This document shows, one piece after another, positions 1-64,000 of a stretch of 64,000 nucleotides of DNA. Where the stretch lies: the IMG/VR virus record IMGVR_UViG_3300035498_000877, positions 96,001 to 160,000 of that record. The stretch is one strand, 5' to 3'. A program made the translations under genes and the position numbers. The stretch's first letter is position 1. The number at the start of each line of letters is the position of its first letter. The notes below the pieces were generated by a model. It saw nothing but the letters and a program-made list of their open reading frames with translations, did no database searches and was not told where the DNA came from. This DNA is from a virus. Its lineage: Duplodnaviria > Caudoviricetes.

Positions 1-1298
1 CATCTTGTGAAGTTGAAGGACTTAAGAAAAAGAAATGTATTAGATGTGATAATGAAATAACAGAAGTTATACCAGCATTGGAACATACATGGTCTGATAA
101 TGGAGATGGTACTCACACATGTATTACAGAAGGTGGATGTGGTACAACAGAAGAATGTAGCCCATCAGATCCAGGAACTACATGTGAAAAATGTGGATAT
201 GAATTCGAAGATGTTGAATTAGCAATTACAACTACATCTATAGATGGTATGGTAATTGATACTGAGTATACTAAACAATTAGAAAAGAATATTGATAAAT
301 CAGCTAAATGGTCTATTTCATCTGGATCATTGCCTGATGGAATATCATTGTCTGAAGATGGTATCATTAGTGGTACTCCTACTACATCTGGTATTTATAC
401 ATTCATAGTTAAATGTGTATGTGGAACTCAGGAAGCTACTAAGGAATATAGCACATCGATTGCTAAGAGAATATTTACAGTTACATTCAATGCAATGGAT
501 GGTGAATGTTCAGAAACTACAAGACAAATCGCTGATGGTAGTACAATTGGTGAATTACCAACTGCTAGTATGGATGGAATGGTATTCGGCGGATGGTTCA
601 CAGCTGAAACATTAGGTATGCAAGTTGATGCTCAATATACTGTAACAGCTGATGTTACACTATATGCTAGATATGGTGAAGATAGTGGTATTGTATTTGG
701 TGATGCAACTACAACATTCAATATTGCATATAATAATGATAGAACAAATTATCAAAATCAACCATATACATTATATAGTAGAAACCATGATGGTACTACA
801 TCATCTAACATTGTATTCCAGACGGGAATTGCATGTGCTGATGGTACTGGATCTAATAACTTATCGGCTGATAATGATGAAGTTACATTGTATATCAAAG
901 TAACTAATAATGGAACTGCCAACTCATTTGACTTTGGTTTCGATTGTGACTCTTATATTAATACAGATGAGGATCATCTTGATAATGTTATGATAACTCG
1001 TCTTGAGAATGGTGTTCAGTTATCTGATAAGATCCAAGTTACTGTACCATATACAATGACAGCATGGATCGGTAAATATAATAGTAGAACGTCTAATAGA
1101 TATAATGATGTTGCTGTTGGATATTCAGCTGGATATGGATCTACTGCTGGTGATATGGATACTGGTTATGCTCTTACAATGTATGATTTATTTATCAATA
1201 GTGGAGCATATATCATACTTGAAGTTACATTCAAATATATTGGTACTGGAACTACAGATTCTTCATCTAGTGGAAGTGATACAGGTAATAAATCATAA
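1..1298 (+). CDS. Ig-like/surface-repeat virion or adhesin protein (5'-partial)
   Basis: Frame is open from nt 3 (SCEVEGLKKKKCIRCDNEITEVIPALEHTW), so the gene starts before the window. It has clostridial Cys/His surface repeats, an He_PIG-type Ig motif (WSISSGSLPDGISLSEDGIISGTPT) and an InlB B-repeat/Flg_new motif (VTFNAMDG...FGGWFTA...VTLYARY). Confidence 0.75.
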   Translation, partial: SCEVEGLKKKKCIRCDNEITEVIPALEHTWSDNGDGTHTCITEGGCGTTEECSPSDPGTTCEKCGYEFEDVELAITTTSIDGMVIDTEYTKQLEKNIDKSAKWSISSGSLPDGISLSEDGIISGTPTTSGIYTFIVKCVCGTQEATKEYSTSIAKRIFTVTFNAMDGECSETTRQIADGSTIGELPTASMDGMVFGGWFTAETLGMQVDAQYTVTADVTLYARYGEDSGIVFGDATTTFNIAYNNDRTNYQNQPYTLYSRNHDGTTSSNIVFQTGIACADGTGSNNLSADNDEVTLYIKVTNNGTANSFDFGFDCDSYINTDEDHLDNVMITRLENGVQLSDKIQVTVPYTMTAWIGKYNSRTSNRYNDVAVGYSAGYGSTAGDMDTGYALTMYDLFINSGAYIILEVTFKYIGTGTTDSSSSGSDTGNKS

Positions 1299-1308
1299 AA
1301 TATTAATA

Positions 1309-1340
1309 AATAGAAGAGGGAATTAATTCCCTCTTCTATT
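1309..1340. terminator. Bidirectional intrinsic terminator (perfect 32-bp palindrome)
   Basis: aatagaagagggaattaattccctcttctatt between convergent genes. Confidence 0.8.
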
Positions 1341-1352
1341 ATAATTATTATT

Positions 1353-3353
1353 TTATTTTAATACTATCTTAACTATGTTATCAGATACTCTTTTAATTAC
1401 TCTATAACCACTATCTGATTTAGTAGCTATTGAATTATCATTACATTTACAATATCCATTTACTTCACATGTACCATCATCATATACAGCAAGTACACCA
1501 AGCATACCAATAGCACTCCATTCTGGTCTATCATCTCTTTGAATATAACCTTTATCTAGATCATAATCAGGATTTACTTTATAGAACTCTACTTCTACTT
1601 CCTGATCTACTTCTTCAATAGTGGTATTACCATTTTCATCTTTAATTTCCTGCGGTACTTTAATAGTTTGCATAGTTTTTTCTTTAATATATGCCCCAAA
1701 TTCATCTTTCATGAATTTACCTTGCCACTCAGTATCAGTATTACCAAGTACACATGGATTAGCAGATACTATTCCTAGTACCCAATCTCCTTCTTTGGCA
1801 AGTACAATTTTATCTTCAGATAATGTTACAAACTTTCCTCTTCTATCTTCATTATCTGGATTACCATCTAACCATTCGAAGTACTCTGCATAGTCAGCAC
1901 CAGTTGCAGAATATGCAGCTTGAGCATATGTCGCTCCATCATAATCGACTCTAAATGCATTACTATCACCAGCTGATGTACCGTTACCAATTACAAATGC
2001 AGTGCCACTAGTATCTTTAATAGTTCCTCCAGTTGCTAATTCTGGATCATTATAATGACCTTGTGCATGTTGATAGTCTTCAGCAATGGTATACCAACCT
2101 TCTGCGTGTGAAACACCGCCATTAGCTTTAGTAGCATATCCTTCTGCATGCGATTCTCCTCCAATTGATTGTGTCCCGTAACCTTCTGCATGCGAGTAAT
2201 TTCCTTTAGCTTTACCAAATCCTTCTGCATGTGAGTAATCACCAGATGCTGTGGTACTATTACCTTCAGCATGCGATCCAGGACCAGATGCAGTAGTATA
2301 ACCACCTTCAGCATGAGAACTATTTCCTGAAGCTACTGTAGTATCACCTTCAGCATGAGAACATAAACCACTGGCAATAGTACTTTCACCCTCAGCATGC
2401 GTACTATCCTTAGTAGCTGATGTAGTATTTCCTTCAGTGTGACTATAAGTACCAGATGCTGTAGTTTTATAACCCTCTGCATGTGATGCAGTACCAGTAG
2501 CAGTAGTACCTTCACCTTCTGCATGTGAGTAATCACCAGATGCACTTACCCAACCACTTTCTTTACCATATTCACATCCTGCGCCCTCGGCATGAGAACA
2601 TGAACCTGTTGCTTCAGTACGATATCCCTCAGCATGAGAGCAAGGATCTATTGTACTGGTATCATATCCTTCAGTATGAGAATAATCACCTGATGCATAA
2701 CTATATCCTTCTGAATGTGAATATTTACCCTTAGCCTCAGAATACAGTATATCTTCAGCACTAGATCCACCATCATCAAGATGTCCACCACCCTCAGCAT
2801 GAGAATAATCACCAGAAGCTTTAGTTAAAGTACCCTCAGCATGAGATCCTTTACCACTAGCTTTAGTACCAGATCCTTCTGCATGTGAGTAATCACCAGA
2901 CGCTTCTACATATATTAGAATTTCATCATTTATATTACGCATATATCCTTCGGCATGGGAACCTTCACCGCCAGCAATTGTATCTGCACCCTCGGCATGA
3001 GAATAATCACCTGATGCTGTAGTATTATTACCTTCAGCAGTAGAACAATCTCCAGCATCTGTTTCTTTTTTTCTTCCAAGATTTATTGAAGCATCACTGT
3101 ATATTGATAGTTTAGCATATTCATCATCAGCTCCAATATTGGTTCTGATATTATCCTTTTCTTCATCAGTAAGTTCTTGTACTTCAGTAGATACTGCTTT
3201 GTAATTCTCCACATTATCCAATCCAATTGTAGATTTAGTAATATTATGTGGATTTAATGTATCAATATGCTCTTGTAATTTATTATCAACATCCTGTTTG
3301 CTTACATCAATTAGAGTCTTTATTGAATTTTCACCAGCATATTTTTTGCTCAT
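1353..3353 (-). CDS. Tail fibre/spike with SHAEG beta-roll repeats and C-terminal peptidase G2-type autocleaving chaperone domain
   Basis: More than 20 copies of a ~14-aa xSHAEGxxTxASG repeat; ADYAEYFEW...GIVS...W..IGMLG C-terminal domain; N-terminal NPHNITKSTIGLDNVEN fibre motif. Confidence 0.8.
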   Translation of the reverse strand: MSKKYAGENSIKTLIDVSKQDVDNKLQEHIDTLNPHNITKSTIGLDNVENYKAVSTEVQELTDEEKDNIRTNIGADDEYAKLSIYSDASINLGRKKETDAGDCSTAEGNNTTASGDYSHAEGADTIAGGEGSHAEGYMRNINDEILIYVEASGDYSHAEGSGTKASGKGSHAEGTLTKASGDYSHAEGGGHLDDGGSSAEDILYSEAKGKYSHSEGYSYASGDYSHTEGYDTSTIDPCSHAEGYRTEATGSCSHAEGAGCEYGKESGWVSASGDYSHAEGEGTTATGTASHAEGYKTTASGTYSHTEGNTTSATKDSTHAEGESTIASGLCSHAEGDTTVASGNSSHAEGGYTTASGPGSHAEGNSTTASGDYSHAEGFGKAKGNYSHAEGYGTQSIGGESHAEGYATKANGGVSHAEGWYTIAEDYQHAQGHYNDPELATGGTIKDTSGTAFVIGNGTSAGDSNAFRVDYDGATYAQAAYSATGADYAEYFEWLDGNPDNEDRRGKFVTLSEDKIVLAKEGDWVLGIVSANPCVLGNTDTEWQGKFMKDEFGAYIKEKTMQTIKVPQEIKDENGNTTIEEVDQEVEVEFYKVNPDYDLDKGYIQRDDRPEWSAIGMLGVLAVYDDGTCEVNGYCKCNDNSIATKSDSGYRVIKRVSDNIVKIVLK

Positions 3354-3413
3354 AATAGTATATCTCCTTTCTAGTATTTATTTTGTGTTATTTAATAACT
3401 AATAGAGCTTTAT
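3346..3413 (-). repeat. Shared fibre-gene leader, copy 1 (68 bp identical to 11715-11782 and 13308-13375)
   Basis: Direct comparison; contains the AGGAG RBS and ATGAGCAA start. Confidence 0.9.
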
Positions 3414-3428
3414 AAAATGGTAAAAAAT

Positions 3429-3456
3429 AAAGAGAGGGATTAGTACCCCTCTCTTT
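3429..3456. terminator. Intrinsic terminator hairpin
   Basis: aaagagaggg-attagtac-ccctctcttt immediately after the 3460-3942 stop; T-run on the minus strand. Confidence 0.75.
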
Positions 3457-3459
3457 CAG

Positions 3460-3942
3460 TTATATTCCATCAATTTCCCCATTAAACATATTTTTGAGTG
3501 TATATATTGTAGTATCAATAATATATTGATTTATGTATTCTTTTGTATATATCAGATTTTCATAATCAATATTATTAAAATTAATATCATTCTTTACTAT
3601 AGTCACAGTATCACCAAGCATTCTCTTTAGATGTTCCTTAGTAATCTTTTCTAAATCATGATTATCTGAGAATGTTCTGTATTTAACAGTAGTTACTGAT
3701 GCTATAGCTTCTCTTATAGATTTCAATAATAATTCTGAATACTCTAATATCTCTTTATCTTTAATAATTTTTTCTTTAGAAGATTCCTCTAGTTTCTTTT
3801 TTTCTAGATTATATAATTCTTCCTCCTTATCCATTAATGCATGAATCTTAATAATAAGATGAATTAGTAATATTATTAGTAATAATATAAATGCTAATCC
3901 AGCATCCATGCATGCTGTATAAACATATTCAAGTGTTTCCAT
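3460..3942 (-). CDS. Hypothetical protein with N-terminal TM helix and coiled coil
   Basis: 160-aa ORF with RBS; hydrophobic LAFILLLIILLIHLII. Confidence 0.7.
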   Translation of the reverse strand: METLEYVYTACMDAGLAFILLLIILLIHLIIKIHALMDKEEELYNLEKKKLEESSKEKIIKDKEILEYSELLLKSIREAIASVTTVKYRTFSDNHDLEKITKEHLKRMLGDTVTIVKNDINFNNIDYENLIYTKEYINQYIIDTTIYTLKNMFNGEIDGI

Positions 3943-3957
3943 TTCACAGTCTCCTTT

Positions 3958-5189
3958 TTATTCATCTTCTAATCTAGCAAATTTTGATAAATTATTTTTG
4001 AATAGTTGGACAATATTATCAGTTAGATGCTTTTTCTTAAATGGTATATTGTCCATAACCCATTCCATCATCTCATCATAATCATTACCAATCTCATGAG
4101 GATGTAATTTCATCCATATTACATATGTTTTGATTAATTTATTCAGATAATAATATTCGGCTTTAGTACACAATATAGTTGCATCACCAAAACGATATTC
4201 ATTAACTATTTCTTCATCTTCTGCTTGTCCAATAAATTCATCTTCATCATCTATTGTTTGCATTTCAACACCTAATGATTTAAGATAAACTTGTAATATT
4301 TCAGATGTTCTAGAAGTAAATGAATCAGGAATATTATATTTATTATCATCTGATAAAATTGCTTCATACATATATTTTCTACCATCTACTGAAGATCTAT
4401 ATAATGCAGTAATTAATGCAAAGTCTTCTGGGTTAGTTATGATCATGAAGTTGGGCATTTCATATTCGCCGAACCTGATTGGTTTGCTAGAATACCAAGA
4501 TTTACCTATCTTATTTTCATGAGATTTCTCTGGTAATCCCTCATCAGATATTGATCCAGATGAACGTACTGAGAATCCCTTTTCACCTGATTGTTTTAAC
4601 ATCATCATATACTGATATCCAATATTATCACTACCTATATAGATATCTCTACCCCACTTTGGTTTAGGTACAAATATATGATATGGAGTGAATATATCAG
4701 GATATTTTTCATATACCTGAATAATCTTATCTCTCCATGTTTTATAATCAGGCTCTGAACTATCTTCAAATGCTTCCCATCTGATATATAATGTATCATC
4801 AGTTCTTAATGTACCATCTCTATTCAAATTAATGGTACTATCAATAAATTTAACTTTCTCTCGGTCTGATAATCCATCATAAATATTTTCAAATTCTTTA
4901 GCTTCTTTTTCATTAAGTATTTTCATGATATCAAATAAGAATTCTTTACGTTCTTCATTTGTTTCCAAAGTGGCAGCATGTTTTCTAGCAATGTCTTGTA
5001 TGTATGTAACACTACCTTCAAGCATAACCATTGGAATAGTTCTATTAATAATAGCTAGAGGATTTGTAATCATATCTACTCTTTCGATAATACCTTTTGG
5101 ATGTTTAACTCCATATTTATCTACAGTATATTCCCTAGTAAGATATGGCATTTCTTCATCTGCTCTAATCTGACAAATCACTGTTTTGT
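3958..5189 (-). CDS. rpoB: RNA polymerase beta-like (C-terminal) subunit, exon 2; probably non-virion RNAP
   Basis: Splicing restores GRHG-N-KTVI; also DMITNPLAIINR, YMMMLKQ, RSSG, RFGEYE and LQVYLKSLG beta motifs. Spliced product about 794 aa. Confidence 0.88.
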
Positions 5190-6019
5190 CATTTCCTTCA
5201 CATAGTTCGCAACACTATGCAGTTCTCTTATGAACTTCTCATACTCTCGTATGACAATAATCTATCTCAAGGTTAAGGTGTATTTCTACAGTTGAGACTA
5301 TATCTTTAGCTCATTTATATGAACAGAGCTAGGCTTTTCCAATTAAGGGAATTTCACCCGCTACCATTAGCTTGTAGCCGTACTCCTGTTGGCTTGTTAG
5401 GCCCGAGGGATAGTCGTTGAACTTCTTTATTTTGATATACTTTACATGCATAATGCATATGTTATAATTAATTGAATTATATGAAAACATTGATCTTGTA
5501 TCAAATTAATCTTCAATAAATTCGCTTTAATATGATCTATGATATAATGAGCAATTGAATTTACAAATAACATGATTGTTATAATAAGATATTTATCTTC
5601 ATTATGATAATTATAAATTACAATTGGTAGCATTATACAGAATGCCCATTGAAATGAATGCAAATATAATGCTATAATATAATCATATTGATATAAAGGT
5701 GATGGAGCATTTTCTTCCCACCACTTTTTCTGTTTCATAGATCCCATTAATCCTTGTAAGTTAAAATCAGCAAATATGTGCATAAATAACATTGCTGAGT
5801 ATACTATATATTTTGGAATAATCATAATATCACTTCCTTTCTTATTGGAAGTATATCAAAATAAATTTAGCTGCGGATCTTCTCTATTAACTACATTATT
5901 ACTATACCTAAGGCATTACCCTTCGCCATCATTATATTACTATAATGATTTAGTAGTGTTACTTTACAAGATTTGCCCGCAATTAACCTAGTTTTACATG
6001 GGCCAAAACATACATATGC
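5190..6019 (-). ncRNA. Group I intron (830 nt) in the RNAP beta gene, carrying an internal ORF
   Basis: Minus-strand P (aattgcgggcaaatc), Q (gatccgcagctaa), R (gttcaacgacta) and S (aagatatagtc); P1 CAUGGG/CCCAUG; P10 UGUUUUG with exon-2 CAAAACA; terminal G; removal restores frame and motif. Confidence 0.9.
5442..5825 (-). CDS. Intron-encoded DUF3307-like small membrane protein
   Basis: HIFADFNLQ...LH...HYIIDHIK...DQCFH pattern with hydrophobic helices; own RBS (AAGGAAGTG). Confidence 0.75.
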   Translation of the reverse strand: MIIPKYIVYSAMLFMHIFADFNLQGLMGSMKQKKWWEENAPSPLYQYDYIIALYLHSFQWAFCIMLPIVIYNYHNEDKYLIITIMLFVNSIAHYIIDHIKANLLKINLIQDQCFHIIQLIITYALCM

Positions 6020-7172
6020 TCCCATGTCGGCCTACGATCTTTCGGCCGATGATTGCTTGTTCTTTCTTACGTACTAAAATCTCTACCATCATATTAGAGA
6101 ATACATTATCATTATATGCCCATACTGCTTGAGTATCTAGATAATTCATTGCAATTCTCTTCCAATGATTAATATTTTTATGGATATTTTTACATCCCGA
6201 TTTCAGTATCTTATTGCATATTTTATATACCTTAGTATAGAACCATCTGCTGTCATTGTAATATTGAACAAGTTGTTTATTCACTTTATTAACTTTTATA
6301 TTGGAATTATTGCAATAGATATTGATATCAATTATTTCACCATCTGCATAGAATATTTGATCTGTTTGAGCATTGATGTGAGTAAGTGAAGAATCTCTGA
6401 GATCTGAAAACATTCTAGTCTCTTTAATGGTACGAGTAGCTGCCAATATACCATTATCTATTTTATCTCCAATATTAGGAAGTCCAATATAATCGTTATT
6501 ATCCTTCCCATATAAATTCAATAGAATCGTATTTTCATTGATTGGTATTGTAATAGATTTCACATTATTAGTCACCATTCGTTTTGCAAATGATTCTGAT
6601 ACTACAATAGCATCATCCTGTACAGCTGGATCAACCCCATACAATATTCTTCCATTAATACCAACTCCAACATTCATATCTTCATCATATGATGTAGATG
6701 CATATACTAATGTATCTTTGGATATAGTTTCACCAACTTCGCATTGATCCAGAAAATCATTATCATAAGCAAATCCAAAATTTTCTGTTAGATCCTCTAC
6801 CTCTTTGCGTTCCAATACAATATACTTATCTTCTTTCTCTGAATATAGAAAGTATAGTGCCATATAAGATTTACCTTTTAACAGTTCTTCATACTTCTTA
6901 GCAATATCAACTACTTTGTAGTCAGTATCGGCACGAAAATAATTTGAAGATTGCTCACCTATTAGATTCTCCTTACCATCAAAGAACATAGGAAATTCTG
7001 GATTATCAATTGCTAAATGTTGAACCTTATGTTTGATATTCATGGTAGATCTCATAACATTGTTACCACCAGGAAAATCTCCTTGACCAACTAAAGCTAA
7101 TCTTTTGTTACCTTTGAGCTCTTCATTTTTCTTTTGAAGTTCGTATATAAGGTTATACTTCTCTCTAGCCAT
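6020..7172 (-). CDS. rpoB: RNA polymerase beta-like (C-terminal) subunit, exon 1
   Basis: ATG at 7172 after AGGAGG; motifs NNVMRSTM, GINGR, QDDAIVVSESFA and GRKIVGRHG. Confidence 0.88.
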
Positions 7173-7229
7173 TTTACTTATTCCTCCTTTAAAAATGTTA
7201 ATAGTAATAGTTCTCACTTACCGAAAAAG

Positions 7230-7237
7230 AATATATA
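7230..7237 (-). promoter_or_regulatory. Candidate phage early promoter motif TATATATT
   Basis: Same octamer precedes several non-structural transcription units (10502, 13404, 42839, 42866, 53211, 54520, 59409). Confidence 0.45.
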
Positions 7238-7318
7238 AATAAAAATAAATATAGATCCTTAATTTTTATTCACTTTTTACAGTTTCTATAATAATATTTA
7301 AGTAAAGGAGAGAATCTT

Positions 7319-8725
7319 ATGAATATTGAATTAGTTGATATGAATAGGATTATAGGTGTTAATAAGTTAGAAGAAGTCAGTGGACCTAGATTATTTTCTT
7401 CTAAGATGACTTATGATCCTGCAGGTATATTATCGAATGAAATATTTGGTATTTCTAAACAAGATAGACGTAATACATTTGCCTATATAAATCTTAGAAG
7501 ACCTTTTATTCATCCGCATATCTATAATAATGTATTGATACCCACATATCGAAAAGCTATTGGTATTGTTGCTGGTCAGAAATATGTAAGTGTTAAAGAT
7601 GGAATTATAATAGATGATCCTGATAATGGATGGACTGGTATATCTAATTTATATTCACATTGGGATGAAATAGACTGGAAGAAAGTCAAACTCAATGAAT
7701 CCAATAATAGATCACTATTAGTGAATCTAAAAAGAGATCAAGTATTTATTGACAAGATACTAGTATCACCACCAGCCTATCGTGATGTAATGATTAGTGG
7801 TACAGTAGATTCTTCAGATCATGTCAGTGAAGTAAATGATTTATATTTAAAATTAATCAGATCAGTTGCTTTATTATCTGAGGGAGGAATGTTTGCTAGA
7901 ACACAGTATGCCACTCAGAAAAATATACAGGATACATTAGTAGCTATTTATAATTACTATAAGAATCTTATATCAAAGAAACAAGGATTGATCAGAAAGT
8001 ATTTACTAGGTAAGAGTGTTGACTATGGTACCAGATCAGTTATATCAGCTCCATCTTATAACCATGAGAGATTTGAAGATAATATAATTGATATGGATCA
8101 CTCTGCAATACCAATAGAACAATGTTGCTCTAACTTTTATCCATTTATAGAAGCATGGGTAAAAAATTTCTTTACAAGGGAAATTATTAATGATCCAAAT
8201 GTAATGACTTTTTATGACCCAGAATTGAAAAGAGAAATTACTGCATCTATTAAAGATCCAGAAATACAATTCTCTGAAAAGAATGTAAAGAAGATGATAA
8301 ATGATTACTGTTTGAATCCTGATAATAGATATAAAATAATAACAATGGATGTTGTTATTCCCACAGCTAAAGAGGATAAAATATTGAAAGCAAATCTATT
8401 ATTGAAAGGAAAAGTAATTCTTCCTAATAATGCTTCTACCCAATTAGCAAGACAACTAACAGTAACAGATATCTTATATTTGGCATGTGTTGATGTATGT
8501 GAAAAAAGACATATAATGATATCAAGATATCCTGTAGGTACAGATAAAGGAATATACTTTAATAAGATAAGAGTTCAATCAACACGTAATCATATTAAAT
8601 TAGTATTCAATGGAAAAGAATATCCTTTTTATCCAGATATACGATTAGATACTGATCATGATAAAGTAGGAATTCAATTTATTGATTCATTAGTTCTATC
8701 CAATGCTCATTTGGATGGCATGGGT
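7319..8725 (+). CDS. rpoC: RNA polymerase beta'-like subunit, exon 1; probably virion RNAP
   Basis: GILSNEIFG, FAYINL, PPAYRD, KQGLIRKYLLGKSVDYGTRSVI and SRYP motifs; ends DGMG directly before the catalytic motif. Confidence 0.9.
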
Positions 8726-9096
8726 AAATCAGTGCTCATGTAAAACCTTTTTAACTGCCGGGAACTCCATTAATCATAAATAACTGCAGCTAGTAGTGAT
8801 ACATAGTGTAGCAATATACATAACGGTATATGGATAGTAAAATCATTTATGATTGGATAATCATAGGCAGCCAAGTATCTATATTTATATAGATAAAGGT
8901 TCAGAGACTATCGGCCAACTATAATATGCGAGAAACTCGGTATTAATAGTCATTAGAGTAGATCTATCACGATAGATAGACCACCAATCTTGGCAGGAAG
9001 TGGAGTAATTCGAAATGGAAGGTGGGGGATATCGGTAACAGGTATTCTCTGAAGATATAGTCCAAAATTAAAGTTCTAACCCCAGTAAAATCGCTG
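8726..9096 (+). ncRNA. Group I intron (371 nt, no ORF) in the RNAP beta' gene
   Basis: Exon ends in U (GGU) paired with G in P1 (CAUGGGU/GCUCAUG); P10 AUCAGU with GCUGAU; P actgccgggaa, Q ggcagccaag, R gttcagagacta, S aagatatagtcc; terminal G9096; splicing gives DGMG-ADYDGD. Confidence 0.93.
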
Positions 9097-10500
9097 GCTG
9101 ATTATGATGGCGATGTACTTAGCTTAAGGGGTATATGGTCCGATGAAGCTAATCAAGAAGCTGAAGAGATCATGAATAAGAAAATAAGTGTATTAAATAT
9201 TACTGGTACTAATGCTAAAGGAGTATCTAAGGAATTAGTAAACTCTATGTACGAATTAACTAAAACTATGAAAGGATCTAGATCAATCAATGAAGAAGAA
9301 ACTAAAGAATTACTTAGTATTAGTTTTAACGATATTACTAGAAGTAAACTTGCAGATTGGTTTGCTGATACAGTAGATTGTTCAGTAAAGAATCAAGCAG
9401 GTAAAAGACATTCTAGGTTTAATACATGGGATCTAATGAATGTTCCTAGAAATTATTTTTATGATGGACAACCTGCATTGACTACTACTGTAGGTAAATT
9501 TGTGTACAATAAATTTGTATTGGAAGCATCTGGAATTATTGGTGCAGTAGGATATATATCTGATACTATCAATAAAGGCAAGAATGGTGATATTGATAAT
9601 CTAGTAGGAGATCTTTTATTGAATGATAAAATTAATAAGACTCAATTCAATAATTATATTGATAGAAGAGATACTTTAGGTTATTGGATAAATGGCATGT
9701 TAGCACATACAATATCTGAAAAGATGCTTAAGCCATTACCAGAAGTTGAGAAGAAGAAAGCAGAATTAATTAAAGCACATGAAAAAGAATTAGCTGAAGG
9801 AAATATTGATGTAATGACTCAGATAAGTGATGAGCTTGTTTCTTATGCTAAAGATATACTTAAAGATGATCCTGGCATGGATCTATATACTTCGGGTGAT
9901 CTTGATTTTGGTAACAATTATAAATGTAATTCAATATTGAAAGGTGCTGTAAAGAATGAGATCACAGGTGAATATGATTTTATTGGATCATCATTTATGG
10001 ATGGTATTGAAATTAAAGATATTCCATCACATGCAAATTCAATATTGGCATCTCAATATCCTGCATCAATTGCAACTAAAGATGCTGGTTATCTCGGTAA
10101 GAAATTATTAGCATTACTTCAGATGATGGAATTAGATGAACCTGATACTGATTGTGGTACTAAACAATTGGTACCAGTAGAAATTACCAAATCTAATAAA
10201 TCCAATATGATATATTCATATATAGATGAGGGTGGCGGAAAACTCACTATGCTAGATAATTCTAATATTGGATCATATATTGGAAAGACTGTTAAAATGA
10301 GATCTCCTATGACATGTACTGGTCAAAAGATATGTTCTAAATGTGCTGGTAAACTATTCTATATGATAGGAGCTGAACATATTGGATTATTTGCAGTACA
10401 GATTTCACATGCTGATCTTAACTTGGCATTGAAAGCTAAACATGATGCATCAGTAAAACTTCATGTTTTTAATCCTGATGAAATCCTTGAGGATATTTAA
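9097..10500 (+). CDS. rpoC: RNA polymerase beta'-like subunit, exon 2 (catalytic DYDGD, bridge helix, Zn site)
   Basis: ADYDGD is in frame with the 9172 ORF; TKDAGYLGKKL, DCGT, RSPMTC and CSKCAG motifs. Spliced product about 936 aa. Confidence 0.9.
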   Translation, partial: ADYDGDVLSLRGIWSDEANQEAEEIMNKKISVLNITGTNAKGVSKELVNSMYELTKTMKGSRSINEEETKELLSISFNDITRSKLADWFADTVDCSVKNQAGKRHSRFNTWDLMNVPRNYFYDGQPALTTTVGKFVYNKFVLEASGIIGAVGYISDTINKGKNGDIDNLVGDLLLNDKINKTQFNNYIDRRDTLGYWINGMLAHTISEKMLKPLPEVEKKKAELIKAHEKELAEGNIDVMTQISDELVSYAKDILKDDPGMDLYTSGDLDFGNNYKCNSILKGAVKNEITGEYDFIGSSFMDGIEIKDIPSHANSILASQYPASIATKDAGYLGKKLLALLQMMELDEPDTDCGTKQLVPVEITKSNKSNMIYSYIDEGGGKLTMLDNSNIGSYIGKTVKMRSPMTCTGQKICSKCAGKLFYMIGAEHIGLFAVQISHADLNLALKAKHDASVKLHVFNPDEILEDI

Positions 10501-10501
10501 T

Positions 10502-10509
10502 TATATATT
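10502..10509 (+). promoter_or_regulatory. Candidate early promoter motif TATATATT
   Basis: Intergenic, upstream of 10610. Confidence 0.45.
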
Positions 10510-10609
10510 ATAATAGTAATGATATAGTCGGTATTATAAAAATATCGTCGGGTATACACTATGTCATTAAAAGTTATAACTTTAAATAAAAAGAAGGGAG
10601 CTCTCAAAC

Positions 10610-11389
10610 ATGAGTAAAGGAACAATCAATTTTAAAACAGCGTGCCCCAAATGCGGAACAAAATTAACGATTGATAATGTTAAAAAAGAAGATGTATTGC
10701 CGGCACCAAAACTCAGAAGTGGTCACAAACCAGCTGGTGAATTACTTCTGTACAGAGAAACAACTGAATCAATCAAACAATTTCTGATTGATAAGTGTAG
10801 GGCATATGCCCCTGATATCTCAGTTGAAATATTGACGAGATATAATGAAAAGAAACATGGAAAATCATTTGATCCACACAGATGTTATGCTTATTTCATT
10901 TTAGCAATGACAGCTAATGAAGCATTGACTGCAGAGTCAGATGATATGTATGTACGTATTGGATCTGAAGGAAATGATAATCTTTCATTCATATCTGAAA
11001 TTAAGTATCATATAATCAATAAATATCGCTGGGATAAAAAGTGGCTTTCTGATACATTAAAATCATATGCAGCAATGGAAAAGCTTGAAGCTGCATTAGG
11101 TTTAACACCAGCAATGTTATCTGAGATCAATAAGTTTTCAAATCCTACTATTATTAAATCAAATAATATAGCATGGGTTGAAGTAGCAATACAGGCTGAG
11201 AAAGTTTTGGCTGATATGTTTACTGATACATCAACAAATGAATCAATTCCATTTAAGATTAATGATATTAGACCAATATCAGAAAATAACATTCAGTATG
11301 ATATCTTGGTTGATCCAGATGCTAAGAAGATACTTACACCAGATGATTCTGTTATGTTATTGATTAAGAATAGCATTAAGAATAAATAA
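10610..11389 (+). CDS. Hypothetical protein with N-terminal CPKC motif
   Basis: 259-aa ORF with RBS. Confidence 0.7.
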   Translation: MSKGTINFKTACPKCGTKLTIDNVKKEDVLPAPKLRSGHKPAGELLLYRETTESIKQFLIDKCRAYAPDISVEILTRYNEKKHGKSFDPHRCYAYFILAMTANEALTAESDDMYVRIGSEGNDNLSFISEIKYHIINKYRWDKKWLSDTLKSYAAMEKLEAALGLTPAMLSEINKFSNPTIIKSNNIAWVEVAIQAEKVLADMFTDTSTNESIPFKINDIRPISENNIQYDILVDPDAKKILTPDDSVMLLIKNSIKNK

Positions 11390-11411
11390 TTATTAAAGGA
11401 GATAAACATCA

Positions 11412-11666
11412 ATGGGAAAGACAGAAAAATTAACAGGTAAGGTTAAATGGTTCAATGAGCAGAAAGGATTTGGATACATCACAGCTGATGATGGAACAGA
11501 TTACTTTGTACATCGTTCAGGGATTAAGAAGGCTCATCCAAAGACAATTGTAGTATCAAATCTTGAAAAAGATGATGTTGTAGAATTTACAATTCAGGAT
11601 GCACCAAAGGGACCACAGGCAGTATCTGTTACAGTAGTAGATGATACTGATGAAGCTACAGAATAA
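11412..11666 (+). CDS. cspA: Cold-shock domain protein
   Basis: GKVKWFNEQKGFGYI (RNP1), YFVHRSGI (RNP2), KGPQAVSV. Confidence 0.92.
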   Translation: MGKTEKLTGKVKWFNEQKGFGYITADDGTDYFVHRSGIKKAHPKTIVVSNLEKDDVVEFTIQDAPKGPQAVSVTVVDDTDEATE

Positions 11667-11672
11667 TAATAT

Positions 11673-11698
11673 AAGGGAGGGATACTAATCCCTCTCTT
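11673..11698 (+). terminator. Intrinsic terminator
   Basis: aagggagggat-acta-atccctctctt followed by T-run. Confidence 0.75.
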
Positions 11699-11701
11699 TA
11701 T

Positions 11702-11796
11702 TTTTTACCAATAAATAAAGCTCTATTAGTTATTAAATAACACAAAATAAATACTAGAAAGGAGATATACTATTATGAGCAAGAAGTACTTGGGGG
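11702..11796 (+). repeat. Left arm of perfect 95-bp inverted repeat (leader copy 2)
   Basis: Exact reverse complement of 13294-13388; includes RBS and codons MSKKYLG. Confidence 0.95.
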
Positions 11797-13136
11797 GGGG
11801 TTCATTAAAATCCCTAATACAAACTATATTAACAACATTTCCAACAAGTGAAATTACTGAAGATGAAATAAATGATATGTACTATCCACCAAATGTATAT
11901 GGTTTTAGTATAGATCAAACAGCAACCAACTCAGATAGTGCTATATCATATATTGGGCAGAATGTAAATTATACTGCAGCACAAAAGACAGATGCTTACG
12001 TATTTGATTATGGGGATTGGAAAGATGCATTCTTTATAAAGAATCTTAGACCATGTATGTTGAATTATGATGGTACTGAGGCATATCTATTAGATCCAAA
12101 TGATTATAGTAAGAAATTAGATAGTACTGATTCAGATATAGATAATAGTGATTTTGCTGGAAATGTAATGGTAGGAATACCAAAAGTATATTTTAAGATA
12201 GTTAAAGTGGATGATGATCATATCAATTTTTATTTTTCAGATAAGAAAGTAGATGATAACTATCATTGTTGGGCTCATATAAATAACTATGGTGATGAAG
12301 TACCATATTATTATTTATCAATATATTTTGGGCAACTTATTGATGGAAAAATAAGATCATTTTATAATTCTAATGGACGTGAAACTAATTTTAACTTCGA
12401 TACAGGTATAAATGATTCTGGTATAGTTGATTATTATGAAAAAGGTAACAATATTAAAGATTATGCTATGGCAAATAATATAAATGGTAATAATATTTGG
12501 GGTTTAGAAACATATAGTAGTTGGTTATTAATCACGTTATTGTCTATTTTGATATTTAAGGATTCTGATATATCGGATATATATCGTCCATTTGGTTCAA
12601 CATGCATCTGGGGTAATTATCCAAAACTTATTAATGGATTTTTATTTAATATTCAGAATAGACAATTTCTAGTAAAACTTACATATGGTACTCAAGATGG
12701 TAGTACTGTAGAAGGATATAATTTTGCTGGAGATGGATATATTGAAGGCCCTATATTATCTTCTGCATTTGATCACCAAGATGACTGCAATAATACATAT
12801 TGTACTGCTCATGTTAACACTGACTATGGAGTTGATATAGGAATAACCGGTCGAGTGTCAAAAATGAAATTCACTGAGCAAGGTATTATGTTTCCAGTGG
12901 AAAGTATGCACTTTGAAGATGATACTGCGTATCGTTTTACAATATTTGCAGAATATGGTGATGTGTATGGTGACCCAATTACAGATAGAAATACGTTATA
13001 TTGTCTCGCTAATGGAAATTGCGCACTTAGCAGTAACGAAAAAATACCATATAATATGATATTTATTGGGAGTATATTTACTAATTTTTATTGTAAAACA
13101 TCTTTAATTTGTCTACCAAAAATCCAGACAAAATAA
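11775..13136 (+). CDS. Putative receptor-binding/tail-fibre protein resembling Firmicute phage DGR-target (C-type lectin-like) proteins
   Basis: VYGFSID...FDYGDWKDAFF...RPCMLNYDG...NVMVGIPK...WAH motifs; C-terminal CLPK; same leader and N-terminus (MSKKY) as the 1353-3353 fibre; G9 tract at 11792-11800. Confidence 0.6.
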   Translation: MSKKYLGGGSLKSLIQTILTTFPTSEITEDEINDMYYPPNVYGFSIDQTATNSDSAISYIGQNVNYTAAQKTDAYVFDYGDWKDAFFIKNLRPCMLNYDGTEAYLLDPNDYSKKLDSTDSDIDNSDFAGNVMVGIPKVYFKIVKVDDDHINFYFSDKKVDDNYHCWAHINNYGDEVPYYYLSIYFGQLIDGKIRSFYNSNGRETNFNFDTGINDSGIVDYYEKGNNIKDYAMANNINGNNIWGLETYSSWLLITLLSILIFKDSDISDIYRPFGSTCIWGNYPKLINGFLFNIQNRQFLVKLTYGTQDGSTVEGYNFAGDGYIEGPILSSAFDHQDDCNNTYCTAHVNTDYGVDIGITGRVSKMKFTEQGIMFPVESMHFEDDTAYRFTIFAEYGDVYGDPITDRNTLYCLANGNCALSSNEKIPYNMIFIGSIFTNFYCKTSLICLPKIQTK

Positions 13137-13148
13137 ATAATATAATAT

Positions 13149-13175
13149 TAGAAGAGGGATTTAATCCCTCTTCTA
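13149..13175. terminator. Bidirectional hairpin/terminator
   Basis: tagaagagggatt-t-aatccctcttcta. Confidence 0.8.
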
Positions 13176-13191
13176 TATTTTTATTGATCTA

Positions 13192-13315
13192 TTAACTAAC
13201 TGATTTGGGTAGACATTTAGGAGAGCCGCCGCAGGGCCAGCCCGAGCTAGAAACCACAACACCGAGAACCACGCACAACAAGCCCACACGACGCCCCCAA
13301 GTACTTCTTGCTCAT
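13192..13315 (-). pseudogene. Internally deleted fibre-gene remnant: MSKKYLG start fused out of frame to a DGR-VR-like 3' end
   Basis: ATG 13315 gives a 22-aa peptide; the shifted frame reads GRRVGLLCVVLGVVVSSSGWPCGGSPKCLPKSVS*; 1 A in 83 nt on the coding strand. Confidence 0.65.
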
Positions 13316-13388
13316 AATAGTATATCTCCTTTCTAGTATTTATTTTGTGTTATTTAATAACTAATAGAGCTTTATTTATTGGTAAAAA
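13294..13388 (-). repeat. Right arm of perfect 95-bp inverted repeat (leader copy 3)
   Basis: Exact reverse complement of 11702-11796. Confidence 0.95.
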
Positions 13389-13472
13389 TGAACATTTTTT
13401 GGTTATATATTTTTAATTTAAATGACCAACATATTTATCAATTCAATATTAATAAAATTGGAGGAAGTAGAA

Positions 13473-15632
13473 ATGAGTGAATATGAAGTTTATAATTTAC
13501 CAATAATAAGAACTGTTGAAGATTGCGAAAGAGAATTTCCAGATGTGTATATAATATCTAGATTTGACACATATGAAAAATTCGATGATTTTTATTACAA
13601 GATATACTATGCAATATGTGCATGTGCAGAAATTAAAGCATGTCTTAGTTACAAAATCAAATTTAAATTTTATCCAGAAGATGAAATTATCTATGAATTA
13701 TCTATGCCAAAATTATTATTAAATATGAATTCATGGCGTCCATTAATCGAATTAAATACCATTCAAGATCACTATATTAAAAAGATAGAAGTATTAGATG
13801 AATCATATATTGTGGGTACAATGATGTCTAATAAATTACGTGTAGGGTTAGAGTCAAAAGTAATGAATGTATTAAGTGATTATGGTATTACATTTGAAAG
13901 AATATCTGAATTGCTTAAAGAATTGATTGAGAGATATCAACAAGCATCAGTAGAATTTGCATTAAGCTCTAAGGCAGCAATCATGACATATGAAAGTATA
14001 TTCCTCAATGACTATAGAAACTCTGAAAAGATTAGGGAACTAAATAATACTAAGATAAGCCAGGAATTACAGACATCTGAAGTTGAAGAAGTATTAAATA
14101 AGAAAACAGCTGAACTAATCACTGAGATGGGTAAGACAAAGAATCCAATATGGTATGTATCTAAAGCTGGTAATCATATTAAAGAGAAACAGGTACAGGA
14201 ATTATTTATATCTTATGGACAGATACCAAATGTAGATGGTAATGTTATTCCATATACAATGCAGGGAAATGGATTTTCTACTGGATATATTGATCCAGCT
14301 ACATATTATGTTGCAGCTACAGGTGCTCGATTATCTAATATTATGAATAAAGCTCACATGGGTGAAGCTGGATATCTATCACGTAACCTTATATTGGCAT
14401 CTCGTACTATGACATTATCTCATACTGTATTTGATTGCGGAACTAAGCATCTATTGAAACTCCATGTTACTGATAGTGCATTTCTTCATAGATTGGAAAA
14501 CAAATGGATCACAGAAACTCAAGGTGGTAAACTAGAATTATGCCACTATGAAAAACATAAATATCTTATTGGAAAAGATATCTATGTTAGATCACTTGTA
14601 ACATGTGCTGGAGGAAATGAAGTATGCCATATGTGTTATGGTGGCGATGCTAAACTAGTAATGAATATGCCTGGTATGGCTATATTTAATACTGAAGTAT
14701 ATTCAGAACCAGTAGGTCAGAATATCCTATCAACAAAACATCTTCTATATACAGCTGCAAATAAGATTACATTTAGTGATTCATTTAATAAATATTTTAA
14801 GTTCAATGCAGGTGATATTTATCTCAAAGATAAAGATGATTGGGATTTAGATGTTCCATTCGATCAATTATACATTAGAATAGAAGAAGGTAATGTGGTA
14901 TCAGTTAATAATAATGATATGGCTGAATATAATACCTTTGGTAATAATATTGAAAGCCCATTATTTATATATAATAATAGGACTAATGAATATGATAAAA
15001 TAGAGATTATTAATTATGAATCAATGTTTATTGATTCTGAATCTATGAGATCATTTAAATTAGTATTGGATAAGACTAATGGAAAGAAATATTATCAAAT
15101 ATCATTAGTTTCATTATCATCTGATCTTGAAGGAAGATTGATGTCAATTGATATTAAGAATAATGGATTAACTGATAATCTGTATATGATTATGGATCTT
15201 ATCAATAAGAATGCTAGAAAGTATACTGATTATAATCAGTTAGCACAAGACTTCTTTGAGAGTATGATTAAAGCTAATATTAAATGTAGACATGTGCAAG
15301 TAGAAGTCATCTTAAATAGACTGATTAGAGATACTGATAATATCTATAAGAGACCTGACTTTACTAAGTTTGAAAATCCTAAATATCAGATATTAAATCT
15401 AAATCAAGCATTATTAAATACAGATGCACCTACTATTGGATTATCATATCAGGAAGTTAAACGACAAATATTGTCAGATGCATTGTATGAAGATAAGAAT
15501 GGATCTTCATACCTCGATCCATTATACGCAAACAAAGTAAGTACTAAACATCTCAAAGAATTAATTGCTAAAGTAGCAGAAAGAAAGAGGAGAGAAAAGG
15601 ATGAACGAGAACGAAGAGAGCAAGAGGAGTAA
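13473..15632 (+). CDS. rpoC: Second RNA polymerase beta'-like C-terminal subunit; probably non-virion RNAP
   Basis: ATG 13473 after GGAGG; GARLS...EAGYLSRNL (bridge helix), DCGT, RSLVTC, CHMCYG, EPVGQNILSTKH (trigger loop) and HVQVEVILNRL. Confidence 0.88.
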   Translation: MSEYEVYNLPIIRTVEDCEREFPDVYIISRFDTYEKFDDFYYKIYYAICACAEIKACLSYKIKFKFYPEDEIIYELSMPKLLLNMNSWRPLIELNTIQDHYIKKIEVLDESYIVGTMMSNKLRVGLESKVMNVLSDYGITFERISELLKELIERYQQASVEFALSSKAAIMTYESIFLNDYRNSEKIRELNNTKISQELQTSEVEEVLNKKTAELITEMGKTKNPIWYVSKAGNHIKEKQVQELFISYGQIPNVDGNVIPYTMQGNGFSTGYIDPATYYVAATGARLSNIMNKAHMGEAGYLSRNLILASRTMTLSHTVFDCGTKHLLKLHVTDSAFLHRLENKWITETQGGKLELCHYEKHKYLIGKDIYVRSLVTCAGGNEVCHMCYGGDAKLVMNMPGMAIFNTEVYSEPVGQNILSTKHLLYTAANKITFSDSFNKYFKFNAGDIYLKDKDDWDLDVPFDQLYIRIEEGNVVSVNNNDMAEYNTFGNNIESPLFIYNNRTNEYDKIEIINYESMFIDSESMRSFKLVLDKTNGKKYYQISLVSLSSDLEGRLMSIDIKNNGLTDNLYMIMDLINKNARKYTDYNQLAQDFFESMIKANIKCRHVQVEVILNRLIRDTDNIYKRPDFTKFENPKYQILNLNQALLNTDAPTIGLSYQEVKRQILSDALYEDKNGSSYLDPLYANKVSTKHLKELIAKVAERKRREKDERERREQEE

Positions 15633-16104
15633 TGCATACCAAGGTATGATAGATGCAGTAAAGGCTGAGTCTGAAGCATTTAATAAATCTTTAAAAGAAT
15701 TAGATAAGAAGAAAAAAGAGAATCCTGATATGGAAAATGATGGTAATGAAGTAGGTTATGTTTTATATAAAGCTATTCTTGATAGTAATATTAGAATGAT
15801 GGAAACTAAACAAGTTGAGGATATCTTTAATAAACTATCAATATCAATAGGAGAAGATTCAGCTTTATCAATTGTTGCACTATTTATCACATGCATGAAT
15901 AATTCATCATATAATGCATTAACGTTTTATGATGAATTATTAAAAGGAGAATTGAATCAACAATTTGAACCTATGTGTACTAATATCAATAAAAACCATA
16001 TTGATATTCAGACGCTAACTCAGGTATTAGAGATTCATAAAAAATCTATCAGCGAATTAAAAGAAGCTATTACTATCAATAATATCAATAAAGAAATGAG
16101 GTAA
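15601..16104 (+). CDS. Hypothetical protein
   Basis: 167-aa ORF overlapping the previous gene end. Confidence 0.65.
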   Translation: MNENEESKRSNAYQGMIDAVKAESEAFNKSLKELDKKKKENPDMENDGNEVGYVLYKAILDSNIRMMETKQVEDIFNKLSISIGEDSALSIVALFITCMNNSSYNALTFYDELLKGELNQQFEPMCTNINKNHIDIQTLTQVLEIHKKSISELKEAITINNINKEMR

Positions 16105-16111
16105 ACAGAAT

Positions 16112-16447
16112 ATGGCAGATGAATGTAAAAAGTTACTAGAAGATATAGCTAATGATGTTACTGATTTTAGAGAAATACTAGAAAGATATGCTTCAGAACT
16201 TAGGAATATTGCTGATCAACTTAGATCATGTAGTGATGATATTAGAGATGAAGCTATGATTTGCTCAGATAAAAATATTGATACAATAAAGTCATTTATA
16301 GAATCATCTGGAGTAAAAACTATTGCTAAGGATAGTAAAAGCAAGAAATATTATATTTCTGAAAATGATGTTATTGAAGTTCAGAAAATAAGATTACTTA
16401 ACGAGAGTTTGCGAAGTAGTACATATAAACTGATGGATGACATATAA
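16112..16447 (+). CDS. Hypothetical helical protein (weakly related to the downstream paralogue family)
   Basis: 111-aa ORF, GAGG RBS. Confidence 0.65.
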   Translation: MADECKKLLEDIANDVTDFREILERYASELRNIADQLRSCSDDIRDEAMICSDKNIDTIKSFIESSGVKTIAKDSKSKKYYISENDVIEVQKIRLLNESLRSSTYKLMDDI

Positions 16448-16474
16448 ATCAATATAATTAAAGGAGTTGAAAAA

Positions 16475-16915
16475 ATGGATCAAGATAAATTAAAACAATT
16501 ACAAGATGAATTTGAAGTTGCAAATGCTAAATTAGATCTTGCTAATACTGTAGATATTATATCCTATTATGGTGATATTCTTATCAAATATGGTAATGAA
16601 ATTATAAAAATTGGTGAGGATATCAAAATAAACTCTTCATCAGTTGAATCTTTGATAAAATCTATAGATAGTCCTCAAAGATTGAGACCATGCGAACAAT
16701 TTGTATCATATGCTAATATTCCTTTAAAAATTCCAGCTAGTTCTATTGATAGGAAAAATATTGATATTGCTGATATTGATTCATATCAATATTTATTAAA
16801 ATATCAAAAAATGTTACATGACTCAATAAATAGATTGACTAACAAATTATCAGGAACTTCAGATGATCATCATATGAAAATTAGTACGGATGATATTATT
16901 AATGACTTAGGATAA
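16475..16915 (+). CDS. Tandem paralogue family member 1
   Basis: DLANTVD...GDILIKYGNEIIKIGE motif shared with the next two ORFs. Confidence 0.75.
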   Translation: MDQDKLKQLQDEFEVANAKLDLANTVDIISYYGDILIKYGNEIIKIGEDIKINSSSVESLIKSIDSPQRLRPCEQFVSYANIPLKIPASSIDRKNIDIADIDSYQYLLKYQKMLHDSINRLTNKLSGTSDDHHMKISTDDIINDLG

Positions 16916-16928
16916 TAGGAGGAATAAT

Positions 16929-17324
16929 ATGGATATAGATAAATTAAATCAATATCGTACTGATGCAAATATAAACAATATAAGATATGAGTTAGCTAAA
17001 TCAGCTGATAATATTTCAAAGTGTGGAGATTTCTTGATTGATTATGCAAATGAAATTATTAAGGTAGCCGAAGATTTGAAGAGATATTCTAAGAAAATCG
17101 AAGACAATGTGGAAAAAATTAATAATGATAAGAAAGTATCTGATGCTGCAGTATTTGTAACAGCTACTAAAACTCCACCAAATATTCCACGGCTTTTAAT
17201 TAATTTGAAAGATCCTGATATTTATAAAACTGAATCCTTAAAATATTTATATAGCTATAGTGAAAATTATAAACATGAACTCAGTGATCTTATTTCATCA
17301 ATTAATATGATTGAAAAGAGGTAA
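16929..17324 (+). CDS. Tandem paralogue family member 2
   Basis: ELAKSAD...GDFLIDYANEIIKVAE. Confidence 0.75.
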   Translation: MDIDKLNQYRTDANINNIRYELAKSADNISKCGDFLIDYANEIIKVAEDLKRYSKKIEDNVEKINNDKKVSDAAVFVTATKTPPNIPRLLINLKDPDIYKTESLKYLYSYSENYKHELSDLISSINMIEKR

Positions 17325-17330
17325 ATTATT

Positions 17331-17732
17331 ATGACTGAGAAAGAATTAAAACATTTTAAAGATCATGAATACATTGTTAAAGCCAGAGCTGATCTTGCAG
17401 AAACAGTTGATATGTATCAAAAAACTGGAGATTATCTAATTGAATATGGTGAAAAGATGAAAACAATGGGTGAACAATTTAAATGGTATGGTAAATCATT
17501 AGATAAGAAAATAGAAAATGTGTGCACTACTACAGATGCAGGTATCGTAAATAAACTTATCGAAGCAAGGGTCACCCCTAATGTAATACCATGTATGTAT
17601 ATTCATAGAAATATTAAGTCTGATGTGAAAGTATCGGAATCTGAGCCTGTAAATTATCTACGTGGTTTACTTGAAATAATCTCTGAACGTGTAAGAGAAA
17701 TAAGAACAATACCAAAACATTTTTGGTGTTAA
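17331..17732 (+). CDS. Tandem paralogue family member 3
   Basis: DLAETVD...GDYLIEYGEKMKTMGE. Confidence 0.75.
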   Translation: MTEKELKHFKDHEYIVKARADLAETVDMYQKTGDYLIEYGEKMKTMGEQFKWYGKSLDKKIENVCTTTDAGIVNKLIEARVTPNVIPCMYIHRNIKSDVKVSESEPVNYLRGLLEIISERVREIRTIPKHFWC

Positions 17733-17753
17733 GAATATAGGGAGGATAAAAAT

Positions 17754-17897
17754 ATGATTGAAGGGTTAAGTAAAGAATACATGGATATGTATCATACGAA
17801 TGAAGAAGAATTAATAGAGATGTGTGAAAAAGGAATTGATAACATTCCATTTGAATTTTATGCTAGAACTGGTTTAGATCCCGATGATATGATTTAG
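17754..17897 (+). CDS. Small acidic hypothetical protein (47 aa, not in ORF track)
   Basis: GGGAGG RBS; MIEGLSKEYMDMYHTNEEELIEMCEKGIDNIPFEFYARTGLDPDDMI*. Confidence 0.65.
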   Translation: MIEGLSKEYMDMYHTNEEELIEMCEKGIDNIPFEFYARTGLDPDDMI

Positions 17898-17922
17898 ATT
17901 AGTTTACTTATTCACCCATAAT

Positions 17923-17955
17923 AAAAGTAGTGAGGATTTATTCCTCACTACTTTT
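17923..17955. terminator. Bidirectional terminator
   Basis: aaaagtagtgagga...tcctcactactttt. Confidence 0.8.
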
Positions 17956-18096
17956 TTCTTTATTTTCTTGAGCTAATTTATTTACTTTTTCTAATACTTC
18001 TGCTTTAATATTCTCAGGAACATCATCAATTGTTCTATATCCTTTGTTTACTAAACTTGTGTAAAAATTAATTAATGCTGTTTGTTTTACTCCCAT
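17938..18096 (-). CDS. CD1375-like small phage protein (52 aa, not in ORF track)
   Basis: AAGGAG RBS; MGVKQTALINFYTSLVNKGYRTIDDVPENIKAEVLEKV... fits the YxxLIxKGxRTIDDVP pattern. Confidence 0.7.
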   Translation of the reverse strand: MGVKQTALINFYTSLVNKGYRTIDDVPENIKAEVLEKVNKLAQENKEKSSEE

Positions 18097-18184
18097 AATT
18101 GTTACTCCTTTCAATATAAATTAATTAAACTTTGGTGTTCAGAATACATCTAACATAAAAATATTAAATATTGGGGGAATAAAA

Positions 18185-19198
18185 ATGAGCAAGTATATTA
18201 AACTTCATACATTATCAGTTGGGTATAATATAGATTTAGGACAACAATTTTTTGATTTATTACATGAATATGATGAGTATATACATTCATATTTTTTCTC
18301 AGTTCATGAAAGATTTTATAACAATCCAAATCAACCTGAATTACAATATGATGATGTTATTGATAACTTAGCATTATTAAATACATATAACTATCCTGCT
18401 AATTTATTGTTCAATAATTATAATAATAAAAATTTTGAAATATATAATCATACTATTGATAAATTACTGAATGTTGGAATTAATATAAAAGCAGTAACTG
18501 TATTAGATCTTGATCTAGCAAAATTAATAAAGACTGATTTTCCACAATTAGAGATACATTCATCTGTTAGATATTTTGATACTTATTTAAGAAATTATAT
18601 GAATCTAACACCAGTTAATTTCATAGATCATATTAATGATTTCATTGGATTAATTGATGTGGTAAATCTATCTGGTACATATAGTATGTTTGATTATGAT
18701 ATTCAAAATAAATGCAGAGAGCTTGGTTTCAAAATTAAGTATATTACAAATGAAGGATGTATTAGAAATAGAGATCTGAATTATTCAAAATTTAAAGGAT
18801 ATGAAAATAATAAATGTTATAACCCTGATAAAGGATGCCAAATTTTATGCACAAATAAATTAGTTAAATCATATCCATGGTTAGAACTAGCAAGAGCTAA
18901 TTTATATAAAGAATCTATTCAATATATTGATTATGATATTCTAAAAATATCTGGTAGGAATATATCAGATATTAATAAAATCAGATCAATGTTGAATTAT
19001 TGGACATCTGATGATGGAACTAATTATATTGCAAACATATCAATGTATAATGATATTAATACATATAATATCTTTAAAGAATACATAAGGGATTCTGCAA
19101 CATGTAATGGGATGTGTAAAGAATGTAGAAAATGTGAGAAATATTATAGTAGGATGATTTTAAGTTCAACCAAATATGAAAATATATATCAAAGATAG
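18185..19198 (+). CDS. Peptidase U32-family (Fe-S, TIM-barrel) protein
   Basis: AVTVLD, LEIHSSV, ITNEGC, C...C...C, LKISGR; extra C-terminal CxxxCxxCxxC. Confidence 0.7.
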   Translation: MSKYIKLHTLSVGYNIDLGQQFFDLLHEYDEYIHSYFFSVHERFYNNPNQPELQYDDVIDNLALLNTYNYPANLLFNNYNNKNFEIYNHTIDKLLNVGINIKAVTVLDLDLAKLIKTDFPQLEIHSSVRYFDTYLRNYMNLTPVNFIDHINDFIGLIDVVNLSGTYSMFDYDIQNKCRELGFKIKYITNEGCIRNRDLNYSKFKGYENNKCYNPDKGCQILCTNKLVKSYPWLELARANLYKESIQYIDYDILKISGRNISDINKIRSMLNYWTSDDGTNYIANISMYNDINTYNIFKEYIRDSATCNGMCKECRKCEKYYSRMILSSTKYENIYQR

Positions 19199-19225
19199 TA
19201 GTGAGTAATTACTCACTACTATCTT
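19192..19225. terminator. Bidirectional terminator (perfect palindrome)
   Basis: aagatagtagtgagtaattactcactactatctt between convergent U32 and radical-SAM genes. Confidence 0.8.
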
Positions 19226-19232
19226 CTATAAT

Positions 19233-20351
19233 TTAATTTATTGATGGATCAATTGTGCATTTACCAACTTTAATCCTATGAACATGTTTTGTTTCTTTAT
19301 ATGATTGAATAATATTTGTTTTTGATACTTTATATATGAATTTATTTCTAATAAAATCAAATGTTGATAATATATCTTCTTGAATTGGTCCCAATCTACT
19401 GATAGACGAATGATTACAACCACCTAATCCCATTACTATATTATTTTTAACAATATCGATATTACTATCCATTACTACTTTTGAATTTATAAAGAAATCT
19501 CTATAGCTTCCATTTTTTAGTAAATGATAAGGCTCTTCACCATAATCAATTATGTCTCCAATATTAAGTGATAGAGATGAATCTTTTTCTAAAGAATATT
19601 CATCAGTACTTAACACAATATCTTTTAATAATTCTCTAAACTTAATTGATTTTAGATAATATTTATCAACTCTAAAATTAGGAATGGAACATATTTCATC
19701 AGGTTTTAATTCATTAATGCATTTATTCATATCATCAACATAAATATCCCATCCCATATCATTATCATAATTAAATAATGCAACTATATCAATATTTGCA
19801 TATCTATCATTTTCATGGAAAATATCAATAGCTTTCTTCAATTTATCAATATCATAGGGTATTCTATTTTGTTGTTTATTTGATTTTAAATCAAATGACT
19901 GAATACCAATACTCAATCGCTTAATATCCATATCATTAATTAAAAATGATAAAAATTCATCGGTTAAATCAATAGGATGAACTTCGAATGATATATTAGT
20001 CGTATTATGATATCCAGGAATATTATTTATTATTTCAATCAAAGCATCTTTATTCCATAATGATGGAGTACCTCCACCAAAATAAATTTGATCCATTTTA
20101 ACAGGAAATACATCTTTCATATTCTGAACTAAAGATACTACACTATCTTCATATATTTTTATTTTATCTTTATATTCATAATATTTGTTACTGCCAAATG
20201 CACAGAATTTACATATTGATCTGCAAAATGGAAAATCTATATATAATTCAAATTTGGTATCATCAGTTATTGGATATTCATTGAAATATCGTTTCCAATA
20301 TTCTATAAATTCACCATCATTATGTAAATAATAAGGATAATCTTTATTCAT
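19233..20351 (-). CDS. HemN-like (class C-type) radical SAM protein
   Basis: LYIDFPFCRSICKFC, IYFGGGTPS, FEVHP, RLSIGIQSF. Confidence 0.88.
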   Translation of the reverse strand: MNKDYPYYLHNDGEFIEYWKRYFNEYPITDDTKFELYIDFPFCRSICKFCAFGSNKYYEYKDKIKIYEDSVVSLVQNMKDVFPVKMDQIYFGGGTPSLWNKDALIEIINNIPGYHNTTNISFEVHPIDLTDEFLSFLINDMDIKRLSIGIQSFDLKSNKQQNRIPYDIDKLKKAIDIFHENDRYANIDIVALFNYDNDMGWDIYVDDMNKCINELKPDEICSIPNFRVDKYYLKSIKFRELLKDIVLSTDEYSLEKDSSLSLNIGDIIDYGEEPYHLLKNGSYRDFFINSKVVMDSNIDIVKNNIVMGLGGCNHSSISRLGPIQEDILSTFDFIRNKFIYKVSKTNIIQSYKETKHVHRIKVGKCTIDPSIN

Positions 20352-20354
20352 AAT

Positions 20355-21164
20355 TTATTCCTTTCTTACCATATTTGCAAACTCTTTTGGATATGAGCAA
20401 TATTTTTGTAATCTACATGGTCTGCATCTATTTATCATAGAACATTCATAACATTCTTTCGGAACATAAATTTGTAAACCATGTGGGCATGAATTCTTTA
20501 ATGATCCATCTGGGTATAACGTGTATATATTAGTACAATCATAACACCAGTTATTTATTCTATCAGCAATTTCTAACTCAATATTTGATTGCCATTTATT
20601 ATATAAATTACATAGCCATTGATCAGCCGATTTATAATATGATGGATCATTTTCTTCACCAACATAATGTTCAAATTTAATACACTTAACTCCCTTAATA
20701 TTCCATGTATCAACAAGTGATATAAATTCATCTATATTCATATTAAATAAATCTTTAGTTAATGTAATCATTATAGTATGAGATATTCCATTATCTGATA
20801 TAATCTTTCGATTTTTCATCCAGATATCATATTCTTTATCATTAAATCTTTTAGAATTCCAAGATGTTGATATACCATCGAATGTTTTATATATTTCTAT
20901 TAATCTATCATTTAGAATAAGTAAATTGGTTGATATACCATTTATCTTACTGATGCCATTAATATTATTAGATTCAATTATTTCATATAATCTATCAAGA
21001 TGTGTTGTAGCTTCTCCTCCAAAGATTGTTATTTGTCCATCAAATTTATTTAATTCATATAGGAATTTATCTTTATCATAAAATTCATCTCTATCTTTAG
21101 CAAAACAATGTGGACAATTTAAATTGCAGTGCCACGTGGGCACTGCATATAAATGTTTGTACAT
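20355..21164 (-). CDS. Radical SAM protein with C-terminal Cys cluster (SPASM/twitch-like)
   Basis: CNLNCPHC, FGGE, STN; C-terminal CYDC...C...CYEC...C..C...C. Confidence 0.85.
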   Translation of the reverse strand: MYKHLYAVPTWHCNLNCPHCFAKDRDEFYDKDKFLYELNKFDGQITIFGGEATTHLDRLYEIIESNNINGISKINGISTNLLILNDRLIEIYKTFDGISTSWNSKRFNDKEYDIWMKNRKIISDNGISHTIMITLTKDLFNMNIDEFISLVDTWNIKGVKCIKFEHYVGEENDPSYYKSADQWLCNLYNKWQSNIELEIADRINNWCYDCTNIYTLYPDGSLKNSCPHGLQIYVPKECYECSMINRCRPCRLQKYCSYPKEFANMVRKE

Positions 21165-21165
21165 G

Positions 21166-22146
21166 TTAAATCTCCTTTACCCATCCATATTTAATTAGCT
21201 TTGGTTTTAATTTAAGCATTTCCTCACAATGTTCTGGTGGATAATGTTTTTTCTGTGATTGACATCCATTGCATAATGCAAACAATTCACATGATGCACA
21301 TTTTTCATTGACATGATATGCAACTGGTGGATATTGTGGCACTGGTATTAAATTATTATCATTCTTATAATCTTTCAATATCTCAGGTTGTTCTTCACAG
21401 CATCCATAATAATGAAGCTTATCATCTGTATCAACATAGCAGCATCTAATTGATGATTTACATAACATGTTGATATTCAAATTACATGCATTGAAATTAT
21501 ATTTACTTGTATATATTTCATAATCACCTAATCCAGCATCTAATATTTCCATGTATTTAATAAACATCTTATATCTTGGATATGTGACTGTACATCTACC
21601 TTGTTCTGTCGCATTATTTATTCTAACTTTAGTATTTAATCTTTTTGCCAATTCAACTGTTTTTATTACAGTATCTTCATTACTCTCATCTATTACAGCA
21701 ATAAATGGTAATGTTTTATCTGAATTTATTTTTTCTCGAAATAAATTGAATATTTCAATAAACTTATCTTCAGTAAATGGAGTATCTTTATCCCATCTTC
21801 TACTTTCTCCATAATTAAAAGATGTTGTTATTCCAACATTATCATCATTGAATAGGTCAACCCATTTATCTGGATGATAATAGAATTCTTTAAGATTAGT
21901 TGTGATTGACATTGTTCCTTTTGGTGATTGTTCATGCATAATATCCAACAATTCCCAATAATAATCTGGATCGACTAATAATGGCTCTCCTCCACTCACA
22001 ACAATAGAATTTGGTTTTATTGTTCTAATTACATCTTTTATTTGTTCTGGAACACCGTTTGTTGGATGTTTAATATATAATGATCCAGCGCTACAAAATG
22101 TGCAATCAAAATTACATAAACCAGTTACTCTGATGATTAAATCCAT
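21166..22146 (-). CDS. Radical SAM/SPASM-type maturase
   Basis: CNFDCTFC, SGGEPLL, TTN; C-terminal CASCELFALCNGC...HC. Confidence 0.88.
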   Translation of the reverse strand: MDLIIRVTGLCNFDCTFCSAGSLYIKHPTNGVPEQIKDVIRTIKPNSIVVSGGEPLLVDPDYYWELLDIMHEQSPKGTMSITTNLKEFYYHPDKWVDLFNDDNVGITTSFNYGESRRWDKDTPFTEDKFIEIFNLFREKINSDKTLPFIAVIDESNEDTVIKTVELAKRLNTKVRINNATEQGRCTVTYPRYKMFIKYMEILDAGLGDYEIYTSKYNFNACNLNINMLCKSSIRCCYVDTDDKLHYYGCCEEQPEILKDYKNDNNLIPVPQYPPVAYHVNEKCASCELFALCNGCQSQKKHYPPEHCEEMLKLKPKLIKYGWVKEI

Positions 22147-23259
22147 TTATTTAACCTCCGAATTATCAGATGTATTTATATCTTCTTCATATGGCTCGCC
22201 AACCTTGGCAATGGTCACAAATTCGTCATGATTAATTTCTTCATAACTTTTAGTGAGATCAGATATAGTAGTTCCAGTTTGATATGCATAAAATTCTGGT
22301 TGTAATATAATATTCAGTATATCAGCTGATTGATATAATTGCTTATTTCCCAATAAATCAATAATTTTATTTGATAATGATGACTCATTTGAAAAATAAA
22401 TATTGACTGGAATATATGGAATTTTTAGCATCTTAGCTATCAATATTGTAATCATTGTATCATCTTCTGGTGATGATAGAACTCCACCATTCAATCTCAT
22501 GAATAATGGGTTTTGAATTCCATTGGTTGCTATATCTATTATTTTAGCCTCAAATTCTTCTTGGGTATATGGTCCGAATGAGTATTCTTTGGTATCAATA
22601 TCTTGTGTATAAATTCCATATGGAAGTGGTTGTATTTTATATATTTCATATGGAATATTAGTACTCAAAATTGTTATTGGATCAATATATGAATCGAAGT
22701 ATTCATTATATACAAAATTAGAATTATTAAACATTGTATATTTCAATATATTTGGTAATGCAATATTGAAATTGCATGGAGTTACCTTCAATTTAGTATG
22801 ATCTAGAAAATGATCCTGTTTCTGATGGTATCCTACTATCTTACTTCGTAACATTTCATTGCGTAGATCAATTTTGAATAAACTATCAGCATCATATACA
22901 TTTACTAAAATATCTTTATTATTATTTTTTGCCCATGATAGATAATACATCAATGGAAGATATCTTTCATAATTTCCATAATATTCTGATATACCATAAC
23001 CATTAGTAATATCAGAAAAATCATAATCATTCATGTATACTGAATCAGCATCCAATAACTTATTATATTCATCAATATCATTTTTTACAAACCATGAATT
23101 TTCATCTTTGGATAATTGATCCATTTCATCAAGCGTAAGTGATATTATTTGACGTGATTTCAAATGTTGTGTTGTTTGATCTAATCGATCAATCATATAT
23201 AACTTTTTATCTAAATCAGGGGATTTATATGAATTGAGTTTCTCAGCAATTGTCTTCAT
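22147..23259 (-). CDS. Hypothetical protein of the radical-SAM operon (possible degenerate ParB/Srx-like segment)
   Basis: Tightly coupled ORF; IIDIATNGIQNPL is a weak ParB-like motif. Confidence 0.65.
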   Translation of the reverse strand: MKTIAEKLNSYKSPDLDKKLYMIDRLDQTTQHLKSRQIISLTLDEMDQLSKDENSWFVKNDIDEYNKLLDADSVYMNDYDFSDITNGYGISEYYGNYERYLPLMYYLSWAKNNNKDILVNVYDADSLFKIDLRNEMLRSKIVGYHQKQDHFLDHTKLKVTPCNFNIALPNILKYTMFNNSNFVYNEYFDSYIDPITILSTNIPYEIYKIQPLPYGIYTQDIDTKEYSFGPYTQEEFEAKIIDIATNGIQNPLFMRLNGGVLSSPEDDTMITILIAKMLKIPYIPVNIYFSNESSLSNKIIDLLGNKQLYQSADILNIILQPEFYAYQTGTTISDLTKSYEEINHDEFVTIAKVGEPYEEDINTSDNSEVK

Positions 23260-23980
23260 TTACTTGTACCTCACTTTCTTGACTCACAATTTTCACAAAT
23301 TCAGTTATAGCATCCTTCTGAACTTCTTGTGGTGCAAATAATAATGATAGAATATTATAGAATGGCAAATTCTCAATTATTCTATGCAAATAATACTGAT
23401 TATCTTTATCATTAAATAAACTGAAATATCCTGGCTCTTGGCCTTCTATTGATTTATCATATTCAGTCAATAATAATGAAAATGTATTATATCCTGCCAA
23501 GTAATATATATTAACTATTTTTATTTCATCATCCTCAATAAATGGAACATTACTCATATCAATATAATCACCATTCGTATTATATGTTTCCATTGAATAA
23601 TAAGGTAATGAATTTATAAGCCTTCTTACTTTATTAATGAAAGATTTATTATTATTAATGAATTTAATAATTTCATCTTTGGTTAATATACTATCAAGAT
23701 ATATATTATCATCTATATAAAATGTAAGTATATTTGTCCATGTATCTGAGAATATCTTAAAGCTGATCTCAATATCAGTAGATAAATATAGTTTAAGATA
23801 TTCTTCTTTATCTTCATATGAGCAATTATCAAAATTTAATTTTGGATTTGTTCCAATATTTCTTAAAAATGTTAATGCATATTTTTTCTTTTTTTCTTCA
23901 GGAACATCAAAATTCAAATTGCTCATATCGACTTCATCATCTATTGTCGGTACCTCATTAGGGATAATTACACATTTCAT
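23243..23980 (-). CDS. Hypothetical protein of the radical-SAM operon
   Basis: 245-aa ORF overlapping the downstream gene. Confidence 0.7.
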   Translation of the reverse strand: MKCVIIPNEVPTIDDEVDMSNLNFDVPEEKKKKYALTFLRNIGTNPKLNFDNCSYEDKEEYLKLYLSTDIEISFKIFSDTWTNILTFYIDDNIYLDSILTKDEIIKFINNNKSFINKVRRLINSLPYYSMETYNTNGDYIDMSNVPFIEDDEIKIVNIYYLAGYNTFSLLLTEYDKSIEGQEPGYFSLFNDKDNQYYLHRIIENLPFYNILSLLFAPQEVQKDAITEFVKIVSQESEVQVNEDNC

Positions 23981-24011
23981 ATTTTATACAACCTTCTTTT
24001 ATTTTTATTTA

Positions 24012-24620
24012 TTACTTATAGCAACCATTATTACTATGGCAATTATGATGGCAATCAGAATGACACACTGAATGGCATATTATTATTTCTTTACTTGCTT
24101 GATGGTAACCACTATTAGCCCAAGCTGTATTTAATGCTGTATACAGATCATTCATTTTGGAAATACTCATTATATCATTTGCTTTGATTTTCCCATTTGT
24201 ATATGAAGAATTTAATGTTTTTATATATGAATCCGCAAATAATGCTCGTCCACTAGCTGAAGTCATTGTACTATATGAATGTGATCCATTTCTTGAAGAA
24301 TGATATAATCTTGTATATCTCCATGTTCCAACTCTTGTCAACATATGTGTACATTCAACCAAAAATGAGAGCATTCTTGCAGCATCAGGTTTTCCTTCAT
24401 GTACACCACTACTCTCCAAATAATTTTGAATCTGTTTTCTAAATATTGTCACATTTCCAAGTGCTTCATCTATCTCTTTATATTCAGTAGAACCATATGT
24501 ATCTACTGGCAAATTTGTGCTATGGATTAATGATGATGTAGTAATAACATCATAAACATTTGTCCAAAAACCATTTATAACATCATTATGCACTATTTTT
24601 TCCTTTGTTGCTAATGCCAT
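24012..24620 (-). CDS. Protein with C-terminal (CHxx)4 Cys/His tail; candidate radical-SAM substrate
   Basis: Ends ICHSVCHSDCHHNCHSNNGCYK; first gene of the radical-SAM run; ATG at 24620 (track uses TTG 24629). Confidence 0.75.
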   Translation of the reverse strand: MALATKEKIVHNDVINGFWTNVYDVITTSSLIHSTNLPVDTYGSTEYKEIDEALGNVTIFRKQIQNYLESSGVHEGKPDAARMLSFLVECTHMLTRVGTWRYTRLYHSSRNGSHSYSTMTSASGRALFADSYIKTLNSSYTNGKIKANDIMSISKMNDLYTALNTAWANSGYHQASKEIIICHSVCHSDCHHNCHSNNGCYK

Positions 24621-24653
24621 AATTACCAAATCCTTTCATTTTTTTTATTTTAA

Positions 24654-24693
24654 AAAATACATAATAGGATTATATAATCCTATTATGTATTTT
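24654..24693. terminator. Perfect 40-bp palindrome (terminator/attenuator)
   Basis: aaaatacataataggattatataatcctattatgtatttt. Confidence 0.65.
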
Positions 24694-24706
24694 AATATAA
24701 TATTAA

Positions 24707-25216
24707 TCAACCCCAACCAGCTCTACATCTATACCATGTAGGTTGGCTATCACCTGACAGTTTGGCATATACTTTTATACAACATTCTTCGCTTGAACTC
24801 GTATCAATCCATATTTCACCTTTGTCTACAAGTGGTGCTGATGGAGCAGATGATGCTATTGTAACTCTTACACCGTTTACTCTAGCTGAGTTTCCACCAT
24901 TTGCGGTCATTGAAGTTGGATAATCGTTTAAATCATAAAAGCTACCTGTATTAGCCACTTTATGAAGACCAGTAATCATTGTATATGGATGGGTAGCAGG
25001 ATGTGGATTATTAAGTGCACCGGTTTCTATTCCAGCTAATTTAGTTTTTTCTGCATTTGTATAATCATTAATACTAAATCCAGCTTCTGTACCATTACCA
25101 AGTTTATGATTATTAGTGCCACCTGCACCAATATGGTTGGTTAGGTCAACAATATTTTTATTCCATTTAGCTCTTTCAGCTGCACTAATATGCTCTCTAA
25201 TATCTGAATTAGCCAT
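24707..25216 (-). CDS. Short tail-fibre-associated protein
   Basis: HISAAERAKWN and NDYTNAEKTKLAGIETGA fibre-shaft motifs; APSAP...GEIWIDT. Confidence 0.65.
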   Translation of the reverse strand: MANSDIREHISAAERAKWNKNIVDLTNHIGAGGTNNHKLGNGTEAGFSINDYTNAEKTKLAGIETGALNNPHPATHPYTMITGLHKVANTGSFYDLNDYPTSMTANGGNSARVNGVRVTIASSAPSAPLVDKGEIWIDTSSSEECCIKVYAKLSGDSQPTWYRCRAGWG

Positions 25217-25222
25217 AGTTTA

Positions 25223-28200
25223 TCATCCTTTCTTTTTCAAATTTCTTAATGGGCTTACTGATAGCATATTTCTGAATTTTTCAATAAATTTATCAGCTCC
25301 AGTTCCAGCAATCTGTATACCAACATCATATGCATTGCCTCTATCATATTGAGATAGAGTTAACCCATTACCTTCTATTTTATCAACTGCGTCAGAAGAT
25401 ACAGTTACAGTTGCGGTATATGAAGATGTATCAAGCATAAATGAACGCATATTTGCATCTCCCGATATTGAATCTGGTATAGTAATATCCTGATTGAATG
25501 ATGAGCATTTCCATAAGAAATGATCAAGACATTGCCGTCCAGATACTCCTGGATGTATTATAGTACTACCTTCAGTCTTCTTATCTGGAATTGTTAATGG
25601 TTTATTAAATGACGTACATCCATGCAAGAATTTCATCAAACATTTATCTCCAGTTACACCACTAGGTATTGTAAGATCTTGATTAAATGACGTACATCCA
25701 TCCAGAAATCCTTCCAAGCAACGTTCTCCAGTTACACCGCTAGGTATGGTAATTGCTTGGTTGTATGATGTGCATCCTTTTAAGAATCCTTCAAGACAGC
25801 GTGCACCAGTTACACCGCTAGGTATTGTCAATGACTGATTGAATGATGTACAGCCAGCCAAGAAGTTTCTAAGAGAACCTCCTCCAGATACAGAGTCTGG
25901 TATTCTGTCAATAGATGTTAAACTTGTAAAGTTTCTTGCAAAGTTAGCTAATGATGTAATACTATATGTTTCCGGATTATCAATTTCTTTTTCTTCATAT
26001 TCATCTGGATCACCTGGATTAACTTTGTCTTTCAGTTTTTTCTCTATAACCTTTGAGCTCCAGAATGATATTTTAGTTACCTGATTCTTAGTAAATGATG
26101 ATCCACCTGCTGTTATAGTAGTATTTGCTGGTAAATTATTACTTAAATTGTATATTTCTTCTTCATTAAAAATGGATACAGTATTATTGTTGCTAAGAGT
26201 CAATTTTAAAACTTCATATTTATGAGTTGAAGGAGCATAAAAGTTAATATTAAAGTCTTGCGTATAACTTTCTCCAGTATGCTTATAATATTTATGCTCA
26301 TCCTTAGAAACTTTGTTGTATGCAGAGCCATCCCATTTATAATATTTATTATTAACATTGGATGCCAGTATATTATTATATATTTTATTAGAATCTGGAG
26401 TTATTTCATCTTTATATGCCGAATTATCAGAATCATATGATGAATAAAATGTACCTTTATACAAATATCCATTCTCAACATCTTTATCAAATTTTCCAGT
26501 TGCATACCATGTGTATTCTTCTTTTGTTCCATTTGCAACAGTAGCTCGAATTTTACATGTTCCAGCTGCAGTTGCTGTCAATACTCCATTACTAATTGAA
26601 GCATTTGTTGATCCTTTATCAACTATTGACCATGATACATCTGAATAGCTAGGAATTTCAGTATCATATGTTTGAGTATCCCTAGCAACAACTGATAAAT
26701 TAGTTTCACATTCAGGGCCTAGTACCATTCTAACATTAGTTGGGAATGATGAAGGTATATTAATAATATCTGCTACTGGAATATATTCTGGAAGGAATGT
26801 TACAGTTCTAAATGTCTCATAATTAACATAACTAGTCTCTCCGGCATCATTTACTTGCTGAATTGCTGATGCTGATTGGGTGACTTCATAAAAATCTCCA
26901 TCTTCAAAATTATAGAAGTAATCATAAGAATCTTTACTTCCCTCAGGAGCTTTATAATCCCAATCATATTCAGAATCCATTGTAACATTATAAGTTTCTT
27001 TCCATGTTGCCGCATCTTGTGTATAAGGCAAAAATTGTAATCCCATTCCACCAGTGGCATTTAATAAACCATTATCTGGATCTCTATTATTATCATTTAT
27101 ATTCCTAGAATATGAAATTATTATACCACCATCACCAGTTGATGCATTCCATGGATCTTTCTCTGCCATAGATAATATTATTGGTCTCTTAGCTCTAATG
27201 ATAGAAGGATATTCCAACTTAACATTTTCAAGATTAATATGTGCCGATGGAGCATCAGGAAATATTAATACAATTTCTACCTTAAATTCAGCATCACTTT
27301 TATTTGCACCGCCACCTTTAACAGTTGCTTTCAATTCTACAGTTTTATCATCAAATGCTTCTATATAAAAACTATCCTGAGTATCATCTTCACTACTAGA
27401 GTTAACATAATCAGGATTTTCTTCCCACCATGTTACAGAATCAGCTGCGATTGAAAGTGTTTTAGTATTTTTATCAAATGTAACATTGGCAGGAGTAGGA
27501 TTAACTAATTCCCATTCAATTGTTTTGACAGATGCAGTAGATGGTGAAACTGTTGCACTAGCTAATGAAAGTGGCTCTGATACTTTATCCCATGTACTAG
27601 GAACACCTGATATACCCTCAGCAACAATAAATGCACCATTGACACTAATTGAAAATTCTTTAGTAAAATCTTCTCCTATTGCTTTACCATTTTTTACAGT
27701 AGCTGTAATTTTTGCTACACCACTTTTAGTAGCAGTAAATATTCCATCATCATACAAAATAGCATCAGTTGATCCTTTACTCGTAATAGCAGCTGTTACA
27801 TTTGTATATGATGGATAATTGGTAACTGATGTATCCCATGATGCCACAAATTTAAGTCTACAAAATTCTCCTGAATTATATGAACCATTATATCCAGTCA
27901 TAATAATATCATTTATTGGATAATATTTATTTATTACCTGTATATCAAATACTTCTACATAGTCATATATAATTTTCGTATATGTATTTTTCTCTGCTGA
28001 ATACATGTATCTATCAGATGATGTGGCATCAATATAAATCTTATACTCTTCACCAGCAATTTCTGTTGTATAACTAGCATCTCTATAAAATTTATTACTG
28101 CTAGATACAAAGTACCCATTAACAGTCTCATATGCAGATCCCTCATTAGGTCTTAAACCATTCTTGATGGTTGCTTGTACTCTTAAATATCCAATATTGC

Positions 28201-30004
28201 TAGCTCTTAATACCTTTGATCCATTTCCTGATGCAGTTAATTTTGCTGATGTAGAAAATACATTATTATTATATAATAATTCCCAGATAATTTCTTTCTT
28301 CTCAGCATTGCTAGGTTTAACTGTTCCTGATAAAATATAATCAGTATCTGTTTCAATTACAGTTGGAACATTTTCAATACCAGTGACTCTAACATATTGC
28401 TTTATATCAATATTAAGAGTATCACTAAAGATTTCCCCATTAACAGGTGCTGTTTTTGCGACTATAGTTGATCCAGTAATATCTTTATCAATATGGATAT
28501 ATCCATGATTATCACGACTGAAATTTCCGCTACTATCTTTTGCTGAAGCAACTGGGTAATCATCTAATGCAACTATTAATGTACCTTTTTCATCCAAACG
28601 ACATAATTGATCATCAGTCTTAAGGTACCATGTTATTGATGGTAAGTCTGCATCGGTTGGAATTGGATTTGCAGTTAATTGGTATTTATTTGTTATTTCA
28701 TACACTGACGTTGATGAAGTAATTTTAATACCAGTTAATTTTGGTTTTACGATAACCTGTGAAATGCTTGTATAAACATCATTTGCACCGGGGCTAGATA
28801 ATTTACAGAAATAGTAGTAAGTTCCAGATGTTGTTGATTGAGGAATCACGTATGTCGAATTTGTTTCTCCCTCAAGCAATGTAGCACCGTTAGTACTATT
28901 AATGCTATTTCTATACCATTGATAATATATAACATCACTTGTTGATTTAGCGACAACTGATAATTGTTGATTTATATTATCAAGAGTAATATATGAATAT
29001 GATGATGGATTGGTAACAATTGTTATTACATTCTTTTTAGCAGTAATTGTAAAATCTTGTGTAAAATTAGATTTAACATTATTTGATCCATTGACTGCAT
29101 TATTCAAAGTAGCTCTAATTTTAATTGTACCTGCAGTATTTGTTAAAATTATATTATCATTGATAGCGGCAGTACCTGATACTACCGACCATATTATTGA
29201 TGATACTGAAGCATTATATGGAACCACCTGTGCCCCTGATAAATTATATGGAACTCCTGTTAATATTTCTGCAGGAACATCAATTATCTTTGTTACAGAT
29301 ACAAATGGTACATCATCGATATAATTCAAACGAAAATAAGCATTTTGACTCATATATACTAATATACATGGAGAATTTGCTGGATAAGATGAATTCATAT
29401 CAAATAATACTACAGCACAATCTAAATTAGTTTTTACAACTTGGGGATTCGATAGTTTGATTATAGTTCCATCACCCATTTGTACACCCCAATGTGATGA
29501 ATCCCGAGATATATAAAATTCAATATTGGGAGCTTGAGGGGGATATGAAAATGTTGCTAATAATTTATCAGTATTACCATTTTCATCAGTAGTAGCTCCA
29601 TAGTTATTAGTTGTGAATGCGAAATTTCCTGATGCATGCTGTTTAAAAGTAACCTGCTGATCATCCTGATATGAAATCTTAAATCTAGCAGTATCACTTC
29701 TATATACTAATAAACACGGAGAATTAGATGGGTATGATTTACTCATATCAAACTGAACAATCGCACTATCTCTATTAAGATATAAAAGTACGGGGTTTGA
29801 AAGGGGGATGATAGAACCATCCCCCATTTGTGCACCCCAGTCATTATTATCAGTACTAATATGAAAATTTATATCAGATGGCTGATGGGGAAATCCAATC
29901 GAAAACATGCATTTACTAACTTGACCATTAGTATCAGATAATCCACCAGATATGCCATCAATAGTAAATCCACAATATCCAGTTTGTTTATTAATGACTG
30001 CCAT
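25223..30004 (-). CDS. Large adhesin/tail protein with multiple Ig-like (Big_2-type) domains and C-terminal BspA/DUF285-like LRRs
   Basis: Repeated VxPxNAxxKxIxW...G...I.AT Ig motifs; YQWY Ig; 26-aa FLxGCTSFNQxLTIPSGVTG repeats. Confidence 0.78.
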   Translation of the reverse strand: MAVINKQTGYCGFTIDGISGGLSDTNGQVSKCMFSIGFPHQPSDINFHISTDNNDWGAQMGDGSIIPLSNPVLLYLNRDSAIVQFDMSKSYPSNSPCLLVYRSDTARFKISYQDDQQVTFKQHASGNFAFTTNNYGATTDENGNTDKLLATFSYPPQAPNIEFYISRDSSHWGVQMGDGTIIKLSNPQVVKTNLDCAVVLFDMNSSYPANSPCILVYMSQNAYFRLNYIDDVPFVSVTKIIDVPAEILTGVPYNLSGAQVVPYNASVSSIIWSVVSGTAAINDNIILTNTAGTIKIRATLNNAVNGSNNVKSNFTQDFTITAKKNVITIVTNPSSYSYITLDNINQQLSVVAKSTSDVIYYQWYRNSINSTNGATLLEGETNSTYVIPQSTTSGTYYYFCKLSSPGANDVYTSISQVIVKPKLTGIKITSSTSVYEITNKYQLTANPIPTDADLPSITWYLKTDDQLCRLDEKGTLIVALDDYPVASAKDSSGNFSRDNHGYIHIDKDITGSTIVAKTAPVNGEIFSDTLNIDIKQYVRVTGIENVPTVIETDTDYILSGTVKPSNAEKKEIIWELLYNNNVFSTSAKLTASGNGSKVLRASNIGYLRVQATIKNGLRPNEGSAYETVNGYFVSSSNKFYRDASYTTEIAGEEYKIYIDATSSDRYMYSAEKNTYTKIIYDYVEVFDIQVINKYYPINDIIMTGYNGSYNSGEFCRLKFVASWDTSVTNYPSYTNVTAAITSKGSTDAILYDDGIFTATKSGVAKITATVKNGKAIGEDFTKEFSISVNGAFIVAEGISGVPSTWDKVSEPLSLASATVSPSTASVKTIEWELVNPTPANVTFDKNTKTLSIAADSVTWWEENPDYVNSSSEDDTQDSFYIEAFDDKTVELKATVKGGGANKSDAEFKVEIVLIFPDAPSAHINLENVKLEYPSIIRAKRPIILSMAEKDPWNASTGDGGIIISYSRNINDNNRDPDNGLLNATGGMGLQFLPYTQDAATWKETYNVTMDSEYDWDYKAPEGSKDSYDYFYNFEDGDFYEVTQSASAIQQVNDAGETSYVNYETFRTVTFLPEYIPVADIINIPSSFPTNVRMVLGPECETNLSVVARDTQTYDTEIPSYSDVSWSIVDKGSTNASISNGVLTATAAGTCKIRATVANGTKEEYTWYATGKFDKDVENGYLYKGTFYSSYDSDNSAYKDEITPDSNKIYNNILASNVNNKYYKWDGSAYNKVSKDEHKYYKHTGESYTQDFNINFYAPSTHKYEVLKLTLSNNNTVSIFNEEEIYNLSNNLPANTTITAGGSSFTKNQVTKISFWSSKVIEKKLKDKVNPGDPDEYEEKEIDNPETYSITSLANFARNFTSLTSIDRIPDSVSGGGSLRNFLAGCTSFNQSLTIPSGVTGARCLEGFLKGCTSYNQAITIPSGVTGERCLEGFLDGCTSFNQDLTIPSGVTGDKCLMKFLHGCTSFNKPLTIPDKKTEGSTIIHPGVSGRQCLDHFLWKCSSFNQDITIPDSISGDANMRSFMLDTSSYTATVTVSSDAVDKIEGNGLTLSQYDRGNAYDVGIQIAGTGADKFIEKFRNMLSVSPLRNLKKKG
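25560..25930 (-). repeat. Coding tandem repeat, ~78-bp unit (LRR)
   Basis: ccagttacacc(g/a)ctaggtat recurs at ~78-nt spacing. Confidence 0.7.
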
Positions 30005-30019
30005 AGGTATTCCTCCTTA

Positions 30020-33000
30020 TTAAAGTTCTTTAATTGTATAATAAGCTTTGTTGGTTCTATATACAAGTTGACATGGAGAATTAGAAGCATACCAGTTATC
30101 ACCCAATGAGAATTCTGCAACAACACTTGTACTAGTTGTTGAGATTGTTGCTGAATATGTTGCTGGAATAATTGTTCCATCACCCATCTTAAGACCCCAG
30201 CAATTTGTATTAGTTGCAAAATCAACAGTAATATCATTTGCTTGCTGACTGAAGTTAATAGTAATCCATGCTCTATTAACATTTCCAGATGTTGATATAC
30301 CACCAGAACCTTGAGTGGTAACACCATTATATCCAGATAGTTTATTTATAACCGTTTCGTCGCTAGTATCTTCAGCTGGATTTGGGTTAGCCCCAATAGT
30401 GAGTCCACCATTAACAAGTAATCCAGTACCAGGAACAGGATTGATCAATCTCCAATATGTTCCATCAAATACAAATACATGAGTGAAATTCTTTCCAATC
30501 ATATAATTTGATACTGCTTCGCCAGCATATATAACTTTTGCTGCTCCAGTTCCATTGACATCCAACGTAGTATTATTATCTTTTCCACTTCTATCTTCTT
30601 CATCAAATGTTAATGAAACAGTACTACCAATTTGACGAATAAATACAACTGGATCCATATAAGTTGAAACCAATGTTGCAATCTTAGCAGCTGTATATTT
30701 ATCAGTATGACAATAACCTTTTGCAACACCAACAGCATTTCTACGTACCCACTCAGAAGATACAATTGAGTTAGAATTATCAGAGTCTTTTAATGTCTGA
30801 ATACCTGTTGGATTTTCAAGGTTCCAATTAGTTCCATCATATGTGAAAAGATAAGTATAACCAGCTCTTATCATCTCTGATAAAATATTCATTCCACCAT
30901 ACTTAATAGGCTTAGGTCCTGAACTCTCAAGGTCAGGAATATCAAGATAATAAGTATCACCAGTTTTACCATTTGCACTATCAGCTTGTTCTTTAATCGC
31001 ATCTTTACTAAATGTGATTGATACTGTAGATCCTTGCTGCATCATAAATACTGCAGGTTTAACAAACCTCATATCAAGTACTACTGTCTTTATTTTTACA
31101 TCTGTATCAGTATCACATCTACCAAATGCAACACCAACAGCATTACGTCTAACCCATTCAGTAGTTGCAATTCTATTATCATTAGAATCATCTGGAGCTA
31201 TAACAGCTCTTGGTTCTCCAGTCATTTCATACTGATTATGTTCAACATCAGGCCAATGAATAGGAGCACGAGAAATATCAGTAGGATGCCTATGATCTCC
31301 TCTAGCATAATATCCATCATCTGTACCCTTAGAAGGAGATCCATCCATCAATGGTTCAACATCAGTTGCTCTGGTATGTCCAAATACTGATACCGTTGCT
31401 CTACCAAATGTAGATCCAGAAGGAGATGTATGAACTCTAGGAGCTTTAATCTCATCTAAATATCTACCCATATTAGCTGATAATGCTGCTAATGAATCAG
31501 TAGAGTCCAGATTATCTATAACCTCAAGTCCTTCCATATCATTAATGATTTGAATGACATCGTCAATATCAGCTTTCTTAGCATTCAATATTCTACCTTG
31601 ATTTGCTGATAATGGTCTATCAGTCTCATATGATATAAGATTATCAATTACGGTATTATGAACATATTCAGTTGTAGCTATTCTGGTAGATACATCAGTT
31701 GCATTCTGTGTTGTTGTAGTAGGTGATCCTTTTAGATGTACTGACTGAGCAATTTCTGTTTCCGTAATTGAATTAGGAACAATAGTTGCTTTGATAGTAC
31801 ATGTATCCTGATCAACTTCTACATTGACATTAGTACTTAATGAACCCATATAAATTCTAATAAGTGAAGATAGATCTACTCTACGTTCACTTCCATCTGG
31901 CAATACGAGTACTAATTGATTTTCAGCTCTATCACAATATGTCTTCTCAAATATCTCAGCAATTGGGACATGTACTTCTAATAATGACCCATCTCTATAT
32001 TCATAAATAACAGAGCATTTATTATCATCCCAAGAAGCATTGACAAAAGCATTATAAGTATTAATATCACTAGTAAGTGCCTTGATGTTAGTTGTTAATT
32101 TATCAAGAGCAGCTTGTACTGCTGTAGATATAGGTTTATCCATATCTGAGGTATTATTAACATTGCCCAATCCTAATTGATCAGCTGTAACATTGTGAGG
32201 ATTATCAGTATTAGTAACATGATTGTTGAATGTAGATAATGGAACTGCACCAATCTGAGTAGCTGTTGTCCTGTGAGGATTATTGAAATCATTGATATGA
32301 TTAAACATATCAATTTTAGCTTCATCAAGTGCAGATATCTTCTCTAATATAGAAGTAATATTATTATTTGTAATCTCAAATTGCCTTGTGACAACTTTCT
32401 GGGTTACAAATCCATCTTCATTCTCACCAAGTTCATTATACCATTCAGGTCTATTCTTTATATCTGACCAATCTACCACATTAGCAGGCAATGTTTGACC
32501 AGCTAAAGCCATATCATTAAATATATCAATAAGATCTCTCCAAGTAGTATCATAGTTTTCATCAGATATCTTAATAAGTAACTGACCAGATGTACCACCA
32601 ACTGGAACACCTTCACCATCTTTTCCATCTACATAATCAACACCTTTAACAGGAGTATATCCATCAGCTCCTTTAATATTAACTGGTGTAGGTGCTTCAT
32701 CTACTTCTTTAGATAATGACCATGATAAATTAAAATCTTCATCTACTGAAGGGTACCATACTTTATCACTAACTCCTGATCCACCAATTGCTTCATCGTT
32801 TGTTTCTCCAGAGAATAATTTAATAAATCTTCCCTGTACCCAAACATACATTGTTGTTTCAGGATATTTAATTACCATATCACCAGGTGTCATTGATTCA
32901 AATCCAACTTCTTGCCATGCTTGTCCGGCCAATTTAACATATATAATACAATCTTGAGTTTCATTCGTCTCATGATCAGTTGCAGGTATTAATGCAAAAT

Positions 33001-33799
33001 ATGTTAATGAAGGATCTGAAACATCTGGGAAATTATCACCATATTCAAGAATATAGTTAGGATTCCAATTTCCTGAACTATACTCTACTAATGATGCTTT
33101 ATAAGTTCTATCATTCCATAAGATATTCTTATAGTTAAAGAATGATTCTCTCAAGTTAGCAAATGTATCATCAATCTCTTCTCTTGTGTATGTTCCAACC
33201 TGATGTGCCGTAACATTATGAGGATTATTAAAATCATAAATATGATTTTCGAAATCAGATTGATTTGCTTTATTATTCCATAATCCTCTTTCTTTCTCAG
33301 TAATATGTAATGATGTATTTTGAACATGAGCATTGAAAGAAGATAATGGAGCCATTGAGTTCCATTTACTGCGTTCTGCATCAGTCATATGAATTGATTT
33401 ATCATTTGCATGTGAATTGAATGCAGTTACTGAAATCTTTGTATCTAATGCATCTCCAATAGCTTTCTCGCTAGGTATCTTTTTAGTAGATCTTTGAGAT
33501 GCATCAGAGTTAATTGAATTAATAACTTCAAGAGCACCAATCTGTCCTCTGACTCCAGACCATGTCATTATTTGCCCTGGAATACCAGGATCAATAATAT
33601 CTTGTTTTAAATTTATAAGACGATAAATTGAATCTATCTCATCTTTTAATGTAGCAGAGTCATCGTCTGTAGTTTGATGTACAGCTTCATACACTGTAAT
33701 TGGGTATGAATAGTCATAATCATAGTCAGGGATTGGTTCTTGATCGTTAACTAGCCAAATTCTTGATTGGACTATAGTTCTGTTTCTTAGTTCACCCAT
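30020..33799 (-). CDS. Long tail fibre/baseplate-attached structural protein
   Basis: NPHNVTAxQ, GLGNVNNTSDMDKPIS, RIATTE and SANMGRxL motifs; duplicated EWVRRNAVGVA...GSTVS domains. Confidence 0.75.
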   Translation of the reverse strand: MGELRNRTIVQSRIWLVNDQEPIPDYDYDYSYPITVYEAVHQTTDDDSATLKDEIDSIYRLINLKQDIIDPGIPGQIMTWSGVRGQIGALEVINSINSDASQRSTKKIPSEKAIGDALDTKISVTAFNSHANDKSIHMTDAERSKWNSMAPLSSFNAHVQNTSLHITEKERGLWNNKANQSDFENHIYDFNNPHNVTAHQVGTYTREEIDDTFANLRESFFNYKNILWNDRTYKASLVEYSSGNWNPNYILEYGDNFPDVSDPSLTYFALIPATDHETNETQDCIIYVKLAGQAWQEVGFESMTPGDMVIKYPETTMYVWVQGRFIKLFSGETNDEAIGGSGVSDKVWYPSVDEDFNLSWSLSKEVDEAPTPVNIKGADGYTPVKGVDYVDGKDGEGVPVGGTSGQLLIKISDENYDTTWRDLIDIFNDMALAGQTLPANVVDWSDIKNRPEWYNELGENEDGFVTQKVVTRQFEITNNNITSILEKISALDEAKIDMFNHINDFNNPHRTTATQIGAVPLSTFNNHVTNTDNPHNVTADQLGLGNVNNTSDMDKPISTAVQAALDKLTTNIKALTSDINTYNAFVNASWDDNKCSVIYEYRDGSLLEVHVPIAEIFEKTYCDRAENQLVLVLPDGSERRVDLSSLIRIYMGSLSTNVNVEVDQDTCTIKATIVPNSITETEIAQSVHLKGSPTTTTQNATDVSTRIATTEYVHNTVIDNLISYETDRPLSANQGRILNAKKADIDDVIQIINDMEGLEVIDNLDSTDSLAALSANMGRYLDEIKAPRVHTSPSGSTFGRATVSVFGHTRATDVEPLMDGSPSKGTDDGYYARGDHRHPTDISRAPIHWPDVEHNQYEMTGEPRAVIAPDDSNDNRIATTEWVRRNAVGVAFGRCDTDTDVKIKTVVLDMRFVKPAVFMMQQGSTVSITFSKDAIKEQADSANGKTGDTYYLDIPDLESSGPKPIKYGGMNILSEMIRAGYTYLFTYDGTNWNLENPTGIQTLKDSDNSNSIVSSEWVRRNAVGVAKGYCHTDKYTAAKIATLVSTYMDPVVFIRQIGSTVSLTFDEEDRSGKDNNTTLDVNGTGAAKVIYAGEAVSNYMIGKNFTHVFVFDGTYWRLINPVPGTGLLVNGGLTIGANPNPAEDTSDETVINKLSGYNGVTTQGSGGISTSGNVNRAWITINFSQQANDITVDFATNTNCWGLKMGDGTIIPATYSATISTTSTSVVAEFSLGDNWYASNSPCQLVYRTNKAYYTIKEL

Positions 33800-33856
33800 A
33801 ACAATTTTTCACTCCTTTACGTAAAGATAACTTTAAAGTTTTAATAGGAGGTTCAT

Positions 33857-35815
33857 ATGGAAATTAATGTAGGAGATAGAGTCCAAATTAGATCTGGTGC
33901 TGTAGATGTCTCTAATGGTGTAACCGCCAAAGCAGGAAAAATGTATGGCGATGGTGGTCCATTATGGGCTACTATTGAATCAATATCAAGTGGATATAAG
34001 ACTAGCAATAAATATGGTTTACCATCTGTAATTACTAAAGTTAGATGTACAGATGCTACAGGAAATGTTGTAGTATGGCAGGTACAAGATTCTGATGTTG
34101 TAAATGTTATAAGTGCATCAGCTGCAAAAACAACTAATGTATCTGGAACTCCAGCTGCAAGTAGTAACTCAACCACAGTTAATACTGCTAATATGACAAC
34201 TCAAACTAAATCATCTAAATCATATAATACTGTAGAATCTAGAAGTGTATCATCTTTTGTTCCAGATGGTCGTACCGATAGAAATAACTCTGTCAATAGC
34301 AGTAGTGGACGAAACACATTGCGTGGTAGCTGGAACTATGGAACTAATTCATCAACGAAAACAGACGGTATTAATATATCAAATCCAACAGCAGCTGCTA
34401 CTAAAAAAATCACACCATCATCTATAGGTACTATTGAAGATATTGCATATCCAAATGCTGGTGGAACATGGAGAGATTTAACAACTAAAGAAAAAGCTAA
34501 TATAGGAACTAACCATTTACAAGTAGACACATCAGTACTGGATGGATCAAAGCAAAGAACATCTTGGCAGAATCCAGATAAGAAAGCTGAAATGCTTAAT
34601 AATAAACCTGATGAAATTCAAAACTCATCAGGATTCCCATATAAGATATCAGATCCAGCTAGTCAATTAGCAGCTAAATATGATTATAGAATATTACCTG
34701 GTGACTCTAGATATAGTAAGTCAGTTAGTTTGGAAACTAAACTTAGAGAAGCTAGAGCACAATTTGGAATACAAGTTCATGGAAATAATAATATTGGAAA
34801 AGCTGTTACATATTATATGTATAACAGGTATAAACAGCCTGATCCAAATATTGCATTAAGTAAATTAACAACCCATGTATTCTTTACAAGACCTGATTTA
34901 AATATATTGAGATGTAGTGGAGGTCAAGCAATTGATGCAGCAGATCAAGTTAAGAATCATACTGAAGCAGCTATGTTATTTAAGAGAAATCCAGAGATAT
35001 TCAAATTATTAACTGATGGAACTAGATGTGGTGATGGAAATAATTTTAATATGTTATTATCAAATCAAGTCGTTTCATTTCAATTAACTGATGAGCAATT
35101 AAGTACAATAGAATCAAATAAGACATGGAATGATTATTCTATATTTTATGGAGATGCATATAGTGGAAGAACCGGAGGAGAATTTCAATGTACATTCAGT
35201 GAATTATATGATTTATCAATCATCAATATGATAAAATTATGGATTACTTACATTGATAATGTATCTAGAGGTGCTTGGAGCCCTTCATATAATTTATTTG
35301 GATCTGGGGTTTCACATAATTCATTCTATGATAGCCATGTATATATGAAGGAACTAGATTATGCATGTGCTGTAAATGTTTTGAAATGTGGTCCTGAAGG
35401 AGAAGAGATTTATTATTGGACTAAATATTATGGAGTATATCCTATAACTACTGGAGTTAGTGCATTATCATATGATGCAACTCAAGGTATTAGTAATAAT
35501 TCTCAAATACCTATTACTTTCAAATATAGTTTCAAGAAAGATATGTCTCCAATATCATTAATAGAATTTAATGATACTGCAAATCTAGATTCATATGTAT
35601 CTATTGATTCATATAATCCTAAATATAATCAAAGCTATAGACCAATAGTTGGAGTTCCATTTATTGAAATGAGCTTGGGCAGCTCACAAATGAAAAATCA
35701 TGGATATAATACTAACAGGCAGAGTACTAACATCAGACTTAAATTTACAAGTTCAGATAAAGCTGATTCAGCTCTGAGTGATAATGTATTATTTAAAACA
35801 AATTTGCATAAATAA
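33857..35815 (+). CDS. Putative virion structural (baseplate/tail-tube-like) protein
   Basis: FFTRPDLNI and YWTKYYGVYP motifs recalled from jumbo-phage tail proteins; next to a baseplate gene. Confidence 0.5.
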   Translation: MEINVGDRVQIRSGAVDVSNGVTAKAGKMYGDGGPLWATIESISSGYKTSNKYGLPSVITKVRCTDATGNVVVWQVQDSDVVNVISASAAKTTNVSGTPAASSNSTTVNTANMTTQTKSSKSYNTVESRSVSSFVPDGRTDRNNSVNSSSGRNTLRGSWNYGTNSSTKTDGINISNPTAAATKKITPSSIGTIEDIAYPNAGGTWRDLTTKEKANIGTNHLQVDTSVLDGSKQRTSWQNPDKKAEMLNNKPDEIQNSSGFPYKISDPASQLAAKYDYRILPGDSRYSKSVSLETKLREARAQFGIQVHGNNNIGKAVTYYMYNRYKQPDPNIALSKLTTHVFFTRPDLNILRCSGGQAIDAADQVKNHTEAAMLFKRNPEIFKLLTDGTRCGDGNNFNMLLSNQVVSFQLTDEQLSTIESNKTWNDYSIFYGDAYSGRTGGEFQCTFSELYDLSIINMIKLWITYIDNVSRGAWSPSYNLFGSGVSHNSFYDSHVYMKELDYACAVNVLKCGPEGEEIYYWTKYYGVYPITTGVSALSYDATQGISNNSQIPITFKYSFKKDMSPISLIEFNDTANLDSYVSIDSYNPKYNQSYRPIVGVPFIEMSLGSSQMKNHGYNTNRQSTNIRLKFTSSDKADSALSDNVLFKTNLHK

Positions 35816-35832
35816 GAAAGGAGTAACATAGT

Positions 35833-38595
35833 ATGCTTGAACAAATTGGAGATGAGGATATCGTCGTTCAAAATTATACTAATAACTTTGATATCAAAGA
35901 ATATATACAAGATGAATTAATACCTGCAGCATTTCCTGATATTAGTGTGAGCAAACTAAATCTCGGATTTACTGGTATTATATCAGAATTTATGTCTCAA
36001 GTTATTGAGGATTCACAAGCCACTGCTTCACTTATGATGAATGAATCATTTATAACAAGAGCAGTATTGCAAGATTCCATATATTCGGAAGCATCATTAT
36101 TTGATCTGGGATATAGTTTTGCAGTTCCATCAAGATGTAATTTTGCTGTGCAATTATGGATAGAAGATATTTTAAAATATGCTAAAGCTGTAAAGAATAC
36201 AAGTACAATGCGTTATTGTCTCGATAAAGACACTAAAGTTGTATTAGGAGATAATACATATAAGTTTGATTATGATGTGTATATTGATTTTCAGTATATT
36301 GATGGAAAAAGAGTTTATAATGTCTATTATAATATAGAAGAAACTAATTCAATATCAATTATAACAAATAAATATATTAAGCATCAAGTAACATCAATCG
36401 GATGGTTAGTATTATTCGTAGAACTTCAAGAGTTTGATAGAAAGGTTGAAACAAATTCTATTACTGATAACTTAGTTACAGTAAATAGTGATATATCTCT
36501 TAAGTGGACTAGACAAATAGCTGGTATTGATTTGATTTATATAACTCCTGGCGGAGATAGACAAACAATGACACTTAAGAATATTTATACTAAAGCTCAG
36601 ATAGATCCATTTGCTTGGTATAAATTTAAAACAAATAATGAGATAGTACTTTCATTCTCAAATAATAAAGGATATTTTGCACCTGCATTCAATAGTAAGA
36701 TTGAATCAACTATATATACGTGCAATGGAGCATCTTCTAATTTTGATGAATATGATAATAAATCAGGATTACCAGTACAGAAGACAGGATCAAATTATTC
36801 ATATAATGCAAACACAAAGATGGTTGCATTATGTTATGGAGGTTCTACTGGTGGAGCTGATAAAGGAGATATTGAATTATTAAGAGATGATGTTATATTA
36901 GCTCATAATACAGCAAATGCAATATCTACTGATCATGATTTGGAATTATGGTTTAATAATTATGCTAAGAGATATAATACTAAAGCAGAATTCTTTAAAC
37001 GTAGAGATGATCCAACTGGTAGATTATTTTCACAATTCATATGTATTGTGAATGATTCATATATTTATCCTACCAATACACTATCTATAGATATTTCACA
37101 AAGTGATTGTGATTTTGTAAATACTGATAGTAATGGGATTGCTAATGAGTTTATTATTAAACCTGGGCATCTGTGGGAATATGCTGACAATGGTGATACA
37201 ATAGTTAGAGATAGATTAAGAATGATTACATCTTTAGATGGTGCTGCAATGGTTACTGATGATGCATTACCTCAATTGAACAGTAATAGACAATTTATGT
37301 TTGTTAATCCATTTTATATTAAGATATCAAGATCACCTGCAATATCAGCAATGTATAATTGTCTTATAGATCATACATCATATCCTGAAGATGTACCAGT
37401 AACTTCAGAATCATTTTATCAGTTCCAATTAGCAACATTCAGTATTGAAAGAACAATGTCTAAGAAATACAATAATAAATATAAGATACAAGTAATTTGT
37501 GTACCAGTAATTACTACTGATACTGATATTGATTATGTTGCTGGAATTGGTACTGAAGATTATCCATTATATGAAAATAATCTAAGAATGATTCTTGTTA
37601 CTAGATCTGCATCAGATGGTGAAACAGGATATATTGAAATGGAACCAGTAGAATTTCGTACTGGTAGTTCTATATTATTTGAAACATATATTGCAGTGCA
37701 TGATAATATAGATTCAGATATGATGCTTGAAATAGATATGGATAAAACTACTGGTATTAGATCGCTAATACAATCTGGTACTAGAAAAGGAAAAGTTTAT
37801 ATTGATGCTCAAGAAACATCATTCCATTTTATATGTCTCATCAAAGATTTCGATGGTAAAGCATCTGATCCAATATATAGTGACAGCAGATATAGTGGTT
37901 ATTTAGTAGCTAATAGATTTGCTAATTCACATAGAGATCTTACACTATATAAATCATTATCAATGATGAGATCAAATATTACATTTGCTGGAGATAATGG
38001 AAATTATAATGTTAGAGCTTCACTGATACCAATGTTAAGATATGATATACCACTTGATGATACAAAAATGGCTTATTTTATTAGAGCTTTTAATGATCAA
38101 TATACAGCTATGGAACCTGTAATAAACAAGTTGGATGGTAATTGCTCAATCGATTTTAAACTATATAATACATATGGAAGATCATCTAATTATTATATTG
38201 GGCCATCTGATGATAGTGATAATCTATATGATTCAAATATCTTGCTTGATAATGTATATGTAAATATTAGATTAGTAATATCAGTATATGATAGATCATT
38301 ATATACTCAGACAGTAGCTAATGTTACAAATGATATCATTAGTTATATTAATGATTTAAGTGATAATGATGAAACAGATCTACATGTATCAGATTTAATA
38401 CATGATATTATTGAGAATCAACCTAATGTAAGGTATTTGAGATTCTTAGGGTTTAACGATTATGATGCTAACAAACAATCAATATTTGTAAAGTATGATG
38501 ATATATCTGAACTTGATGAAAATCAGTTACAATGTAGGGTACCTGAATTAATTAGAGTTGATTCTGATAGTATAGAAATAACTGAGGAGACTTAA
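35833..38595 (+). CDS. Putative baseplate wedge protein
   Basis: 920 aa; ESFITRA...SIY, TCNGASSNF and GGADKGDIELLR wedge-like pattern. Confidence 0.55.
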   Translation: MLEQIGDEDIVVQNYTNNFDIKEYIQDELIPAAFPDISVSKLNLGFTGIISEFMSQVIEDSQATASLMMNESFITRAVLQDSIYSEASLFDLGYSFAVPSRCNFAVQLWIEDILKYAKAVKNTSTMRYCLDKDTKVVLGDNTYKFDYDVYIDFQYIDGKRVYNVYYNIEETNSISIITNKYIKHQVTSIGWLVLFVELQEFDRKVETNSITDNLVTVNSDISLKWTRQIAGIDLIYITPGGDRQTMTLKNIYTKAQIDPFAWYKFKTNNEIVLSFSNNKGYFAPAFNSKIESTIYTCNGASSNFDEYDNKSGLPVQKTGSNYSYNANTKMVALCYGGSTGGADKGDIELLRDDVILAHNTANAISTDHDLELWFNNYAKRYNTKAEFFKRRDDPTGRLFSQFICIVNDSYIYPTNTLSIDISQSDCDFVNTDSNGIANEFIIKPGHLWEYADNGDTIVRDRLRMITSLDGAAMVTDDALPQLNSNRQFMFVNPFYIKISRSPAISAMYNCLIDHTSYPEDVPVTSESFYQFQLATFSIERTMSKKYNNKYKIQVICVPVITTDTDIDYVAGIGTEDYPLYENNLRMILVTRSASDGETGYIEMEPVEFRTGSSILFETYIAVHDNIDSDMMLEIDMDKTTGIRSLIQSGTRKGKVYIDAQETSFHFICLIKDFDGKASDPIYSDSRYSGYLVANRFANSHRDLTLYKSLSMMRSNITFAGDNGNYNVRASLIPMLRYDIPLDDTKMAYFIRAFNDQYTAMEPVINKLDGNCSIDFKLYNTYGRSSNYYIGPSDDSDNLYDSNILLDNVYVNIRLVISVYDRSLYTQTVANVTNDIISYINDLSDNDETDLHVSDLIHDIIENQPNVRYLRFLGFNDYDANKQSIFVKYDDISELDENQLQCRVPELIRVDSDSIEITEET

Positions 38596-38614
38596 TAAAG
38601 GAGGATTGCATAAT

Positions 38615-38809
38615 ATGAACGCAGTAAACTTATCAGAAGTAGATGACTTACAGGAAACAATTGACAATCTAGATTATGGGCAGGAAGTTATATGGGAAGA
38701 TAGAACATATATAATACTTGCTGATTCAAAATCAAATAATATTTATCTTCATCCATGTGGATGTAATCCAGAATTGGAAGATATATCAATATCTGAATTG
38801 ATAAAATAA
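38615..38809 (+). CDS. Small hypothetical protein
   Basis: AAGGAGG RBS, ATG 38615. Confidence 0.6.
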   Translation: MNAVNLSEVDDLQETIDNLDYGQEVIWEDRTYIILADSKSNNIYLHPCGCNPELEDISISELIK

Positions 38810-38810
38810 A

Positions 38811-38844
38811 AATAAAGAGAGGGATATTAATCCCTCTCTTTATT
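38811..38844. terminator. Bidirectional terminator
   Basis: aataaagagagggat-atta-atccctctctttatt. Confidence 0.8.
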
Positions 38845-39529
38845 AATGTTTATTATTATATTTATTATTATACTTATTATTGTTATTATTCTTATTTTCT
38901 GCCTTTGTTTCTGATGTTGCATCTTTTGATTCAGCTTCATTAGATTCATTCTCAGTAGTATTTTCGTCAACAGTCGTAGATGTATTAGCGATTGTACTTA
39001 ATGCACTTAATGCTTTATCAACAGCCGCATCTGTTGGAGTTGTATCTGTTTTCTCTTCAACCTTTTCTGGCTGTTGTACTGGAGATACTCCACTCTTATC
39101 AATTGCAATACCGGTAGAATTATTAACTATTGAATTTAATCCAGTACTTTTGGTTTCTGCAGCAATATCTATTACATTTGCAATAGTTGTTTTAGCACTT
39201 TGAGATCCATCTCCAATAGCTGCAACATGTACAGTTGACTCATTTGTTTCAACAGGTGTATTATCAGTAGATACAGGAGTACTTGGAGCAATTACTTCCT
39301 TCTTCTCTGATGGTCTGTAATTCTCATATTTCTTGTATATTGTTGTAAGATTAGTTCTGGTAAGTGGTTTTAACTCACCTGTCTCTGGATTAACATAGTT
39401 AACAGTAAGGCCATTTGTCTGAATGATAGTTGCAATAAGTGTAAGATCAGCATAAAATGGCTCTTTCCTTGGAGCAAGACCATAACCGCGTGGAATCATT
39501 CCTTTACCTAAAACTTGAATTTTTAACAT
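38843..39529 (-). CDS. Hypothetical protein with small N-terminal domain and low-complexity tail
   Basis: ATG 39529 after AAGGAG; T/E/S-rich tail ending KNNNNNKYNNKYNNKH. Confidence 0.7.
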   Translation of the reverse strand: MLKIQVLGKGMIPRGYGLAPRKEPFYADLTLIATIIQTNGLTVNYVNPETGELKPLTRTNLTTIYKKYENYRPSEKKEVIAPSTPVSTDNTPVETNESTVHVAAIGDGSQSAKTTIANVIDIAAETKSTGLNSIVNNSTGIAIDKSGVSPVQQPEKVEEKTDTTPTDAAVDKALSALSTIANTSTTVDENTTENESNEAESKDATSETKAENKNNNNNKYNNKYNNKH

Positions 39530-39560
39530 TGTAATTTCTCCTTTACATAAATAATATTTT

Positions 39561-40286
39561 TTATTCAAATAGTTCAGCTGATGTTTTTGGTAATATATAT
39601 GTGTCACTAACAAGATCACTTTTAATTCCCATCGAAAGTAAATATGTATTTACAGTATTCAATGTTACTTTATTAGTAGGACTATTTTCCAATTCATCCA
39701 ACTGAACATATCCTTTGGTTGCTATAGACTGATTCATTTCACGTTTCATTATAGTATCATCTGATCTAGGACCATGGAATTCTTGTAGAATTTTATCAGC
39801 TCCCAGTGATACTAATAATGATGCTTCGATATCTGAATCTCTAGCATTCTTATCTTTATCTACAACCTGATTAGTCATTGCAGAACGTTTCTCATTTGAT
39901 ACTGAGATACCATTCTTCTTATGTAATAATTGCTGAGTACGTTTTACATTAATATACCCAACAAGACATTTCTCTTTAGAACATACAACATGTTTCTTAT
40001 CCATTGTAAGATGGGGCATATATACATATTCCATTAATGGAATATTTAATACCTTAGCTGCTTTCTCAATATTATTCATATCAAGTCCATGTTCATATTC
40101 TACAATATCAAGTACAAAATTTTCATTATCATCATTTAAGAAATCTTTCATATATTTAGCAAACTCATTATCATTCATTGATCCAAATAATTCTTTGTAT
40201 TTATCTGTATTAGCACCTGATGGATCCAATGCATCAAATGTATCATATATAATCTTTTCTATTTTAGCTCGATTTTCTACAATCAT
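39561..40286 (-). CDS. Short RNA polymerase beta C-terminal subunit; probably virion RNAP
   Basis: VGYINVKRTQQ, RSAMTNQV, SDIEASLL, EFHGPRSDD and YLLSMGI match beta C-terminal motifs. Confidence 0.8.
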   Translation of the reverse strand: MIVENRAKIEKIIYDTFDALDPSGANTDKYKELFGSMNDNEFAKYMKDFLNDDNENFVLDIVEYEHGLDMNNIEKAAKVLNIPLMEYVYMPHLTMDKKHVVCSKEKCLVGYINVKRTQQLLHKKNGISVSNEKRSAMTNQVVDKDKNARDSDIEASLLVSLGADKILQEFHGPRSDDTIMKREMNQSIATKGYVQLDELENSPTNKVTLNTVNTYLLSMGIKSDLVSDTYILPKTSAELFE

Positions 40287-40750
40287 TACGATTCTCCTTT
40301 CACAGAATTTATATTATAAATCATCTGATTTAAATCATTCAATGTTATTCCTATAAGATATTTATCAGAATTATTATAAGAATTATTGAGATAACCAGAA
40401 GGATATGATTCAGTTCCTTCTATATGAATTAATAAAGATGGTTTATTTCTATACATTTGTTTTTTAACTGCTACAGATCCTGAATTAAAATAAACTCCAA
40501 GTGCTTCACATTGTTCACATATCTTAGTAACTAATGTATCCTCATCAAGTTCATCAAAAAAAGAATACAATATTGATTCTATATCTAATCCTATTTGTGG
40601 AATTGAAGGATATTGCCCAGGCTTACTAAAGAGAACATACAAAATAGTATTCTTTACTACTTCTATTTCACTGCGTAATTTAGGCTGCCCAAATTCATTT
40701 AATTCAAAAGTAGTATCATATCCAATTCGTTCGGATTCCAAATCTATCAT
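40286..40750 (-). CDS. gp25/GPW-like baseplate protein
   Basis: ILYVLFSKPGQYPSIPQIGLDIESILY. Confidence 0.65.
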   Translation of the reverse strand: MIDLESERIGYDTTFELNEFGQPKLRSEIEVVKNTILYVLFSKPGQYPSIPQIGLDIESILYSFFDELDEDTLVTKICEQCEALGVYFNSGSVAVKKQMYRNKPSLLIHIEGTESYPSGYLNNSYNNSDKYLIGITLNDLNQMIYNINSVKGES

Positions 40751-40808
40751 AAATTATCACCTCTCTTAAAGATAATTAATTATAAGAATTGTGATTTAGG
40801 AGAAAAAA

Positions 40809-40833
40809 ATAAGGGAGATTTAATCTCCCTTAT
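40809..40833 (-). terminator. Intrinsic terminator
   Basis: ataagggagatt-t-aatctcccttat with T-run on the minus strand. Confidence 0.75.
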
Positions 40834-40836
40834 CCT

Positions 40837-41562
40837 TTATAATGCTACGCTTACTAAGTCATCTGCGATTTCAGCATCAGCAGTATCTACTAGATCTGCA
40901 TCTACATATGTGTCTTCATTAATTTCAATACTATCAACAATATCTAAATCATCATCTGATGACTGATGTTTCTTATTGTAGATGAAGTATCCAGCTGTTG
41001 CTGCAGCTGTAACAACGATTGCTACTGATCCAATTATGATGCATCTCTTCTTGAAGATGTTCTTATGAAGCTGAACACCAATTTCATTTAATTCACAAAT
41101 CAAGTTTGGTGTCATTACACAGTCATCAATAACTGATATAGCATTCCTGGTATCTGCCTTAGCTGCCTTTGTTTTCTTTGCATTAATATCGAATTCTGGA
41201 GACACCTTAGTATCGCCAAGCTTTCTAGCATATGTGCAAAGTATTGAAGATACACTGATAATGTCTGTCAATGTCTCAGCTGATACCGGCTTCTTATTGA
41301 ACTTAATTGTTCCATCTTCTTTTTCAGAAGCGCCTAACAATGCTAATACAACTGGTTTATTGAACTTACTAATCACGCATCTAAGACTCTGCAATGCTGA
41401 TGCTTTGATAGCTGTCATTTCTTCCTTTGTAGAATTCTCTGTGATTTTTGCCAGCTCAATGTCAACTAGATTCAAATCATTTTTAATGGCGTTCAATGTA
41501 GCTGTTAACTGATCCTCTTTGTTATCCTTTGCAAATAATCCTTTTAATAAATTTTTCTTCAT
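40837..41562 (-). CDS. Hypothetical protein with C-proximal TM helix
   Basis: CIIIGSVAIVVTAAATAGYFIY. Confidence 0.7.
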   Translation of the reverse strand: MKKNLLKGLFAKDNKEDQLTATLNAIKNDLNLVDIELAKITENSTKEEMTAIKASALQSLRCVISKFNKPVVLALLGASEKEDGTIKFNKKPVSAETLTDIISVSSILCTYARKLGDTKVSPEFDINAKKTKAAKADTRNAISVIDDCVMTPNLICELNEIGVQLHKNIFKKRCIIIGSVAIVVTAAATAGYFIYNKKHQSSDDDLDIVDSIEINEDTYVDADLVDTADAEIADDLVSVAL

Positions 41563-41622
41563 GATATTATCCTCCTTAAATAATTTTAAATTTTTATTTG
41601 TTTACCATATTCAGTTTTAATT

Positions 41623-42012
41623 TTATATATAAGCATTCAATAGATTGTTTATATATGATTGGAGATCATTATTATGAAACTCCTTGTACTTTTTATCACC
41701 TTTGGTTATAACACCAGAGAATGATGAGTTAGATACCTTGTAAGTTGTACTTATCAAGATATTCTCTTTTGTAAGATTATCATATGCATATATATTGACA
41801 ATTAATTTGCCAAGTCTTTTTTCTTTTGTAAAATATGATATTGCATAATCAAAGTCCTTAGTTTCACCCTTATCATTTGTGAATTTAAATTTAATGATAA
41901 GAGGTATTACCTTTTCATCTTTTATCGTATATAAAGATAAATCAGTAATTTTAAATTTATCACATCCTTTTACAGATGCGATTAAATTGTCTAATGAAAC
42001 TTTCACTGCCAC
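41623..42012 (-). CDS. Hypothetical protein
   Basis: GTG start after AGGAGGTG. Confidence 0.7.
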   Translation of the reverse strand: MAVKVSLDNLIASVKGCDKFKITDLSLYTIKDEKVIPLIIKFKFTNDKGETKDFDYAISYFTKEKRLGKLIVNIYAYDNLTKENILISTTYKVSNSSFSGVITKGDKKYKEFHNNDLQSYINNLLNAYI

Positions 42013-42095
42013 CGATATACACCTCCTTCTTCGGCATATTACTTTCTTTATCTACTATAATAATATATCATTATTAGAAGGAGATATGCGATTTA

Positions 42096-42791
42096 TCAAT
42101 ACTCTTCTCCAAACACAGATGCAATAGTTTTTAGTATCGATGTAATTATAGCTGATAAGTTTATATCATAAGCTCCTTTATTTTTAAAACATTCCCATGT
42201 ATGATAATAAAATCCATTAGTATAAAACAAATCTAATATCTTAGAATATAGCTCATATATTTTTCCATCATAATATTTTACATGCATTTCTTTCATAAAC
42301 ATTTCATCAATATCTTTTGTATTCTCATAGAACTTATTATTCATATTATACTCATATGCCAATGTATTCATATTAGATATTTCAATATCCTTAAGTCTAT
42401 CTTTGGAAGTAATTATAATTATCCCCATGATAAGATCATGTAATGAAGTATCATTTTGAAAGAATTCTAATAACGCAAAATATATTTTGAGTCCTTGGTT
42501 CATGTCATAAGGATTATAGATGTTATGTAATATCTGAAGTTGTTTAACTGCTATATTATAATCTTCAAATCTGTATAACTCATAACAACTATTAGATTTC
42601 TCTACCATATAAATTACATATTCATATAGATTATCATTACTATTAGTTCTTGGATTTATGCCTAATACATATTTAGGCATTTTATCAGTGTGAGTAGGTG
42701 CAAGGATTAGATCATTTTTTAACCACGGGAGATCGATTAAAATTGTTCTAAAAGGTTCTTTAATGTTATAATCTGTAGATGCAGGTATCAT
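42096..42791 (-). CDS. Hypothetical protein
   Basis: 231-aa ORF, AGGAGG RBS. Confidence 0.7.
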   Translation of the reverse strand: MIPASTDYNIKEPFRTILIDLPWLKNDLILAPTHTDKMPKYVLGINPRTNSNDNLYEYVIYMVEKSNSCYELYRFEDYNIAVKQLQILHNIYNPYDMNQGLKIYFALLEFFQNDTSLHDLIMGIIIITSKDRLKDIEISNMNTLAYEYNMNNKFYENTKDIDEMFMKEMHVKYYDGKIYELYSKILDLFYTNGFYYHTWECFKNKGAYDINLSAIITSILKTIASVFGEEY

Positions 42792-42838
42792 AATTATACC
42801 CTCCTTTAAGTTTTTTATTTTTTGTTACCTATCTTAAT

Positions 42839-42873
42839 AATATATAATTTATTTCATTAGATAATTATATATT
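42839..42873. promoter_or_regulatory. Divergent pair of TATATATT candidate promoters
   Basis: Minus copy 42839-42846 and plus copy 42866-42873 between divergent genes. Confidence 0.5.
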
Positions 42874-42919
42874 ATAATAATGAAGCTTTAAAAATAAATA
42901 GGAAGGAAATATATTAGTT

Positions 42920-45274
42920 ATGAATGAAAAATTTGTGGAAAAATTTATTGATAGAAATATTGGTGAGTTAGCATTGGAGCAAGATTGTGTACATGGATAC
43001 AATGTAAATGCAGCTCGAATCACGCCCAACATTATCGATGGATTGAAACCAGTTCAAAGAAGAGCTATCTATATTATGTCTCTAAAAGACAAAGGAAAAT
43101 CATTTAGAAAACTTGCAAGTATTAGTGGTGATACATTTGGTAAGATTCATCCTCATGCTCCAACTTCTATAGATGATGCAGTTGTAAACATGGAGCAAGA
43201 GTGGAAAAATTCAATACCCCTAATAGATGGAGAAGGAAATTTCGGAGATATTAGTGGATCAGTAGCAGGTGCCAGCAGATATATAAAAGCTAGATTATCT
43301 GATTACTGTAGAGAGTGTTTCTTTTCTGATTGGGATAATGCAGCTGTTGATATGAAGCTAGGTGCTGATGAAGAAACAATGGAACCATTGTACCTGCCAG
43401 CAAAATATCCAAATATATTAGTAAATGGATGTCTTGGTATTGGATATGGAATGGCAGCAAATTTCCCATGTTTCAATTTTAAAGAAGTAATAGATGCATG
43501 TATACTATTACTGATAAATCCAAAAGCTAATGTTGTATTAATTCCAGATTCACCTACTGGATGTGATATTATTGAAACTAACTTTGCATCTATATGTGAA
43601 AGAGGGAATGGATCTTATACCATGAGATGTACATATGAGATTAATGATAAAAATAATATGATTAAAATTACATCATTGCCTTATATGGTATTCTCAAATG
43701 ATATAAGAAGAAAGATTGCTGAAGTTAAAGAAAAAGGTGGATTACAAGAGTTAATTAAAATGGATGATCTTTCAGGAAAGAAAACTGAAATTAATCTGTA
43801 CTTGAAGAATGATGTAAATCCATATAAGTTTATCAAGAAATTAATTAAGAATGTTTCCGGATTCGAAAATGGATATCCGGTAAATATTACTGTAGTTAAT
43901 AATCTTAGAAACTATGATTACTCAATTAAAGATGTATTACTTCAATGGATTGAATGGAGACGTGAACAAAAAAGAATTATATTCATTCATAAGAAATCAT
44001 CATTAATTGCAGAACAAAGAGCAAATGATGTAAAGTTATTTATTATGAATAAAAAGAATCTTCAGACTACTATTGAGATATTTAGATCTAGTAGAAATAG
44101 AGCTGAAATTGAATCTAGATTGATAGCTAAATATAAGGATTCTGAAATTCACATGGATTCACTACAAGCAAGAGCATTGTCAAATATGAGAATGATTGAA
44201 TTATCAATAGAGTCATATGAGGCATGCGTCAAACGTAGGGATGAAATTATTGAAGAACTAGATAAGCTTGAAAAGATATTAGCAACACCTAATGGCATTG
44301 ATAAAGAAATCATTGCTGAACTAAGAGATGGTGCCAAAAGATTTGGAGTTCCTAGAAGAAGTAATGTAATTCCTTATGAGATTAATACATCAAATGAAAT
44401 ATCTCAGACATGTATATTGCAGTTATCATCTGAAGGTAATATCTTTAGACGAGTAGCTACTAATGTTGATGAGGAACCAATACCTACTGACTCAAATGGA
44501 TTTGCAGCTAAGGTAGAAGATGATTCTTCATTTGTGCTAATAGATGAAAATGGATATCATGCATTTATCAAAGTTAAAGATATTCCATTAGATAGTGAAG
44601 TACCAGTTAATAGATATGCAAAACATAATACAACTGGTAATATAGTTGCACTATTGCCTATTAACTATGATGCAGATATCTGTTGTGTATTAATTTCTAA
44701 GAAAGGACAAATTAAGAAACTAAGAGTTTCTGATTTAACGACTACAAAGAAACCTTATATGGCATTAGATGAAGATGATAAGATTGTGAGAGGTATTATA
44801 GTTGGAACTAAATCATATAATGATATTCTGGTATATACTAAGAATGGACAGGGGCAAAGATTAGATCCTAATGGATTGAGAATTACTTCTCCATTAGCTA
44901 AGGGAGGAAATGGATTCAAATTAAATGCAGATGATGAAATTATAGGGTGTTACAAAATAAATCCAAAGGAAAATGCTTATCTGTGCTATGTTACAATGAA
45001 AGGAAAGTTCAGATTAAATGCTATTCAATATCTTCCAGTAAGAGATAGTAAACATGATTCTATGGTAAAGTTAATATCACTTAATGATCGTGATAAACTG
45101 ATATCTATTATTGGATGTAATAAACTAGATAAAGTACAAGTTTATTATGATGATATGAGTAGTGAAATCATAGAACTTGATAAACTTGAAGAATCCACAA
45201 TGGGTTCTGAACCTAAGAAAGTAACAAAGAAGAATGCTGTATCAAATAATATAATTAAGGCAAAATTGGTATAA
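42920..45274 (+). CDS. gyrA: Type IIA topoisomerase subunit A (GyrA/ParC-like) with C-terminal pinwheel repeats
   Basis: DGLKPVQRR, HPH, LIDGEGNFG, ASRY (catalytic Tyr), PNILVNG..GIGYGMA, PDSPTG. Confidence 0.92.
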   Translation: MNEKFVEKFIDRNIGELALEQDCVHGYNVNAARITPNIIDGLKPVQRRAIYIMSLKDKGKSFRKLASISGDTFGKIHPHAPTSIDDAVVNMEQEWKNSIPLIDGEGNFGDISGSVAGASRYIKARLSDYCRECFFSDWDNAAVDMKLGADEETMEPLYLPAKYPNILVNGCLGIGYGMAANFPCFNFKEVIDACILLLINPKANVVLIPDSPTGCDIIETNFASICERGNGSYTMRCTYEINDKNNMIKITSLPYMVFSNDIRRKIAEVKEKGGLQELIKMDDLSGKKTEINLYLKNDVNPYKFIKKLIKNVSGFENGYPVNITVVNNLRNYDYSIKDVLLQWIEWRREQKRIIFIHKKSSLIAEQRANDVKLFIMNKKNLQTTIEIFRSSRNRAEIESRLIAKYKDSEIHMDSLQARALSNMRMIELSIESYEACVKRRDEIIEELDKLEKILATPNGIDKEIIAELRDGAKRFGVPRRSNVIPYEINTSNEISQTCILQLSSEGNIFRRVATNVDEEPIPTDSNGFAAKVEDDSSFVLIDENGYHAFIKVKDIPLDSEVPVNRYAKHNTTGNIVALLPINYDADICCVLISKKGQIKKLRVSDLTTTKKPYMALDEDDKIVRGIIVGTKSYNDILVYTKNGQGQRLDPNGLRITSPLAKGGNGFKLNADDEIIGCYKINPKENAYLCYVTMKGKFRLNAIQYLPVRDSKHDSMVKLISLNDRDKLISIIGCNKLDKVQVYYDDMSSEIIELDKLEESTMGSEPKKVTKKNAVSNNIIKAKLV

Positions 45275-45279
45275 CACAA

Positions 45280-45309
45280 AATGGAGATAGGCATCAACCT
45301 ATCTCCATT
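45280..45309 (+). terminator. Hairpin/terminator after topoisomerase gene
   Basis: aatggagatagg-catcaa-cctatctccatt. Confidence 0.65.
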
Positions 45310-45342
45310 ATATATCATTTAATAGAGGGAGGAAAAATTTTA

Positions 45343-45528
45343 ATGAAAGAATTATTCATATCGACAATACAAATATTACTATCAGTGGGGATTACAGCAT
45401 TCATACTATTATTCTGTGTTGTAATATCATGTTTTGTATTCAATAAATTTGTTGATGAAATTAGTGAATCCAATAAGGATAAAGAAAATAAAGGAGGCTA
45501 TGATAATGACGTTCGAGAAGATTTATGA
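45343..45528 (+). CDS. Small membrane protein
   Basis: GGAGG RBS; one long hydrophobic helix. Confidence 0.6.
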   Translation: MKELFISTIQILLSVGITAFILLFCVVISCFVFNKFVDEISESNKDKENKGGYDNDVREDL

Positions 45529-47623
45529 TGATCTTGTAAATAGAAATATAAGTCCACAAGATGCTCGTGATCTATTATCAACAAAAGAGAAGAGTAAACA
45601 GATTAATTCATTTCTTCATAGAGATTCTTATACTCAGGAACCTTTAAATACTAATGAATTGCAAGATCTAAATGCATTAGTAAATATCTTACAAACTATA
45701 TTCAATTCATCAGTACCTTCACCAGTTGCAGATACTGATTATGATATATTGGAAGAAATGTTAGTAAATATGGGTATACCAAGATTAACTGGATCTGTAG
45801 AATTAAATGATTCTAAGAAGATATCTCATAAGTTTACAAATCTTAGAGGTACTCTTGATAAAGTTTATTATTTGACAAATGATGAGCCTAGAACTAATAA
45901 GTCTCGAAAGACATTAGATGAATGGATTAAATCTACTGAGAGACTTTATTATGAGAAAACAGGAAGGAATATAAATCTTAATGAAACAAATGTTATTTTA
46001 CAGCCTAAGTTTGATGGTGTCTCTGCTATTGATGAAATTACTGACAATAATATGATATGGATCACTAGAGGTGATACTAGAAATAATAAAGCATCGGATG
46101 TATCGCATATACTAGGAAAGTTCAATGATCAATATAAAGACTATAATAACTGTGGTATCAAGTTTGAAGTAATGTGTTCTGAAGAGAATAAAGACAAAAT
46201 AAATTCTTTGATGAAAGTTAAATATTCAAACTCTAGACAGGTGGTAATATCTACTTTGAATTCAAATGAAGTTGATTTCAAAGTTGAATATCTAACTCCA
46301 ATTCCATTGAGAGAAATGTATGTTGGAGATATAGTTGAATCAGTATCACCATGGTTATTAGGATTACCAGAATGCAGATGCAAATTGAAAGATAGAGATC
46401 AGATCAGAAGATTTGCGTTCAGTCATCGATATGTAATAATAGATGGACAACGTTTCAGAACTGATGGATGTGTCATAACAATTGCAGATAAATCTATTGC
46501 TGAAGTATTAGGAAGAGATAATAATATCAATAACTTCGAAGTAGCATTTAAGTTCACGGAAGAAGCTGCATATACAAAGGTAAAAGATGTTGAATTCTAT
46601 GTATCTAACTTCTCTTATATAACACCAGTATTGGTAGTGAATGATGTTATCATGAAAGGAAATAATGTCAATAGAATTTCATTATCAAATAAGGAAAGGT
46701 TTGATGAGCTTGATCTTCACTATGGAGATATGGTAAAAGTATTATATGATATAATACCATATGCTGTAATTGATAATAACTGCAAGAGAGTTCCCAATGG
46801 TAGAAAGATTGAATTCATTGATCATTGTCCAATGTGTAGAGCTAAGTTGGATTTAAATCAAACTATTGTCAGATGTACAAATCCTGAGTGTCCATCAAGA
46901 ATAATTGGTAGAGTATTGAATTATTGTGAGACGTTAAGAATTCATAATATAGGATATTCAACACTTGAAACATTACATTCATACGGATTATTAGATGAAG
47001 GAATCAAGTCATTATATCGATTAAAGAAACATACTTCTGAAATAGAAAACCTAGAAGGATTTGGAAAAGCTAAAACTAGAAAAATTATATCAGAGATTGA
47101 ATCAAAGAGAACATTAAAAGATTATGAATTCTTTGGTGCAATTGGTATTGATCAATTATCAACTAAAACATTCCAGCTAGTATTTAAATCTATCAAATTA
47201 GTTGATATGATGAATATGATTAAGAGTAAGAATTCTAAATTGATATTAGCTAATTTAAAAGCAATCAATGGATTAGGACCAATCAAAGCACAAAAGTTTG
47301 TTGATTTTGTGTGTTCTGAGAGAGGAAAATCTGAATTAGGAAAACTATTAAAAGAAGTTAAATTAATTGAGACTTATGGTAATGAACAGTATATTGGAAG
47401 AGTAACATTTACTGGATGTAGATCAGATGATGAAACTGCTGGATATTTAATTAGCATAGGCTATGATCCATATGGTTCATTTTCTTCAGCTACTAAATAT
47501 GTAGTAAGACCCAATGATTCATTTACTTCATCTACTGTGGAGAAAGCATTAAAGAATAACATACCAATTATTAGCATCAATGAAAATAATATCATAGATC
47601 TACTAAGGTCTAATATTAAATAG
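45506..47623 (+). CDS. ligA: NAD-dependent DNA ligase
   Basis: KFDG adenylation motif, TRGD, DGCVI, AFKF, Zn finger CPMC...C...C, HhH repeats, BRCT (VTFTG); ATG 45506 after AAGGAGG. Confidence 0.93.
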   Translation: MTFEKIYDDLVNRNISPQDARDLLSTKEKSKQINSFLHRDSYTQEPLNTNELQDLNALVNILQTIFNSSVPSPVADTDYDILEEMLVNMGIPRLTGSVELNDSKKISHKFTNLRGTLDKVYYLTNDEPRTNKSRKTLDEWIKSTERLYYEKTGRNINLNETNVILQPKFDGVSAIDEITDNNMIWITRGDTRNNKASDVSHILGKFNDQYKDYNNCGIKFEVMCSEENKDKINSLMKVKYSNSRQVVISTLNSNEVDFKVEYLTPIPLREMYVGDIVESVSPWLLGLPECRCKLKDRDQIRRFAFSHRYVIIDGQRFRTDGCVITIADKSIAEVLGRDNNINNFEVAFKFTEEAAYTKVKDVEFYVSNFSYITPVLVVNDVIMKGNNVNRISLSNKERFDELDLHYGDMVKVLYDIIPYAVIDNNCKRVPNGRKIEFIDHCPMCRAKLDLNQTIVRCTNPECPSRIIGRVLNYCETLRIHNIGYSTLETLHSYGLLDEGIKSLYRLKKHTSEIENLEGFGKAKTRKIISEIESKRTLKDYEFFGAIGIDQLSTKTFQLVFKSIKLVDMMNMIKSKNSKLILANLKAINGLGPIKAQKFVDFVCSERGKSELGKLLKEVKLIETYGNEQYIGRVTFTGCRSDDETAGYLISIGYDPYGSFSSATKYVVRPNDSFTSSTVEKALKNNIPIISINENNIIDLLRSNIK

Positions 47624-47636
47624 CAGGAGGAAGTAT

Positions 47637-48170
47637 ATGGCAGGTTTGGTACATCCGAAAGATAGGATAAGATTATTAAATACAAAATATGCAACATGCG
47701 GAAGTCCTAGGGTTGGTAAATTCTTTGCTACTAATATACCCAATGATAGAGATTTAACATCAATAATTATTCAAGCAAATAATGGATGGACAGAATTAAT
47801 TGATTTTACTATGATAAAAGAATCAACTGAATTTACTCGAATAATAGCTGCAGATAAAGAGACATTGGTTTCCGATGATTATCCAATTCCAACATATAAT
47901 CTTAACAATAGTACGATTGGATTTCATGGAGAAGTATTATATGAGATAAATGTAAAGAAGGCATCTCAGATAACTAAAGATGATTTCCTGAGAGTATATA
48001 GAGGAAAAAGTAAAGAAGGTAAGATTGAATTTGCCCATCCAGATTTAATAGAACCTAGTGTAGAAACTTCACATGGATATATCATAAATACTAAATCTGG
48101 ATTTTTTAATCTAGATGGAATCATAGTGTGTACAAATGATTCAAAATATAATCATATATTATTAAATTGA
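47637..48170 (+). CDS. Hypothetical protein
   Basis: 177-aa ORF, AGGAGG RBS. Confidence 0.7.
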   Translation: MAGLVHPKDRIRLLNTKYATCGSPRVGKFFATNIPNDRDLTSIIIQANNGWTELIDFTMIKESTEFTRIIAADKETLVSDDYPIPTYNLNNSTIGFHGEVLYEINVKKASQITKDDFLRVYRGKSKEGKIEFAHPDLIEPSVETSHGYIINTKSGFFNLDGIIVCTNDSKYNHILLN

Positions 48171-48238
48171 TAATTTAAATTCATTATAGTCCTAAACAAT
48201 TTAAATTAACAGATAACAAAAGTAGGAGGAATACCATA

Positions 48239-49249
48239 ATGGCAAAAAAGGTTAAGATCAAAATTCCCAAATCAGTTTTAGAATTAAGACTGAGTCCTAA
48301 GAAGTATGCTAAGAAACATGATATTAGGTTATCGGGAAAACACATGTCGAAAAAAGATAGGAAGCAGGCACAGAAACATTTGGAGAAAGAGTATGCAGAG
48401 TTTGCATCTTCTGGATTGAATAAGGCAGTAAGAATTCTTGCTGAAAATAATGTCGAGTCCAAAAAGATTATGAAAGTATCTGATGGAGTTGAAAATATTA
48501 TTTACAATCCAGATATAATGAAAAGGATTGCAAAGATATACAAGAAGCATCCCGAAGAGTATCCTAATATGATTTATTTGCCAAATATAATCATGAATAC
48601 ATTAGTATACTTGAAGTCGGATAATGCTACTGAGGAAGATAAGAAGATTGCAGAGATAATTGATCCAGAACAGTTAGTTTCATTCTGTGAAAAGATTCTT
48701 AAGAAGCAAATTAAGAGATATAAGAATCTTGGTCTATCTGATGAGAAAGCTTTCCAGTTGGCAACAGCTGTACCAACTACAAAACAGTTCAAAGTTAACA
48801 GAGGTTGGTATAGAAAGTTAATTGTATCAATGTATGATATGGCAAGTAATGAGGAAGTGGAAGTTGAACAAACAATCAAGTCAGTATTAAAGGTTGATAA
48901 GAAAAAGTATATCAAGAAGTCTGATTTCAAAGAGGGATTCTATTCAACATTCATTCTTCAGAAGAGCAGCAACAATGTTAAGAACTTTACAGATACTCAG
49001 AAAGAACTTCATGAGGAATTAATCGAGAAGACACTTCACTATCTTGATGATATTCCTAAAAAGAAGTGCAGAGAAATCTTAAAGAACTATATTAAGATCA
49101 GAAAGAAAGCTGAATCATTAAAGCAGGATAAGAAGCGTGTAATCAAATTCATTGATCATGCTAATTCAAATAGCCCATATATAAATATAAAGACTGTAGT
49201 TCAGGATCTAGTTGCAGCTGATCCAAATAATGAATTATACTTATCATAA
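48239..49249 (+). CDS. Lys-rich hypothetical protein
   Basis: 336-aa basic ORF, AGGAGG RBS; starts MAKKVKI like the next gene. Confidence 0.72.
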   Translation: MAKKVKIKIPKSVLELRLSPKKYAKKHDIRLSGKHMSKKDRKQAQKHLEKEYAEFASSGLNKAVRILAENNVESKKIMKVSDGVENIIYNPDIMKRIAKIYKKHPEEYPNMIYLPNIIMNTLVYLKSDNATEEDKKIAEIIDPEQLVSFCEKILKKQIKRYKNLGLSDEKAFQLATAVPTTKQFKVNRGWYRKLIVSMYDMASNEEVEVEQTIKSVLKVDKKKYIKKSDFKEGFYSTFILQKSSNNVKNFTDTQKELHEELIEKTLHYLDDIPKKKCREILKNYIKIRKKAESLKQDKKRVIKFIDHANSNSPYINIKTVVQDLVAADPNNELYLS

Positions 49250-49273
49250 AAAGTAATTGGAGGAAATAATGTC

Positions 49274-49783
49274 ATGGCAAAGAAAGTTAAAATTGCAAAA
49301 GGCACATTGTCTGTAATTGAGGCAACATCAGATGCATTGAAGCCTCGTAAAGATGGATCTTATAAGATCAAATTCAAAAAGAAGAAAGATAGAAGAAAGC
49401 TTAAAGAGAATTGTATTCATTGGGTAAAAAAGAAAAAAATAATTCCGCCAGTAACATCAAGTGATGCTAAACCAGGATATTGGAAATGCTTGGTATGCGG
49501 AGAACTTATTCCGATCAAGCCAAATGATGAACAAACCAATGCAAATATTAATCAGGCATTCAGAGAACAGCTTAACCAGATAATGTTATACTCTGTAAAA
49601 CTTGGTGGAGATGATGATTCTACAAAGTTACTTCTCACAATGAGAAAAGGACTTATTAAGTTTGAGAAATTACAGAAGAATGTTCTTAAGGCAATGAGAA
49701 AGAGAGAAGCAGCACAAAGTAAGGCTAAGACAAATGGTGCTGACTCATTTAATGTTTATCAGTCATACAATTATAGAAACTAA
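49274..49783 (+). CDS. Basic protein with possible Zn site (CIH...CLVC)
   Basis: 169-aa ORF, GGAGG RBS. Confidence 0.7.
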   Translation: MAKKVKIAKGTLSVIEATSDALKPRKDGSYKIKFKKKKDRRKLKENCIHWVKKKKIIPPVTSSDAKPGYWKCLVCGELIPIKPNDEQTNANINQAFREQLNQIMLYSVKLGGDDDSTKLLLTMRKGLIKFEKLQKNVLKAMRKREAAQSKAKTNGADSFNVYQSYNYRN

Positions 49784-49790
49784 AGTATAT

Positions 49791-49823
49791 AAAGAATTGG
49801 GGTTGTAAAAATCCCAATTCTTT
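49791..49823 (+). terminator. Intrinsic terminator
   Basis: aaagaattggg...cccaattcttt plus T-run. Confidence 0.7.
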
Positions 49824-49843
49824 TTTCAGAAGGAGAATAAATA

Positions 49844-50503
49844 ATGGAAGAAAAAGAGATTATTAAAAAGATATTAAATGATGGCCGAGATTGGAAAGAT
49901 GTAAATGATGAATTACCTGAGTATGGAAAACGTGTAGTCATTCATTATACAAATGATGAATATACAGTTTATGAAACTGATACTCAGATATATAAAGCAG
50001 AAGCTATGGCAGTTGGTGTATTGGAGGAACATGATGGAGAATTCCATATTTGTCCACCATATATCAAATATGAGTATAGTCCTCTTACTAAGAGAAGTGA
50101 GCTAATCAATGGTACAAAAGTAACTCATTGGGCAGAGGCAACTGAAGAAGATCTTAAAGACTGGGATGATCAGTATATGCTCGATAATAAGTATGAACAA
50201 TTCGATTTCCAAGTCAGTGAAGATATGGAAGAGAATGTATACAAGACTATTATCAGAGCAAGATCAATAGTAAATGATATCATGGCAATTAAAGTGTCTA
50301 AAGATAAAAATGATATGATGTATAGATTAAATTCGGTAATAGATCATTATCTGGGTGTCGAGGATATGACAATAGAAACTTTGAAGGCAATGGCATCAAT
50401 TCTCGGAGATATGCAAGCAATGATCGACTATAGTGAACATATCAAAGATGGAAAATTAGTGGAGAATGTTAACTATGGTGAGCAGCAAACAGATTTATCT
50501 TAA
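49844..50503 (+). CDS. Hypothetical protein with DUF551-like N-terminal region
   Basis: WKDVNDELPEYGKRV...VTHWA. Confidence 0.6.
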   Translation: MEEKEIIKKILNDGRDWKDVNDELPEYGKRVVIHYTNDEYTVYETDTQIYKAEAMAVGVLEEHDGEFHICPPYIKYEYSPLTKRSELINGTKVTHWAEATEEDLKDWDDQYMLDNKYEQFDFQVSEDMEENVYKTIIRARSIVNDIMAIKVSKDKNDMMYRLNSVIDHYLGVEDMTIETLKAMASILGDMQAMIDYSEHIKDGKLVENVNYGEQQTDLS

Positions 50504-51122
50504 AGAGGATCTTCCTACTTGGGATGAAATTTATAATGAATTTTATCTCAAAAAATCAAGTATGTATAAACCAGGTATACAACAAAAGATGGATTTATAT
50601 TGGAAGATACCTAGAAAGCTATATGTATTATCAACAGTATGTAATCAGTTAAATAAAATGCTTTCTGATATAGATTACAATCAATATCTAAATCTAATAC
50701 GTGAATTATCTGATATAGTTAAAAGTGAATATACAATAACAGACATTCACTTTACATTAGTATATTCACGTTCAAAAAGTGATAGTATGTTATTATTTCC
50801 AATCAGTCAAATTAAAGTTGGAAAAGATGAAGTACCTGCTGTATTCACAATTGATATGCCTGATGGGAAAGAAAACATATTTGCACCAACAAGAAAATAT
50901 TTCCATGACAATGAGCGATTGATCAGTGTCAATAAATATATTAATCATGAATTGGAACTTGGGATATTAATAGGAATGGAACAATTTCAAAACTATTGGT
51001 GCATTAATAGTTCTACGGAAAAAGAAAAATTTTGGGATATAATAAGATTAATTCTTAGAGATGTAATTGTATATTTTTCGGGTGATAAACCAGGATGGAA
51101 GGATGAAAAGGAAGGGGCATGA
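50466..51122 (+). CDS. Hypothetical protein
   Basis: 218-aa ORF. Confidence 0.65.
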   Translation: MLTMVSSKQIYLKEDLPTWDEIYNEFYLKKSSMYKPGIQQKMDLYWKIPRKLYVLSTVCNQLNKMLSDIDYNQYLNLIRELSDIVKSEYTITDIHFTLVYSRSKSDSMLLFPISQIKVGKDEVPAVFTIDMPDGKENIFAPTRKYFHDNERLISVNKYINHELELGILIGMEQFQNYWCINSSTEKEKFWDIIRLILRDVIVYFSGDKPGWKDEKEGA

Positions 51123-51134
51123 ACCCCTTCCTTT
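51107..51134. terminator. Bidirectional terminator
   Basis: aaaggaagggg-catgaa-ccccttccttt. Confidence 0.75.
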
Positions 51135-51138
51135 ATTT

Positions 51139-53157
51139 TTACGGATTTAAATTCTTATCTTCATACTCTTTGAAATATGTTGTTGGATCTACAGATGAAT
51201 CGGTTACTTGTGCAACTGAATCATAGTAAATATTATTAGGTACTGGATTAACTTCAGATACTTTTGTATATCTTACCCAGATATCATATACTGCATCTTT
51301 CCTATCTCCGATAGACATTGATTCAAAATATAATCCATCTGCTTTCAATGTCACAGTAGCATATGTGTGTCCTGTAATATTTGATCCAGCTAATATACTC
51401 CACTCACTTGGATCTGATTGATACTCCCATGAACCACCAGCTTGGATAATACGGCATGTTGATGAATTAATCATATCAGATATTTTTTCTCTTGATTGAG
51501 AATTAGGTAAATAAGTAATGATACCATAGAATCTCATTATATAAGAATTATCCAATAATGAAGTTTCAAATCCTGGATCAAGTCTTTGTGGATGTATTGT
51601 GTAATCCATTATTGTATCATAATAAATATTACCACCAGGAGTATTTGGATCTGGCCAACCTCCTATAAGAGGTCTTAAATAATCAGCTAATTCTTGTAAT
51701 TTAATCTCATGACTCATTTGTCCAGTCTCATCTTCTGTATTACCAATTACAGTACCCCATTCACATTTTATTTTATCAGGAATAACTGCCTTATCCTGAA
51801 TATGCCTAGTCTCTATAGAATCTGATTTAATGTGATGAGACCATACAGAATTATCCCATATTTCATTTTCTGTAACATAATCAAGATATGCAAGAGTTTT
51901 TAATCCAGGAATTCGTATATCATCCGATATAGTTGTAAGATCATTATTGATATAATATTTAATAGAACCATTTACGGTTCCAGGAAGTATCTTAATTGCT
52001 GTAACATAATTAAAGCTAGCTAAATATTCTTTTGTGCAATATCCTTTAATCAGTTCATTAAATGCAGTATCTAATGATCCATTTGTATTTAATATATCTT
52101 TAACTATATTTACCATATTTAAACTCATACCATCAGTAGAGTCATTAAAGTATTTATTATCAAACTTTGAATATACTCCCATATTAGATATATCCCAAGA
52201 ATATGTTCCATCCTGATTCAATCTACAAATAGCTACTGCATTATATGAATCATGTGTCTTACGAACAAAATATGCTTTCCTATAATATTTAGCTGATGCT
52301 CTAGGAAGATCTACTAAATCTTCAACAACTTGGATATCGTCAATCCAATCTGATATATGCTGTGCAGTACTATCATATGATGTAATTCTATTCTCAACAT
52401 ATTCAACTACAGCTCTTGTAGATGGATAGTGTGAACTATCATTATTTTCAGAATCAGAAAATGCTGAAACTTTATTTGATAAATTTTCCTTTGTTTTAAA
52501 TATATCATAGTGAGCATTATTATCGTCCATATGATTATCCATTGTATCAAGAACCGAACTAACTCTATCATCAAGTGTATTATTAATCTCATCCACTAAA
52601 TCCCATAATTTAACAAGATTTCTACGTATATCTGTATGAGTAGTATCAGCTGTTGAATAATTATGTTTAGCTATTAAATCTGATATTGTATCTGATACGA
52701 CATTATTAATATCCAATTGATCTAATGTAACTGAATGTGGATTATTCGTATTATTGATATGATTATATAATTCTTCCAGATTTACTTTGAAATCATAATT
52801 ACTAATCATATTATTGACTGCTTGTTGTTGTGGACCAGATAATGGTTTATCAATATCAGCAGTATTATCAACTCTTCCAAGACCAACATCTTTAGCAGCT
52901 AATGTAACATCACCCTGTTGATTATTAACTGAAGTTACTGGGAATACAATTGTACTTTGTCCACCAGTTAGAATATCTATTTTCAAATCAGCAAGTATTT
53001 GACGAAGATTTTTATTAGTAGCAGTCTGATCATCAAATACTTGGTCTAATATCGTACTAGGATATATTTGATCAACTTTTGATGAACGTGGGTTATTCTC
53101 ATCTTCCAGAACAAATAAATCTCTCGGCAAATTATTCACAATTCTATTATTAGCCAT
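51139..53157 (-). CDS. Tail-fibre-like structural protein (N-terminus related to 30020-33799)
   Basis: IYPSTILDQV, VTSVNNQQGDV, VGLGRVDNTADIDKPLS, NPHSVT, YPSTRAV. Confidence 0.68.
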   Translation of the reverse strand: MANNRIVNNLPRDLFVLEDENNPRSSKVDQIYPSTILDQVFDDQTATNKNLRQILADLKIDILTGGQSTIVFPVTSVNNQQGDVTLAAKDVGLGRVDNTADIDKPLSGPQQQAVNNMISNYDFKVNLEELYNHINNTNNPHSVTLDQLDINNVVSDTISDLIAKHNYSTADTTHTDIRRNLVKLWDLVDEINNTLDDRVSSVLDTMDNHMDDNNAHYDIFKTKENLSNKVSAFSDSENNDSSHYPSTRAVVEYVENRITSYDSTAQHISDWIDDIQVVEDLVDLPRASAKYYRKAYFVRKTHDSYNAVAICRLNQDGTYSWDISNMGVYSKFDNKYFNDSTDGMSLNMVNIVKDILNTNGSLDTAFNELIKGYCTKEYLASFNYVTAIKILPGTVNGSIKYYINNDLTTISDDIRIPGLKTLAYLDYVTENEIWDNSVWSHHIKSDSIETRHIQDKAVIPDKIKCEWGTVIGNTEDETGQMSHEIKLQELADYLRPLIGGWPDPNTPGGNIYYDTIMDYTIHPQRLDPGFETSLLDNSYIMRFYGIITYLPNSQSREKISDMINSSTCRIIQAGGSWEYQSDPSEWSILAGSNITGHTYATVTLKADGLYFESMSIGDRKDAVYDIWVRYTKVSEVNPVPNNIYYDSVAQVTDSSVDPTTYFKEYEDKNLNP

Positions 53158-53266
53158 AATTAACCTCCTATTTTATTTTTATTTCATTATTAATTTCGTT
53201 CTAATTCGAATATATATTCTCAATATGCAAATAAACAAATCTAAATAATAAAAATGAAAGGAGAAT

Positions 53267-53572
53267 ATGTTTATGCGTGCAGGAATTAATAACATTATTA
53301 TGGAAGATGAAAGTGATATTTATAATTATATTACTAAAGGGATTCTTCCCTCTGGAAAGAACAGAGATATTTTGATTAACAAAATTGCAAGTGGAGAGTA
53401 TAATGATATTCTTGAAAATGCAGTTCAGACAAAAAAGAATGTAGAAGTGATTTGTAAAAATCGCAAGAAAAATACTATTGCGGCTATTATTGCAACAACA
53501 AGTGCATTTATATTAGGCACCAGTTATGGAACTAAGAAAACTGAACACAAACAGAAAAAGTTAGAAAAATGA
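53267..53572 (+). CDS. Small protein with C-terminal hydrophobic segment
   Basis: AAGGAG RBS; upstream TATATATT at 53211. Confidence 0.65.
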   Translation: MFMRAGINNIIMEDESDIYNYITKGILPSGKNRDILINKIASGEYNDILENAVQTKKNVEVICKNRKKNTIAAIIATTSAFILGTSYGTKKTEHKQKKLEK

Positions 53573-53578
53573 TAAAAA

Positions 53579-53609
53579 ATATAAGGGGGTAAGCACAACC
53601 CCCTTATAT
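53579..53609. terminator. Terminator hairpin
   Basis: atataaggggg-taagcacaa-cccccttatat. Confidence 0.75.
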
Positions 53610-53840
53610 AATTTGACTGTATATAATAGCATACTAGAGTATACTAATTTTTTGGAAAATAAATGTTGTAATTTTCATGCAATATACTTTACTTTACACA
53701 TTTTATAGTTACATTATATCAGCTTCTTATAGCTCACATGTCTATCCTATCTGATACTTTCAATATGAAATTGTCGAAATTGTTTTGGATTTTGATTGGT
53801 CTTTTTAAGAATAATATAGTTGGGTTTATGAATACTAATC

Positions 53841-54404
53841 TTAAATTACTTTTCCATTTGCATCTTTACGAACTTTTGTCTGTAAGTAAGAAGGTACTGG
53901 ACTCTTAGCTCTAATCTGAACTGAATCCTTTGATGTAGTTGTCACTGTTCCCAATGACTCTTGGGTCTTTGGATCTCTAACCTTAGATGTTTTAGTCTTA
54001 CCAGGAACATCTGCAAGATAAATAGATCCACCAACTGTTGGCTGCTGTGGAAGATCAAACTTCTTACCACATTTAATCTGTTCCATAACTATGTATGGAA
54101 TAGCTTCAGAGATACCGCTTGTGACGATTTCTGCTGTATCGAGAACTGCTTCCTCAGACTTCTGTGGAAACTTAGCTTTCTCGATTGTCTTCTTGATATC
54201 AGATCTAATCAAATCTGATATTGATACTTCACCATTTTGTTGTCCATCCTTGCCGTATGTCTTGATCTTGAATGAAGTATCATTAGCTAATGCTGAAGTC
54301 AAATCTGAAAAACCAGACTTAGAGAATGATCCCTTGCCAGTCATTATGTCATTGATCTTGTCTTCACCTTTAGCCTTTGATAGTACATCGTTCACCATCT
54401 TCAT
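53841..54404 (-). CDS. Divergent HU/IHF-like DNA-binding protein
   Basis: GKKFDLP...KTKTSKVRDPKTQESLGTV...QIRAK resembles the HU arm (RNPKTGE); ATG 54404 after AAGGAGG. Confidence 0.55.
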   Translation of the reverse strand: MKMVNDVLSKAKGEDKINDIMTGKGSFSKSGFSDLTSALANDTSFKIKTYGKDGQQNGEVSISDLIRSDIKKTIEKAKFPQKSEEAVLDTAEIVTSGISEAIPYIVMEQIKCGKKFDLPQQPTVGGSIYLADVPGKTKTSKVRDPKTQESLGTVTTTSKDSVQIRAKSPVPSYLQTKVRKDANGKVI

Positions 54405-54543
54405 GTCAATGGCCCTCCTTATTAAATTTTTAAAAATCTTATATGTCAGGATTTTTACAATATAAGTAGTATACAAAATACTTTTAATACTGGATCTATC
54501 CCGATATATTCAATGAAATAATATATAATTAAAAAACATATAT

Positions 54544-54567
54544 GAGTTGAGGGAATCAACCCTCAAC
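54544..54567. terminator. Hairpin/terminator
   Basis: gttgaggg-aatcaa-ccctcaac with extended flanking pairing. Confidence 0.6.
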
Positions 54568-54627
54568 CCACATATGTTGTTCAAAGAAGGCGCTTTATAC
54601 AAAAATGAGTAACCGGCAAATTTATTA

Positions 54628-55062
54628 TCAAATATTGTTGTTACCTGTATTACCATTATTACTATTATTACCATTATGAATATGTGTAGACATTTCTATT
54701 ACAATCTCATATTCTCTAGTAATGTTAGCAATTTCAGAATTTATCCTATCGAATTTCTCTTTTAATTCTTTTGATTTCTTATAAAGCTCTTGATTTAAAG
54801 TCGTACCACTCAACTCTTCATAATTAGATAATAGTGTCATATTTGTTTCTAGTGTCAATATTATCATATCATATATGATATTCTCTCGTTCTTTTTCCTT
54901 ATCAGCAAGTTTTTGTTTTAAGTCTCTTTCTCTTTCAAGGAATGTCGTTTGTTCATCAATCTTATTAATTACGTTATCTTGTTTCTTTTGTATAAGAAGT
55001 GTTATAATGGAAAAAACACCTGTGATTATAGATATAATGACTGTTGATAAATATTTATCCAT
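54628..55062 (-). CDS. Single-TM coiled-coil protein (possibly lysis-related)
   Basis: N-terminal TM followed by a long coiled coil. Confidence 0.6.
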   Translation of the reverse strand: MDKYLSTVIISIITGVFSIITLLIQKKQDNVINKIDEQTTFLERERDLKQKLADKEKERENIIYDMIILTLETNMTLLSNYEELSGTTLNQELYKKSKELKEKFDRINSEIANITREYEIVIEMSTHIHNGNNSNNGNTGNNNI

Positions 55063-55113
55063 CTTTATGCCCCCCCTATCAGAATCTAAATATTAATGAA
55101 TACAAATACTTAC

Positions 55114-55707
55114 CTAAATCCTTCGTATAGTATTATATGTTTTTAAAGTAGTCTTCTGATACTTTAATACTACCAAATTAAATAATGTAAATATCAATAT
55201 TAATATAATATACCCAATAAAACTTATTAGCCATAGATTAGTAACTTTATGGTATGGCAGCCATATTATAGCAATAGCATCCTCATCATAAACAGTAATA
55301 TGTTGAAAATATACAATTTGGTCAACATTACCATTCTCATATGTACAATAACCTCTATCATTATCCAGAAGTATATTATCAAGAATTTCAAAATCTTTTA
55401 TATCATTTGGAGAAATATTATAATCTTTTCCACATATCCTTGTAATCATATTGAAATCAGTTGAATATACTTCTGCCATCTTTGATATATTTGGATTATA
55501 TAGTTGCAATTGTTCAATTATTTGATTCTCTTCATCTTCATCCAATGTTGATGATGAATCAATAGGTAAACATAAATCTTTACTATCTTCCATCTGATTA
55601 ATTTTTTTATCGCAGATATTAATCATTAAAATTACAAATGCTGCAATTATGATGATTGATATTATTTCCGGATTAAATAATAATCGTTTGGCCTTCTCAA
55701 TTTTCAT
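55114..55707 (-). CDS. Two-TM membrane protein with extracytoplasmic domain
   Basis: N- and C-terminal hydrophobic helices. Confidence 0.65.
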   Translation of the reverse strand: MKIEKAKRLLFNPEIISIIIIAAFVILMINICDKKINQMEDSKDLCLPIDSSSTLDEDEENQIIEQLQLYNPNISKMAEVYSTDFNMITRICGKDYNISPNDIKDFEILDNILLDNDRGYCTYENGNVDQIVYFQHITVYDEDAIAIIWLPYHKVTNLWLISFIGYIILILIFTLFNLVVLKYQKTTLKTYNTIRRI

Positions 55708-55773
55708 TTAATCATCCCCTTTTATATTAAAAAGAACTTAATATATTACTACCTTACTACATTGTTTGAGAAA

Positions 55774-55803
55774 AATAGGTGAGGTACTGTACCTCAACCT
55801 ATT
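55774..55803 (-). terminator. Intrinsic terminator
   Basis: aatagg-tgaggtac-t-gtacctca-a-cctatt. Confidence 0.7.
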
Positions 55804-55807
55804 AAAA

Positions 55808-56794
55808 TTATCTAGCATATAATCTATAGACAGCTTCAATTGCATCTCCTTCAGATAACTGGATAGATGGTCTAGTAAAATGCGTGAATATTCTGCATGC
55901 TTCCCACATATTTTTTGATGAATTATACCATCCAGATACAAGGGCAAATTCATTCACTCTAGGTGATGCCCCAGTAGTTGTAAAGAATCCTCTTCCATCA
56001 TGTTCATCAACAGATATATTCATTTCTACATATGATTCAATTGAATTAGATGATGTGGATGAGAATACTGTATCATCAACTACTGATAATTCATCTTCAT
56101 TATCAGTAACCCATGCATGTACAATATGCGGAGCTGGATCGTCAAATGTTTTAATATAATATGAAGTAACAGGATCAGTAGTAGCTGATGCTTGATATGT
56201 TGTACTTTGTCCAAAATATTTAGATGCATCTATAGTAGTTCCATCATTGGACATTCTAAAAGGTATAGCTCTATAAAGAGTTCTATTCTTATAATCAGGA
56301 GCTATAGCTGTCATATTATCTTCTTTTGCTGCTCCATCACCCATCATAAATCCAAAGATATAATTTAATGCTGATATATTAACTCCTTGATTTATTGAAA
56401 GAGTTCCATCAGTTGTAGAACATTCTGCATTATAGTAGATTGATTTATATTCCTCTCTAGGTACACCAATCTTCATCAATGGAGCTTCATCATTTAGATC
56501 TCCAACTCTTAAAGTTGTTTCCTCATCTAATCCAATATTGAATAGCTTATCAAATACAAATTGATATGCTCCAATTGGAACTATGTTATGATCCTTATAA
56601 TAAACTTCATCAAATTTGGTAATAAATGTTTTATTTCCAAATGGATCAGTATAAGGTACTAAGTGTTTACCTCTACCAAATATTACTTCACCTCTTAATC
56701 CACCCAATCCACCATGCTCTGATGCATGTACTTTATCTATCATCTGTATACGTTTAGTTTTAGATCTATTATTTGTGTATTTATTTTTTCTCAT
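55808..56794 (-). CDS. Putative virion structural protein
   Basis: HNIVP, GDG, PFR, NEFAL, FTHFT and YRLY pattern resembling myophage tail-collar/baseplate proteins. Confidence 0.5.
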   Translation of the reverse strand: MRKNKYTNNRSKTKRIQMIDKVHASEHGGLGGLRGEVIFGRGKHLVPYTDPFGNKTFITKFDEVYYKDHNIVPIGAYQFVFDKLFNIGLDEETTLRVGDLNDEAPLMKIGVPREEYKSIYYNAECSTTDGTLSINQGVNISALNYIFGFMMGDGAAKEDNMTAIAPDYKNRTLYRAIPFRMSNDGTTIDASKYFGQSTTYQASATTDPVTSYYIKTFDDPAPHIVHAWVTDNEDELSVVDDTVFSSTSSNSIESYVEMNISVDEHDGRGFFTTTGASPRVNEFALVSGWYNSSKNMWEACRIFTHFTRPSIQLSEGDAIEAVYRLYAR

Positions 56795-56873
56795 GATATA
56801 TATTTCCTTTCTTTTTTCTGATTATTTGATTTACCCTCTAGTTAATAATAAAAATTATAAAGGAGAATTAAAT

Positions 56874-58193
56874 ATGTTATCTAATAATAGTCCCTTATCA
56901 GGTGCTAGCTTGTACTTATGTAAATATAAAGTTAATATGGTACTTATGCTAGGAGAAGATTATATTCAACTTGATAATTCAAATATATTAACAATAGAGT
57001 ACCTTAATGATTATGAATTCAATATACGTGCTGTTTTAAAAGTTGGTCTACGACTAGATATACGTAGAAAAATATGGATATTAAAAAATAAACGTTCTGT
57101 TACATGTAAATTTGAATTAACTGAATTTGGTATGGATAATGAGGAAGAGAATTCAATTACATGTGAACGCATTGTATGGAATAATGTATTTACAGCTTAC
57201 TTTAATGATGAGGAAGAAAGTACTGATACTGCTGTAATGGAAGCTCGTATTAATGCCAATGAAGGAGTTGGCAATGCTGAATCAGCTATTGATTCTGAAA
57301 ACCTCTATGAAACACAAAATACTCTTGATCTTTACTTATTTGATCCTGAATTACTTGATGCATCTAATAAGAAGTTTAATATAGTATTTAAGAAAGATAT
57401 ATTGCAACAATGTGTTGCTAGAGTATTAACAGCTACCAAACATAAAAAAGTATTAATGAGTCCATTTGAAAATGATGAAGTATATTCAGAATTATTGGTT
57501 CCTTATAATCCTGCATATAAAGTATTAATGTATCTAGATCAAAAATATGGATTCTATAAAACAGGAGCTATCATATATTATGATGTAGATAAATTATATA
57601 TATTAAACAGTAATGGCAAAGTAACCGCTAAAGAACAGGATGAATATACTCGTACTATTCTATATGCAGCACAGATAGATGCAGGTACCCCTGGTAATGG
57701 TATGTTTATTCGCAATGGGGAGATAACTAATTATTGCTCTATAAATGAGATGGATGTCAATACTGAGAATTTCTCATTATCTACGAACGAATCATCAGGT
57801 AGTGAAGCAAAGGTAGTTATATCTGATGATATAACTATTGATACTGCATCTGCAAATCAATCATATATGAGTCAACGTAATGAACGTATTGTATATGCTT
57901 CCAAAGATAGTAATAAATATATATCATCCATAACTAAAGCTAGAATGGAAGAGAATGAATGTGTTCTCTATGTAACTGCAAATAACCTTGATATCAATTC
58001 ATTCAAACCTAATAAAGAGTATCAAATTGTTTTTGATGAAACAACTAAGCAAGAACGTTATGGAAAATATTTCTACCGTCTAGCATATGCTTATCATTAT
58101 TTCAAACTTGAATCAGATCAATATTATTCATGCTCTAGTCAGATGTCATTCAAGAAACGATGTGACGATCCTGATTCAGAAACTACAGAATGA
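56874..58193 (+). CDS. Putative baseplate hub-like structural protein
   Basis: ATG 56874 after AAGGAG; YLDQKYGFYKTG; function inferred weakly. Confidence 0.45.
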   Translation: MLSNNSPLSGASLYLCKYKVNMVLMLGEDYIQLDNSNILTIEYLNDYEFNIRAVLKVGLRLDIRRKIWILKNKRSVTCKFELTEFGMDNEEENSITCERIVWNNVFTAYFNDEEESTDTAVMEARINANEGVGNAESAIDSENLYETQNTLDLYLFDPELLDASNKKFNIVFKKDILQQCVARVLTATKHKKVLMSPFENDEVYSELLVPYNPAYKVLMYLDQKYGFYKTGAIIYYDVDKLYILNSNGKVTAKEQDEYTRTILYAAQIDAGTPGNGMFIRNGEITNYCSINEMDVNTENFSLSTNESSGSEAKVVISDDITIDTASANQSYMSQRNERIVYASKDSNKYISSITKARMEENECVLYVTANNLDINSFKPNKEYQIVFDETTKQERYGKYFYRLAYAYHYFKLESDQYYSCSSQMSFKKRCDDPDSETTE

Positions 58194-59364
58194 TAGTTAG
58201 GTTCTGAGTAGCTCTAGTCATTGCGGTATAAAGTAGTCTTTTATAAATATCATAATCAACTTCTAATGTGTTATCAGTTAAGAGAGTTACTTTATCCCAA
58301 TGGCTAAGTCGAGCTAATTGCGGTGTTAATGCATATGCATATTCAGCTTGAACAAATTCATCAGGTATTATCTGCCTTGATTGTAAATCTAGATCATTTA
58401 AATAAAATCTATCAAGATATAAATCATCAAATATCTCATGGTAGAATTCTGCCTTAAACTCAAATGGTACATATCTAGTATTCAAAGCATGTTTATTTAT
58501 CCTATTTATGTTTCCAACTACTCCTCTAGCTAAATATACTTTTATTTTCTTCTCATCAGCATTAACTAATTTATGTTTATACATATTATTCATTATAATG
58601 ATTCTTTCATTATTAATGGTATAATAAGTTTTTTGTTTGAGTATTTTAGTTCTATAAATCATATTTGTTTTATCTCTCAATTCATCTGACATTGCTATTA
58701 CCATATCAGAAGATTTCAAATTAAATAGATTCATTTGTTTCTTTGGAACTACTGAAATATTATCATAGTTTCCATATTCAATCTTTTTATTATTTAATAC
58801 AAGATGAGAAAAATATACAAGTGGATTTTTTATATACTCTGGAGCTACCTCATTTAATTCAATATTCGGATCTTTCATATATAAAGTAGATAATTGATCA
58901 GGGATCAACATTGGATCTCTTACTAATATAATTGGAAGTCCTAATGATGATAAATCAGTTAATGTTTCCATTGGTACCAATAATGAATCTAATACTACTA
59001 TTAATTTATAATCTGGCCATACTTTCTTAATAGGTTTTTTCTTCCACTCATATTCCATTACAGAACTATTTGGATTTAATATTGGTAATGTATCATAATC
59101 GACTTTTCTACTATATCTATATAAGAATCCATTCAAATAATATGCATGATATTTTTTATATGCCAACTCTAATACTTTCTTTTGATTATATGATAAATAT
59201 ATAACTTCTCTAGGATCAAATCCAAATTTATCAAGAAACATTTGTAATAGATCCCATGTACCAGTACCAACAACTCCAGATATTTCTATGATCTGGTGAG
59301 ATTGTTTCTTGTACCATTTTTCCAATTTTGATAGACCATAATATTGGTCTGTTGTCATTGTCAT
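58183..59364 (-). CDS. Degenerate Dda/RecD-like SF1B helicase homologue
   Basis: ISGVVGTGT (Walker A lacks Lys), LIVVLDS, LVRDPM, YAYALT, LLYTAMTRA. Confidence 0.75.
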   Translation of the reverse strand: MTMTTDQYYGLSKLEKWYKKQSHQIIEISGVVGTGTWDLLQMFLDKFGFDPREVIYLSYNQKKVLELAYKKYHAYYLNGFLYRYSRKVDYDTLPILNPNSSVMEYEWKKKPIKKVWPDYKLIVVLDSLLVPMETLTDLSSLGLPIILVRDPMLIPDQLSTLYMKDPNIELNEVAPEYIKNPLVYFSHLVLNNKKIEYGNYDNISVVPKKQMNLFNLKSSDMVIAMSDELRDKTNMIYRTKILKQKTYYTINNERIIIMNNMYKHKLVNADEKKIKVYLARGVVGNINRINKHALNTRYVPFEFKAEFYHEIFDDLYLDRFYLNDLDLQSRQIIPDEFVQAEYAYALTPQLARLSHWDKVTLLTDNTLEVDYDIYKRLLYTAMTRATQNLTIIL

Positions 59365-59459
59365 TATAATTCCTCCTAGAATTTAATTTTTATAGATAGA
59401 AGTTCAATTATATATTTTATTTATGTAACTATAATATATTATATCTAAGGAGGATAAAC

Positions 59460-61010
59460 ATGAGTAAATTTTATGCAAGTATTGATGAGGTAATTAAAAA
59501 TCCGAGATTGAAAAATCTCAACAAAATTGATCCAAGTAAGTTGACTGTTTATAAATGCCAAGTTACAGCAATATCATTAGTCAGAGAACAGTTCAAAGTA
59601 TTAAAGAAAAAGAAGGGTAAAAGAGTAAGATGTGTCGACTATGATACATTTATAAAAATCACAGTCGGAGGACCAGATTTCATTCAGATGGATCTTTATA
59701 TCAGGGAAGCAAGTGATACTTCTATTATTAATTCTCAATTACCATTGGATACAATGCTAAATATCAGGGCTGAAGGTGTTGATGTAGATCTATTCCATAA
59801 GGCATATAAACATAAAGATGAGTCAGAGAATGCAAGGAAATATAGAGAATATTTCAATAAACATAATTTATCATCATATGATTTATTCAATTATTTCAAC
59901 AAATCAACACTTACTGATATTATCGGAACAGATGTGTCAATCGAAATCTTAGCTCAGTGCGGAGGAACCCCATATTATGTGATGATGTATTCTGACAGTT
60001 TTTATTATAATAATGGAGATAATGAAAATGCAGAATGCATCTTCAAAATAAAACCAACATATTACTCTTTTAGATTTAGAAATCAACATATGTTGGAGGA
60101 AATCGATTACTTTACTATTCAGGATAAAATATTATATAAGAGCAATGATTTGGATTATGACTTAACAATGGAAAAATATTTTGGGGTCGAAGATGAATTT
60201 GCAGGAGATACAATGTCAACTATACCTATTGATGATACTAATGATACTGAGCCATCTATATCTGTAGCTGATGATAGTACCAATGATTATGATTATATTC
60301 CATTAACAGCTTCTGAATCTAAAGAAGATTTATATAATGATATTGAAAAATCGATAGATACAGCAATGGCTGGAATCAAAGAGGAAAAATCAAAAGATAA
60401 CATTAAGTTAGAACCTAAAGAAATATCTAAAACATTACCAAAAAAGAAAGATGATAATGATTTAACTAAGTTAGATATTAAGTTTGATATTGATAATTTT
60501 CAAAATGAATCTAAAATTGAATTAAGCTATAAATCATATACTAATGAAAGTACGAATGGTATAATTTGTCAAGTTTTGGATTATCTAATCGAACAAGAAA
60601 GACTTAATCATCACGACAATCCTACAATTAATAAAACTGATTTCATTAATCAGTATAAGTTATATAATAATGGGGTATCAATGTCAAGAAATAGAGTAGA
60701 TCAGTTGTTTAAAGATTTTATTACAGTTGGATTTATATCTGGAGAATATGAAACTGATCGTAAAACTAAAATTAAATCATATCCATTAAATATAACATTT
60801 AATGGTGAGAAGATTGTAACAAAAAGTGTGGATGCAGGTATATATTTAAGTCAAATATTAAAATATGATATTTATTCTATTATTGATACAAATAGTGATA
60901 ATAATCTAGAACCTGGAAACTTAAATCTATATGTATCAGAAGAAAATAACACAGAAAATATTACAGAGAAAGAGGATGATAAAAATGAAGCTGGAGTATC
61001 AGACAATTGA
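59460..61010 (+). CDS. Hypothetical protein
   Basis: 516-aa ORF, AAGGAGG RBS; upstream TATATATT at 59409. Confidence 0.72.
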   Translation: MSKFYASIDEVIKNPRLKNLNKIDPSKLTVYKCQVTAISLVREQFKVLKKKKGKRVRCVDYDTFIKITVGGPDFIQMDLYIREASDTSIINSQLPLDTMLNIRAEGVDVDLFHKAYKHKDESENARKYREYFNKHNLSSYDLFNYFNKSTLTDIIGTDVSIEILAQCGGTPYYVMMYSDSFYYNNGDNENAECIFKIKPTYYSFRFRNQHMLEEIDYFTIQDKILYKSNDLDYDLTMEKYFGVEDEFAGDTMSTIPIDDTNDTEPSISVADDSTNDYDYIPLTASESKEDLYNDIEKSIDTAMAGIKEEKSKDNIKLEPKEISKTLPKKKDDNDLTKLDIKFDIDNFQNESKIELSYKSYTNESTNGIICQVLDYLIEQERLNHHDNPTINKTDFINQYKLYNNGVSMSRNRVDQLFKDFITVGFISGEYETDRKTKIKSYPLNITFNGEKIVTKSVDAGIYLSQILKYDIYSIIDTNSDNNLEPGNLNLYVSEENNTENITEKEDDKNEAGVSDN

Positions 61011-61461
61011 TTATTCAGGAAAGATCGTAACACTTTGTGGTTCAAAGAAGTTTAATAAGTATTTTGATTTACTTAGAATGGATTTAACAATGAAAGGAAA
61101 TTTAGTATTCACACCAGAATTTGAATTTTCAGACTATGGTTATATACGAGAGATGGATGAAAATCAGATTAAAATTCTTCATGAAGTACATTATGCAAAG
61201 ATGAGAAAGTCTGATCGTATATTGATTGTAGCACCATTCAATTATGTTGGTGATGATACTGAAAGAGAAATTCGTTATGCTAAAATGATTGGTAAACCAA
61301 TTGATTATATCACATTTGAAGATTATGAACACAATGAATTTCATTCTAAACTGAATTTAGATCCACGTGATTTAGGAGATCCATATATTCCAGATAATAA
61401 TAAGATGAATTATATAAATCATCCAGATAGAATTATCAATTCATTGAATAATTTCTTCTAA
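60985..61461 (+). CDS. Nucleoside deoxyribosyltransferase-like (DUF4406-type) protein
   Basis: IVTLCGSKKF...GNLVFTP...HYAKMRKSDRILIV...YVGDDTEREIRYAKMIGKPI. Confidence 0.65.
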   Translation: MKLEYQTIDYSGKIVTLCGSKKFNKYFDLLRMDLTMKGNLVFTPEFEFSDYGYIREMDENQIKILHEVHYAKMRKSDRILIVAPFNYVGDDTEREIRYAKMIGKPIDYITFEDYEHNEFHSKLNLDPRDLGDPYIPDNNKMNYINHPDRIINSLNNFF

Positions 61462-61495
61462 AAGAAAGAGGGTTTAATAGCCCTCTTTTCTTTTT
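61461..61495 (+). terminator. Intrinsic terminator
   Basis: aaagaggg-tttaatag-ccctcttt plus T-run. Confidence 0.75.
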
Positions 61496-61553
61496 TATTT
61501 GTTTTTCTGAACGAGATGATAACATAGAAAAATAAATTACGGAGGTGAATACA

Positions 61554-64000
61554 GTGAATAGAGATCTTTATTCTAATGACGAATTTACTAATATGAAAAA
61601 AGCCATTAATGAAGAAATGTTACGACGTGGTACATATAGATGGTGGAACCCTTTAACTACTCCTGCAATTGGTGAAGATAAATCTTCTCCCATAATTCTT
61701 GATGAAAATGCAGATAAGATAGAAGTAAATGATAAGACATATACAATCAATAATCCATCTGAAGGATCAATAGAGCCTACTAGAAATATACAATACCCAG
61801 CTCATGGAGAAAATCCTTCTGGAGAAGATCCTAATTATGAAGTTAATTCTCCATCCACTTCAGCAGCTGCTATTAATGTAGATGAGTTTAAAAACTATCT
61901 AGTTGGTCTATCGAAAATCAAAGATATTAATCTTTTTTATGGAAGAGATGAATGCAATTATCTAGCATATAGAGATCCTCAAGGTATACAAGATGTAATA
62001 GAAGATGCCCAGTCAGATGTATTAAATAAACCATTGGCTGAATCAGATAATCCATATATCAAGAATGATCCTAATGGAAAAGTTGCTGATAGGGTAAATC
62101 CATTATATCCAGTATCAGATACATTGGTACAATATCCAAATGAAGATGGTCAATATGTAATGCCATCTGGTGAATATGATGGAGAAGAATTAAAACAATA
62201 TGAGAATATTGGACCTACTAATTTCTATGATGATTATGGAGCACAAGCTGGTGATAGTAATTTCCATCCATATAATAGATATGTATCATTACATACAAGA
62301 AGAGATTGGAATGATCAAAATGATTATAGACAAACTATATCTACATCTAAATTAGAAGGAGGAAAATCATCTATTAGATTTGGTACTAATCCAAGAAATC
62401 CCCAGATGGGTGATCAATATGGATCAAGACCAGTATTTGGTGGAAAAGTAGGATCATGTAATATTGCATGTACTGGTATGTGTTACATGACATGTGATAA
62501 TCAATGCTCAGAATCATGTTCAACAACATGCTGGGCTAGATGTGGAAACTCATGTACAATGTCATGCGGAAATAGTTGTACTGGATGTAGTTCACAATGT
62601 ATGAATACATGTAAAACTAAGTGCGAAGATGCTACAGGATATTCATGTGTTAAATCAGGTGCAATGACAGTAAAGATTGAAACTACAGGTGGAGAAATTG
62701 GAATACCTGCTGAGAATCATATATCATCAACATATCATACATGTGATGGATGTTCATTCAGTTGCCAATTCTATCCGAATAAGAAAACAGAATGTTGGGA
62801 TGCTGGATGCATGGGCAAATGTTTTGTAACATGTTTGAATTCATGCAGTGATTCATGTTTTGGTGGATGTATAAATAATAATCCTTCTGATACAAATGAT
62901 ACCACATATAAAGTAGGTAAAGGAAGAGGATGTTCTTCTGGATGTACATTAAACTGTATTGGAACTTGTAAAGATTCTTGTGTTGGTTATTGCATCACAG
63001 GATGTTTCATGTCATGTATAGCATCATGTGAAGATAATTGTACATTTAGATGTAGTACAATATGTGGAAATGGATGTAATCAAGGATGCACTCAAGGATG
63101 TACAGGGTGTCATTATGAATGTACTGGAGCATGTACTGGACTTTCAGATAGTAGAACATGTGTAGGATGTGGATCTGTTGGCGGATGCACAACTAACTGT
63201 ATGATGGATTGTAATGGAAATTGTATGGCTAGTGGATGTAGATCTATATGTGGTACAGAATCATCTGGAGCTTGTTCATCAAATTGTAGATTGAATTGTA
63301 CAGAATCATCATGTACATCAATGTGTTCAGAAGCATGTAGTACTCAATGTAATACATGCGTAAATACATGTGGACATCAATGTGGAATGTGTAGTTCTTT
63401 ATGTTCTACAGGCTGTGAGTCAGAATGTAATATAACATGTACAGGAGCATGCGAAAATTCATGTACTTCGAATTGTGTAACATCTTGTTCATCAGAATGC
63501 GGTGGATGTTCTAATTTATGCTATTCATGTACAGGAATGTGTATAGGAGTATGTAGTGTTAAATGTGAAGTAACATGTTCTAACTGTGCAGGTCTATGCT
63601 CATGGTGGTGTGATACTCAATGTAATCAAACATGTTTCTCAGATTGTATCAGTAGATGTATCAATAGTTGTTCTGGATCATGTGCAACTTATTTAACATC
63701 AGAAGCTAAAACTACTAAAGGACCTGAAAGAAAACCAACTGCACAAGGATGGAGATATCCAAATCCTTCTAATAGATGGGAAGAAAGAGAATCATTTAAA
63801 TTATTCCATGATGTAGATCCATATAAACGACCTGAAATAATTAAAGAAATATTACCTATTACTATCACAATGGTAAAAGTTAATAAATATGTAATACTTG
63901 AAATGAGTCTTGATAATGTTAGTGAAAATCTTGAGATAATAACAGATATTACAGATACAGATATTATTACTACCAGAGGATCTATTAAGAAGAGCGATAT
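61554..64000 (+). CDS. Giant CxxxC-repeat protein (3'-partial, >815 aa; absent from ORF track)
   Basis: GTG start after GGAGGTG; frame open to window end (MNRDLYSNDEFTNMKKAINEEMLRRG...); about 88 Cys between 62457 and 63683. Confidence 0.9.
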   Translation, partial: MNRDLYSNDEFTNMKKAINEEMLRRGTYRWWNPLTTPAIGEDKSSPIILDENADKIEVNDKTYTINNPSEGSIEPTRNIQYPAHGENPSGEDPNYEVNSPSTSAAAINVDEFKNYLVGLSKIKDINLFYGRDECNYLAYRDPQGIQDVIEDAQSDVLNKPLAESDNPYIKNDPNGKVADRVNPLYPVSDTLVQYPNEDGQYVMPSGEYDGEELKQYENIGPTNFYDDYGAQAGDSNFHPYNRYVSLHTRRDWNDQNDYRQTISTSKLEGGKSSIRFGTNPRNPQMGDQYGSRPVFGGKVGSCNIACTGMCYMTCDNQCSESCSTTCWARCGNSCTMSCGNSCTGCSSQCMNTCKTKCEDATGYSCVKSGAMTVKIETTGGEIGIPAENHISSTYHTCDGCSFSCQFYPNKKTECWDAGCMGKCFVTCLNSCSDSCFGGCINNNPSDTNDTTYKVGKGRGCSSGCTLNCIGTCKDSCVGYCITGCFMSCIASCEDNCTFRCSTICGNGCNQGCTQGCTGCHYECTGACTGLSDSRTCVGCGSVGGCTTNCMMDCNGNCMASGCRSICGTESSGACSSNCRLNCTESSCTSMCSEACSTQCNTCVNTCGHQCGMCSSLCSTGCESECNITCTGACENSCTSNCVTSCSSECGGCSNLCYSCTGMCIGVCSVKCEVTCSNCAGLCSWWCDTQCNQTCFSDCISRCINSCSGSCATYLTSEAKTTKGPERKPTAQGWRYPNPSNRWEERESFKLFHDVDPYKRPEIIKEILPITITMVKVNKYVILEMSLDNVSENLEIITDITDTDIITTRGSIKKSD

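What the first reader, a model, noticed from the sequence alone, without database searches (positions are those of the whole stretch)
5190..6019. Group I intron carrying a DUF3307-like membrane protein instead of a homing endonuclease
Seen: the 127-aa ORF (5442-5825) lies between the Q and R elements. It is bracketed by a perfect 17-bp inverted repeat (5426-5442 / 5849-5865) that would loop it out of P6. It has no HNH, GIY-YIG or LAGLIDADG motif; it is hydrophobic with HxxxDF, HxxxD and DQxxH motifs. Known: phage group I intron ORFs are nearly always homing endonucleases. Inference: the intron acts as a neutral landing pad for a cargo gene inside an essential RNAP gene.
Basis: partly seen in the sequence, partly recalled or inferred. 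Interest (0 to 1): 0.8.

Follow-up and report, generated by a model that had tools for sequence, protein, structure and literature searches.

The report
Phage intron carrying a membrane-protein gene
A self-splicing group I intron in an essential RNA polymerase gene of a 289-kb phage carries a small membrane-protein gene where such introns normally carry a homing nuclease, and related phages have nothing, a nuclease or another small gene at that exact spot.

Summary
Window 6019-5190 (minus strand, 830 nt) is a group IA-type intron. It splits the Asn codon of the invariant GRHGNK motif in an AR9-like RNA polymerase beta gene of a 289-kb phage. Removing it gives an 809-aa protein that aligns without a gap to intact homologs. 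A gut metatranscriptome holds a 406-nt circular contig, about 95% identical, joined exactly 6019|5190. That contig has a 5-bp GAAA hairpin in place of 5425-5864. The P6 loop holds a ribosome-binding site and a 127-aa ORF, closed by a perfect 17-bp stem. The ORF belongs to DUF3307 (PF11750): four predicted membrane helices, all family-invariant residues, no nuclease domain. Every homolog context I examined is a free-standing gene. Orthologous introns at the same site in related phages have an empty P6 (three DNA loci plus the RNA circle), an HNH_3 nuclease (L049, identical junction in L050) or an 87-aa antisense orphan (one). P6 of this intron therefore accepts varied cargo. The cargo's function, its expression and exon ligation in this phage are not shown. 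The 5' splice site has A.G instead of U.G in all orthologs. I rate it a new variant of a known kind.

The parts
6020..7217 (-). Exon 1 of the RNA polymerase beta-like gene. It ends ...IVGRHG plus the first base (A, 6020) of the Asn codon. The true start codon inside 7217-7170 is uncertain.
   Evidence: ORF. The spliced protein is 29.6% identical to AR9 gp088 over 716 residues, E 6e-85. Homologs are 62-72% identical.
5190..6019 (-). Group IA-type self-splicing intron, 830 nt. First base is G6019 and the terminal (omega) G is G5190.
   Evidence: RF00028 hits, paralog family, circular RNA contig joined 6019|5190, in-frame exon junction.
6021..6027 (-). P1, 5' strand (exon bases ACAUGGG). A6020 at position -1 follows it.
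   Evidence: Complementary to 5996-6002.
5996..6010 (-). Internal guide sequence. The P10 guide UGUUUUG is 6004-6010, G6003 lies opposite A(-1), and the P1 3' strand CCCAUGU is 5996-6002.
   Evidence: Direct reading. P1 is recovered in the MFE fold. A G opposite A(-1) is also present in L036, L037, L041, L048 and L049.
5976..5991 (-). P3 5' strand (CUAGG, 5987-5991), J3/4, and P4 5' strand / P element (UGCGGG, 5976-5981).
   Evidence: Pairs with 5329-5333 and 5872-5877.
5878..5975 (-). Extended P5 arm, including a 9-bp hairpin with a GUAA tetraloop (5928-5949).
   Evidence: MFE fold. Conserved in paralogs.
5872..5877 (-). P4 3' strand / Q element (UCCGCA).
5849..5865 (-). 5' arm of the 17-bp P6 closing stem.
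5425..5864 (-). 440-nt block that is absent from the ~95% identical circular RNA relative. It comprises most of both stem arms, the SD and the ORF. The relative has 16 nt there forming AUCUA-GAAA-UAGAU.
   Evidence: Joint 5424->5865 with 16 letters between the two sides (tables 5, 5c and 8).
5829..5840 (-). Shine-Dalgarno-like AAAGGAAGUGAU, ending 3 nt before the AUG.
   Evidence: Direct reading.
5442..5825 (-). Cargo gene: a 127-aa DUF3307 / phrog_2470 protein modelled as four long, largely hydrophobic helices. The last base of its stop codon is the first base of the 3' stem arm.
5426..5442 (-). 3' arm of the 17-bp P6 closing stem.
5410..5422 (-). R element GUUCAACGACUA, with the P7 5' strand GACUAU at 5410-5415.
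   Evidence: alignment. P7 pairs in 9 of 9 related introns, with a double compensatory change in L034.
5334..5409 (-). P7.1/P7.2-type hairpins between P7 and P3', the hallmark of subgroup IA.
   Evidence: GCUAC/GUAGC against GCCAC/GUGGC.
5296..5333 (-). P3 3' strand (CCUAG, 5329-5333), P8 hairpin (5309-5329), and S element with the P7 3' strand AUAGUC (5296-5301).
5190..5290 (-). P9 (UGUA-GAAA-UACA, 5279-5290), P9.1 (GAGA loop, 5239-5254), two further hairpins (5222-5235 and 5201-5219), and omega-G at 5190.
   Evidence: Compensatory changes in P9.1 between paralogs.
3958..5189 (-). Exon 2 of the beta-like gene, starting with AC of the Asn codon and then KTVICQIRADEEMPY. Bases 5182-5188 (CAAAACA) can pair with the P10 guide.

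Best explanation
This is an 830-nt group IA-type ribozyme intron inserted after the first base of the Asn codon in the invariant GRHGNK motif of the beta-like subunit gene. The gene encodes part of an AR9/PBS1-type multisubunit RNA polymerase in a 289-kb phage.

How it most likely works:
- The ribozyme removes itself from the transcript, so an 809-aa beta subunit can be made.
- The short peripheral P6 hairpin has been replaced by a perfect 17-bp stem. That stem closes a 406-nt loop holding a complete gene (ribosome-binding site plus 127 codons) for a DUF3307 four-helix membrane protein. The stem brings the two ribozyme halves together, so the cargo does not disturb the catalytic core.
- The cargo is not a homing endonuclease. 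Elsewhere it is an ordinary free-standing accessory gene of large phages and some bacteria.
- I infer that it is translated from the pre-mRNA or, more likely, from the abundant excised intron RNA.
- I infer that it is a passenger, sitting in a slot that in sister and orthologous introns holds a homing endonuclease, another small gene, or nothing.

Shown: the intron anatomy, the exact ends, ribozyme cleavage at both ends in a close relative, the family membership of the cargo, and the variable content of P6 at the same site.

Inferred: exon ligation in this phage, translation of the cargo, and its role. My best guess for the role is a metal- or proton-binding membrane protein, because conserved His/Asp pairs lie one helical turn apart on each of the four helices.
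For: Intron:
- RF00028 matches the R, S, P7, P8 and P9 regions at E 5e-5.
- The 3' half is 84-92% identical to ORF-less paralogs in the same genome that score up to 55.8 bits.
- P7 pairs in 9 of 9 related introns, with a double compensatory change. Compensatory changes also occur in P7.2 and P9.1.
- P1, P3, P4, P5, P6, P8 and P9 are recovered by folding the ORF-deleted sequence.

Ends:
- The junction gives GRHGNKTVIC, matching intact homologs GRKIVGRHGNKTVVC without a gap. AR9 gp088 is contiguous across the site.
- A circular 406-nt contig, about 95% identical and at depth 26, sits in an RNA-seq library and is joined 6019|5190.

Cargo:
- PF11750 above its cut-off and phrog_2470.
- All 18 invariant columns of a 34-sequence alignment are kept.
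- AF2 model with pLDDT 96.8 and four long helices. It matches a DUF3307 Atlas cluster at TM 0.93.
- Codon usage fits the phage: CAI-like 0.80 against 0.73 +/- 0.04 for the genome's long ORFs.
- A strong SD precedes it.
- The identical locus is on record in six contigs; the three fetched (three other samples) match the window 100%.
- Eight homolog contexts (seven by contig look-up, plus the unannotated phage record MT835469 read as ORFs) are all tightly packed, free-standing genes. Six that I checked have no flanking inverted repeat.

Same-site comparison:
- Empty P6 in L036, L041 and L037 intron 2.
- A 269-aa HNH_3 ORF between Q and R in L049 (identical junction in L050).
- An 87-aa antisense orphan with its own SD in L048.
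- Sister introns in this genome hold HNH_3/NUMOD4 and other ORFs just before the R element.
Against: - No exon-exon junction read was seen. The exons had no cover in the RNA run.
- A full-length circle arises by a pathway that does not ligate exons, so ligation is still inferred.
- The circle comes from an ORF-less relative, not from this phage. Only one 151-nt contig (depth 3) in the RNA library spans the start of the ORF.
- The base before the 5' splice site is A, not the near-universal U. This could lower splicing efficiency.
- As it stands, the Rfam score is below the gathering threshold.
- There is no evidence that the cargo is translated, and no own promoter was found.
- The DUF3307 fold has no convincing solved relative, so the function is a guess.
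Confidence: 0.85

Rival explanations
1. The DUF3307 protein serves the intron itself, as a new kind of mobility, maturase or competition factor. It would then be analogous to PhiPA3 gp210, which gives its phage an advantage over co-infecting relatives, and would not be a passive passenger.
For: It occupies the slot that holds HNH_3 endonucleases in orthologous and sister introns. Intron-borne genes in jumbo-phage RNAP genes can act in phage-phage competition (PMC11620839). The ORF keeps all family-invariant residues.
Against: It is predicted to be an integral four-helix membrane protein with no nucleic-acid-binding or nuclease domain. The eight homolog contexts examined are free-standing genes with no intron nearby, in unrelated phages and bacteria. 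Four same-site introns need no such protein.
Confidence: 0.07
2. The ORF is a silent relic or a chance open frame. The insert is decaying DNA that the ribozyme tolerates.
For: Neither translation nor a promoter is shown. The homing-endonuclease cycle leaves decaying ORFs in such loops; L038 holds a frameshifted HNH_3 remnant. All fetched copies are 100% identical, so selection cannot be measured.
Against: The full-length frame fills almost the whole insert. All 18 invariant residues are kept at only 39-54% identity to relatives. It scores above the Pfam cut-off. It has a strong SD at the right spacing. Its codon usage is better than the genome average. The model has very high confidence.
Confidence: 0.05
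3. There is no splicing. The two 407-aa ORFs are separate beta half-subunits, as in other jumbo phages with split RNAP genes, and 5190-6019 is an intergenic region holding a small gene.
For: Jumbo-phage RNAP subunits are often split into separate genes (my own knowledge). No exon-exon junction read was obtained.
Against: The break falls inside a codon of the invariant GRHGNK motif. The downstream ORF has no plausible start at the break: the called GTG lies inside conserved sequence. A full set of group I core elements lies between the two ORFs. A relative's copy is excised as a circle with exactly these ends. More than 80 homologs are single ~782-aa proteins.
Confidence: 0.03

Closest known systems
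Phage T4 td-type group IA introns with an ORF looped out of a peripheral stem (my own knowledge), and the HNH-bearing group I intron in the PhiPA3 RNAP beta gene (PMC11620839)
   Same: A self-splicing group I intron in a highly conserved motif of an essential phage gene. In PhiPA3 the host gene is also a jumbo-phage RNAP beta subunit. The ORF sits in a peripheral loop outside the catalytic core.
   Different: The ORF here is a membrane protein of family DUF3307, not an HNH, GIY-YIG or LAGLIDADG nuclease. The insertion site differs: GRHG|NK here, after a conserved DD in PhiPA3. The 5' splice site has A.G instead of U.G.
Hexacoral mitochondrial ND5-717 group I intron, which carries ND1 and ND3 (up to 15 OxPhos genes) in P8 (PMC8146996). 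Fungal rnl introns carrying rps3 are a second case (from my own knowledge and the reference list seen).
   Same: A group I intron whose peripheral loop carries ordinary, non-endonuclease protein genes. The excised intron is proposed to act as the mRNA precursor for the cargo.
   Different: Those cases are organellar, obligatory and vertically inherited, and their cargo is an essential core gene placed in P8. Here the host is a phage, the cargo is an accessory gene placed in P6, and the same site is empty, nuclease-bearing or differently loaded in close relatives.
Intron-rich gut jumbo phages and crAss-like phages (Jug phages, PMC12880540)
   Same: Large gut-associated phage genomes with many group I introns in essential genes, together with stand-alone and intron-associated HNH, GIY-YIG and LAGLIDADG genes. 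Splicing there was checked with metatranscriptomes.
   Different: That study reports only endonucleases and inteins as inserts. It describes no non-nuclease cargo.
Full-length circular group I intron RNAs of nuclear rDNA introns (PMC6274462)
   Same: An intron RNA circle in which the terminal G is joined to the first intron base, as in the 406-nt contig.
   Different: Here the circle is seen for a phage intron in a gut metatranscriptome, as an assembled contig only. It has not been checked by RNase R or outward-facing RT-PCR.

Membership tests
Group I intron | Conserved core pairings P3, P4, P6, P7 and P8 built from the P, Q, R and S elements | tested here: met
   The elements are located. P1, P3, P4, P5, P6, P8 and P9 appear in the MFE fold of the ORF-deleted RNA. 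P7 pairs in 9 of 9 related introns with a double compensatory change. The R and S elements align to RF00028.
Group I intron | Rfam RF00028 covariance model score at or above the gathering score (50 bits) | tested here: inconclusive
   29 bits, E 5e-5, for 5276-5524, and 11.7 bits for the 5' part. Nothing reached gathering level. The 440-nt insert in P6 splits the model. Paralogs with 84-92% identical 3' halves score 50.7-55.8 bits.
Group I intron | Terminal guanosine (omega-G) at the 3' end | tested here: met
   G5190. The circle junction joins it to G6019.
Group I intron | U.G wobble at the 5' splice site in P1 (near-universal, not strictly defining) | tested here: not met
   The base at -1 is A6020, opposite G6003. 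The same A.G occurs in all five DNA orthologs at this site. The neighbouring site 10 nt upstream has a canonical U.G (L034).
Group I intron | Precise excision that restores the host reading frame | tested here: met
   In silico only. The product is an 809-aa protein reading GRHGNKTVIC, gapless against intact homologs. Ribozyme cleavage at both ends is shown by the circle from a ~95% identical relative. Exon ligation itself was not observed.
Group I intron | Guanosine-dependent self-splicing in vitro | not testable with these tools
   Needs a bench assay.
DUF3307 (PF11750) / phrog_2470 | Profile score above the curated cut-off | tested here: met
   24.9 bits against a cut-off of 23, 25.3 bits in the genome scan, and phrog_2470 at 4e-12.
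DUF3307 (PF11750) / phrog_2470 | Family-invariant polar residues (H16, D20, D48, H56, H93, D97, D111, Q112, H115 and others) and the four-helix fold | tested here: met
   The window's ORF carries the residue shared by all 33 relatives at the 18 columns reported invariant (the alignment includes the ORF). AF2 pLDDT is 96.8. The model matches a DUF3307 Atlas cluster at TM 0.93.
Homing endonuclease (HNH, GIY-YIG, LAGLIDADG, His-Cys box, PD-(D/E)xK, EDxHD) | A recognisable nuclease domain or motif | tested here: not met
   Only PF11750 appears at E<=1. No PDB sequence match at E<=10. By contrast, ORFs in the same loop of L049 and L037 hit HNH_3 at 1e-10 and in the precomputed Pfam annotation.
Homing endonuclease (HNH, GIY-YIG, LAGLIDADG, His-Cys box, PD-(D/E)xK, EDxHD) | A soluble DNA-binding protein | tested here: not met
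   The model shows four long hydrophobic helices and no DNA-binding module. PHROGs labels the family 'membrane protein'.

The most novel reading that the evidence does not exclude
In this clade of jumbo phages, the P6 loop of group I introns acts as a general slot for accessory genes. The cargo would then spread with the intron by homing, driven in trans by sister-intron endonucleases or by recombination in the conserved exons. It would be expressed from the excised intron RNA, which is stable and may be circular. That would make the DUF3307 message a natural protein-coding circular (or intron-derived) mRNA in a phage.
Probability: 0.2. Interest if true: 0.8.

Novelty: new variant of a known kind. 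Interest (0 to 1): 0.62.

Why it matters
Phage group I introns are treated as ribozyme-plus-nuclease parasites. Here one insertion site in an essential polymerase gene shows four states of the same loop: empty, nuclease, a membrane-protein gene, and an antisense orphan gene. That suggests intron loops can serve as protected slots for accessory ('moron') genes.

An insert in such a slot cannot be removed imprecisely without destroying the polymerase gene. It can travel with the intron, and it may be expressed from an abundant excised RNA.

The finding also has practical value:
- It offers a natural test case for how much cargo a ribozyme tolerates, and for splicing at a non-canonical A.G splice site.
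- It warns annotators that ORFs inside phage introns are not necessarily endonucleases, and that Rfam thresholds miss cargo-bearing introns.

Tried and rejected
**Searches that found nothing**
- Rfam at gathering level over the whole window: no hit.
- Megablast of the locus against GenBank phages: none.
- The search for related loci with the single exon-2 protein: none. An alignment later worked.
- Exact-pattern scans for the empty-P6 junction and for the guide sequence in viral and metagenome contigs: no hits. The ORF-less 95% relative is therefore known only as RNA, and its host gene is unseen.

**Alternative junction.** A junction giving GRHGNDKTV scores lower and adds a residue absent from all homologs. 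The circle junction also contradicts it.

**Exon cover in the RNA run.** The exons had no cover in X1, so no exon-exon junction could be sought. I draw no conclusion from that gap.

**Function of DUF3307**
- PDB sequence profile: nothing.
- Foldseek against PDB: best E 2.5.
- VIA-align wide search: top Z 8.1 to a designed helical repeat, within the range expected for helical bundles.
- Atlas: only its own family.
- NCBIfam and PADLOC: none.
- A profile search found 763 clusters, almost all single-domain proteins of 120-145 aa; the longer forms gave no informative fusion.
- Neighbours vary: RtcB/Thg1, RNase T/OGG/Tpt1, radical SAM, dCMP deaminase and toxin-antitoxin genes. I draw no conclusion from them.

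**Other ideas tested**
- A hairpin between the 5' stem arm and the SD/start region, as a possible translation switch: z-score -0.62, not better than shuffles.
- Own promoter or terminator: sigma-70-like sites are fewer than in shuffles and there is no terminator. The phage's own promoter type is unknown.
- Variation among contigs carrying the identical protein: all 100% identical, so no test of selection is possible.
- The inverted repeat as part of a mobile DUF3307 cassette: six free-standing homologs have no flanking repeat longer than 7 nt.

**DUF3307 elsewhere in related phage genomes.** It is absent from G005 and G006 and from incomplete records. G007 has only a weak, free-standing, divergent copy at 19.6 bits.
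Full report
**Where the window lies.** The window is bases 96001-160000 of a 289,234-bp virus record rated complete. On the minus strand, two 407-aa ORFs (7217-5994 and 5181-3958) flank the finding. Neither hits Pfam. The downstream one matches the RNA polymerase beta subunits of Bacillus phages AR9 and PBS1 and related Staphylococcus and Listeria jumbo phages at about 24% identity. In AR9 the homolog gp088 is one continuous protein across the break and reads GRYGNKGVIS there.

**The observation.** All parts of it are present.
- The 127-aa ORF 5825-5442 has the stated motifs. It scores 24.9 bits on PF11750 DUF3307 (cut-off 23) with nothing else at E<=1. It also hits phrog_2470 'membrane protein'.
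- The perfect 17-bp inverted repeat 5426-5442 / 5849-5865 exists. No repeat that long appeared in 1000 Markov resamplings.

**Is it a group I intron?**
- At gathering level Rfam finds nothing in the window.
- A permissive scan gives RF00028 at 29 bits (E 5e-5) over 5524-5276, aligning the R element, P8, the S element and P9. A weak second hit covers the 5' part.
- The low score has a plain cause: the model is split by a 440-nt insert.
- The genome holds at least eleven other RF00028 matches, up to 55.8 bits. The 3' half of this intron is 84-92% identical to several of them.
- By direct reading I placed P1, the guide sequence, P3, P4 (the P and Q elements), a long P5 arm, P6, P7 (R and S), P7.1/P7.2-type hairpins, P8, P9 with a GAAA loop, P9.1 with a GAGA loop, and the terminal G.
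- Folding the ORF-deleted RNA recovers all of these except the pseudoknotted P7.
- In an alignment of nine related introns, P7 pairs in all nine, with a double compensatory change in one. P7.2 and P9.1 also show compensatory changes.
- The hairpins between P7 and P3' point to subgroup IA. This is my reading of the anatomy, not a classifier result.

**Exact ends.**
- Removing 6019-5190 joins GGG-A to AC-AAA. The result is an 809-aa protein reading GRHGNKTVICQIRADEEMPY.
- More than 80 full-length homologs of about 782 aa (54-66% identical over exon 2) read GRKIVGRHGNKTVVCSIW at this place.
- The only other in-frame option adds a residue and scores lower.

Independent evidence came from RNA. A gut metatranscriptome run holds a 436-nt contig at depth 26, laid as 5278-5424, then 16 other letters, then 5865-6019, then directly 5190-5307. 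The first and last 30 letters coincide, so it is a 406-nt circle. It is about 95% identical to the ribozyme parts.
- Its junction joins the terminal G (5190) to the first intron base (6019), the signature of a full-length intron circle (compare PMC6274462).
- It shows that in a close relative the ribozyme cleaves at exactly these two positions.
- It does not show exon ligation, because full-length circles form by a side pathway. The exons had no cover in that run.

**The insert.**
- In the circle, 5425-5864 is replaced by 16 nt that form AUCUA-GAAA-UAGAU, an ordinary short P6.
- In the window, P6 is the 17-bp stem closing a 406-nt loop. The loop holds AAAGGAAGUGAU, 3 nt, AUG and 127 codons. 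The last base of the stop codon is the first base of the 3' arm.
- A 151-nt contig with two mismatches in the same RNA run spans Q, the 5' arm and the start of the ORF, so an ORF-bearing form is present there too, at low depth.
- Six free-standing DUF3307 genes have no flanking repeat above 7 nt. The stem therefore belongs to the intron context. Sister introns have shorter closing stems around their ORFs.

**The cargo.**
- The ORF has 41 relatives at E<=0.001, none above 58% identity.
- A profile search finds 763 clusters, nearly all single-domain proteins of 120-145 aa.
- The ORF keeps all 18 invariant columns of a 34-sequence alignment. These include H16, D20, D48, H56, H93, D97, D111, Q112 and H115.
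- The AlphaFold model is very confident (pLDDT 96.8) and has four long helices plus two short ones.
- Each conserved His/Asp pair (H16/D20, H93/D97, D111/H115) lies one helical turn apart, on helices 1, 3 and 4. From where these residues fall along the four helices I infer that they cluster near one membrane face. By the positive-inside rule I infer that face is cytoplasmic, because it also carries the Lys-rich loops.
- No solved structure or named family resembles it convincingly.
- My best guess is a small metal- or proton-binding membrane protein. Confidence in that is low.
- Its codon usage fits the phage (0.80 against 0.73 +/- 0.04). It is the only DUF3307 gene in the genome.
- In eight other contexts examined (seven by contig look-up, plus the unannotated phage record MT835469), relatives are free-standing genes packed 4-20 nt from their neighbours, in phage-like or bacterial contigs with no intron.
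- The neighbours I tested (three of those contexts) have no homologs in this genome.

**The same site in related phages.** Related jumbo phages (beta 55-72% identical) could be read at this spot. Many have no intron there (L040, L045, L046, and the proteins).

| Site | Locus | P6 content |
|---|---|---|
| Same site (after GGG-A) | L036 | empty; 22 nt between Q and R |
| Same site | L041 | empty; 26 nt between Q and R |
| Same site | L037 intron 2 | empty; intron about 212 nt long |
| Same site | RNA circle | empty; 5-bp GAAA hairpin |
| Same site | L049 (identical junction in L050) | 269-aa HNH_3 endonuclease, HNH_3 E 1e-10; 828 nt between Q and R |
| Same site | L048 | 87-aa orphan ORF on the opposite strand, with a perfect AAGGAGGUGA and what looks to me like a terminator hairpin; 411 nt between Q and R |
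| 10 nt upstream (after GGU, canonical U.G) | L037 intron 1 | intact HNH_3 |
| 10 nt upstream | L038 | frameshifted HNH_3 remnant |
| 10 nt upstream | L034, L042/L043/L051, L044, L047 | empty (L034 read in full; for the others inferred from exon spacing, 255-430 nt) |

- In the window's own genome, sister introns carry an HNH_3/NUMOD4 ORF and two paralogous unnamed ORFs that end just before the R element.
- Earlier notes of this scan on the same genome report at least 15 related introns, some with endonucleases. My results agree.

**How it most likely works.**
- The ribozyme excises the intron, so the beta subunit can be made.
- The 17-bp stem holds the two halves of the core together and keeps the cargo out of it.
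- The cargo is an ordinary accessory gene sitting in the loop that otherwise houses a homing endonuclease.
- I infer translation from the pre-mRNA or, more probably, from the excised intron. In the relative, the excised intron is far more abundant than the exons. In hexacoral mitochondria the excised intron is proposed to supply the mRNA for intron-borne genes (PMC8146996).
- A ribosome terminating at the stop codon would have to open P6. Translation and ribozyme folding are therefore unlikely to coincide on one molecule. This too is inference.
- I cannot decide whether the insert was gained or the empty form lost it.

**Rivals.** A role of the protein in intron mobility or phage competition, a silent relic, and separately translated beta halves are each discussed with their evidence in the Rival explanations section. 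Together they carry about 15%.

**What is known.**
- Group I introns with peripheral-loop ORFs in conserved motifs of essential phage genes are classical. One with an HNH gene sits in a jumbo-phage RNAP beta gene (PMC11620839).
- Non-endonuclease cargo is known in organelles (ND1/ND3 in the ND5-717 intron, PMC8146996).
- Intron-rich gut jumbo phages have been described with endonucleases and inteins as the only inserts (PMC12880540).
- In the held library I found no report of a phage group I intron carrying a membrane-protein or other non-nuclease gene. That search is limited.
- I therefore class this as a new variant of a known kind.

**Verdict.** What remains open is expression, the function of DUF3307, exon ligation in this phage, and the consequences of the A.G splice site.

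Noticed in passing
window 6003 and 6020; L036 3579-3600; L037 3741-3775; L041 ~3113-3140; L048 2724-2775; L049 2476-2505: The base before the 5' splice site is A, facing a G of the guide sequence. This holds in the window and in all five DNA orthologs at this site, although the P1 sequences differ (CCCAUGU, CCCGCU, CCCAC, CCUCG). The circle junction shows that cleavage really occurs after this A's position in the relative. The intron site 10 nt upstream has a normal U.G.
   Followed up: partly
L048 2896-3303 (ORF 2974-3237, minus strand of the locus): In a complete 289,059-bp relative, the same-site intron carries in P6 an 87-aa helical orphan ORF on the opposite strand. It has a perfect AAGGAGGUGA 7 nt before its ATG and a GC-rich hairpin plus T-run after its stop. 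There is no Pfam, PHROGs or Atlas family, and no copy in four other related genomes.
   Followed up: partly
L037 3741-3750: A 10-nt mini-exon (CGCAGCGGGA) lies between two introns inserted 10 nt apart in the GRxGNK motif. The first intron carries an intact 245-aa HNH_3 gene and the second is an ORF-less intron of about 212 nt.
   Followed up: partly
window 8692-9079 (+): A second, ORF-less group I intron (RF00028, 50.7 bits) lies between ORFs 7319-8743 and 9172-10500. It is on the strand opposite the beta gene, presumably in another RNAP subunit gene.
   Followed up: no
own genome G000:C1 272027-273178 and 273664-274479 (outside the window; L013): Two paralogous ORFs (about 370 and 260 aa) end just before the R elements of sister introns. 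They share the motifs DVDGxIH and YQTDGL, and one has an N-terminal CxxC...CxxC and repeated W..M.DEEY modules. Neither has a Pfam family above its cut-off. They may be an undescribed or very divergent homing endonuclease family.
   Followed up: partly
L016 3953-4332, with 4065-4174: In a 183-kb related phage, a group I intron (63.9 bits) in a RecA/UvsX-like gene contains a stretch that scores as tRNA (34.3 bits, above the gathering score). The same phage has two tandem ORF-less introns (71-73 bits) further down its beta gene.
   Followed up: no
L028 3812-5384; the P0006 contig: Free-standing DUF3307 genes sit 4 nt after an RtcB RNA ligase gene (with Thg1 upstream) in a 274-kb contig. In another phage-like contig one sits between RNase T and OGG, near an RNA 2'-phosphotransferase gene. 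Other contexts differ, so this may be chance.
   Followed up: no
window 1353-3353 (-): A 666-aa protein with many SHAEG/YSHAEG repeats. The identical gene on another contig is marked Peptidase_G2, so it is probably a tail spike or fibre.
   Followed up: no
L053 1501-1911 (-), genome G007: A 246-kb relative without an intron at this site has a divergent, free-standing 136-aa DUF3307-like gene (19.6 bits, below the cut-off). It keeps HxxxD and DQxxH but lacks the first His.
   Followed up: no

Follow-up and report, generated by a model that had tools for sequence, protein, structure and literature searches.

An almost adenine-free island in a jumbo phage genome is likely what remains of a remote second DGR target

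Results

A composition outlier converges on a tail-protein gene

The stretch analyzed here (the window) comprises 64,000 nt and corresponds to bases 96,001–160,000 of the 289,234-bp IMG/VR record IMGVR_UViG_3300035498_000877, a metagenomic assembly with a base composition of 35.7% A, 34.5% T, and ~30% GC. At the locus of interest, a 453-aa tail-protein gene on the plus strand faces a short GC-rich island on the minus strand, and split multisubunit RNA-polymerase genes flank the region on both sides (Table 1). Read on the minus strand from 13315 to 13192, the island begins with ATG AGC AAG AAG TAC TTG, continues through a run of five G residues into a GC-rich stretch with one A, and ends in ...GGC GGC TCT CCT AAA TGT CTA CCC AAA TCA GTT AGT TAA. 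A sequence-only reading of the window had reported a single A on this strand in the 83 nt at 13219–13301, within an AT-rich genome, and a recount gives the same value: the plus strand holds 1 T, 28 A, 34 C, and 20 G over this interval (65% GC), and the binomial probability of one T or fewer in these 83 nt is 2.6e-14. When all 289,234 bp were scanned, 83-nt intervals with at most three T residues were found only at genome 67997–68079 and 109217–109305, and a GC content of 58% or more in 100 nt only at genome 67989–68120 and 109196–109322. The two composition outliers of the genome are the cis variable region of a DGR (VR1, described below) and the island.

The coding content of the island is that of a gene lacking its body. 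The frame given in the sequence-only reading, GRRVGLLCVVLGVVVSSSGWPCGGSPKCLPKSVS followed by a stop codon, is correct upon re-reading. Both resemblances to the facing gene that had been pointed out are also present: the CLPK end is common to the two, with the 453-aa gene terminating in ...CLPKIQTK-stop, and a fibre-gene start is fused to the island, the ATG at 13315–13313 opening the same MSKKYLG start as in the 453-aa gene. The remnant amounts to seven start codons and 33 C-terminal codons that are out of frame with each other. The ATG frame holds a single ORF, and the frame of the variable region could be restored by G4, G7, or G10 at the G5 run. An exact look-up of the small ORFs over the island in a protein collection returned none of them.

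Table 1 Features of the candidate relic and of the DGR cassette upstream. Positions refer to the window unless marked as genome.
Feature	Position	Strand	Description
453-aa tail-protein paralog (phrog_5302)	11775–13136	+	G9 tract at 11792–11800; C terminus AT-rich, no TR match
Left arm of inverted repeat	11702–11796	+	same family 5' module as the right arm, in front of the 453-aa gene
Bidirectional intrinsic-terminator hairpin	13149–13175		12-bp stem, z = -4; serves the relic and the convergent 453-aa gene
Family-type 3' coding end	13192–13215	-	CLPKSVS and stop; beyond the TR homology; resembles the VR1 flank (IMH side), not the TR flank
Relic VR2	13216–13290	-	75 nt, homologous to the 3' two-thirds of the TR; 83–85% identical to TR and VR1
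Only ORF of the ATG frame	13247–13315	-	22 aa, MSKKYLGASCGLVVRGSRCCGF and stop; out of frame with the VR frame
Putative deletion junction	13291–13298	-	G5 run at 13294–13298 plus ambiguous CGT at 13291–13293; ~1.2 kb of gene body apparently missing
Right arm of perfect 95-nt inverted repeat	13294–13388	-	family promoter/leader/RBS/ATG module; ATG at 13315–13313, MSKKYLG
VR1	genome 67,994–68,104	-	last 37 codons ahead of the KCLPKKTA-stop end of the 507-aa ORF
TR	genome 67,376–67,486 (L005 5377–5487)	-	111 nt
RT gene	genome 66,036–67,199	-	387 aa; only RT gene in the genome

An intact DGR cassette lies 41 kb upstream

The sequence-only reading had predicted that a TR and an RT reside elsewhere in the genome, and both were found ~41 kb upstream of the island. 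With the island as query, the phage's own genome yielded two more copies at 83–84% identity (genome 67,376–67,451 and 67,982–68,069), both of which the RT gene adjoins. The cassette (locus L005, genome 62,000–72,000) is read from the minus strand in the order 507-aa target, VR1, spacer, TR, and RT, and its target gene is a paralog of the 453-aa gene of the window; five contigs that encode the 507-aa target are on record. VR1 differs from the TR at 14 of 23 adenines and at none of the 88 other bases, so that the mismatches are confined to template adenines, and it sits at the 3' end of the target ORF, as in a DGR TR/VR pair. The 507-nt spacer between VR1 and TR is AT-rich and without a plausible ORF, and no ORF of 60 aa or more was found between target and RT.

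The RT carries LGFFTSQ and FMDD motifs and matches PF00078 (E 2e-18 to 8.6e-17) and phrog_1423 (2.5e-94). Its best full-length PDB relative is the 328-aa RT 8ub7_A (E 1.9e-28), which we take to be the Bordetella phage bRT. A search of the genome for Avd (PF05635) gave no match at E<=1. The Avd accessory protein is present in many DGRs but not in all, and accessory-free layouts have been described; Avd is therefore not treated as defining here. The expectation that a genome search would turn up an RT or Avd, together with a template differing from the island only at A positions, was thus borne out for the RT and the TR but not for Avd, and the island and TR differ at five non-A bases as well. 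LGFFTSQ conforms to the signature motif of DGR RTs, [I/V/L]GxxxSQ in domain 4 (PMC3521204, PMC7826257). Directly upstream of the DGR target lies a 746-aa radical-SAM/SPASM-like ORF with an apparent intein-like insertion (L005 7565–9805; genome 69564–71804, minus strand).

A tail-protein family shares a start module and poly-G tracts

Using tblastn, six body paralogs of the 507-aa target were identified at 21.4, 68–69.5, 107.8, 168, 281.7, and 288–289 kb of the genome, along with further genes that match this family in the N-terminal module only. The family paralogs match phrog_5302, 'tail protein'. The 95-nt module that forms the inverted repeat is 100% identical in the relic, the 453-aa gene, and a gene at genome 281.6 kb, and 95–96% identical at two more genes. 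Its identical occurrence in front of the 281.6-kb paralog identifies it as a family expression module and not a duplication private to this locus. At the DNA level, only VR1 and the island resemble the TR; the C termini of the other family members are homologous as protein but AT-rich and full of adenines, and the 453-aa gene is classed as a non-diversified member.

The junction of the island falls within a second feature of the family. Among G and C homopolymers of 8 nt or longer, the 289-kb genome holds only five G9–G11 tracts, all at codons 6–9 of MS(N)KKYLGGG... tail-protein genes (window 11792–11800 and genome 21379, 95608, 260844, and 281615, three of them G9, one G10, and one G11). The reading frame is kept across two of these tracts (428 aa and 453 aa) and lost at the other three, which are followed by long ORFs of 559, 425, and 420 aa, a pattern that looks like slipped-strand phase variation of fibre paralogs. 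The G5 run of the relic occupies the same tract position, where the intact paralogs have G9–G11.

Three members or partial members of the family were also noted. A 675-aa ORF (genome 97353–99377, minus strand) has the family leader and MSKKY start at window 3123–3455, in a module that is 94% identical and without poly-G; its body is unrelated, with long G/S/H/A/E-rich repeats (SHAEG-type) and a different C-terminal domain, and the shared expression module is thus attached to different bodies. The 168-kb paralog (genome 167661–169189) is apparently split, as a frameshift or as two ORFs: a 99-aa N-terminal frame stops at 167960, and the body is read in a different frame from 167951 onward. The paralog at genome 287934–289232 runs off the linear record, with its 5' part cut at base 289,232, so the record ends fall inside a fibre gene.

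To the fold of the 507-aa target there is a single lead. No sequence matches were found in Pfam, NCBIfam, or PDB, a PDB profile search was empty, and the AlphaFold models (pLDDT 50 and 38) were too poor for a fold search. In an Atlas cluster, 12% of members carry FGE-sulfatase, a weak signal and the sole one that points toward a C-type lectin/FGE-sulfatase fold.

The island is substituted at every template adenine

To compare the island with the TR and VR1, the sequences were anchored at their shared CGGCGGCTCTCCTAAA and aligned without gaps over the last 75 nt, and adenine substitution was tested on the 71-nt core of this alignment. All eight TR adenines in the core are replaced in the island, against 5 of the 63 other bases (Fisher p=1.2e-7). 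The island therefore has the homology to the TR with adenine substitutions that is expected of a VR, and its earlier description as a heavily diversified DGR target agrees with this count. With 13 differences from the TR, it is a copy of neither TR nor VR1, and only one of the eight substitution outcomes is common to the island and VR1, from which it follows that the island was diversified independently. If misincorporation proceeds at ~52% per site as in BPP-1 (PMC7826257), substitution at eight of eight sites is on the high side. The composition of the island is a consequence of the same pattern: the TR backbone has no A outside the variable codons, and each variable A is now G, C, or T. The lone A of the island lies in CTAGC, at a column where related TRs carry adenine.

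In other respects the island departs from an active VR. Five non-A mismatches to the TR (TTG for GTG, GG for TC, T for G, and A for G) are spread along it, and two more are located at the junction edge; VR1 has none, as is expected of a VR that the current TR keeps rewriting. The island is also not situated at the 3' end of an intact target ORF.

On the 3' side, the GC-rich element CGGCGGCTCTCCTAAA is identical in TR, VR1, and island. In the 12 nt that follow it, the island is identical to VR1 at 10 positions and has no match to the TR. The corresponding flanks are TGTCTACCCAAA in the island and TGTTTACCTAAA in VR1, versus AATCACAAG in the TR, and the paralogs end in KCLPK(L/V)xS-stop. The island is thus predicted to carry an IMH-type 3' element, composed of a GC-rich block in common with the TR and then a VR-specific flank.

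A hairpin downstream had been taken as a further DGR sign in the sequence-only reading. The hairpin exists (12 pairs, 5 of them GC, with a 3-nt loop, AT-containing, and ~40–50 nt from the VR), but it is the generic terminator of the genome: the same motif follows other family genes and ~25 other genes, and it was rejected as DGR-specific evidence. The stereotyped form, GAGGGAT...ATCCCTC and then a T-run, is seen at window 11673–11698 and 13149–13175 and at ~25 other genome sites, and is part of the family modules. In BPP-1, the hairpin has a 7–10-bp GC-rich stem and a GRNA loop and lies within 4–34 bp, compared with the 12-bp stem and 3-nt loop of the relic. As the hairpin of VR1 itself likewise departs from this BPP-1 rule, the hairpin is uninformative here.

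Several other identities were considered for the island and set aside. It is not an RNA gene, as no significant fold was found for the island alone (z=0.01); an Rfam scan of window 11000–14000 gave just sub-threshold sraA matches, on the terminator. It is without adenines and was rejected as a second TR, and an A-to-G editing footprint of paralog sequence was rejected for want of any match.

Four of five non-adenine mismatches coincide with ancestral adenines

To place the five non-A mismatches, the phage TR was compared with those of 19 related cassettes, which share the layout VR, ~200-nt spacer, TR, and RT and the same TR length, and whose RTs are 31–44% identical. These comprise 17 distinct TRs that align without gaps to the phage TR over 107 nt. 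The related TRs have a conserved adenine pattern, ...AAT CTG AAC AAT ... TCG AAT ... AAC ... AAC AAT, and at the same columns the phage TR reads GAT CTC TCT GGT ... TCT GAC ... AAC ... AAC TAC. Four of the five non-A mismatches of the relic fall in columns where 88–100% of the 17 distinct related TRs have A (Fisher p=2.8e-4; seven such lost-A columns are present among the 63 non-A core positions of the phage TR). This coincidence points to an older TR, richer in A, as the template of the relic. In each of the remaining three lost-A columns, relic and phage TR agree in their non-A base, which ties the relic to this TR lineage and not to a foreign cassette. The G/T mismatch at GTG/TTG and the junction-edge CGT are not accounted for by ancestral adenines.

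The phage TR has the fewest adenines of the 18 distinct TRs (20 in 107 nt versus 21–28 in the others) and also the fewest AAY triplets (6 versus 7–10). Together with the seven lost-A columns, these values suggest that the set of codons this DGR can diversify is shrinking. Given its adenine bias, the change resembles mutagenesis of template adenines or conversion of the TR by VR sequence. It is quite possible, and proposed here tentatively, that the relic is a dated snapshot, and that since it was taken four adenine positions of the TR, and no more than one further position, have changed by adenine mutagenesis of the template, via VR1-to-TR gene conversion or cDNA mis-homing into the TR.

Discussion

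Proposed history of the relic

Beside its cis target, the phage DGR likely had a remote second one, of which the island is the fossil and which is now a pseudogene. At least six tail-protein paralogs of the phage have in common a promoter/start module with poly-G and a ...KCLPKxxS-stop end followed by a terminator, and one of them, 41 kb upstream, is the cis target in the target-VR1-TR-RT cassette. In the history that we propose, cDNA from the same TR lineage may also have acted in trans and rewritten another paralog, which was convergent with the 453-aa gene; such rewriting would give the G/C/T-rich TR backbone, the non-A base at each template adenine, and the substitutions unlike those of VR1. 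Later, an internal deletion of ~1.2 kb could have joined the poly-G tract (codons 6–9) to the middle of the VR and left behind the 5' module, 75 nt of VR, the 3' end, and the terminator, out of frame and presumably a pseudogene. After the last writing of the relic, the TR would have lost at least four adenines, and VR1 would have followed the new TR while the relic did not. The relic is probably no longer rewritten over its full length by the present TR, as is argued by the five non-A mismatches that remain in it and that are absent from VR1.

That the middle of the target was deleted at the G-run, as the sequence-only reading had proposed, is in line with the retained family-type 5' module and 3' end; the missing body is deduced from the paralogs. 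The intact gene that was to be sought in related phages was not found. A megablast search of phage records for close relatives gave none, and pattern scans of viral and metagenome contigs gave chance matches or nothing. Relatives reached through the neighboring RNAP gene (69–74% aa identity) have no fibre gene at the position of the relic, and so provided no intact ortholog. The C-terminal end of such an ortholog would read ...GGSPKCLPKSVS.

Alternative explanations

The evidence that identifies the island as a VR also bears on whether it is still in use. If the relic were a live trans target, cDNA from the TR would keep rewriting at least its 3' part even though no fibre is encoded. The identity of CGGCGGCTCTCCTAAA with TR and VR1, the VR1-like flank next to it, and the non-A base at every former adenine site are all compatible with such activity. 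The exact-match blocks with the TR (16, 10, 10, and 9 nt) likewise exceed the 8-bp minimum for 5' cDNA integration in BPP-1 (PMC3240598), and on the 3' side of the last non-A mismatch there are five former adenine sites, as partial homing over the last ~30 nt would allow. Full-length homing from the present TR would, however, erase the five non-A mismatches along the 75 nt, the nearest of which is just ~32 nt from the GC element, and no selective benefit of the 22-aa out-of-frame product is visible. Continued rewriting is therefore considered unlikely. We give still less credence to a junction made by the retroelement itself, in which the RT or cDNA switched to or annealed at the 5' poly-G and the integrated cDNA replaced the gene body. 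The junction does lie exactly in the poly-G tract and inside the VR, and short identity suffices for 5' cDNA integration, which can also make use of cryptic sites within truncated VRs (PMC3240598). The product of such an event would, though, be the same as that of replication slippage or a microhomology deletion at a hypermutable G tract; moreover, the TR-derived part holds pre-erosion TR information, and thus does not date the junction to a homing round.

Two further explanations question the locus as assembled or its orientation. A chimeric join at poly-G, or a wrong path through the repeated 5' module, could have produced a false mini-gene in what is a metagenomic assembly with at least four near-identical copies of the module and with poly-G runs that are error-prone in sequencing. 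Against such an artefact, a k-mer assembler cannot link the G5 run to the middle of the VR without spanning reads, the sequence on either side (453-aa gene terminator, RNAP gene) is unique, and the VR part, which is unlike VR1 and TR (13 differences) and has its own family-type 3' end and spacer, requires a real second locus in any case; we regard an artefact as improbable. Least credible is an inverton- or shufflon-like switch, in which the perfect 95-nt inverted repeats that flank the 453-aa gene and the relic would make the 1.5-kb segment between them invertible, exchanging fibre gene and VR cassette. The repeat holds the leader, RBS, and ATG, so inversion alters nothing downstream, and genome 281.6 kb has a copy of these 95 nt that is just as identical. 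Searches of the genome for a serine or tyrosine recombinase (PF00239, PF00589) found none, and a site-specific invertible segment of the Gin/Hin/shufflon type was accordingly rejected: its inverted repeat is present, but its recombinase is absent and its repeat carries start signals. The reading of the island as the fossil of a remote DGR target is the one carried forward here.

Relation to known systems

Remote and multiple targets are established features of DGRs. In the DiGReF survey (Schillinger et al. 2012, PMC3521204), several VRs in paralogous targets are recorded for about one DGR in seven, remote targets lie up to >370 kb away with non-diversified paralogs alongside, VRs with B-to-N mutations are taken as inactivated, and one VR (Pelodictyon) is outside any ORF. 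Remote VRs are searched for routinely (DGRscan-remote option of myDGR, PMC6602519), and DGRs are very common in gut phages (PMC8241571). Multi-VR, remote-target, and out-of-ORF VRs are therefore already documented, and the relic fits these precedents. Like the multi-VR DGRs of the survey, the phage has one RT and TR, paralogous and remote targets, non-diversified paralogs, and A substitutions particular to each VR. It differs from them in that its second target has been reduced to a pseudogene made up of 5' module, two-thirds of a VR, and 3' end, with non-A mismatches, which the survey treats as lost activity (PMC3521204), and in that the phage itself is 289 kb in size and encodes its own RNA polymerase. 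We found no description of such a relic anatomy (5' module, poly-G junction, and two-thirds of a VR) or of its use as a time stamp for template erosion.

In common with the BPP-1 DGR (mtd VR, TR, brt; Guo et al. 2011, PMC3240598), the phage shows adenine-specific TR-to-VR transfer at the 3' end of a tail-fibre-type gene and a GC-rich VR 3' element shared with the TR, beyond which come a VR-specific flank and then an inverted repeat. In contrast to BPP-1, no Avd was detected in the phage genome and the RT is only distantly related. The poly-G tracts bring to mind a different system. Sorensen et al., in Cell Rep in 2021, are said to have described hypermutable poly-G tracts in receptor-binding-protein genes of Campylobacter phages. 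The family studied here is similar in that the tracts lie in fibre genes, vary in length and frame between copies, and include the position of the relic junction; it differs in that the relic's tract (G5) would be a deletion endpoint and not an on/off switch. Poly-G tracts of Campylobacter phage receptor-binding-protein genes are mentioned in PMC10877375.

Implications

The composition anomaly from which this analysis set out is explained as the footprint of a known mechanism. Three means of diversification are layered upon a single tail-protein family in the jumbo phage: paralogy, poly-G tracts, and a DGR that formerly had at least two targets. Since a dead VR stays frozen at its last rewriting, comparison with the live TR and with related TRs reveals change in the template, a question that is rarely accessible for DGRs. 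In this phage, the template appears to have lost adenines and, with them, diversification capacity. If this reading is true, the TR is not immutable, its erosion would progressively reduce the set of diversifiable codons, and orphaned VR relics could serve to trace how DGR templates have changed and decayed over time.

Follow-up and report, generated by a model that had tools for sequence, protein, structure and literature searches.

Triceptides, which are three-residue cyclophane RiPPs, are formed by rSAM/SPASM enzymes such as YhhB, AmcB, GrrM and XyeB. Precedents for radical SAM enzymes that act on whole proteins come from two other systems (PMC13128918; PMC13692751). The HXS antiphage system consists of HxsA, the radical SAM enzymes HxsB and HxsC, and HxsD (TIGR03976-03979; PMC13128918), and in Methanococcus voltae the SPASM radical SAM enzyme CrpC makes thioether (ranthionine) links on CrpA (PMC13692751). 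The CXXX-repeat systems (maturase TIGR04115, TIGR04116 and target TIGR04117; PF27846, tSAM_targ_Cxxx_rpt) have also been delineated, and our literature search found no paper on these families.

The window analysed here is a stretch of 64,000 nucleotides from the 289-kb genome of a giant phage of an anaerobic host. It carries a minimal, oxygen-independent variant of a gene cassette that is widespread in large phages but unstudied; a literature search found no paper explaining it. We consider it fairly probable that the whole is best explained as an oxygen-independent cassette in which the tail of one protein (G) is modified by two radical SAM enzymes (C and D) and the product is built into the virion. 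The phage also encodes the anaerobic reductase proteins NrdD and NrdG, the latter scoring 192 bits against a cut-off of 126. Elsewhere in the same genome there are a TIGR04115-like enzyme, approximately 47 kb away (330 bits, cut-off 350), and a giant CXXX protein.

Layout of the locus and its proteins

The features of the locus are as follows.

18185-19198, plus strand: A, 337 aa, a divergent U32-like Fe-S protein whose gene converges on the operon
19191-19226, no strand: hairpin of 15-16 bp at the point where genes A and B converge, similar to a bidirectional terminator
19233-20351, minus strand: B, a 372-aa HemN-like (class C type) radical SAM enzyme, an accessory enzyme of the subgroup
20355-21164, minus strand: C, a 269-aa radical SAM enzyme with a seven-Cys SPASM-like C-terminus
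21166-22146, minus strand: D, a 326-aa radical SAM enzyme, the marker enzyme of the cassette
22147-23259, minus strand: E, a 370-aa protein specific to the low-GC subgroup
23243-23980, minus strand: F, a 245-aa protein predicted to be all-helical, the conserved partner gene
24012-24620, minus strand: G, 202 aa, a folded protein whose C-terminal tail, (CHxx)4-NGCYK, is disordered; placed by sequence, start codon and RBS
24707-25216, minus strand: H, a 169-aa fibre-like protein, directly upstream of G
25223-33799, minus strand: two large fibre-type genes (1593 and 1259 aa) at the head of the same strand run

The initial annotation had described fibre genes followed by a tailed protein, two unknown ORFs and three radical SAM enzymes, met by a convergent U32-family gene; this layout is confirmed, and all seven ORFs lie where it placed them. 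The minus-strand order runs from the fibre genes through G, F, E, D and C to B. Gene A converges on the G-to-B run as a separate unit between two hairpins, a related one (17923-17955) preceding it. The 1259-aa fibre-type protein (gene at 30020-33799) matched tail-fibre PHROGs (E 5e-15) and the 1593-aa protein had no match in the same search; in locus L005, homologues of the two lie upstream of the cassette. Protein H, with weak tail-fibre PHROG matches, is conserved in the subgroup: a 60% identical homologue is found in L005, and it holds the same position in L007-L009. Searches of the operon with Pfam, NCBIfam and PHROG revealed no protease or transporter families, in agreement with the initial annotation.

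Protein G ends in CHSVCHSDCHHNCHSNNGCYK. Translation from the ATG at 24620, with AAAGGA 10 nt upstream, yields 202 residues; an alternative TTG at 24629 would yield 205. Its repeats read HSV, HSD, HHN and HSN after each Cys, so that position 3 is V/D/N/N, and the tail terminates in NGCYK with no RGRR end. Across all 289 kb of the genome, two or more consecutive CH.. units occur only once in 674 ORFs (50 aa or longer). The AlphaFold2 model of the body has a pLDDT of 80.7, and the tail is disordered and of low confidence from residue 186. This supports the proposal that the Cys/His tail is fused to a folded protein, rather than belonging to a short secreted precursor. The predicted fold matched no PDB entry; it matched the corresponding proteins of phages DT01 (TM 0.64/0.72) and Atu_ph07 (gp170, E 5e-3), and syntenic tailed homologues are present in L005-L009.

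The three radical SAM enzymes are placed in the superfamily by an N-terminal Cx3Cx2C cluster motif and by their HMM scores. Against Pfam Radical_SAM (PF04055, cut-off 29.5 bits), B scored 56.2 bits, D 53.3 bits and C 28.2 bits, rising to 29.8 bits when neighbouring matches are counted. In D, the motif CNFxCxFC and eight C-terminal Cys residues of a SPASM-like C-terminus are invariant in the alignment. The D family has 306 relatives in IMG/VR, and D is 29-35% identical to the enzymes of RSF1, RSL2, DT01 and Atu_ph07. Its best NCBIfam model is HxsC (E 1.4e-8, 34 bits against a cut-off of 267.9), and its nearest curated models, HxsC, AmcB, YhhB and DarW, with GrrM also close, are protein or peptide maturases, all matched far below cut-off. 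The alignment of C shows, beyond Cx3Cx2C, seven conserved C-terminal Cys residues including Cx2Cx5Cx2C, with x2 rather than the x3 of SPASM (conserved positions 13, 17, 20, 210, 226, 238, 241, 247, 250 and 256). Its orthologue in other loci is usually the immediate neighbour of the tailed gene. NCBIfam searches gave no HxsB or HxsC match for C and no TIGR04115 match for C or D, and for each curated maturase family both enzymes scored well under the threshold. SPASM/twitch enzymes are recognized by seven or eight C-terminal Cys residues (Cx9-15Gx4C ... Cx2Cx5Cx3C ... C) that bind auxiliary 4Fe-4S clusters. By the Cys patterns of their alignments C and D may be of SPASM/twitch type; neither protein matched a SPASM HMM.

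The assignment of B to the HemN-like enzymes was upheld by matches to HemN, HemW, HemZ and ChuW in NCBIfam (E 1e-17 to 4e-20; 60-72 bits against cut-offs of 205-504) and to PDB entry 1olt (E 1.3e-9, covering residues 31-163 only). Judged from its sequence, B is HemN-like and equivalog to none of these families. It occupies the same position in L007-L009 and is absent from L005.

Evidence on A is divided. Its match to Pfam PF01136, the peptidase U32 family of UbiU/V, TrhP and RlhA (E 0.012, 15.3 bits over 31 residues), is below the cut-off of 22.4, and NCBIfam gave no match. In the ESM Atlas, A reached a feature score of 0.95 to a viral cluster with PF01136 in 28% of its members, and structural TM values of 0.58-0.60 to TrhP and U32 collagenase clusters. 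The U32 assignment made in the initial annotation is therefore weakly supported by sequence and better by the Atlas, and membership is distant only; we regard A as a candidate O2-independent hydroxylase. The fetched loci contain one homologue (L030:18689-20017). It closes, on the same strand, another cassette with a tailed protein and radical SAM enzymes, and two Cys motifs are common to both proteins. It counts against a role for A that its apparent tie to the cassette consists of adjacency and this one other locus.

Neither F nor E matched Pfam or NCBIfam, and neither gave an HxsD match in NCBIfam. The AF2 model of F is all-helical (pLDDT 87.7) and has no counterpart among known folds (Foldseek E>0.8, VIA Z of at most 3.8, Atlas TM of at most 0.34), nor a PDB match; the RRE/PqqD fold suggested for F is not seen in it. 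Searches with E gave no PHROG or PDB match and no profile similarity to F or to the f7 or rSAM6 families; its homologues were confined to L005 and L007-L009, where they hold the same place.

Conservation of the cassette across phages

The comparison covered 84 loci fetched via the D family. An ORF with a CH..CH..C end is present in 61 of them, and most of the others are short fragments. The same tail beside homologous enzymes in so many loci shows that the link is not due to chance; it is the opposite of the outcome that had been named as refuting it, homologous enzymes without the Cys-tail gene. In 55 of 56 unique proteins, only 0-7 residues separate the motif from the C-terminus, and its commonest form is (C-H-x-S)3-RGRR. 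The best C-like enzyme directly adjoins the tailed gene in 37/54 loci. The F family, found in 61/85 loci, directly follows the tailed gene in nearly all loci displayed, and comprises 738 representative clusters at E<=1e-3 (647 at <=1e-10). The order radical SAM, tailed gene, F recurs from phages of Ralstonia, Pseudomonas and Agrobacterium to this low-GC phage, over loci with GC contents from 26% to 55%; known members are RSF1 ORF070-082, Atu_ph07 gp165-172 and DT01 054-067.

Within the repeats, His occupies position 1 in 170 of 175 units and Ser, Asn or Asp position 3 in 163 of 175, on protein bodies that share only 10-28% identity. In L060 and L062 the third Cys is lost and H-S-S is retained. 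We take this conservation on divergent bodies to suggest selection on the tail. Insertions of LRR adhesin domains occur in some tailed proteins, and a fibre-like paralogue in L006 bears the same CHGSCHCARW end.

The window carries the defining elements of the cassette, all syntenic: D-type and C-type radical SAM enzymes, a CHxx-tailed protein and an F-family gene directly after it. Of the usual accessories, the RGRR end, the 2OG-Fe(II) oxygenase, the cupin and the f2 protein are missing; the locus lacks families 2, 3 and 5, and 2OG-FeII_Oxy_5 (PF13759) has no match anywhere in the 289-kb genome. HemN-like and U32-like genes are present without 2OG or cupin oxygenases. The notion of an anaerobic-only system does not extend to the relatives, most of which belong to phages of aerobes and have O2-dependent 2OG and cupin genes.

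The virion and the role of the tail

The Atu_ph07 homologue of the tailed protein, gp170, was found in purified virions (8 peptides, 35% coverage), its own abundance being highest in the top gel band; gp165-169 and gp171 were undetected (PMC6102473 Table S5). This position is at odds with its molecular weight of 31.9 kDa. The loading buffer had no listed reductant (PMC6102473), so the anomalous migration could be due to disulfides. The earlier description of the tailed protein as probably structural is thus supported by a homologue, and G itself is a probable virion protein.

We propose that genes G to B, probably with A, would form one reduced, oxygen-independent cassette. The flexible C-H-x-x repeat tail makes G a probable substrate of the neighbouring enzymes: C and D would act on it during infection, within the host cell, most plausibly by intramolecular cross-linking through Cys thioethers or through cyclophanes (triceptide/HXS type) between His and residue +2. 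B and A would add further oxygen-independent changes such as methylation or hydroxylation, steps that in relatives from aerobic hosts may fall to 2OG-Fe(II) and cupin oxygenases. F would be an obligatory non-catalytic helper. The tail is probably modified before the protein joins the virus particle; finished G would then be incorporated near the fibre or baseplate, the enzymes being left out. Several observations weigh against this explanation. The window tail has no RGRR and, at the sequence level, departs from the usual Ser at position 3 (V/D/N/N); F shows no RRE fold; C and D score below maturase cut-offs; and the limited virion proteome of RP31 (32 proteins) omits a putative tailed 125-aa ORF upstream of its radical SAM enzymes.

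Less probably, the CHxx tail serves to stabilise or assemble part of the virion by binding metal or forming disulfides; the neighbouring enzymes would then leave it covalently unmodified and would only be co-regulated late genes. In its metal version the tail might clamp a fibre or baseplate joint through Zn, Fe or Cu. Metals are classically bound by Cys and His, i, i+4 spacing would put these residues on one helix face, and metal ions are held on His motifs in phage fibres, namely T4 gp37 and gp12. The place of gp170 in the top band, in a buffer without listed reductant, would also agree with such a module. However, it leaves unexplained why the same radical SAM families and F flank the tail gene across hosts and across GC contents from 26% to 55%, why position 3 is conserved as Ser, Asn or Asp, and why H-S-S is kept after Cys loss.

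A slightly more doubtful alternative is that the radical SAM enzymes act on another protein (the large fibres or H), with G and F serving as an adaptor, scaffold, or Fe-S or electron carrier. Fibre and baseplate genes invariably surround the cassette (PMC12390700), and both the L006 paralogue and the LRR insertions would be in keeping with this. Yet the tail is conserved with the cassette and the fibre genes are not, and virions contain gp170 but not the enzymes, which suits a product better than a carrier of cofactors. To judge from the L006 paralogue, the tail may be a portable tag, in keeping with its being the substrate. A role of the enzymes in making or modifying small molecules, nucleotides, tRNA or DNA bases, with the tailed protein unrelated, is very improbable: two DHFR genes lie inside the RSF1 cluster, the tRNA hydroxylase TrhP is among U32 proteins and tetrapyrroles are substrates of HemN-like enzymes, but DHFR is not conserved in other loci, SPASM-type enzymes with the nearest models of D are peptide or protein maturases, and the conserved trio of tail, F and enzymes is left unexplained.

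Comparison with described systems

Modification of the G tail before assembly, our preferred reading, has partial parallels in each of the described systems. The locus is not a classical RiPP cluster: its precursor would be a 202-aa folded protein, F has no RRE-like fold and the operon holds no protease or transporter. From triceptides, the aromatic/His-x-Ser/Asn/Asp motif fits the H-x-[S/N/D] of phage tails, and the AmcB, YhhB and GrrM models are among the nearest to D, with scores far below cut-off. The phage protein differs in having no leader peptide, and Cys is invariant in phage tails whereas triceptide chemistry does not need it.

With CXXX-repeat systems the locus shares a C-terminal Cys at every fourth residue and a repeat protein adjoining SPASM radical SAM enzymes. 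PF27846 occurs in 19% of members of an Atlas cluster near G, and TIGR04117 matched the L007 tail weakly (E 0.69). Families TIGR04115-04117 are, in contrast, defined by bioinformatics only. The tail is CXXX by pattern, but G did not match TIGR04117 nor C and D TIGR04115, and we do not assign the locus to these systems. As in CrpC/CrpA, a Cys-rich, protein-sized substrate would be encoded beside its SPASM radical SAM enzyme; that system, however, is archaeal, uses a single enzyme with an RRE and has no virion role, and CrpA is Cys-rich throughout, unlike the short terminal tag of the phage protein.

The HXS system is bacterial, defensive and periplasmic, whereas in one relative the phage protein belongs to the virion. 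HXS repeats have period 3 without Cys; position 3 in the tail of G is V/D/N/N; D reaches 34 bits against the HxsC cut-off of 268, and F was not HxsD-like in any search. With no HxsB/HxsC equivalog, no HxsD and a tail of HSV/HSD/HHN/HSN, the locus falls outside HXS. In both, nonetheless, paired radical SAM enzymes and a small helper are associated with a folded protein, matured in HXS at short His-x-Ser repeats, with no need of a RiPP-type protease or exporter; most phage tails read C-H-x-S three times, and the best curated match of D is HxsC.

Gene order and setting of the cassette

The gene run reported in the initial annotation (behind fibre genes, seven genes: a Cys-His-tailed protein, two unknown ORFs, three radical SAMs and a convergent gene A) was confirmed at the locus. 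The features, in window coordinates, are as follows.

30020-33799, minus strand, fibre-type gene, 1259 aa, matching tail-fibre PHROGs (E 5e-15)
25223-30004, minus strand, fibre-type gene, 1593 aa, without a PHROG match
24707-25216, minus strand, H, 169 aa, weak fibre matches
24012-24620, minus strand, G, 202 aa, protein with the Cys-His tail
23243-23980, minus strand, F, 245 aa, unknown character
22147-23259, minus strand, E, 370 aa, unknown character
21166-22146, minus strand, D, 326 aa, radical SAM
20355-21164, minus strand, C, 269 aa, radical SAM
19233-20351, minus strand, B, 372 aa, HemN-like radical SAM
18185-19198, plus strand, A, convergent on B, distantly U32-like

From G to B the genes overlap or are separated by 0-31 nt, with gaps of no more than 3 nt from E to B, and G terminates in CHSVCHSDCHHNCHSNNGCYK. 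Between H and G (24650-24683) there is a perfect inverted repeat with a T/A-rich run behind it; it may act as a terminator or attenuator, and G to B may thus have a promoter of their own. Convergent genes A and B are separated by a 15-16 bp hairpin (19191-19226). This hairpin and the one at 17923-17955 are long, related and built on a common core, AGTAGTGAG...CTCACTACT, bracketing A as a single-gene unit.

The window covers bases 96001-160000 of an IMG/VR phage record that is 289,234 bp long and rated complete; GC content is about 30%. Nearby are phiKZ-type genes for a split multisubunit RNA polymerase, thus identifying a jumbo phage. The phage also has genes for NrdG, activase of the anaerobic ribonucleotide reductase (192 bits, cut-off 126), and, adjoining it, a split NrdD, seen as four matches over two reading frames (587 and 455 aa) at 244057-246934 of the whole phage record (G000:C1). 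The interruption is probably an intron or intein, and the NrdDG pair suggests that the host is an anaerobe or a facultative one.

Conservation of the Cys-His tail

BLAST searches of cultured phages (nucleotide and protein) returned nothing for the region, G or A, and a word-based search with G retrieved no protein other than G itself; homology of G to other tailed proteins was detectable only through synteny, alignment and fold. A profile search of IMG/VR with D identified 306 relatives, and D homologues with 29-35% identity are present in the cultured jumbo phages RSF1, RSL2, FLC phages, SURPRISE13, DT01, Atu_ph07 and Phosso. In the three of these that were examined (RSF1, Atu_ph07 and DT01), they lie within multi-radical-SAM clusters, where the C-type enzyme is followed by a gene whose product terminates in CHxSCHxSCHxx and then R-x-R-R. 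The cassette, comprising D-type and C-type radical SAMs, a protein ending in a CHxx repeat and an F-family gene directly after it, occupies 6-14 kb and is found in hundreds of large phages, among them cultured phages of Ralstonia, Burkholderia, Pseudomonas, Agrobacterium and Sinorhizobium.

An open reading frame with CH..CH..C was found in 61 of the 84 D-family loci examined, the remainder being mostly short fragments. Exactly three repeats are present in 49 of 56 unique tailed proteins; of 175 repeat units, 170 have His at the first position, and the third is mainly Ser (124), Asn (28) or Asp (11). In 55 of these 56 proteins only 0-7 residues separate the run from the C-terminus, and the usual end is RGRR. 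The bodies of these proteins are only 10-28% identical to G while the tail is kept, and therefore selection acts on the tag. The tailed gene is directly beside the best C-like enzyme in 37 of 54 loci and is nearly always followed by an F homologue, a family that comprises 738 representative clusters (E<=1e-3) among 1.84 billion proteins. The closest relatives (loci L005 and L007-L009) show the same succession of fibre gene, H, tailed gene, F, E, D and C, with B after C in L007-L009. Since tail and enzymes co-occur in a conserved order, the objection that homologous enzymes might occur without the tail gene fails.

Several loci show variations on the tail. In L006 (8977-9906, minus, and 11930-12760, plus), one of three fibre-like paralogues ends in CHGSCHCARW, as does the tailed protein of its cassette (CHVNCHHSCHCARW), which suggests that the tag is movable between proteins. 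In tailed proteins of 419-435 aa (L007:6643-7902 and L008:6564-7871), a leucine-rich-repeat domain resembling adhesins (HupY/LrrG model, E 8e-12) is inserted ahead of a six-unit C-x3 run, mostly CHxx. The tail at L038:6012-6716 has about 17 CHxx units in blocks split by NVPV and retains the RGRR end; that of L060 and L062 (5301-5954), CHSSCHSSHSSRNRR, has lost the third Cys and retains the H-S-S unit. For L010 (IMGVR_UViG_3300021426_000113), table 11 yields only short ORFs around a 39%-identical D homologue, suggesting stop-codon recoding or poor assembly.

Virion association of a homologue and predicted folds

The Atu_ph07 tailed homologue, gp170, was found in the virion proteome with 8 peptides and 35% coverage, and the neighbouring radical SAMs and F homologue (gp165-169 and gp171) are missing from the same virion table (PMC6102473). 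We identified the tailed open reading frame as gp170 by its computed mass of 31.894 kDa. This protein peaks in gel band 1 together with 87-127 kDa proteins, bands 7-8 being where proteins of 30 kDa peak (PMC6102473). No reductant is listed for the loading buffer (PMC6102473), so disulfides, in addition to any cross-link made by the enzymes, may account for the shift. The short virion table of phage RP31 (32 proteins), from which the 125-aa ORF upstream of its radical SAMs is missing, was uninformative.

The AlphaFold2 model of G (44-sequence alignment) has an alpha/beta body with pLDDT of 80.7 and a tail of low confidence from residue 186. Its fold has no match in PDB; it matches a 178-aa DT01 protein (TM 0.64/0.72), gp170 and proteins of uncultured phages. 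The RRE/PqqD winged helix looked for in F was not found: the predicted fold is all-helical (pLDDT 87.7) and has no convincing match in PDB or the Atlas, the similarity to ChlB (9gm3, Z 3.3) being noise. Co-folding of F with G scored 0.12, a value that argues neither way on binding. Profile comparisons of F with D, and of E with F and with the profiles labelled f7 and rSAM6, showed no similarity. The long F forms, of 391-604 aa, were ruled out as fusions with the tailed protein.

Enzyme repertoire and relation to known systems

The C-terminal regions of D and C contain eight and seven conserved Cys, respectively, in SPASM-like spacing. Most relatives encode 3-9 radical SAMs along with 2OG-Fe(II) oxygenases, a cupin and a 145-aa protein, which occur in 52, 38 and 55 loci, respectively. 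The core radical SAMs of the window phage are C and D only, no 2OG oxygenase was found across its whole genome, and its additions to the core are HemN-like B, a type present in four loci, and U32-like A. The assignment of A to U32 survives as a distant likeness: in the ESM Atlas it lies beside U32-containing clusters (features 0.95; structure TM 0.58-0.60 to TrhP and collagenase clusters), but its Pfam U32 match (E 0.012) falls short of the cut-off and firm membership is not supported. Among the fetched loci, A has a single homologue, which lies on the coding strand at the end of the L030 cassette, and two Cys motifs are common to both proteins. U32 proteins hydroxylate without oxygen, as is established for UbiU/V and TrhP. 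It is therefore reasonable to infer, from few loci, that tailoring enzymes that depend on oxygen were swapped for ones that do not.

By its predicted chemistry, the window holds a minimal oxygen-independent form of a phage cassette for protein maturation that is as yet undescribed. In the initial annotation, radical SAMs and a U32 protein were a candidate system for modifying the Cys-His tail of a probably structural protein. Comparison across phages gives good support to the predicted role of the tail as substrate of the radical SAMs and to the virion association; the chemistry is putative, U32 membership is a candidate assignment, and no RRE was found in F. We tentatively propose, as a plausible rather than probable scheme, that radical SAMs of large phages act on a portable Cys-His tag, carried by a virion protein associated with the tail or baseplate, and give it covalent cross-links or a metal site derived from the peptide; particles would require this maturation to be stable or to contact the host. 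In this scheme the lineage replaced the 2OG and cupin oxygenases by a U32-like hydroxylase and a HemN-like enzyme. Such maturation, if true, would be a new step in virion assembly; we know of no radical-SAM maturation of a phage structural protein. The window offers a natural comparison, a two-enzyme core with oxygen-independent accessories, which narrows the essential set to the tail plus C, D and F and hints at the genes for oxygen-dependent tailoring. A short portable tag that a defined enzyme set recognises would also be of interest for protein engineering.

The same phage carries other CXXX-type genes. A 994-aa protein (61545-64000, continuing to G000:C1:160529) has 89 Cys in its middle ~410 aa, 68 of them in C-x3-C steps; it matches TIGR04117 only weakly and is likely a second radical-SAM target. 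Outside the window, at about 69.5-71.8 kb of G000:C1 (L090:658-2898, minus), a 746-aa radical SAM matches TIGR04115, a maturase of CXXX-repeat targets (E 1.7e-98; 330 bits, cut-off 350), and has an intein inside the Cx3C|x2C cluster motif; its orthologue at L005:14441-17692 (minus), 3 kb from the cassette, has two.

Genome papers of cassette phages list the radical SAMs as accessory genes without explanation, one terming their number "highly unusual" (PMC12390700), and two jumbo-phage reviews leave them unmentioned. No paper was found on "tSAM" or CXXX-repeat targets. The window genes all failed the curated thresholds of the HXS, CXXX-repeat, CrpC/CrpA and triceptide families. The CXXX-repeat target families of radical SAMs (TIGR04115-04117, Pfam PF27846) are near analogues. 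So are triceptides (three-residue cyclophane RiPPs), the HXS defence system, where HxsB and HxsC with HxsD mature HxsA at His-x-Ser repeats (PMC13128918), and CrpC/CrpA, where a SPASM radical SAM puts thioethers on a whole protein (PMC13692751); for all four the likeness is one of working alike, not of membership.

Follow-up and report, generated by a model that had tools for sequence, protein, structure and literature searches.

In the 3' part of the 64,000-nt stretch of DNA from a giant gut phage analysed here (the window), a long open frame encodes a protein with cysteines mostly at every fourth residue over part of its length. The question raised by this locus is what such a protein is for, and whether a dedicated enzyme acts on its thiols. 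We addressed it from the sequence of the window, of the whole genome (G000) and of related phage genomes.

The target gene and its product

The frame is open from position 61545 to the end of the window without a stop, and its true end was located at G000:C1:160529 in the whole genome, 529 nt beyond the window. The GTG at 61554 is likely to be the start codon, as an earlier sequence-only reading of the window had assumed, since a GGAGG Shine-Dalgarno motif read from the sequence (61541..61545, + strand) lies 8 nt 5' of it and the homologue consensus begins with MNxxLYSN. With this start, the target gene (61554..64000, continuing to G000:C1:160529, + strand) encodes 991 aa. The locus had been described as an unannotated giant ORF; the missing stop is real, but the protein is large rather than giant. 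Residue numbers given below are those of P0002, the translation of the frame from 61545, so that the number in the true protein is the P0002 number minus 3. Upstream, an intrinsic-terminator-like hairpin with an 11-bp stem followed by a T run (61464..61489, + strand; one site observed versus 0.2 expected in shuffles) would close the preceding gene, so that a new transcription unit would begin with the target.

The product consists of an N-terminal domain, a CxxxC domain with 88 cysteines and a variable C-terminal beta domain, and 169 homologues were recovered at E ≤ 0.001. The N-terminal domain (P0002 4-304; 61554..62456, + strand) is conserved, with a mean conservation of the commonest residue of about 0.67-0.70 and a single, non-conserved Cys. 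Modelled alone by AlphaFold2 it reached a mean pLDDT of 81, and comparison of this model with VIA wide and the Atlas gave no fold match above Z 4.9 or TM 0.31. It may have a leader-like docking role or act as an anchor. The C-terminal region (P0002 714-994), which starts at 63684 and occupies 63684..64000 of the window (+ strand), contains beta-rich domains whose length and sequence vary among homologues and which are missing in forms of ~750 aa; conservation is 0.44-0.46 and gap fractions are 0.25-0.56. AlphaFold2 pLDDT values for residues 770-985 were 80-95. Both flanks are ordinary and confidently folded, in keeping with the earlier description of ordinary sequence on either side of the cysteines.

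Homology searches with the protein returned little. Pfam, NCBIfam and PHROGs, searched with the whole target and its three parts, gave only phrog_6085 (E 0.004) and PF27846, a precomputed match graded 'faint'. The full-length model found nothing above Z 4.7 or E 0.03 in Foldseek PDB, BFVD and VIA wide, and for the N- and C-terminal domains PHROGs and Pfam gave no match and the fold searches none above Z 5; neither of the two domains resembles a virion protein known so far. A tblastn search of 50,697 GenBank phage records gave no match to the target, and the ESM Atlas feature search no usable one.

Conservation of the cysteine-ladder domain

The whole target contains 89 Cys, 88 of which fall within residues 305-713 (62457..63683, + strand), a domain of 409 aa with 21.5% Cys; the genome-wide Cys content is 1.2%. 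The cysteines form four blocks separated by Cys-poor linkers (P0002 361-399, 443-462 and 533-538), and successive Cys follow each other at a distance of 4 in 68 cases, of 3 in 9 cases and of 5 in 3 cases, the rest being a few linkers. Shuffling the domain 20,000 times yielded 9.1 ± 2.8 CxxxC steps with a maximum of 25, versus the 68 observed. The estimate of about 88 Cys in CxxxC periodicity over about 410 aa, made from the letters alone, thus holds. Among all other ORFs of 150 aa or more in the genome, none exceeds one CxxxC step, and the target ORF alone in the 289-kb genome has a run of this kind.

A recent tandem expansion of the DNA was rejected, as Tandem Repeats Finder reported only four short arrays (27-54 nt, 2.0-2.6 copies) with a period of 12 (three arrays) or 27 (one array). 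The DNA is therefore not a tandem repeat, which agrees with the sequence-only reading. Among 121 homologues of 44-63% identity, 82 of the 88 Cys are at least 95% conserved, while the spacer residues between them vary and include no Pro. Fixed cysteines combined with drifting, Pro-free spacers fit a constraint on each thiol. Asp and Glu, the residues to which PapB joins Cys, together account for only 29 of the 409 residues, and conservation of the spacers singles out no obvious acceptor.

The CXXX-repeat target models, which had been suggested as a check, were searched. TIGR04114 gave five sub-threshold repeat matches in the genome (best 18 bits, cut-off 20), all of them inside the target ORF and in its Cys domain; by hmmscan of the target, no NCBIfam target model (TIGR04114, TIGR04117) reached threshold and no family appeared at E ≤ 10. 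As a plain pattern, however, the repeat is obvious from its 68 CxxxC steps. In the AlphaFold2 model of the full-length protein (108 homologues), the N- and C-terminal domains were folded and the Cys domain had a pLDDT of about 30, a value that allows no fold statement for this domain.

Cysteines in such numbers could also serve as ligands, as in the poly-metal or Fe-S rod that the sequence-only reading had named as an alternative. The domain would then be a metal-thiolate module, built for example from about 22 Zn(Cys)4 sites, from clusters of Cu(I) and thiolate like those of the copper-storage proteins Csp, or from Fe-S clusters, and a radical-SAM enzyme would modify few or none of its Cys. 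Metal sites do use CxxxC and CxxC spacings; the 21.5% Cys, the small polar spacers without Pro and the failure of AlphaFold2 to fold the apo domain can all be counted in favour of this reading, as can the likely hosts, gut anaerobes to judge from a homologue labelled as a Ruminococcus flavefaciens MAG, whose reducing cytoplasm would favour metal sites. However, the domain has almost no His/Asp partners, a strict period of 4 kept for 68 steps does not resemble the cluster-binding motifs that are known, and Pfam and NCBIfam gave no metallothionein, ferredoxin or Csp family match to the target. The tight, lineage-spanning linkage of the target to a CXXX-repeat-target maturase family, described below, also speaks against a metal module, which we consider unlikely.

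An intein-bearing, TIGR04115-like candidate maturase

The candidate enzyme is P0139, a radical-SAM/SPASM protein encoded outside the window (G000:C1:69564-71804, - strand). By far its best match is to TIGR04115 ('radical SAM peptide maturase, CXXX-repeat target family'), with 330 bits and E 1.7e-98 in an alignment that covers model positions 5-359 of 359. P0139 thus stays below the curated cut-off of this family, which is 350 bits; intein-free orthologues, which occur as forms of 602-606 aa, scored 363, 343 and 329 bits, so that this maturase clade straddles the cut-off. TIGR04115 is the best family by about 190 bits for P0139 and for every intein-free orthologue; the PapB ranthipeptide maturase family comes second with 141 bits (141-155 when orthologues are included), and TIGR04463, the CrpC family, reaches no more than about 45 bits. 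Among solved structures, that of the thioether-forming maturase CteB (5WGG/5WHY, E 3e-13) is the closest.

A mini-intein of 148 aa (residues 196-343) is inserted inside the CxxxCxxC motif of P0139, and its removal restores CSLNCTYC, the radical-SAM CxxxCxxC motif. In a 12-sequence orthologue alignment, Cys 582, 600, 650, 653, 659, 662 and 681 of the SPASM region are invariant. P0139 also has an extra N-terminal extension of ~190 aa; the predicted complex between this extension (residues 1-192) and the target N-domain (residues 1-310) had a score of 0.01, which is a verdict neither for nor against binding. Inteins are found on the target side as well, where one intein lineage appears to be spreading among seven Cys sites; enzyme inteins occupy three sites. 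Inteins in both proteins would mark the pair as indispensable.

In G000 the genes for P0139 and the target are 85.7 kb apart and on opposite strands, and across this 86-kb separation co-regulation is not evident. The relatives are arranged differently. Of 15 related target loci, 12 have a maturase orthologue on the upstream side of the target, as its immediate neighbour, and all five related genomes tested contain a TIGR04115-like enzyme. Conversely, 19 of 24 loci with a relative of the maturase in IMG/VR have an ORF of at least 8 CxxxC steps within 4 kb. In the three unlinked exceptions that could be checked (G000, G001 and G004) both genes are present; G001 is a complete 289-kb genome with terminal repeats and keeps both the target and a TIGR04115-like enzyme. 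The association of homologues with radical-SAM genes, whose absence the sequence-only reading had named as part of a refutation, is observed in these loci. The pairing recurs in an independent lineage: a T4-type contig encodes a TIGR04115 enzyme that contains an intein and scores 346 bits, and two genes downstream of it lies the gene for a protein of 1679 aa in which 150 CxxxC steps are fused to Flg_new adhesin repeats.

Two candidate helpers were tried and rejected. An ORF of 89-96 aa downstream of the target, considered as a PqqD-like or TIGR04116 protein, had no family match and is ~30% identical among relatives. A U32-like gene lies between the TIGR04115-like enzyme and the target in one relative (G003, locus L018), but its absence from G001 argues against an obligatory partner. 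Searching G000 to G003 for TIGR04116 (CXXX_rpt_assoc) gave no match; control genomes likewise gave none, which makes this result uninformative.

The linkage bears on a further explanation, in which disulfide bonds hold the domain together as a structural module comparable to minicollagen CxxxC domains or keratin-associated proteins, hardened by oxidation after lysis and independent of any enzyme. In nematocyst minicollagens CxxxC runs form disulfide networks, and here the number of Cys is even (88) and their positions are conserved. However, the relatives were sampled from anoxic guts, an environment in which disulfides neither form nor persist well. A disulfide module would also leave the conserved co-occurrence with a dedicated radical-SAM/SPASM maturase without explanation, and no oxidoreductase is linked to the gene. 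We regard a disulfide module as very unlikely.

An enzyme family catalogued for peptide maturation might, on the other hand, point to a true RiPP: the target would be a polyprotein precursor from whose carrier domains small secreted Cys-rich peptides, bacteriocin-like or signalling, would be freed by proteolysis. Cultured jumbo phages such as SPN3US, with short (~130 aa) CxxxC proteins adjoining radical-SAM genes, can be counted in its favour; the two CxxxC ORFs of SPN3US are unannotated, and among cultured phages we found no member of the present clade itself. But conservation extends over the 88 Cys, the linkers and both flanks as a single, invariable layout in which no cleavage motif recurs. 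Neither a protease nor an exporter is linked to the target gene, and in the other lineage the Cys domain is fused to adhesin repeats. Such a precursor appears highly improbable.

The radical-SAM cluster within the window

The sequence-only reading had proposed that the target is a large embedded radical-SAM substrate of the CXXX-repeat kind. That the target is a radical-SAM substrate is very probable and agrees with the TIGR04115-like enzyme found in 12 of 15 loci, but the partner enzymes that had been named do not fit: the genes at 19233-22146 encode HemN-like and weak twitch/HxsC-like radical-SAM proteins, not TIGR04115 members. The corresponding explanation, in which the target is modified by the radical-SAM/U32 cluster at 18185-22146 and shares this modification with a CHxx-tailed protein (24012-24629), can point to two SPASM/twitch-like radical-SAM proteins and one HemN-like protein within the cluster, and to the U32-like gene next to the target in G003. 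However, the cluster enzymes match no CXXX-repeat family, and G001 has no homologue of the 326-aa radical-SAM protein, no other peptide-type radical-SAM protein and no U32-like gene. As G001 keeps the target and its enzyme without the cluster, the single phage-wide scheme that had been extended to the tail at 24012-24620 does not hold; the cluster as partner is largely refuted by this genome, and we give it very little credence. For annotation, the lesson is that a partner enzyme may be unlinked and hidden by an intein, the neighbourhood alone having selected the wrong radical-SAM genes.

Tail genes around the target

The sequence-only reading had suggested extending the contig to look for radical-SAM/SPASM genes next to the target. 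The extension revealed tail-fibre genes instead, and no radical-SAM gene lies beside the target in G000. Downstream of the target are genes for a 1387-aa tail fibre (phrog_892, E 2.7e-45) and for a tail protein (phrog_5302, E 8e-55). On the other side, a tail-fibre-like gene of 672 aa (51139..53157, - strand) matches PHROG minor tail and tail fibre families with E 1.5e-10 to 1e-7; it is inverted in this genome and located 4.4 kb upstream of the target, and in relatives its orthologue is directly 5' of the maturase-target pair. The relatives' neighbourhood also includes non-structural genes, e.g. a 5'-3' exonuclease. The surrounding tail genes, and a C-terminal domain that is variable and optional, suggest that the target is probably a virion part of the tail-fibre apparatus.

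Proposed mechanism

Taken together, these results lead us to propose, with moderate confidence, that a radical-SAM/SPASM maturase of the CXXX-repeat-target family, encoded by the phage itself, acts on the target as a large protein substrate, which would carry thioether cross-links as a tail-fibre part of the virion. With 88 conserved Cys and a matching radical-SAM enzyme in the same genome, the phage probably staples a tail-associated protein. Several observations weigh against this proposal: P0139 stays under the TIGR04115 cut-off, the target reaches the curated target models only below threshold, the two genes are 86 kb apart on opposite strands, Asp and Glu are scarce and no acceptor position stands out, neither terminal domain is like a known virion protein, and non-structural genes are mixed into the neighbourhood in relatives. 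P0139 would be made as an intein-bearing precursor, and splicing would restore CSLNCTYC. To modify thiols in the 88-Cys domain, the mature maturase would rely on SAM and on three [4Fe-4S] clusters; from sequence evidence we infer that its substrate is the target protein. The likeliest products would be intramolecular thioether (S-C) cross-links to nearby residues, as with the nearest characterised relatives, by which the 409 residues would become a covalently stapled module resisting reduction and proteolysis. The N-domain would be the anchor and/or the enzyme-docking 'leader', and the variable C-terminal beta domains the distal part; we infer a mechanical role for the protein.

The linkage of a dedicated radical enzyme to the gene implies covalent S-C chemistry rather than coordination or oxidation. 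The chemistry is probably that of thioethers, by analogy with characterised relatives, and is an extrapolation because these score far lower (141 bits or less). In a stronger form of the proposal, most or all of the 88 thiols would be engaged in a continuous intrachain thioether ladder with one staple per four residues, giving a tail-fibre rod that is reduction- and protease-proof; we put this forward tentatively and consider it rather doubtful. No protein known would then be more densely cross-linked by an enzyme, and RiPP-type radical chemistry would for the first time be seen to build a virus particle; the rod would suit phages of the anoxic, protease-rich gut.

If correct, the general proposal would add a new kind of post-translational modification to virus assembly and supply a long protein rod with covalent staples as an example from nature. 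It would provide the uncharacterised TIGR04115 family with a testable substrate and a biological role, and might account for the survival of gut phage particles in a reducing environment rich in proteases. For making hyper-stable protein scaffolds, the enzyme-target pair would also be of practical interest.

Relation to known systems

The nearest system is the CXXX-repeat radical-SAM system (TIGR04115, with TIGR04114, TIGR04117 and PF27846 as targets and TIGR04116 and TIGR04119 as accessories), which to our knowledge has been defined in silico only. The present pair has TIGR04115 as its best-matching maturase family and, like that system, a Cys at every fourth residue, as well as enzyme-target adjacency, which is seen in most relatives here but not in G000. 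The catalogued targets are described by short models, 18 repeat positions for TIGR04114 and 98 positions for TIGR04117, in line with the sequence-only reading, which had called these peptides short. In contrast, the target is a 991-aa protein of three domains with a fixed, internally embedded lattice of 88 Cys, and its enzyme is phage-borne, among tail genes, with an N-terminal extension of ~190 aa and an intein. At 991 aa, the target is plainly larger than the short precursors that define RiPPs such as ranthipeptides and sactipeptides. Our literature search on CxxxC and Cys-rich jumbo-phage proteins, the CXXX repeat, TIGR04115 and SPASM enzymes found no paper describing such a phage system.

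Periodic ligand or cross-link residues are also known from the His-Fe needle of T4 gp37 and from minicollagen CxxxC, the latter hardening a structural protein. The likeness to the target lies in a ligand or cross-link residue that recurs periodically in a probable fibre module; sequence and fold are not similar, and a radical enzyme is linked to the gene here instead.

Radical-SAM thioether chemistry is known from small antimicrobial peptides, and a protein-sized substrate was described only in 2026 (PMC13692751): in Methanococcus voltae, ranthionine cross-links are introduced by the SPASM enzyme CrpC into CrpA, a Cys-rich protein. CrpC and CrpA resemble the present pair in combining a SPASM radical-SAM enzyme with a protein-sized, repetitive, Cys-rich substrate, of which, in CrpA, a Cys-free N-terminal part aids engagement and the Cys region has low AlphaFold confidence. 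They differ in that CrpC belongs to TIGR04463, that CrpA consists of 17-residue repeats with C-X-X-Q/D and no period-4 lattice, and that the system is archaeal and cellular. PapB cross-links Cys to Asp or Glu at Cys-X3 spacing (PMC9413430), a linkage four positions on that is in the same register as the CxxxC of the target. The substrates of PapB (freyrasin) and CteB (SCIFF) are short peptides made up of a leader and a core; they carry at most 6 cross-links, with acidic residues or Thr as acceptors. The target is about 20 times larger than these substrates and contains few Asp and Glu, and its residue at i+4 is again a Cys.

A conserved lattice of 88 cysteines in a large phage protein

The target frame is open on the plus strand from 61545 to the end of the window and reaches its stop at genome position 160529, 529 nt further on. 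Its genome, an IMG/VR virus record, is a single contig of 289,234 bp with 29.8% G+C (100% complete according to CheckV), the window being G000:C1:96001-160000. A GGAGG ribosome-binding site is present at 61541-61545; the GTG at 61545 falls within this site, while a second GTG, at 61554, is located 8 nt downstream, and the consensus of the homologues starts with MNxxLYSN. Given this spacing and consensus, GTG 61554, the start named by a sequence-only reading of the window, is likely the true one, leading to a product of 991 aa, which is large rather than the "giant" announced by that reading. The preceding gene ends with a terminator-like hairpin (61464-61489). An acidic ORF of 89 aa (L001:5501-5770, genome 160501-160770, just beyond the window) overlaps the target stop by 29 nt; downstream of it is a bidirectional terminator-like hairpin (L001:5773-5801). 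Based on the overlap and the two hairpins, the target and the 89-aa ORF look like a two-gene unit. The small ORF, for which no family match was found, occupies the same position in relatives (91–96 aa, approximately 30% identity) and may encode a chaperone or helper of the target.

Of the 89 Cys of the target, 88 are confined to 409 aa (residues 305 to 713 of P0002, the translation numbered from 61545). Successive Cys are separated by gaps of 4 (68 times), 3 (9 times) or 5 (3 times), and the 68 CxxxC steps compare with 9.1±2.8 (maximum 25) in 20,000 shuffles of the same 409 residues, which confirms the CxxxC periodicity first noticed by eye, with its approximately 88 Cys. Among the other ORFs of 150 aa or more in this genome, whose overall Cys content is 1.2%, none has more than one CxxxC step. 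The domain is composed of 21.5% Cys, 14% Ser, 11% Thr, 11% Gly and 7% Asn, with only three Pro. Tandem Repeats Finder detected only four short arrays (period 12 or 27) in the target DNA, indicating that the DNA is indeed not a tandem repeat, as initially proposed, and that the periodicity is a property of the protein and not of recently duplicated DNA.

A search of 5.8 billion proteins led to the recovery of 169 relatives. Among the 120 listed, identity ranged from 44 to 63%; many were on contigs of 260–298 kb and one was labelled as a Ruminococcus flavefaciens MAG. Nearly all relatives share 85–92 Cys and the same gap spectrum. Most of the 88 Cys are invariant in an alignment of 108 sequences (A1), and across 121 homologues 82 are conserved at 95% or more and 86 at 90% or more. 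The three spacer positions between Cys vary (mean column entropy of 1.2–1.5 bits); approximately half of the spacer residues are Gly, Ala, Ser or Thr, and Pro is absent from the spacers in every homologue. The lattice is under strong purifying selection; each of the 88 thiols is constrained individually, in a domain of fixed layout as opposed to a repeat of variable copy number. Conservation is lowest in the C-terminal part, which is missing in the forms of approximately 750 aa. AlphaFold2 run with A1 folded residues ~10–310 and ~730–985 confidently, and gave a pLDDT of approximately 30 for the Cys domain; the N-domain modelled alone reached a mean pLDDT of 81. Fold searches with these models returned no convincing match (best Z 4.7–4.9).

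In two related contigs the target is split into consecutive ORFs, each with its own CxxxC run (557 and 421 aa at L052:12721-15690; 723 and 387 aa at L054:6445-9803, the same locus as L020), which may reflect genuine gene splitting, a frameshift or misassembly. Thirteen homologues (P0007, P0009, P0049, P0056, P0060, P0061, P0068, P0078, P0092, P0100, P0113, P0122 and P0140) carry inteins of one lineage, absent from the window copy, of approximately 350–363 aa with a LAGLIDADG domain, beginning with CF[KR]AGT and ending with VHN. They occupy seven sites in the Cys domain, always just before a Cys (equivalents of C309, C313, C325, C499, C616, C655 and C670). It is unusual for one intein family to occupy so many positions within the same repeat domain; the pattern suggests that the recurrent Cys context favoured homing or ectopic spread.

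A CXXX-repeat-type maturase accompanies the target

The radical SAM genes at window 19233-22146, originally put forward as the partner enzymes, encode a HemN-like protein and two short proteins with weak HxsC/twitch-type matches only. A U32-like gene (18185-19198, plus strand), which belongs to no NCBIfam family, faces this cluster. G001, a relative whose 289-kb genome is complete and has terminal repeats, encodes the target (52% identity) and a TIGR04115-like enzyme; it has one small radical SAM gene in all, and no homologue of the 326-aa radical SAM protein nor of the U32-like gene was found in it. The target is therefore independent of the cluster, which we rejected as its partner, and G001 likewise lends no support to a single phage-wide scheme shared with the CHxx tail (24012-24620, also given as 24012-24629). 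In G003, another relative, a U32-like orthologue (L018:8950-9900, 39% identity) is encoded between the TIGR04115-like maturase and the target, so that this gene may be an occasional accessory.

The best candidate lies outside the window: P0139, a protein of 746 aa (G000:C1:69564-71804, minus strand), which in NCBIfam matches TIGR04115 best ("radical SAM peptide maturase, CXXX-repeat target family"; E 1.7e-98, 330 bits, with model positions 5-359 of 359 covered). The second-ranking family, that of the PapB ranthipeptide maturase, reaches 141 bits, and CcpM, HxsB, SCIFF and other maturases are all below 90 bits. Intein-free orthologues (602–606 aa) scored 363, 343 and 329 bits against a curated cut-off of 350, which puts this maturase clade on the border of TIGR04115 and distant from all other families. 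CteB (5WGG/5WHY) is the closest solved structure. A mini-intein of 148 aa (residues 196–343) interrupts the cluster motif of P0139 and masks its Radical_SAM Pfam match (20.9 bits, under the cut-off); its removal restores CSLNCTYC. Seven Cys of the SPASM region are invariant among the orthologues. The maturase, like the target, is an intein hot spot, the maturase alignment (A2) revealing two sites three residues apart within the CxxxCxxC motif, occupied by mini-inteins or by inteins with an endonuclease. Some orthologues (602–606 aa) are intein-free, and the SPASM region of the L020 maturase contains a third intein.

A TIGR04115-like gene was found in all five related genomes (E 1e-89 to 1e-101). 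The P0139 orthologue is directly upstream of the target in 7 of 9 related loci, a maturase occurs in the upstream flank of 12 of 15 target loci, and in 19 of 24 IMG/VR maturase loci an ORF with 8 or more CxxxC steps lies no further than 4 kb from the maturase relative. In the exceptions that could be checked (G000, G001 and G004), both genes are present and unlinked; in G000, the source genome of the window, they are 86 kb apart. Five genes (672, 187, 144, 197 and 328 aa; window 51139-56794, minus strand), which in relatives lie upstream of the maturase-target pair and share its strand, form an inverted block in G000. Together with the displaced maturase, this inversion suggests that the cassette of G000 was disrupted by a rearrangement.

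The same pairing was observed in another phage lineage (L035, a 114,644-bp ENA contig that encodes a T4-type portal). There, a 1679-aa protein (L035:10001-15040) combines Flg_new adhesin repeats with approximately 600 C-terminal residues of near-perfect CxxxC (156 Cys, 150 gaps of 4), and an intein-bearing TIGR04115-like enzyme (346 bits) is encoded two genes upstream. The same profile search recovered many other large proteins (600–1800 aa) with 60–170 Cys, nearly all CxxxC-spaced. In the cultured Salmonella phage SPN3US (NC_027402.1, ~143,400-144,230), two unannotated ORFs of approximately 130 aa (L038:3938-4336 and 4350-4751), each with a Cys-free N-terminal part and 20–21 Cys at CxxxC/CxxC spacing, are placed between a "virion structural protein" gene and two radical SAM genes. 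The second of these ORFs is overlapped in a different frame by the annotated gp100 (ACQ60_gp100), which has the appearance of a wrongly called gene.

Tail-gene surroundings

The genes downstream of the target in G000 encode a tail fibre of 1387 aa (phrog_892, E 2.7e-45), small proteins resembling fibres, and a tail protein (phrog_5302, E 8e-55). The cassette of relatives has on its upstream side the gene for the 672-aa protein, with its minor-tail and tail-fibre PHROG matches, and on its downstream side, within approximately 5 kb, an orthologue of the 1387-aa fibre. No homology of the target to any known virion protein was found. Its layout (conserved N-domain, rigid-looking middle, variable or optional distal domain) and the adhesin fusion of the L035 lineage would fit a fibre-like virion component, and we lean towards a tail-associated location in the virion.

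Proposed modification and comparison with known systems

These phages encode a CXXX-repeat-type radical SAM/SPASM enzyme that is tightly linked to the target in most relatives, in the midst of tail genes. We propose that the P0139-type enzyme, once its intein is spliced out, would modify the Cys lattice. The notion of a radical SAM substrate is supported, with another enzyme than those first named and separately from the 24012-24620 tail: the target is very probably a substrate of the TIGR04115-like enzyme. The predicted docking between the N-terminal extension of the enzyme and the N-domain of the target pointed neither way on binding. CteB makes SCIFF thioethers. Intrachain thioethers are the likely products here, because the related enzymes PapB, CteB and CrpC make such links, although we give thioether chemistry itself only slightly better than an even chance. 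PapB forms its links between Cys and Asp/Glu of Cys-X3 motifs (PMC9413430), and the substrate on which CrpC introduces ranthionines is a protein, CrpA (PMC13692751). As for possible acceptors in the target, position i+4 is itself a Cys, few Asp/Glu are present and the spacers show no conspicuous position. Taken as one statement, a thioether-bearing substrate located in the tail-associated part of the virion appears moderately probable.

We found no paper on the chemistry of the CXXX-repeat (TIGR04115) system nor on phage versions of it. The NCBIfam catalogue lists this type of system as a family defined in silico, with short peptides as targets. In contrast to this catalogue, the present target is a three-domain protein of 991 aa with an embedded, position-specific lattice of 88 Cys, the setting is a phage genome, among tail genes, and the enzyme carries an N-terminal extension and an intein and is separated from its putative target by 86 kb in G000.
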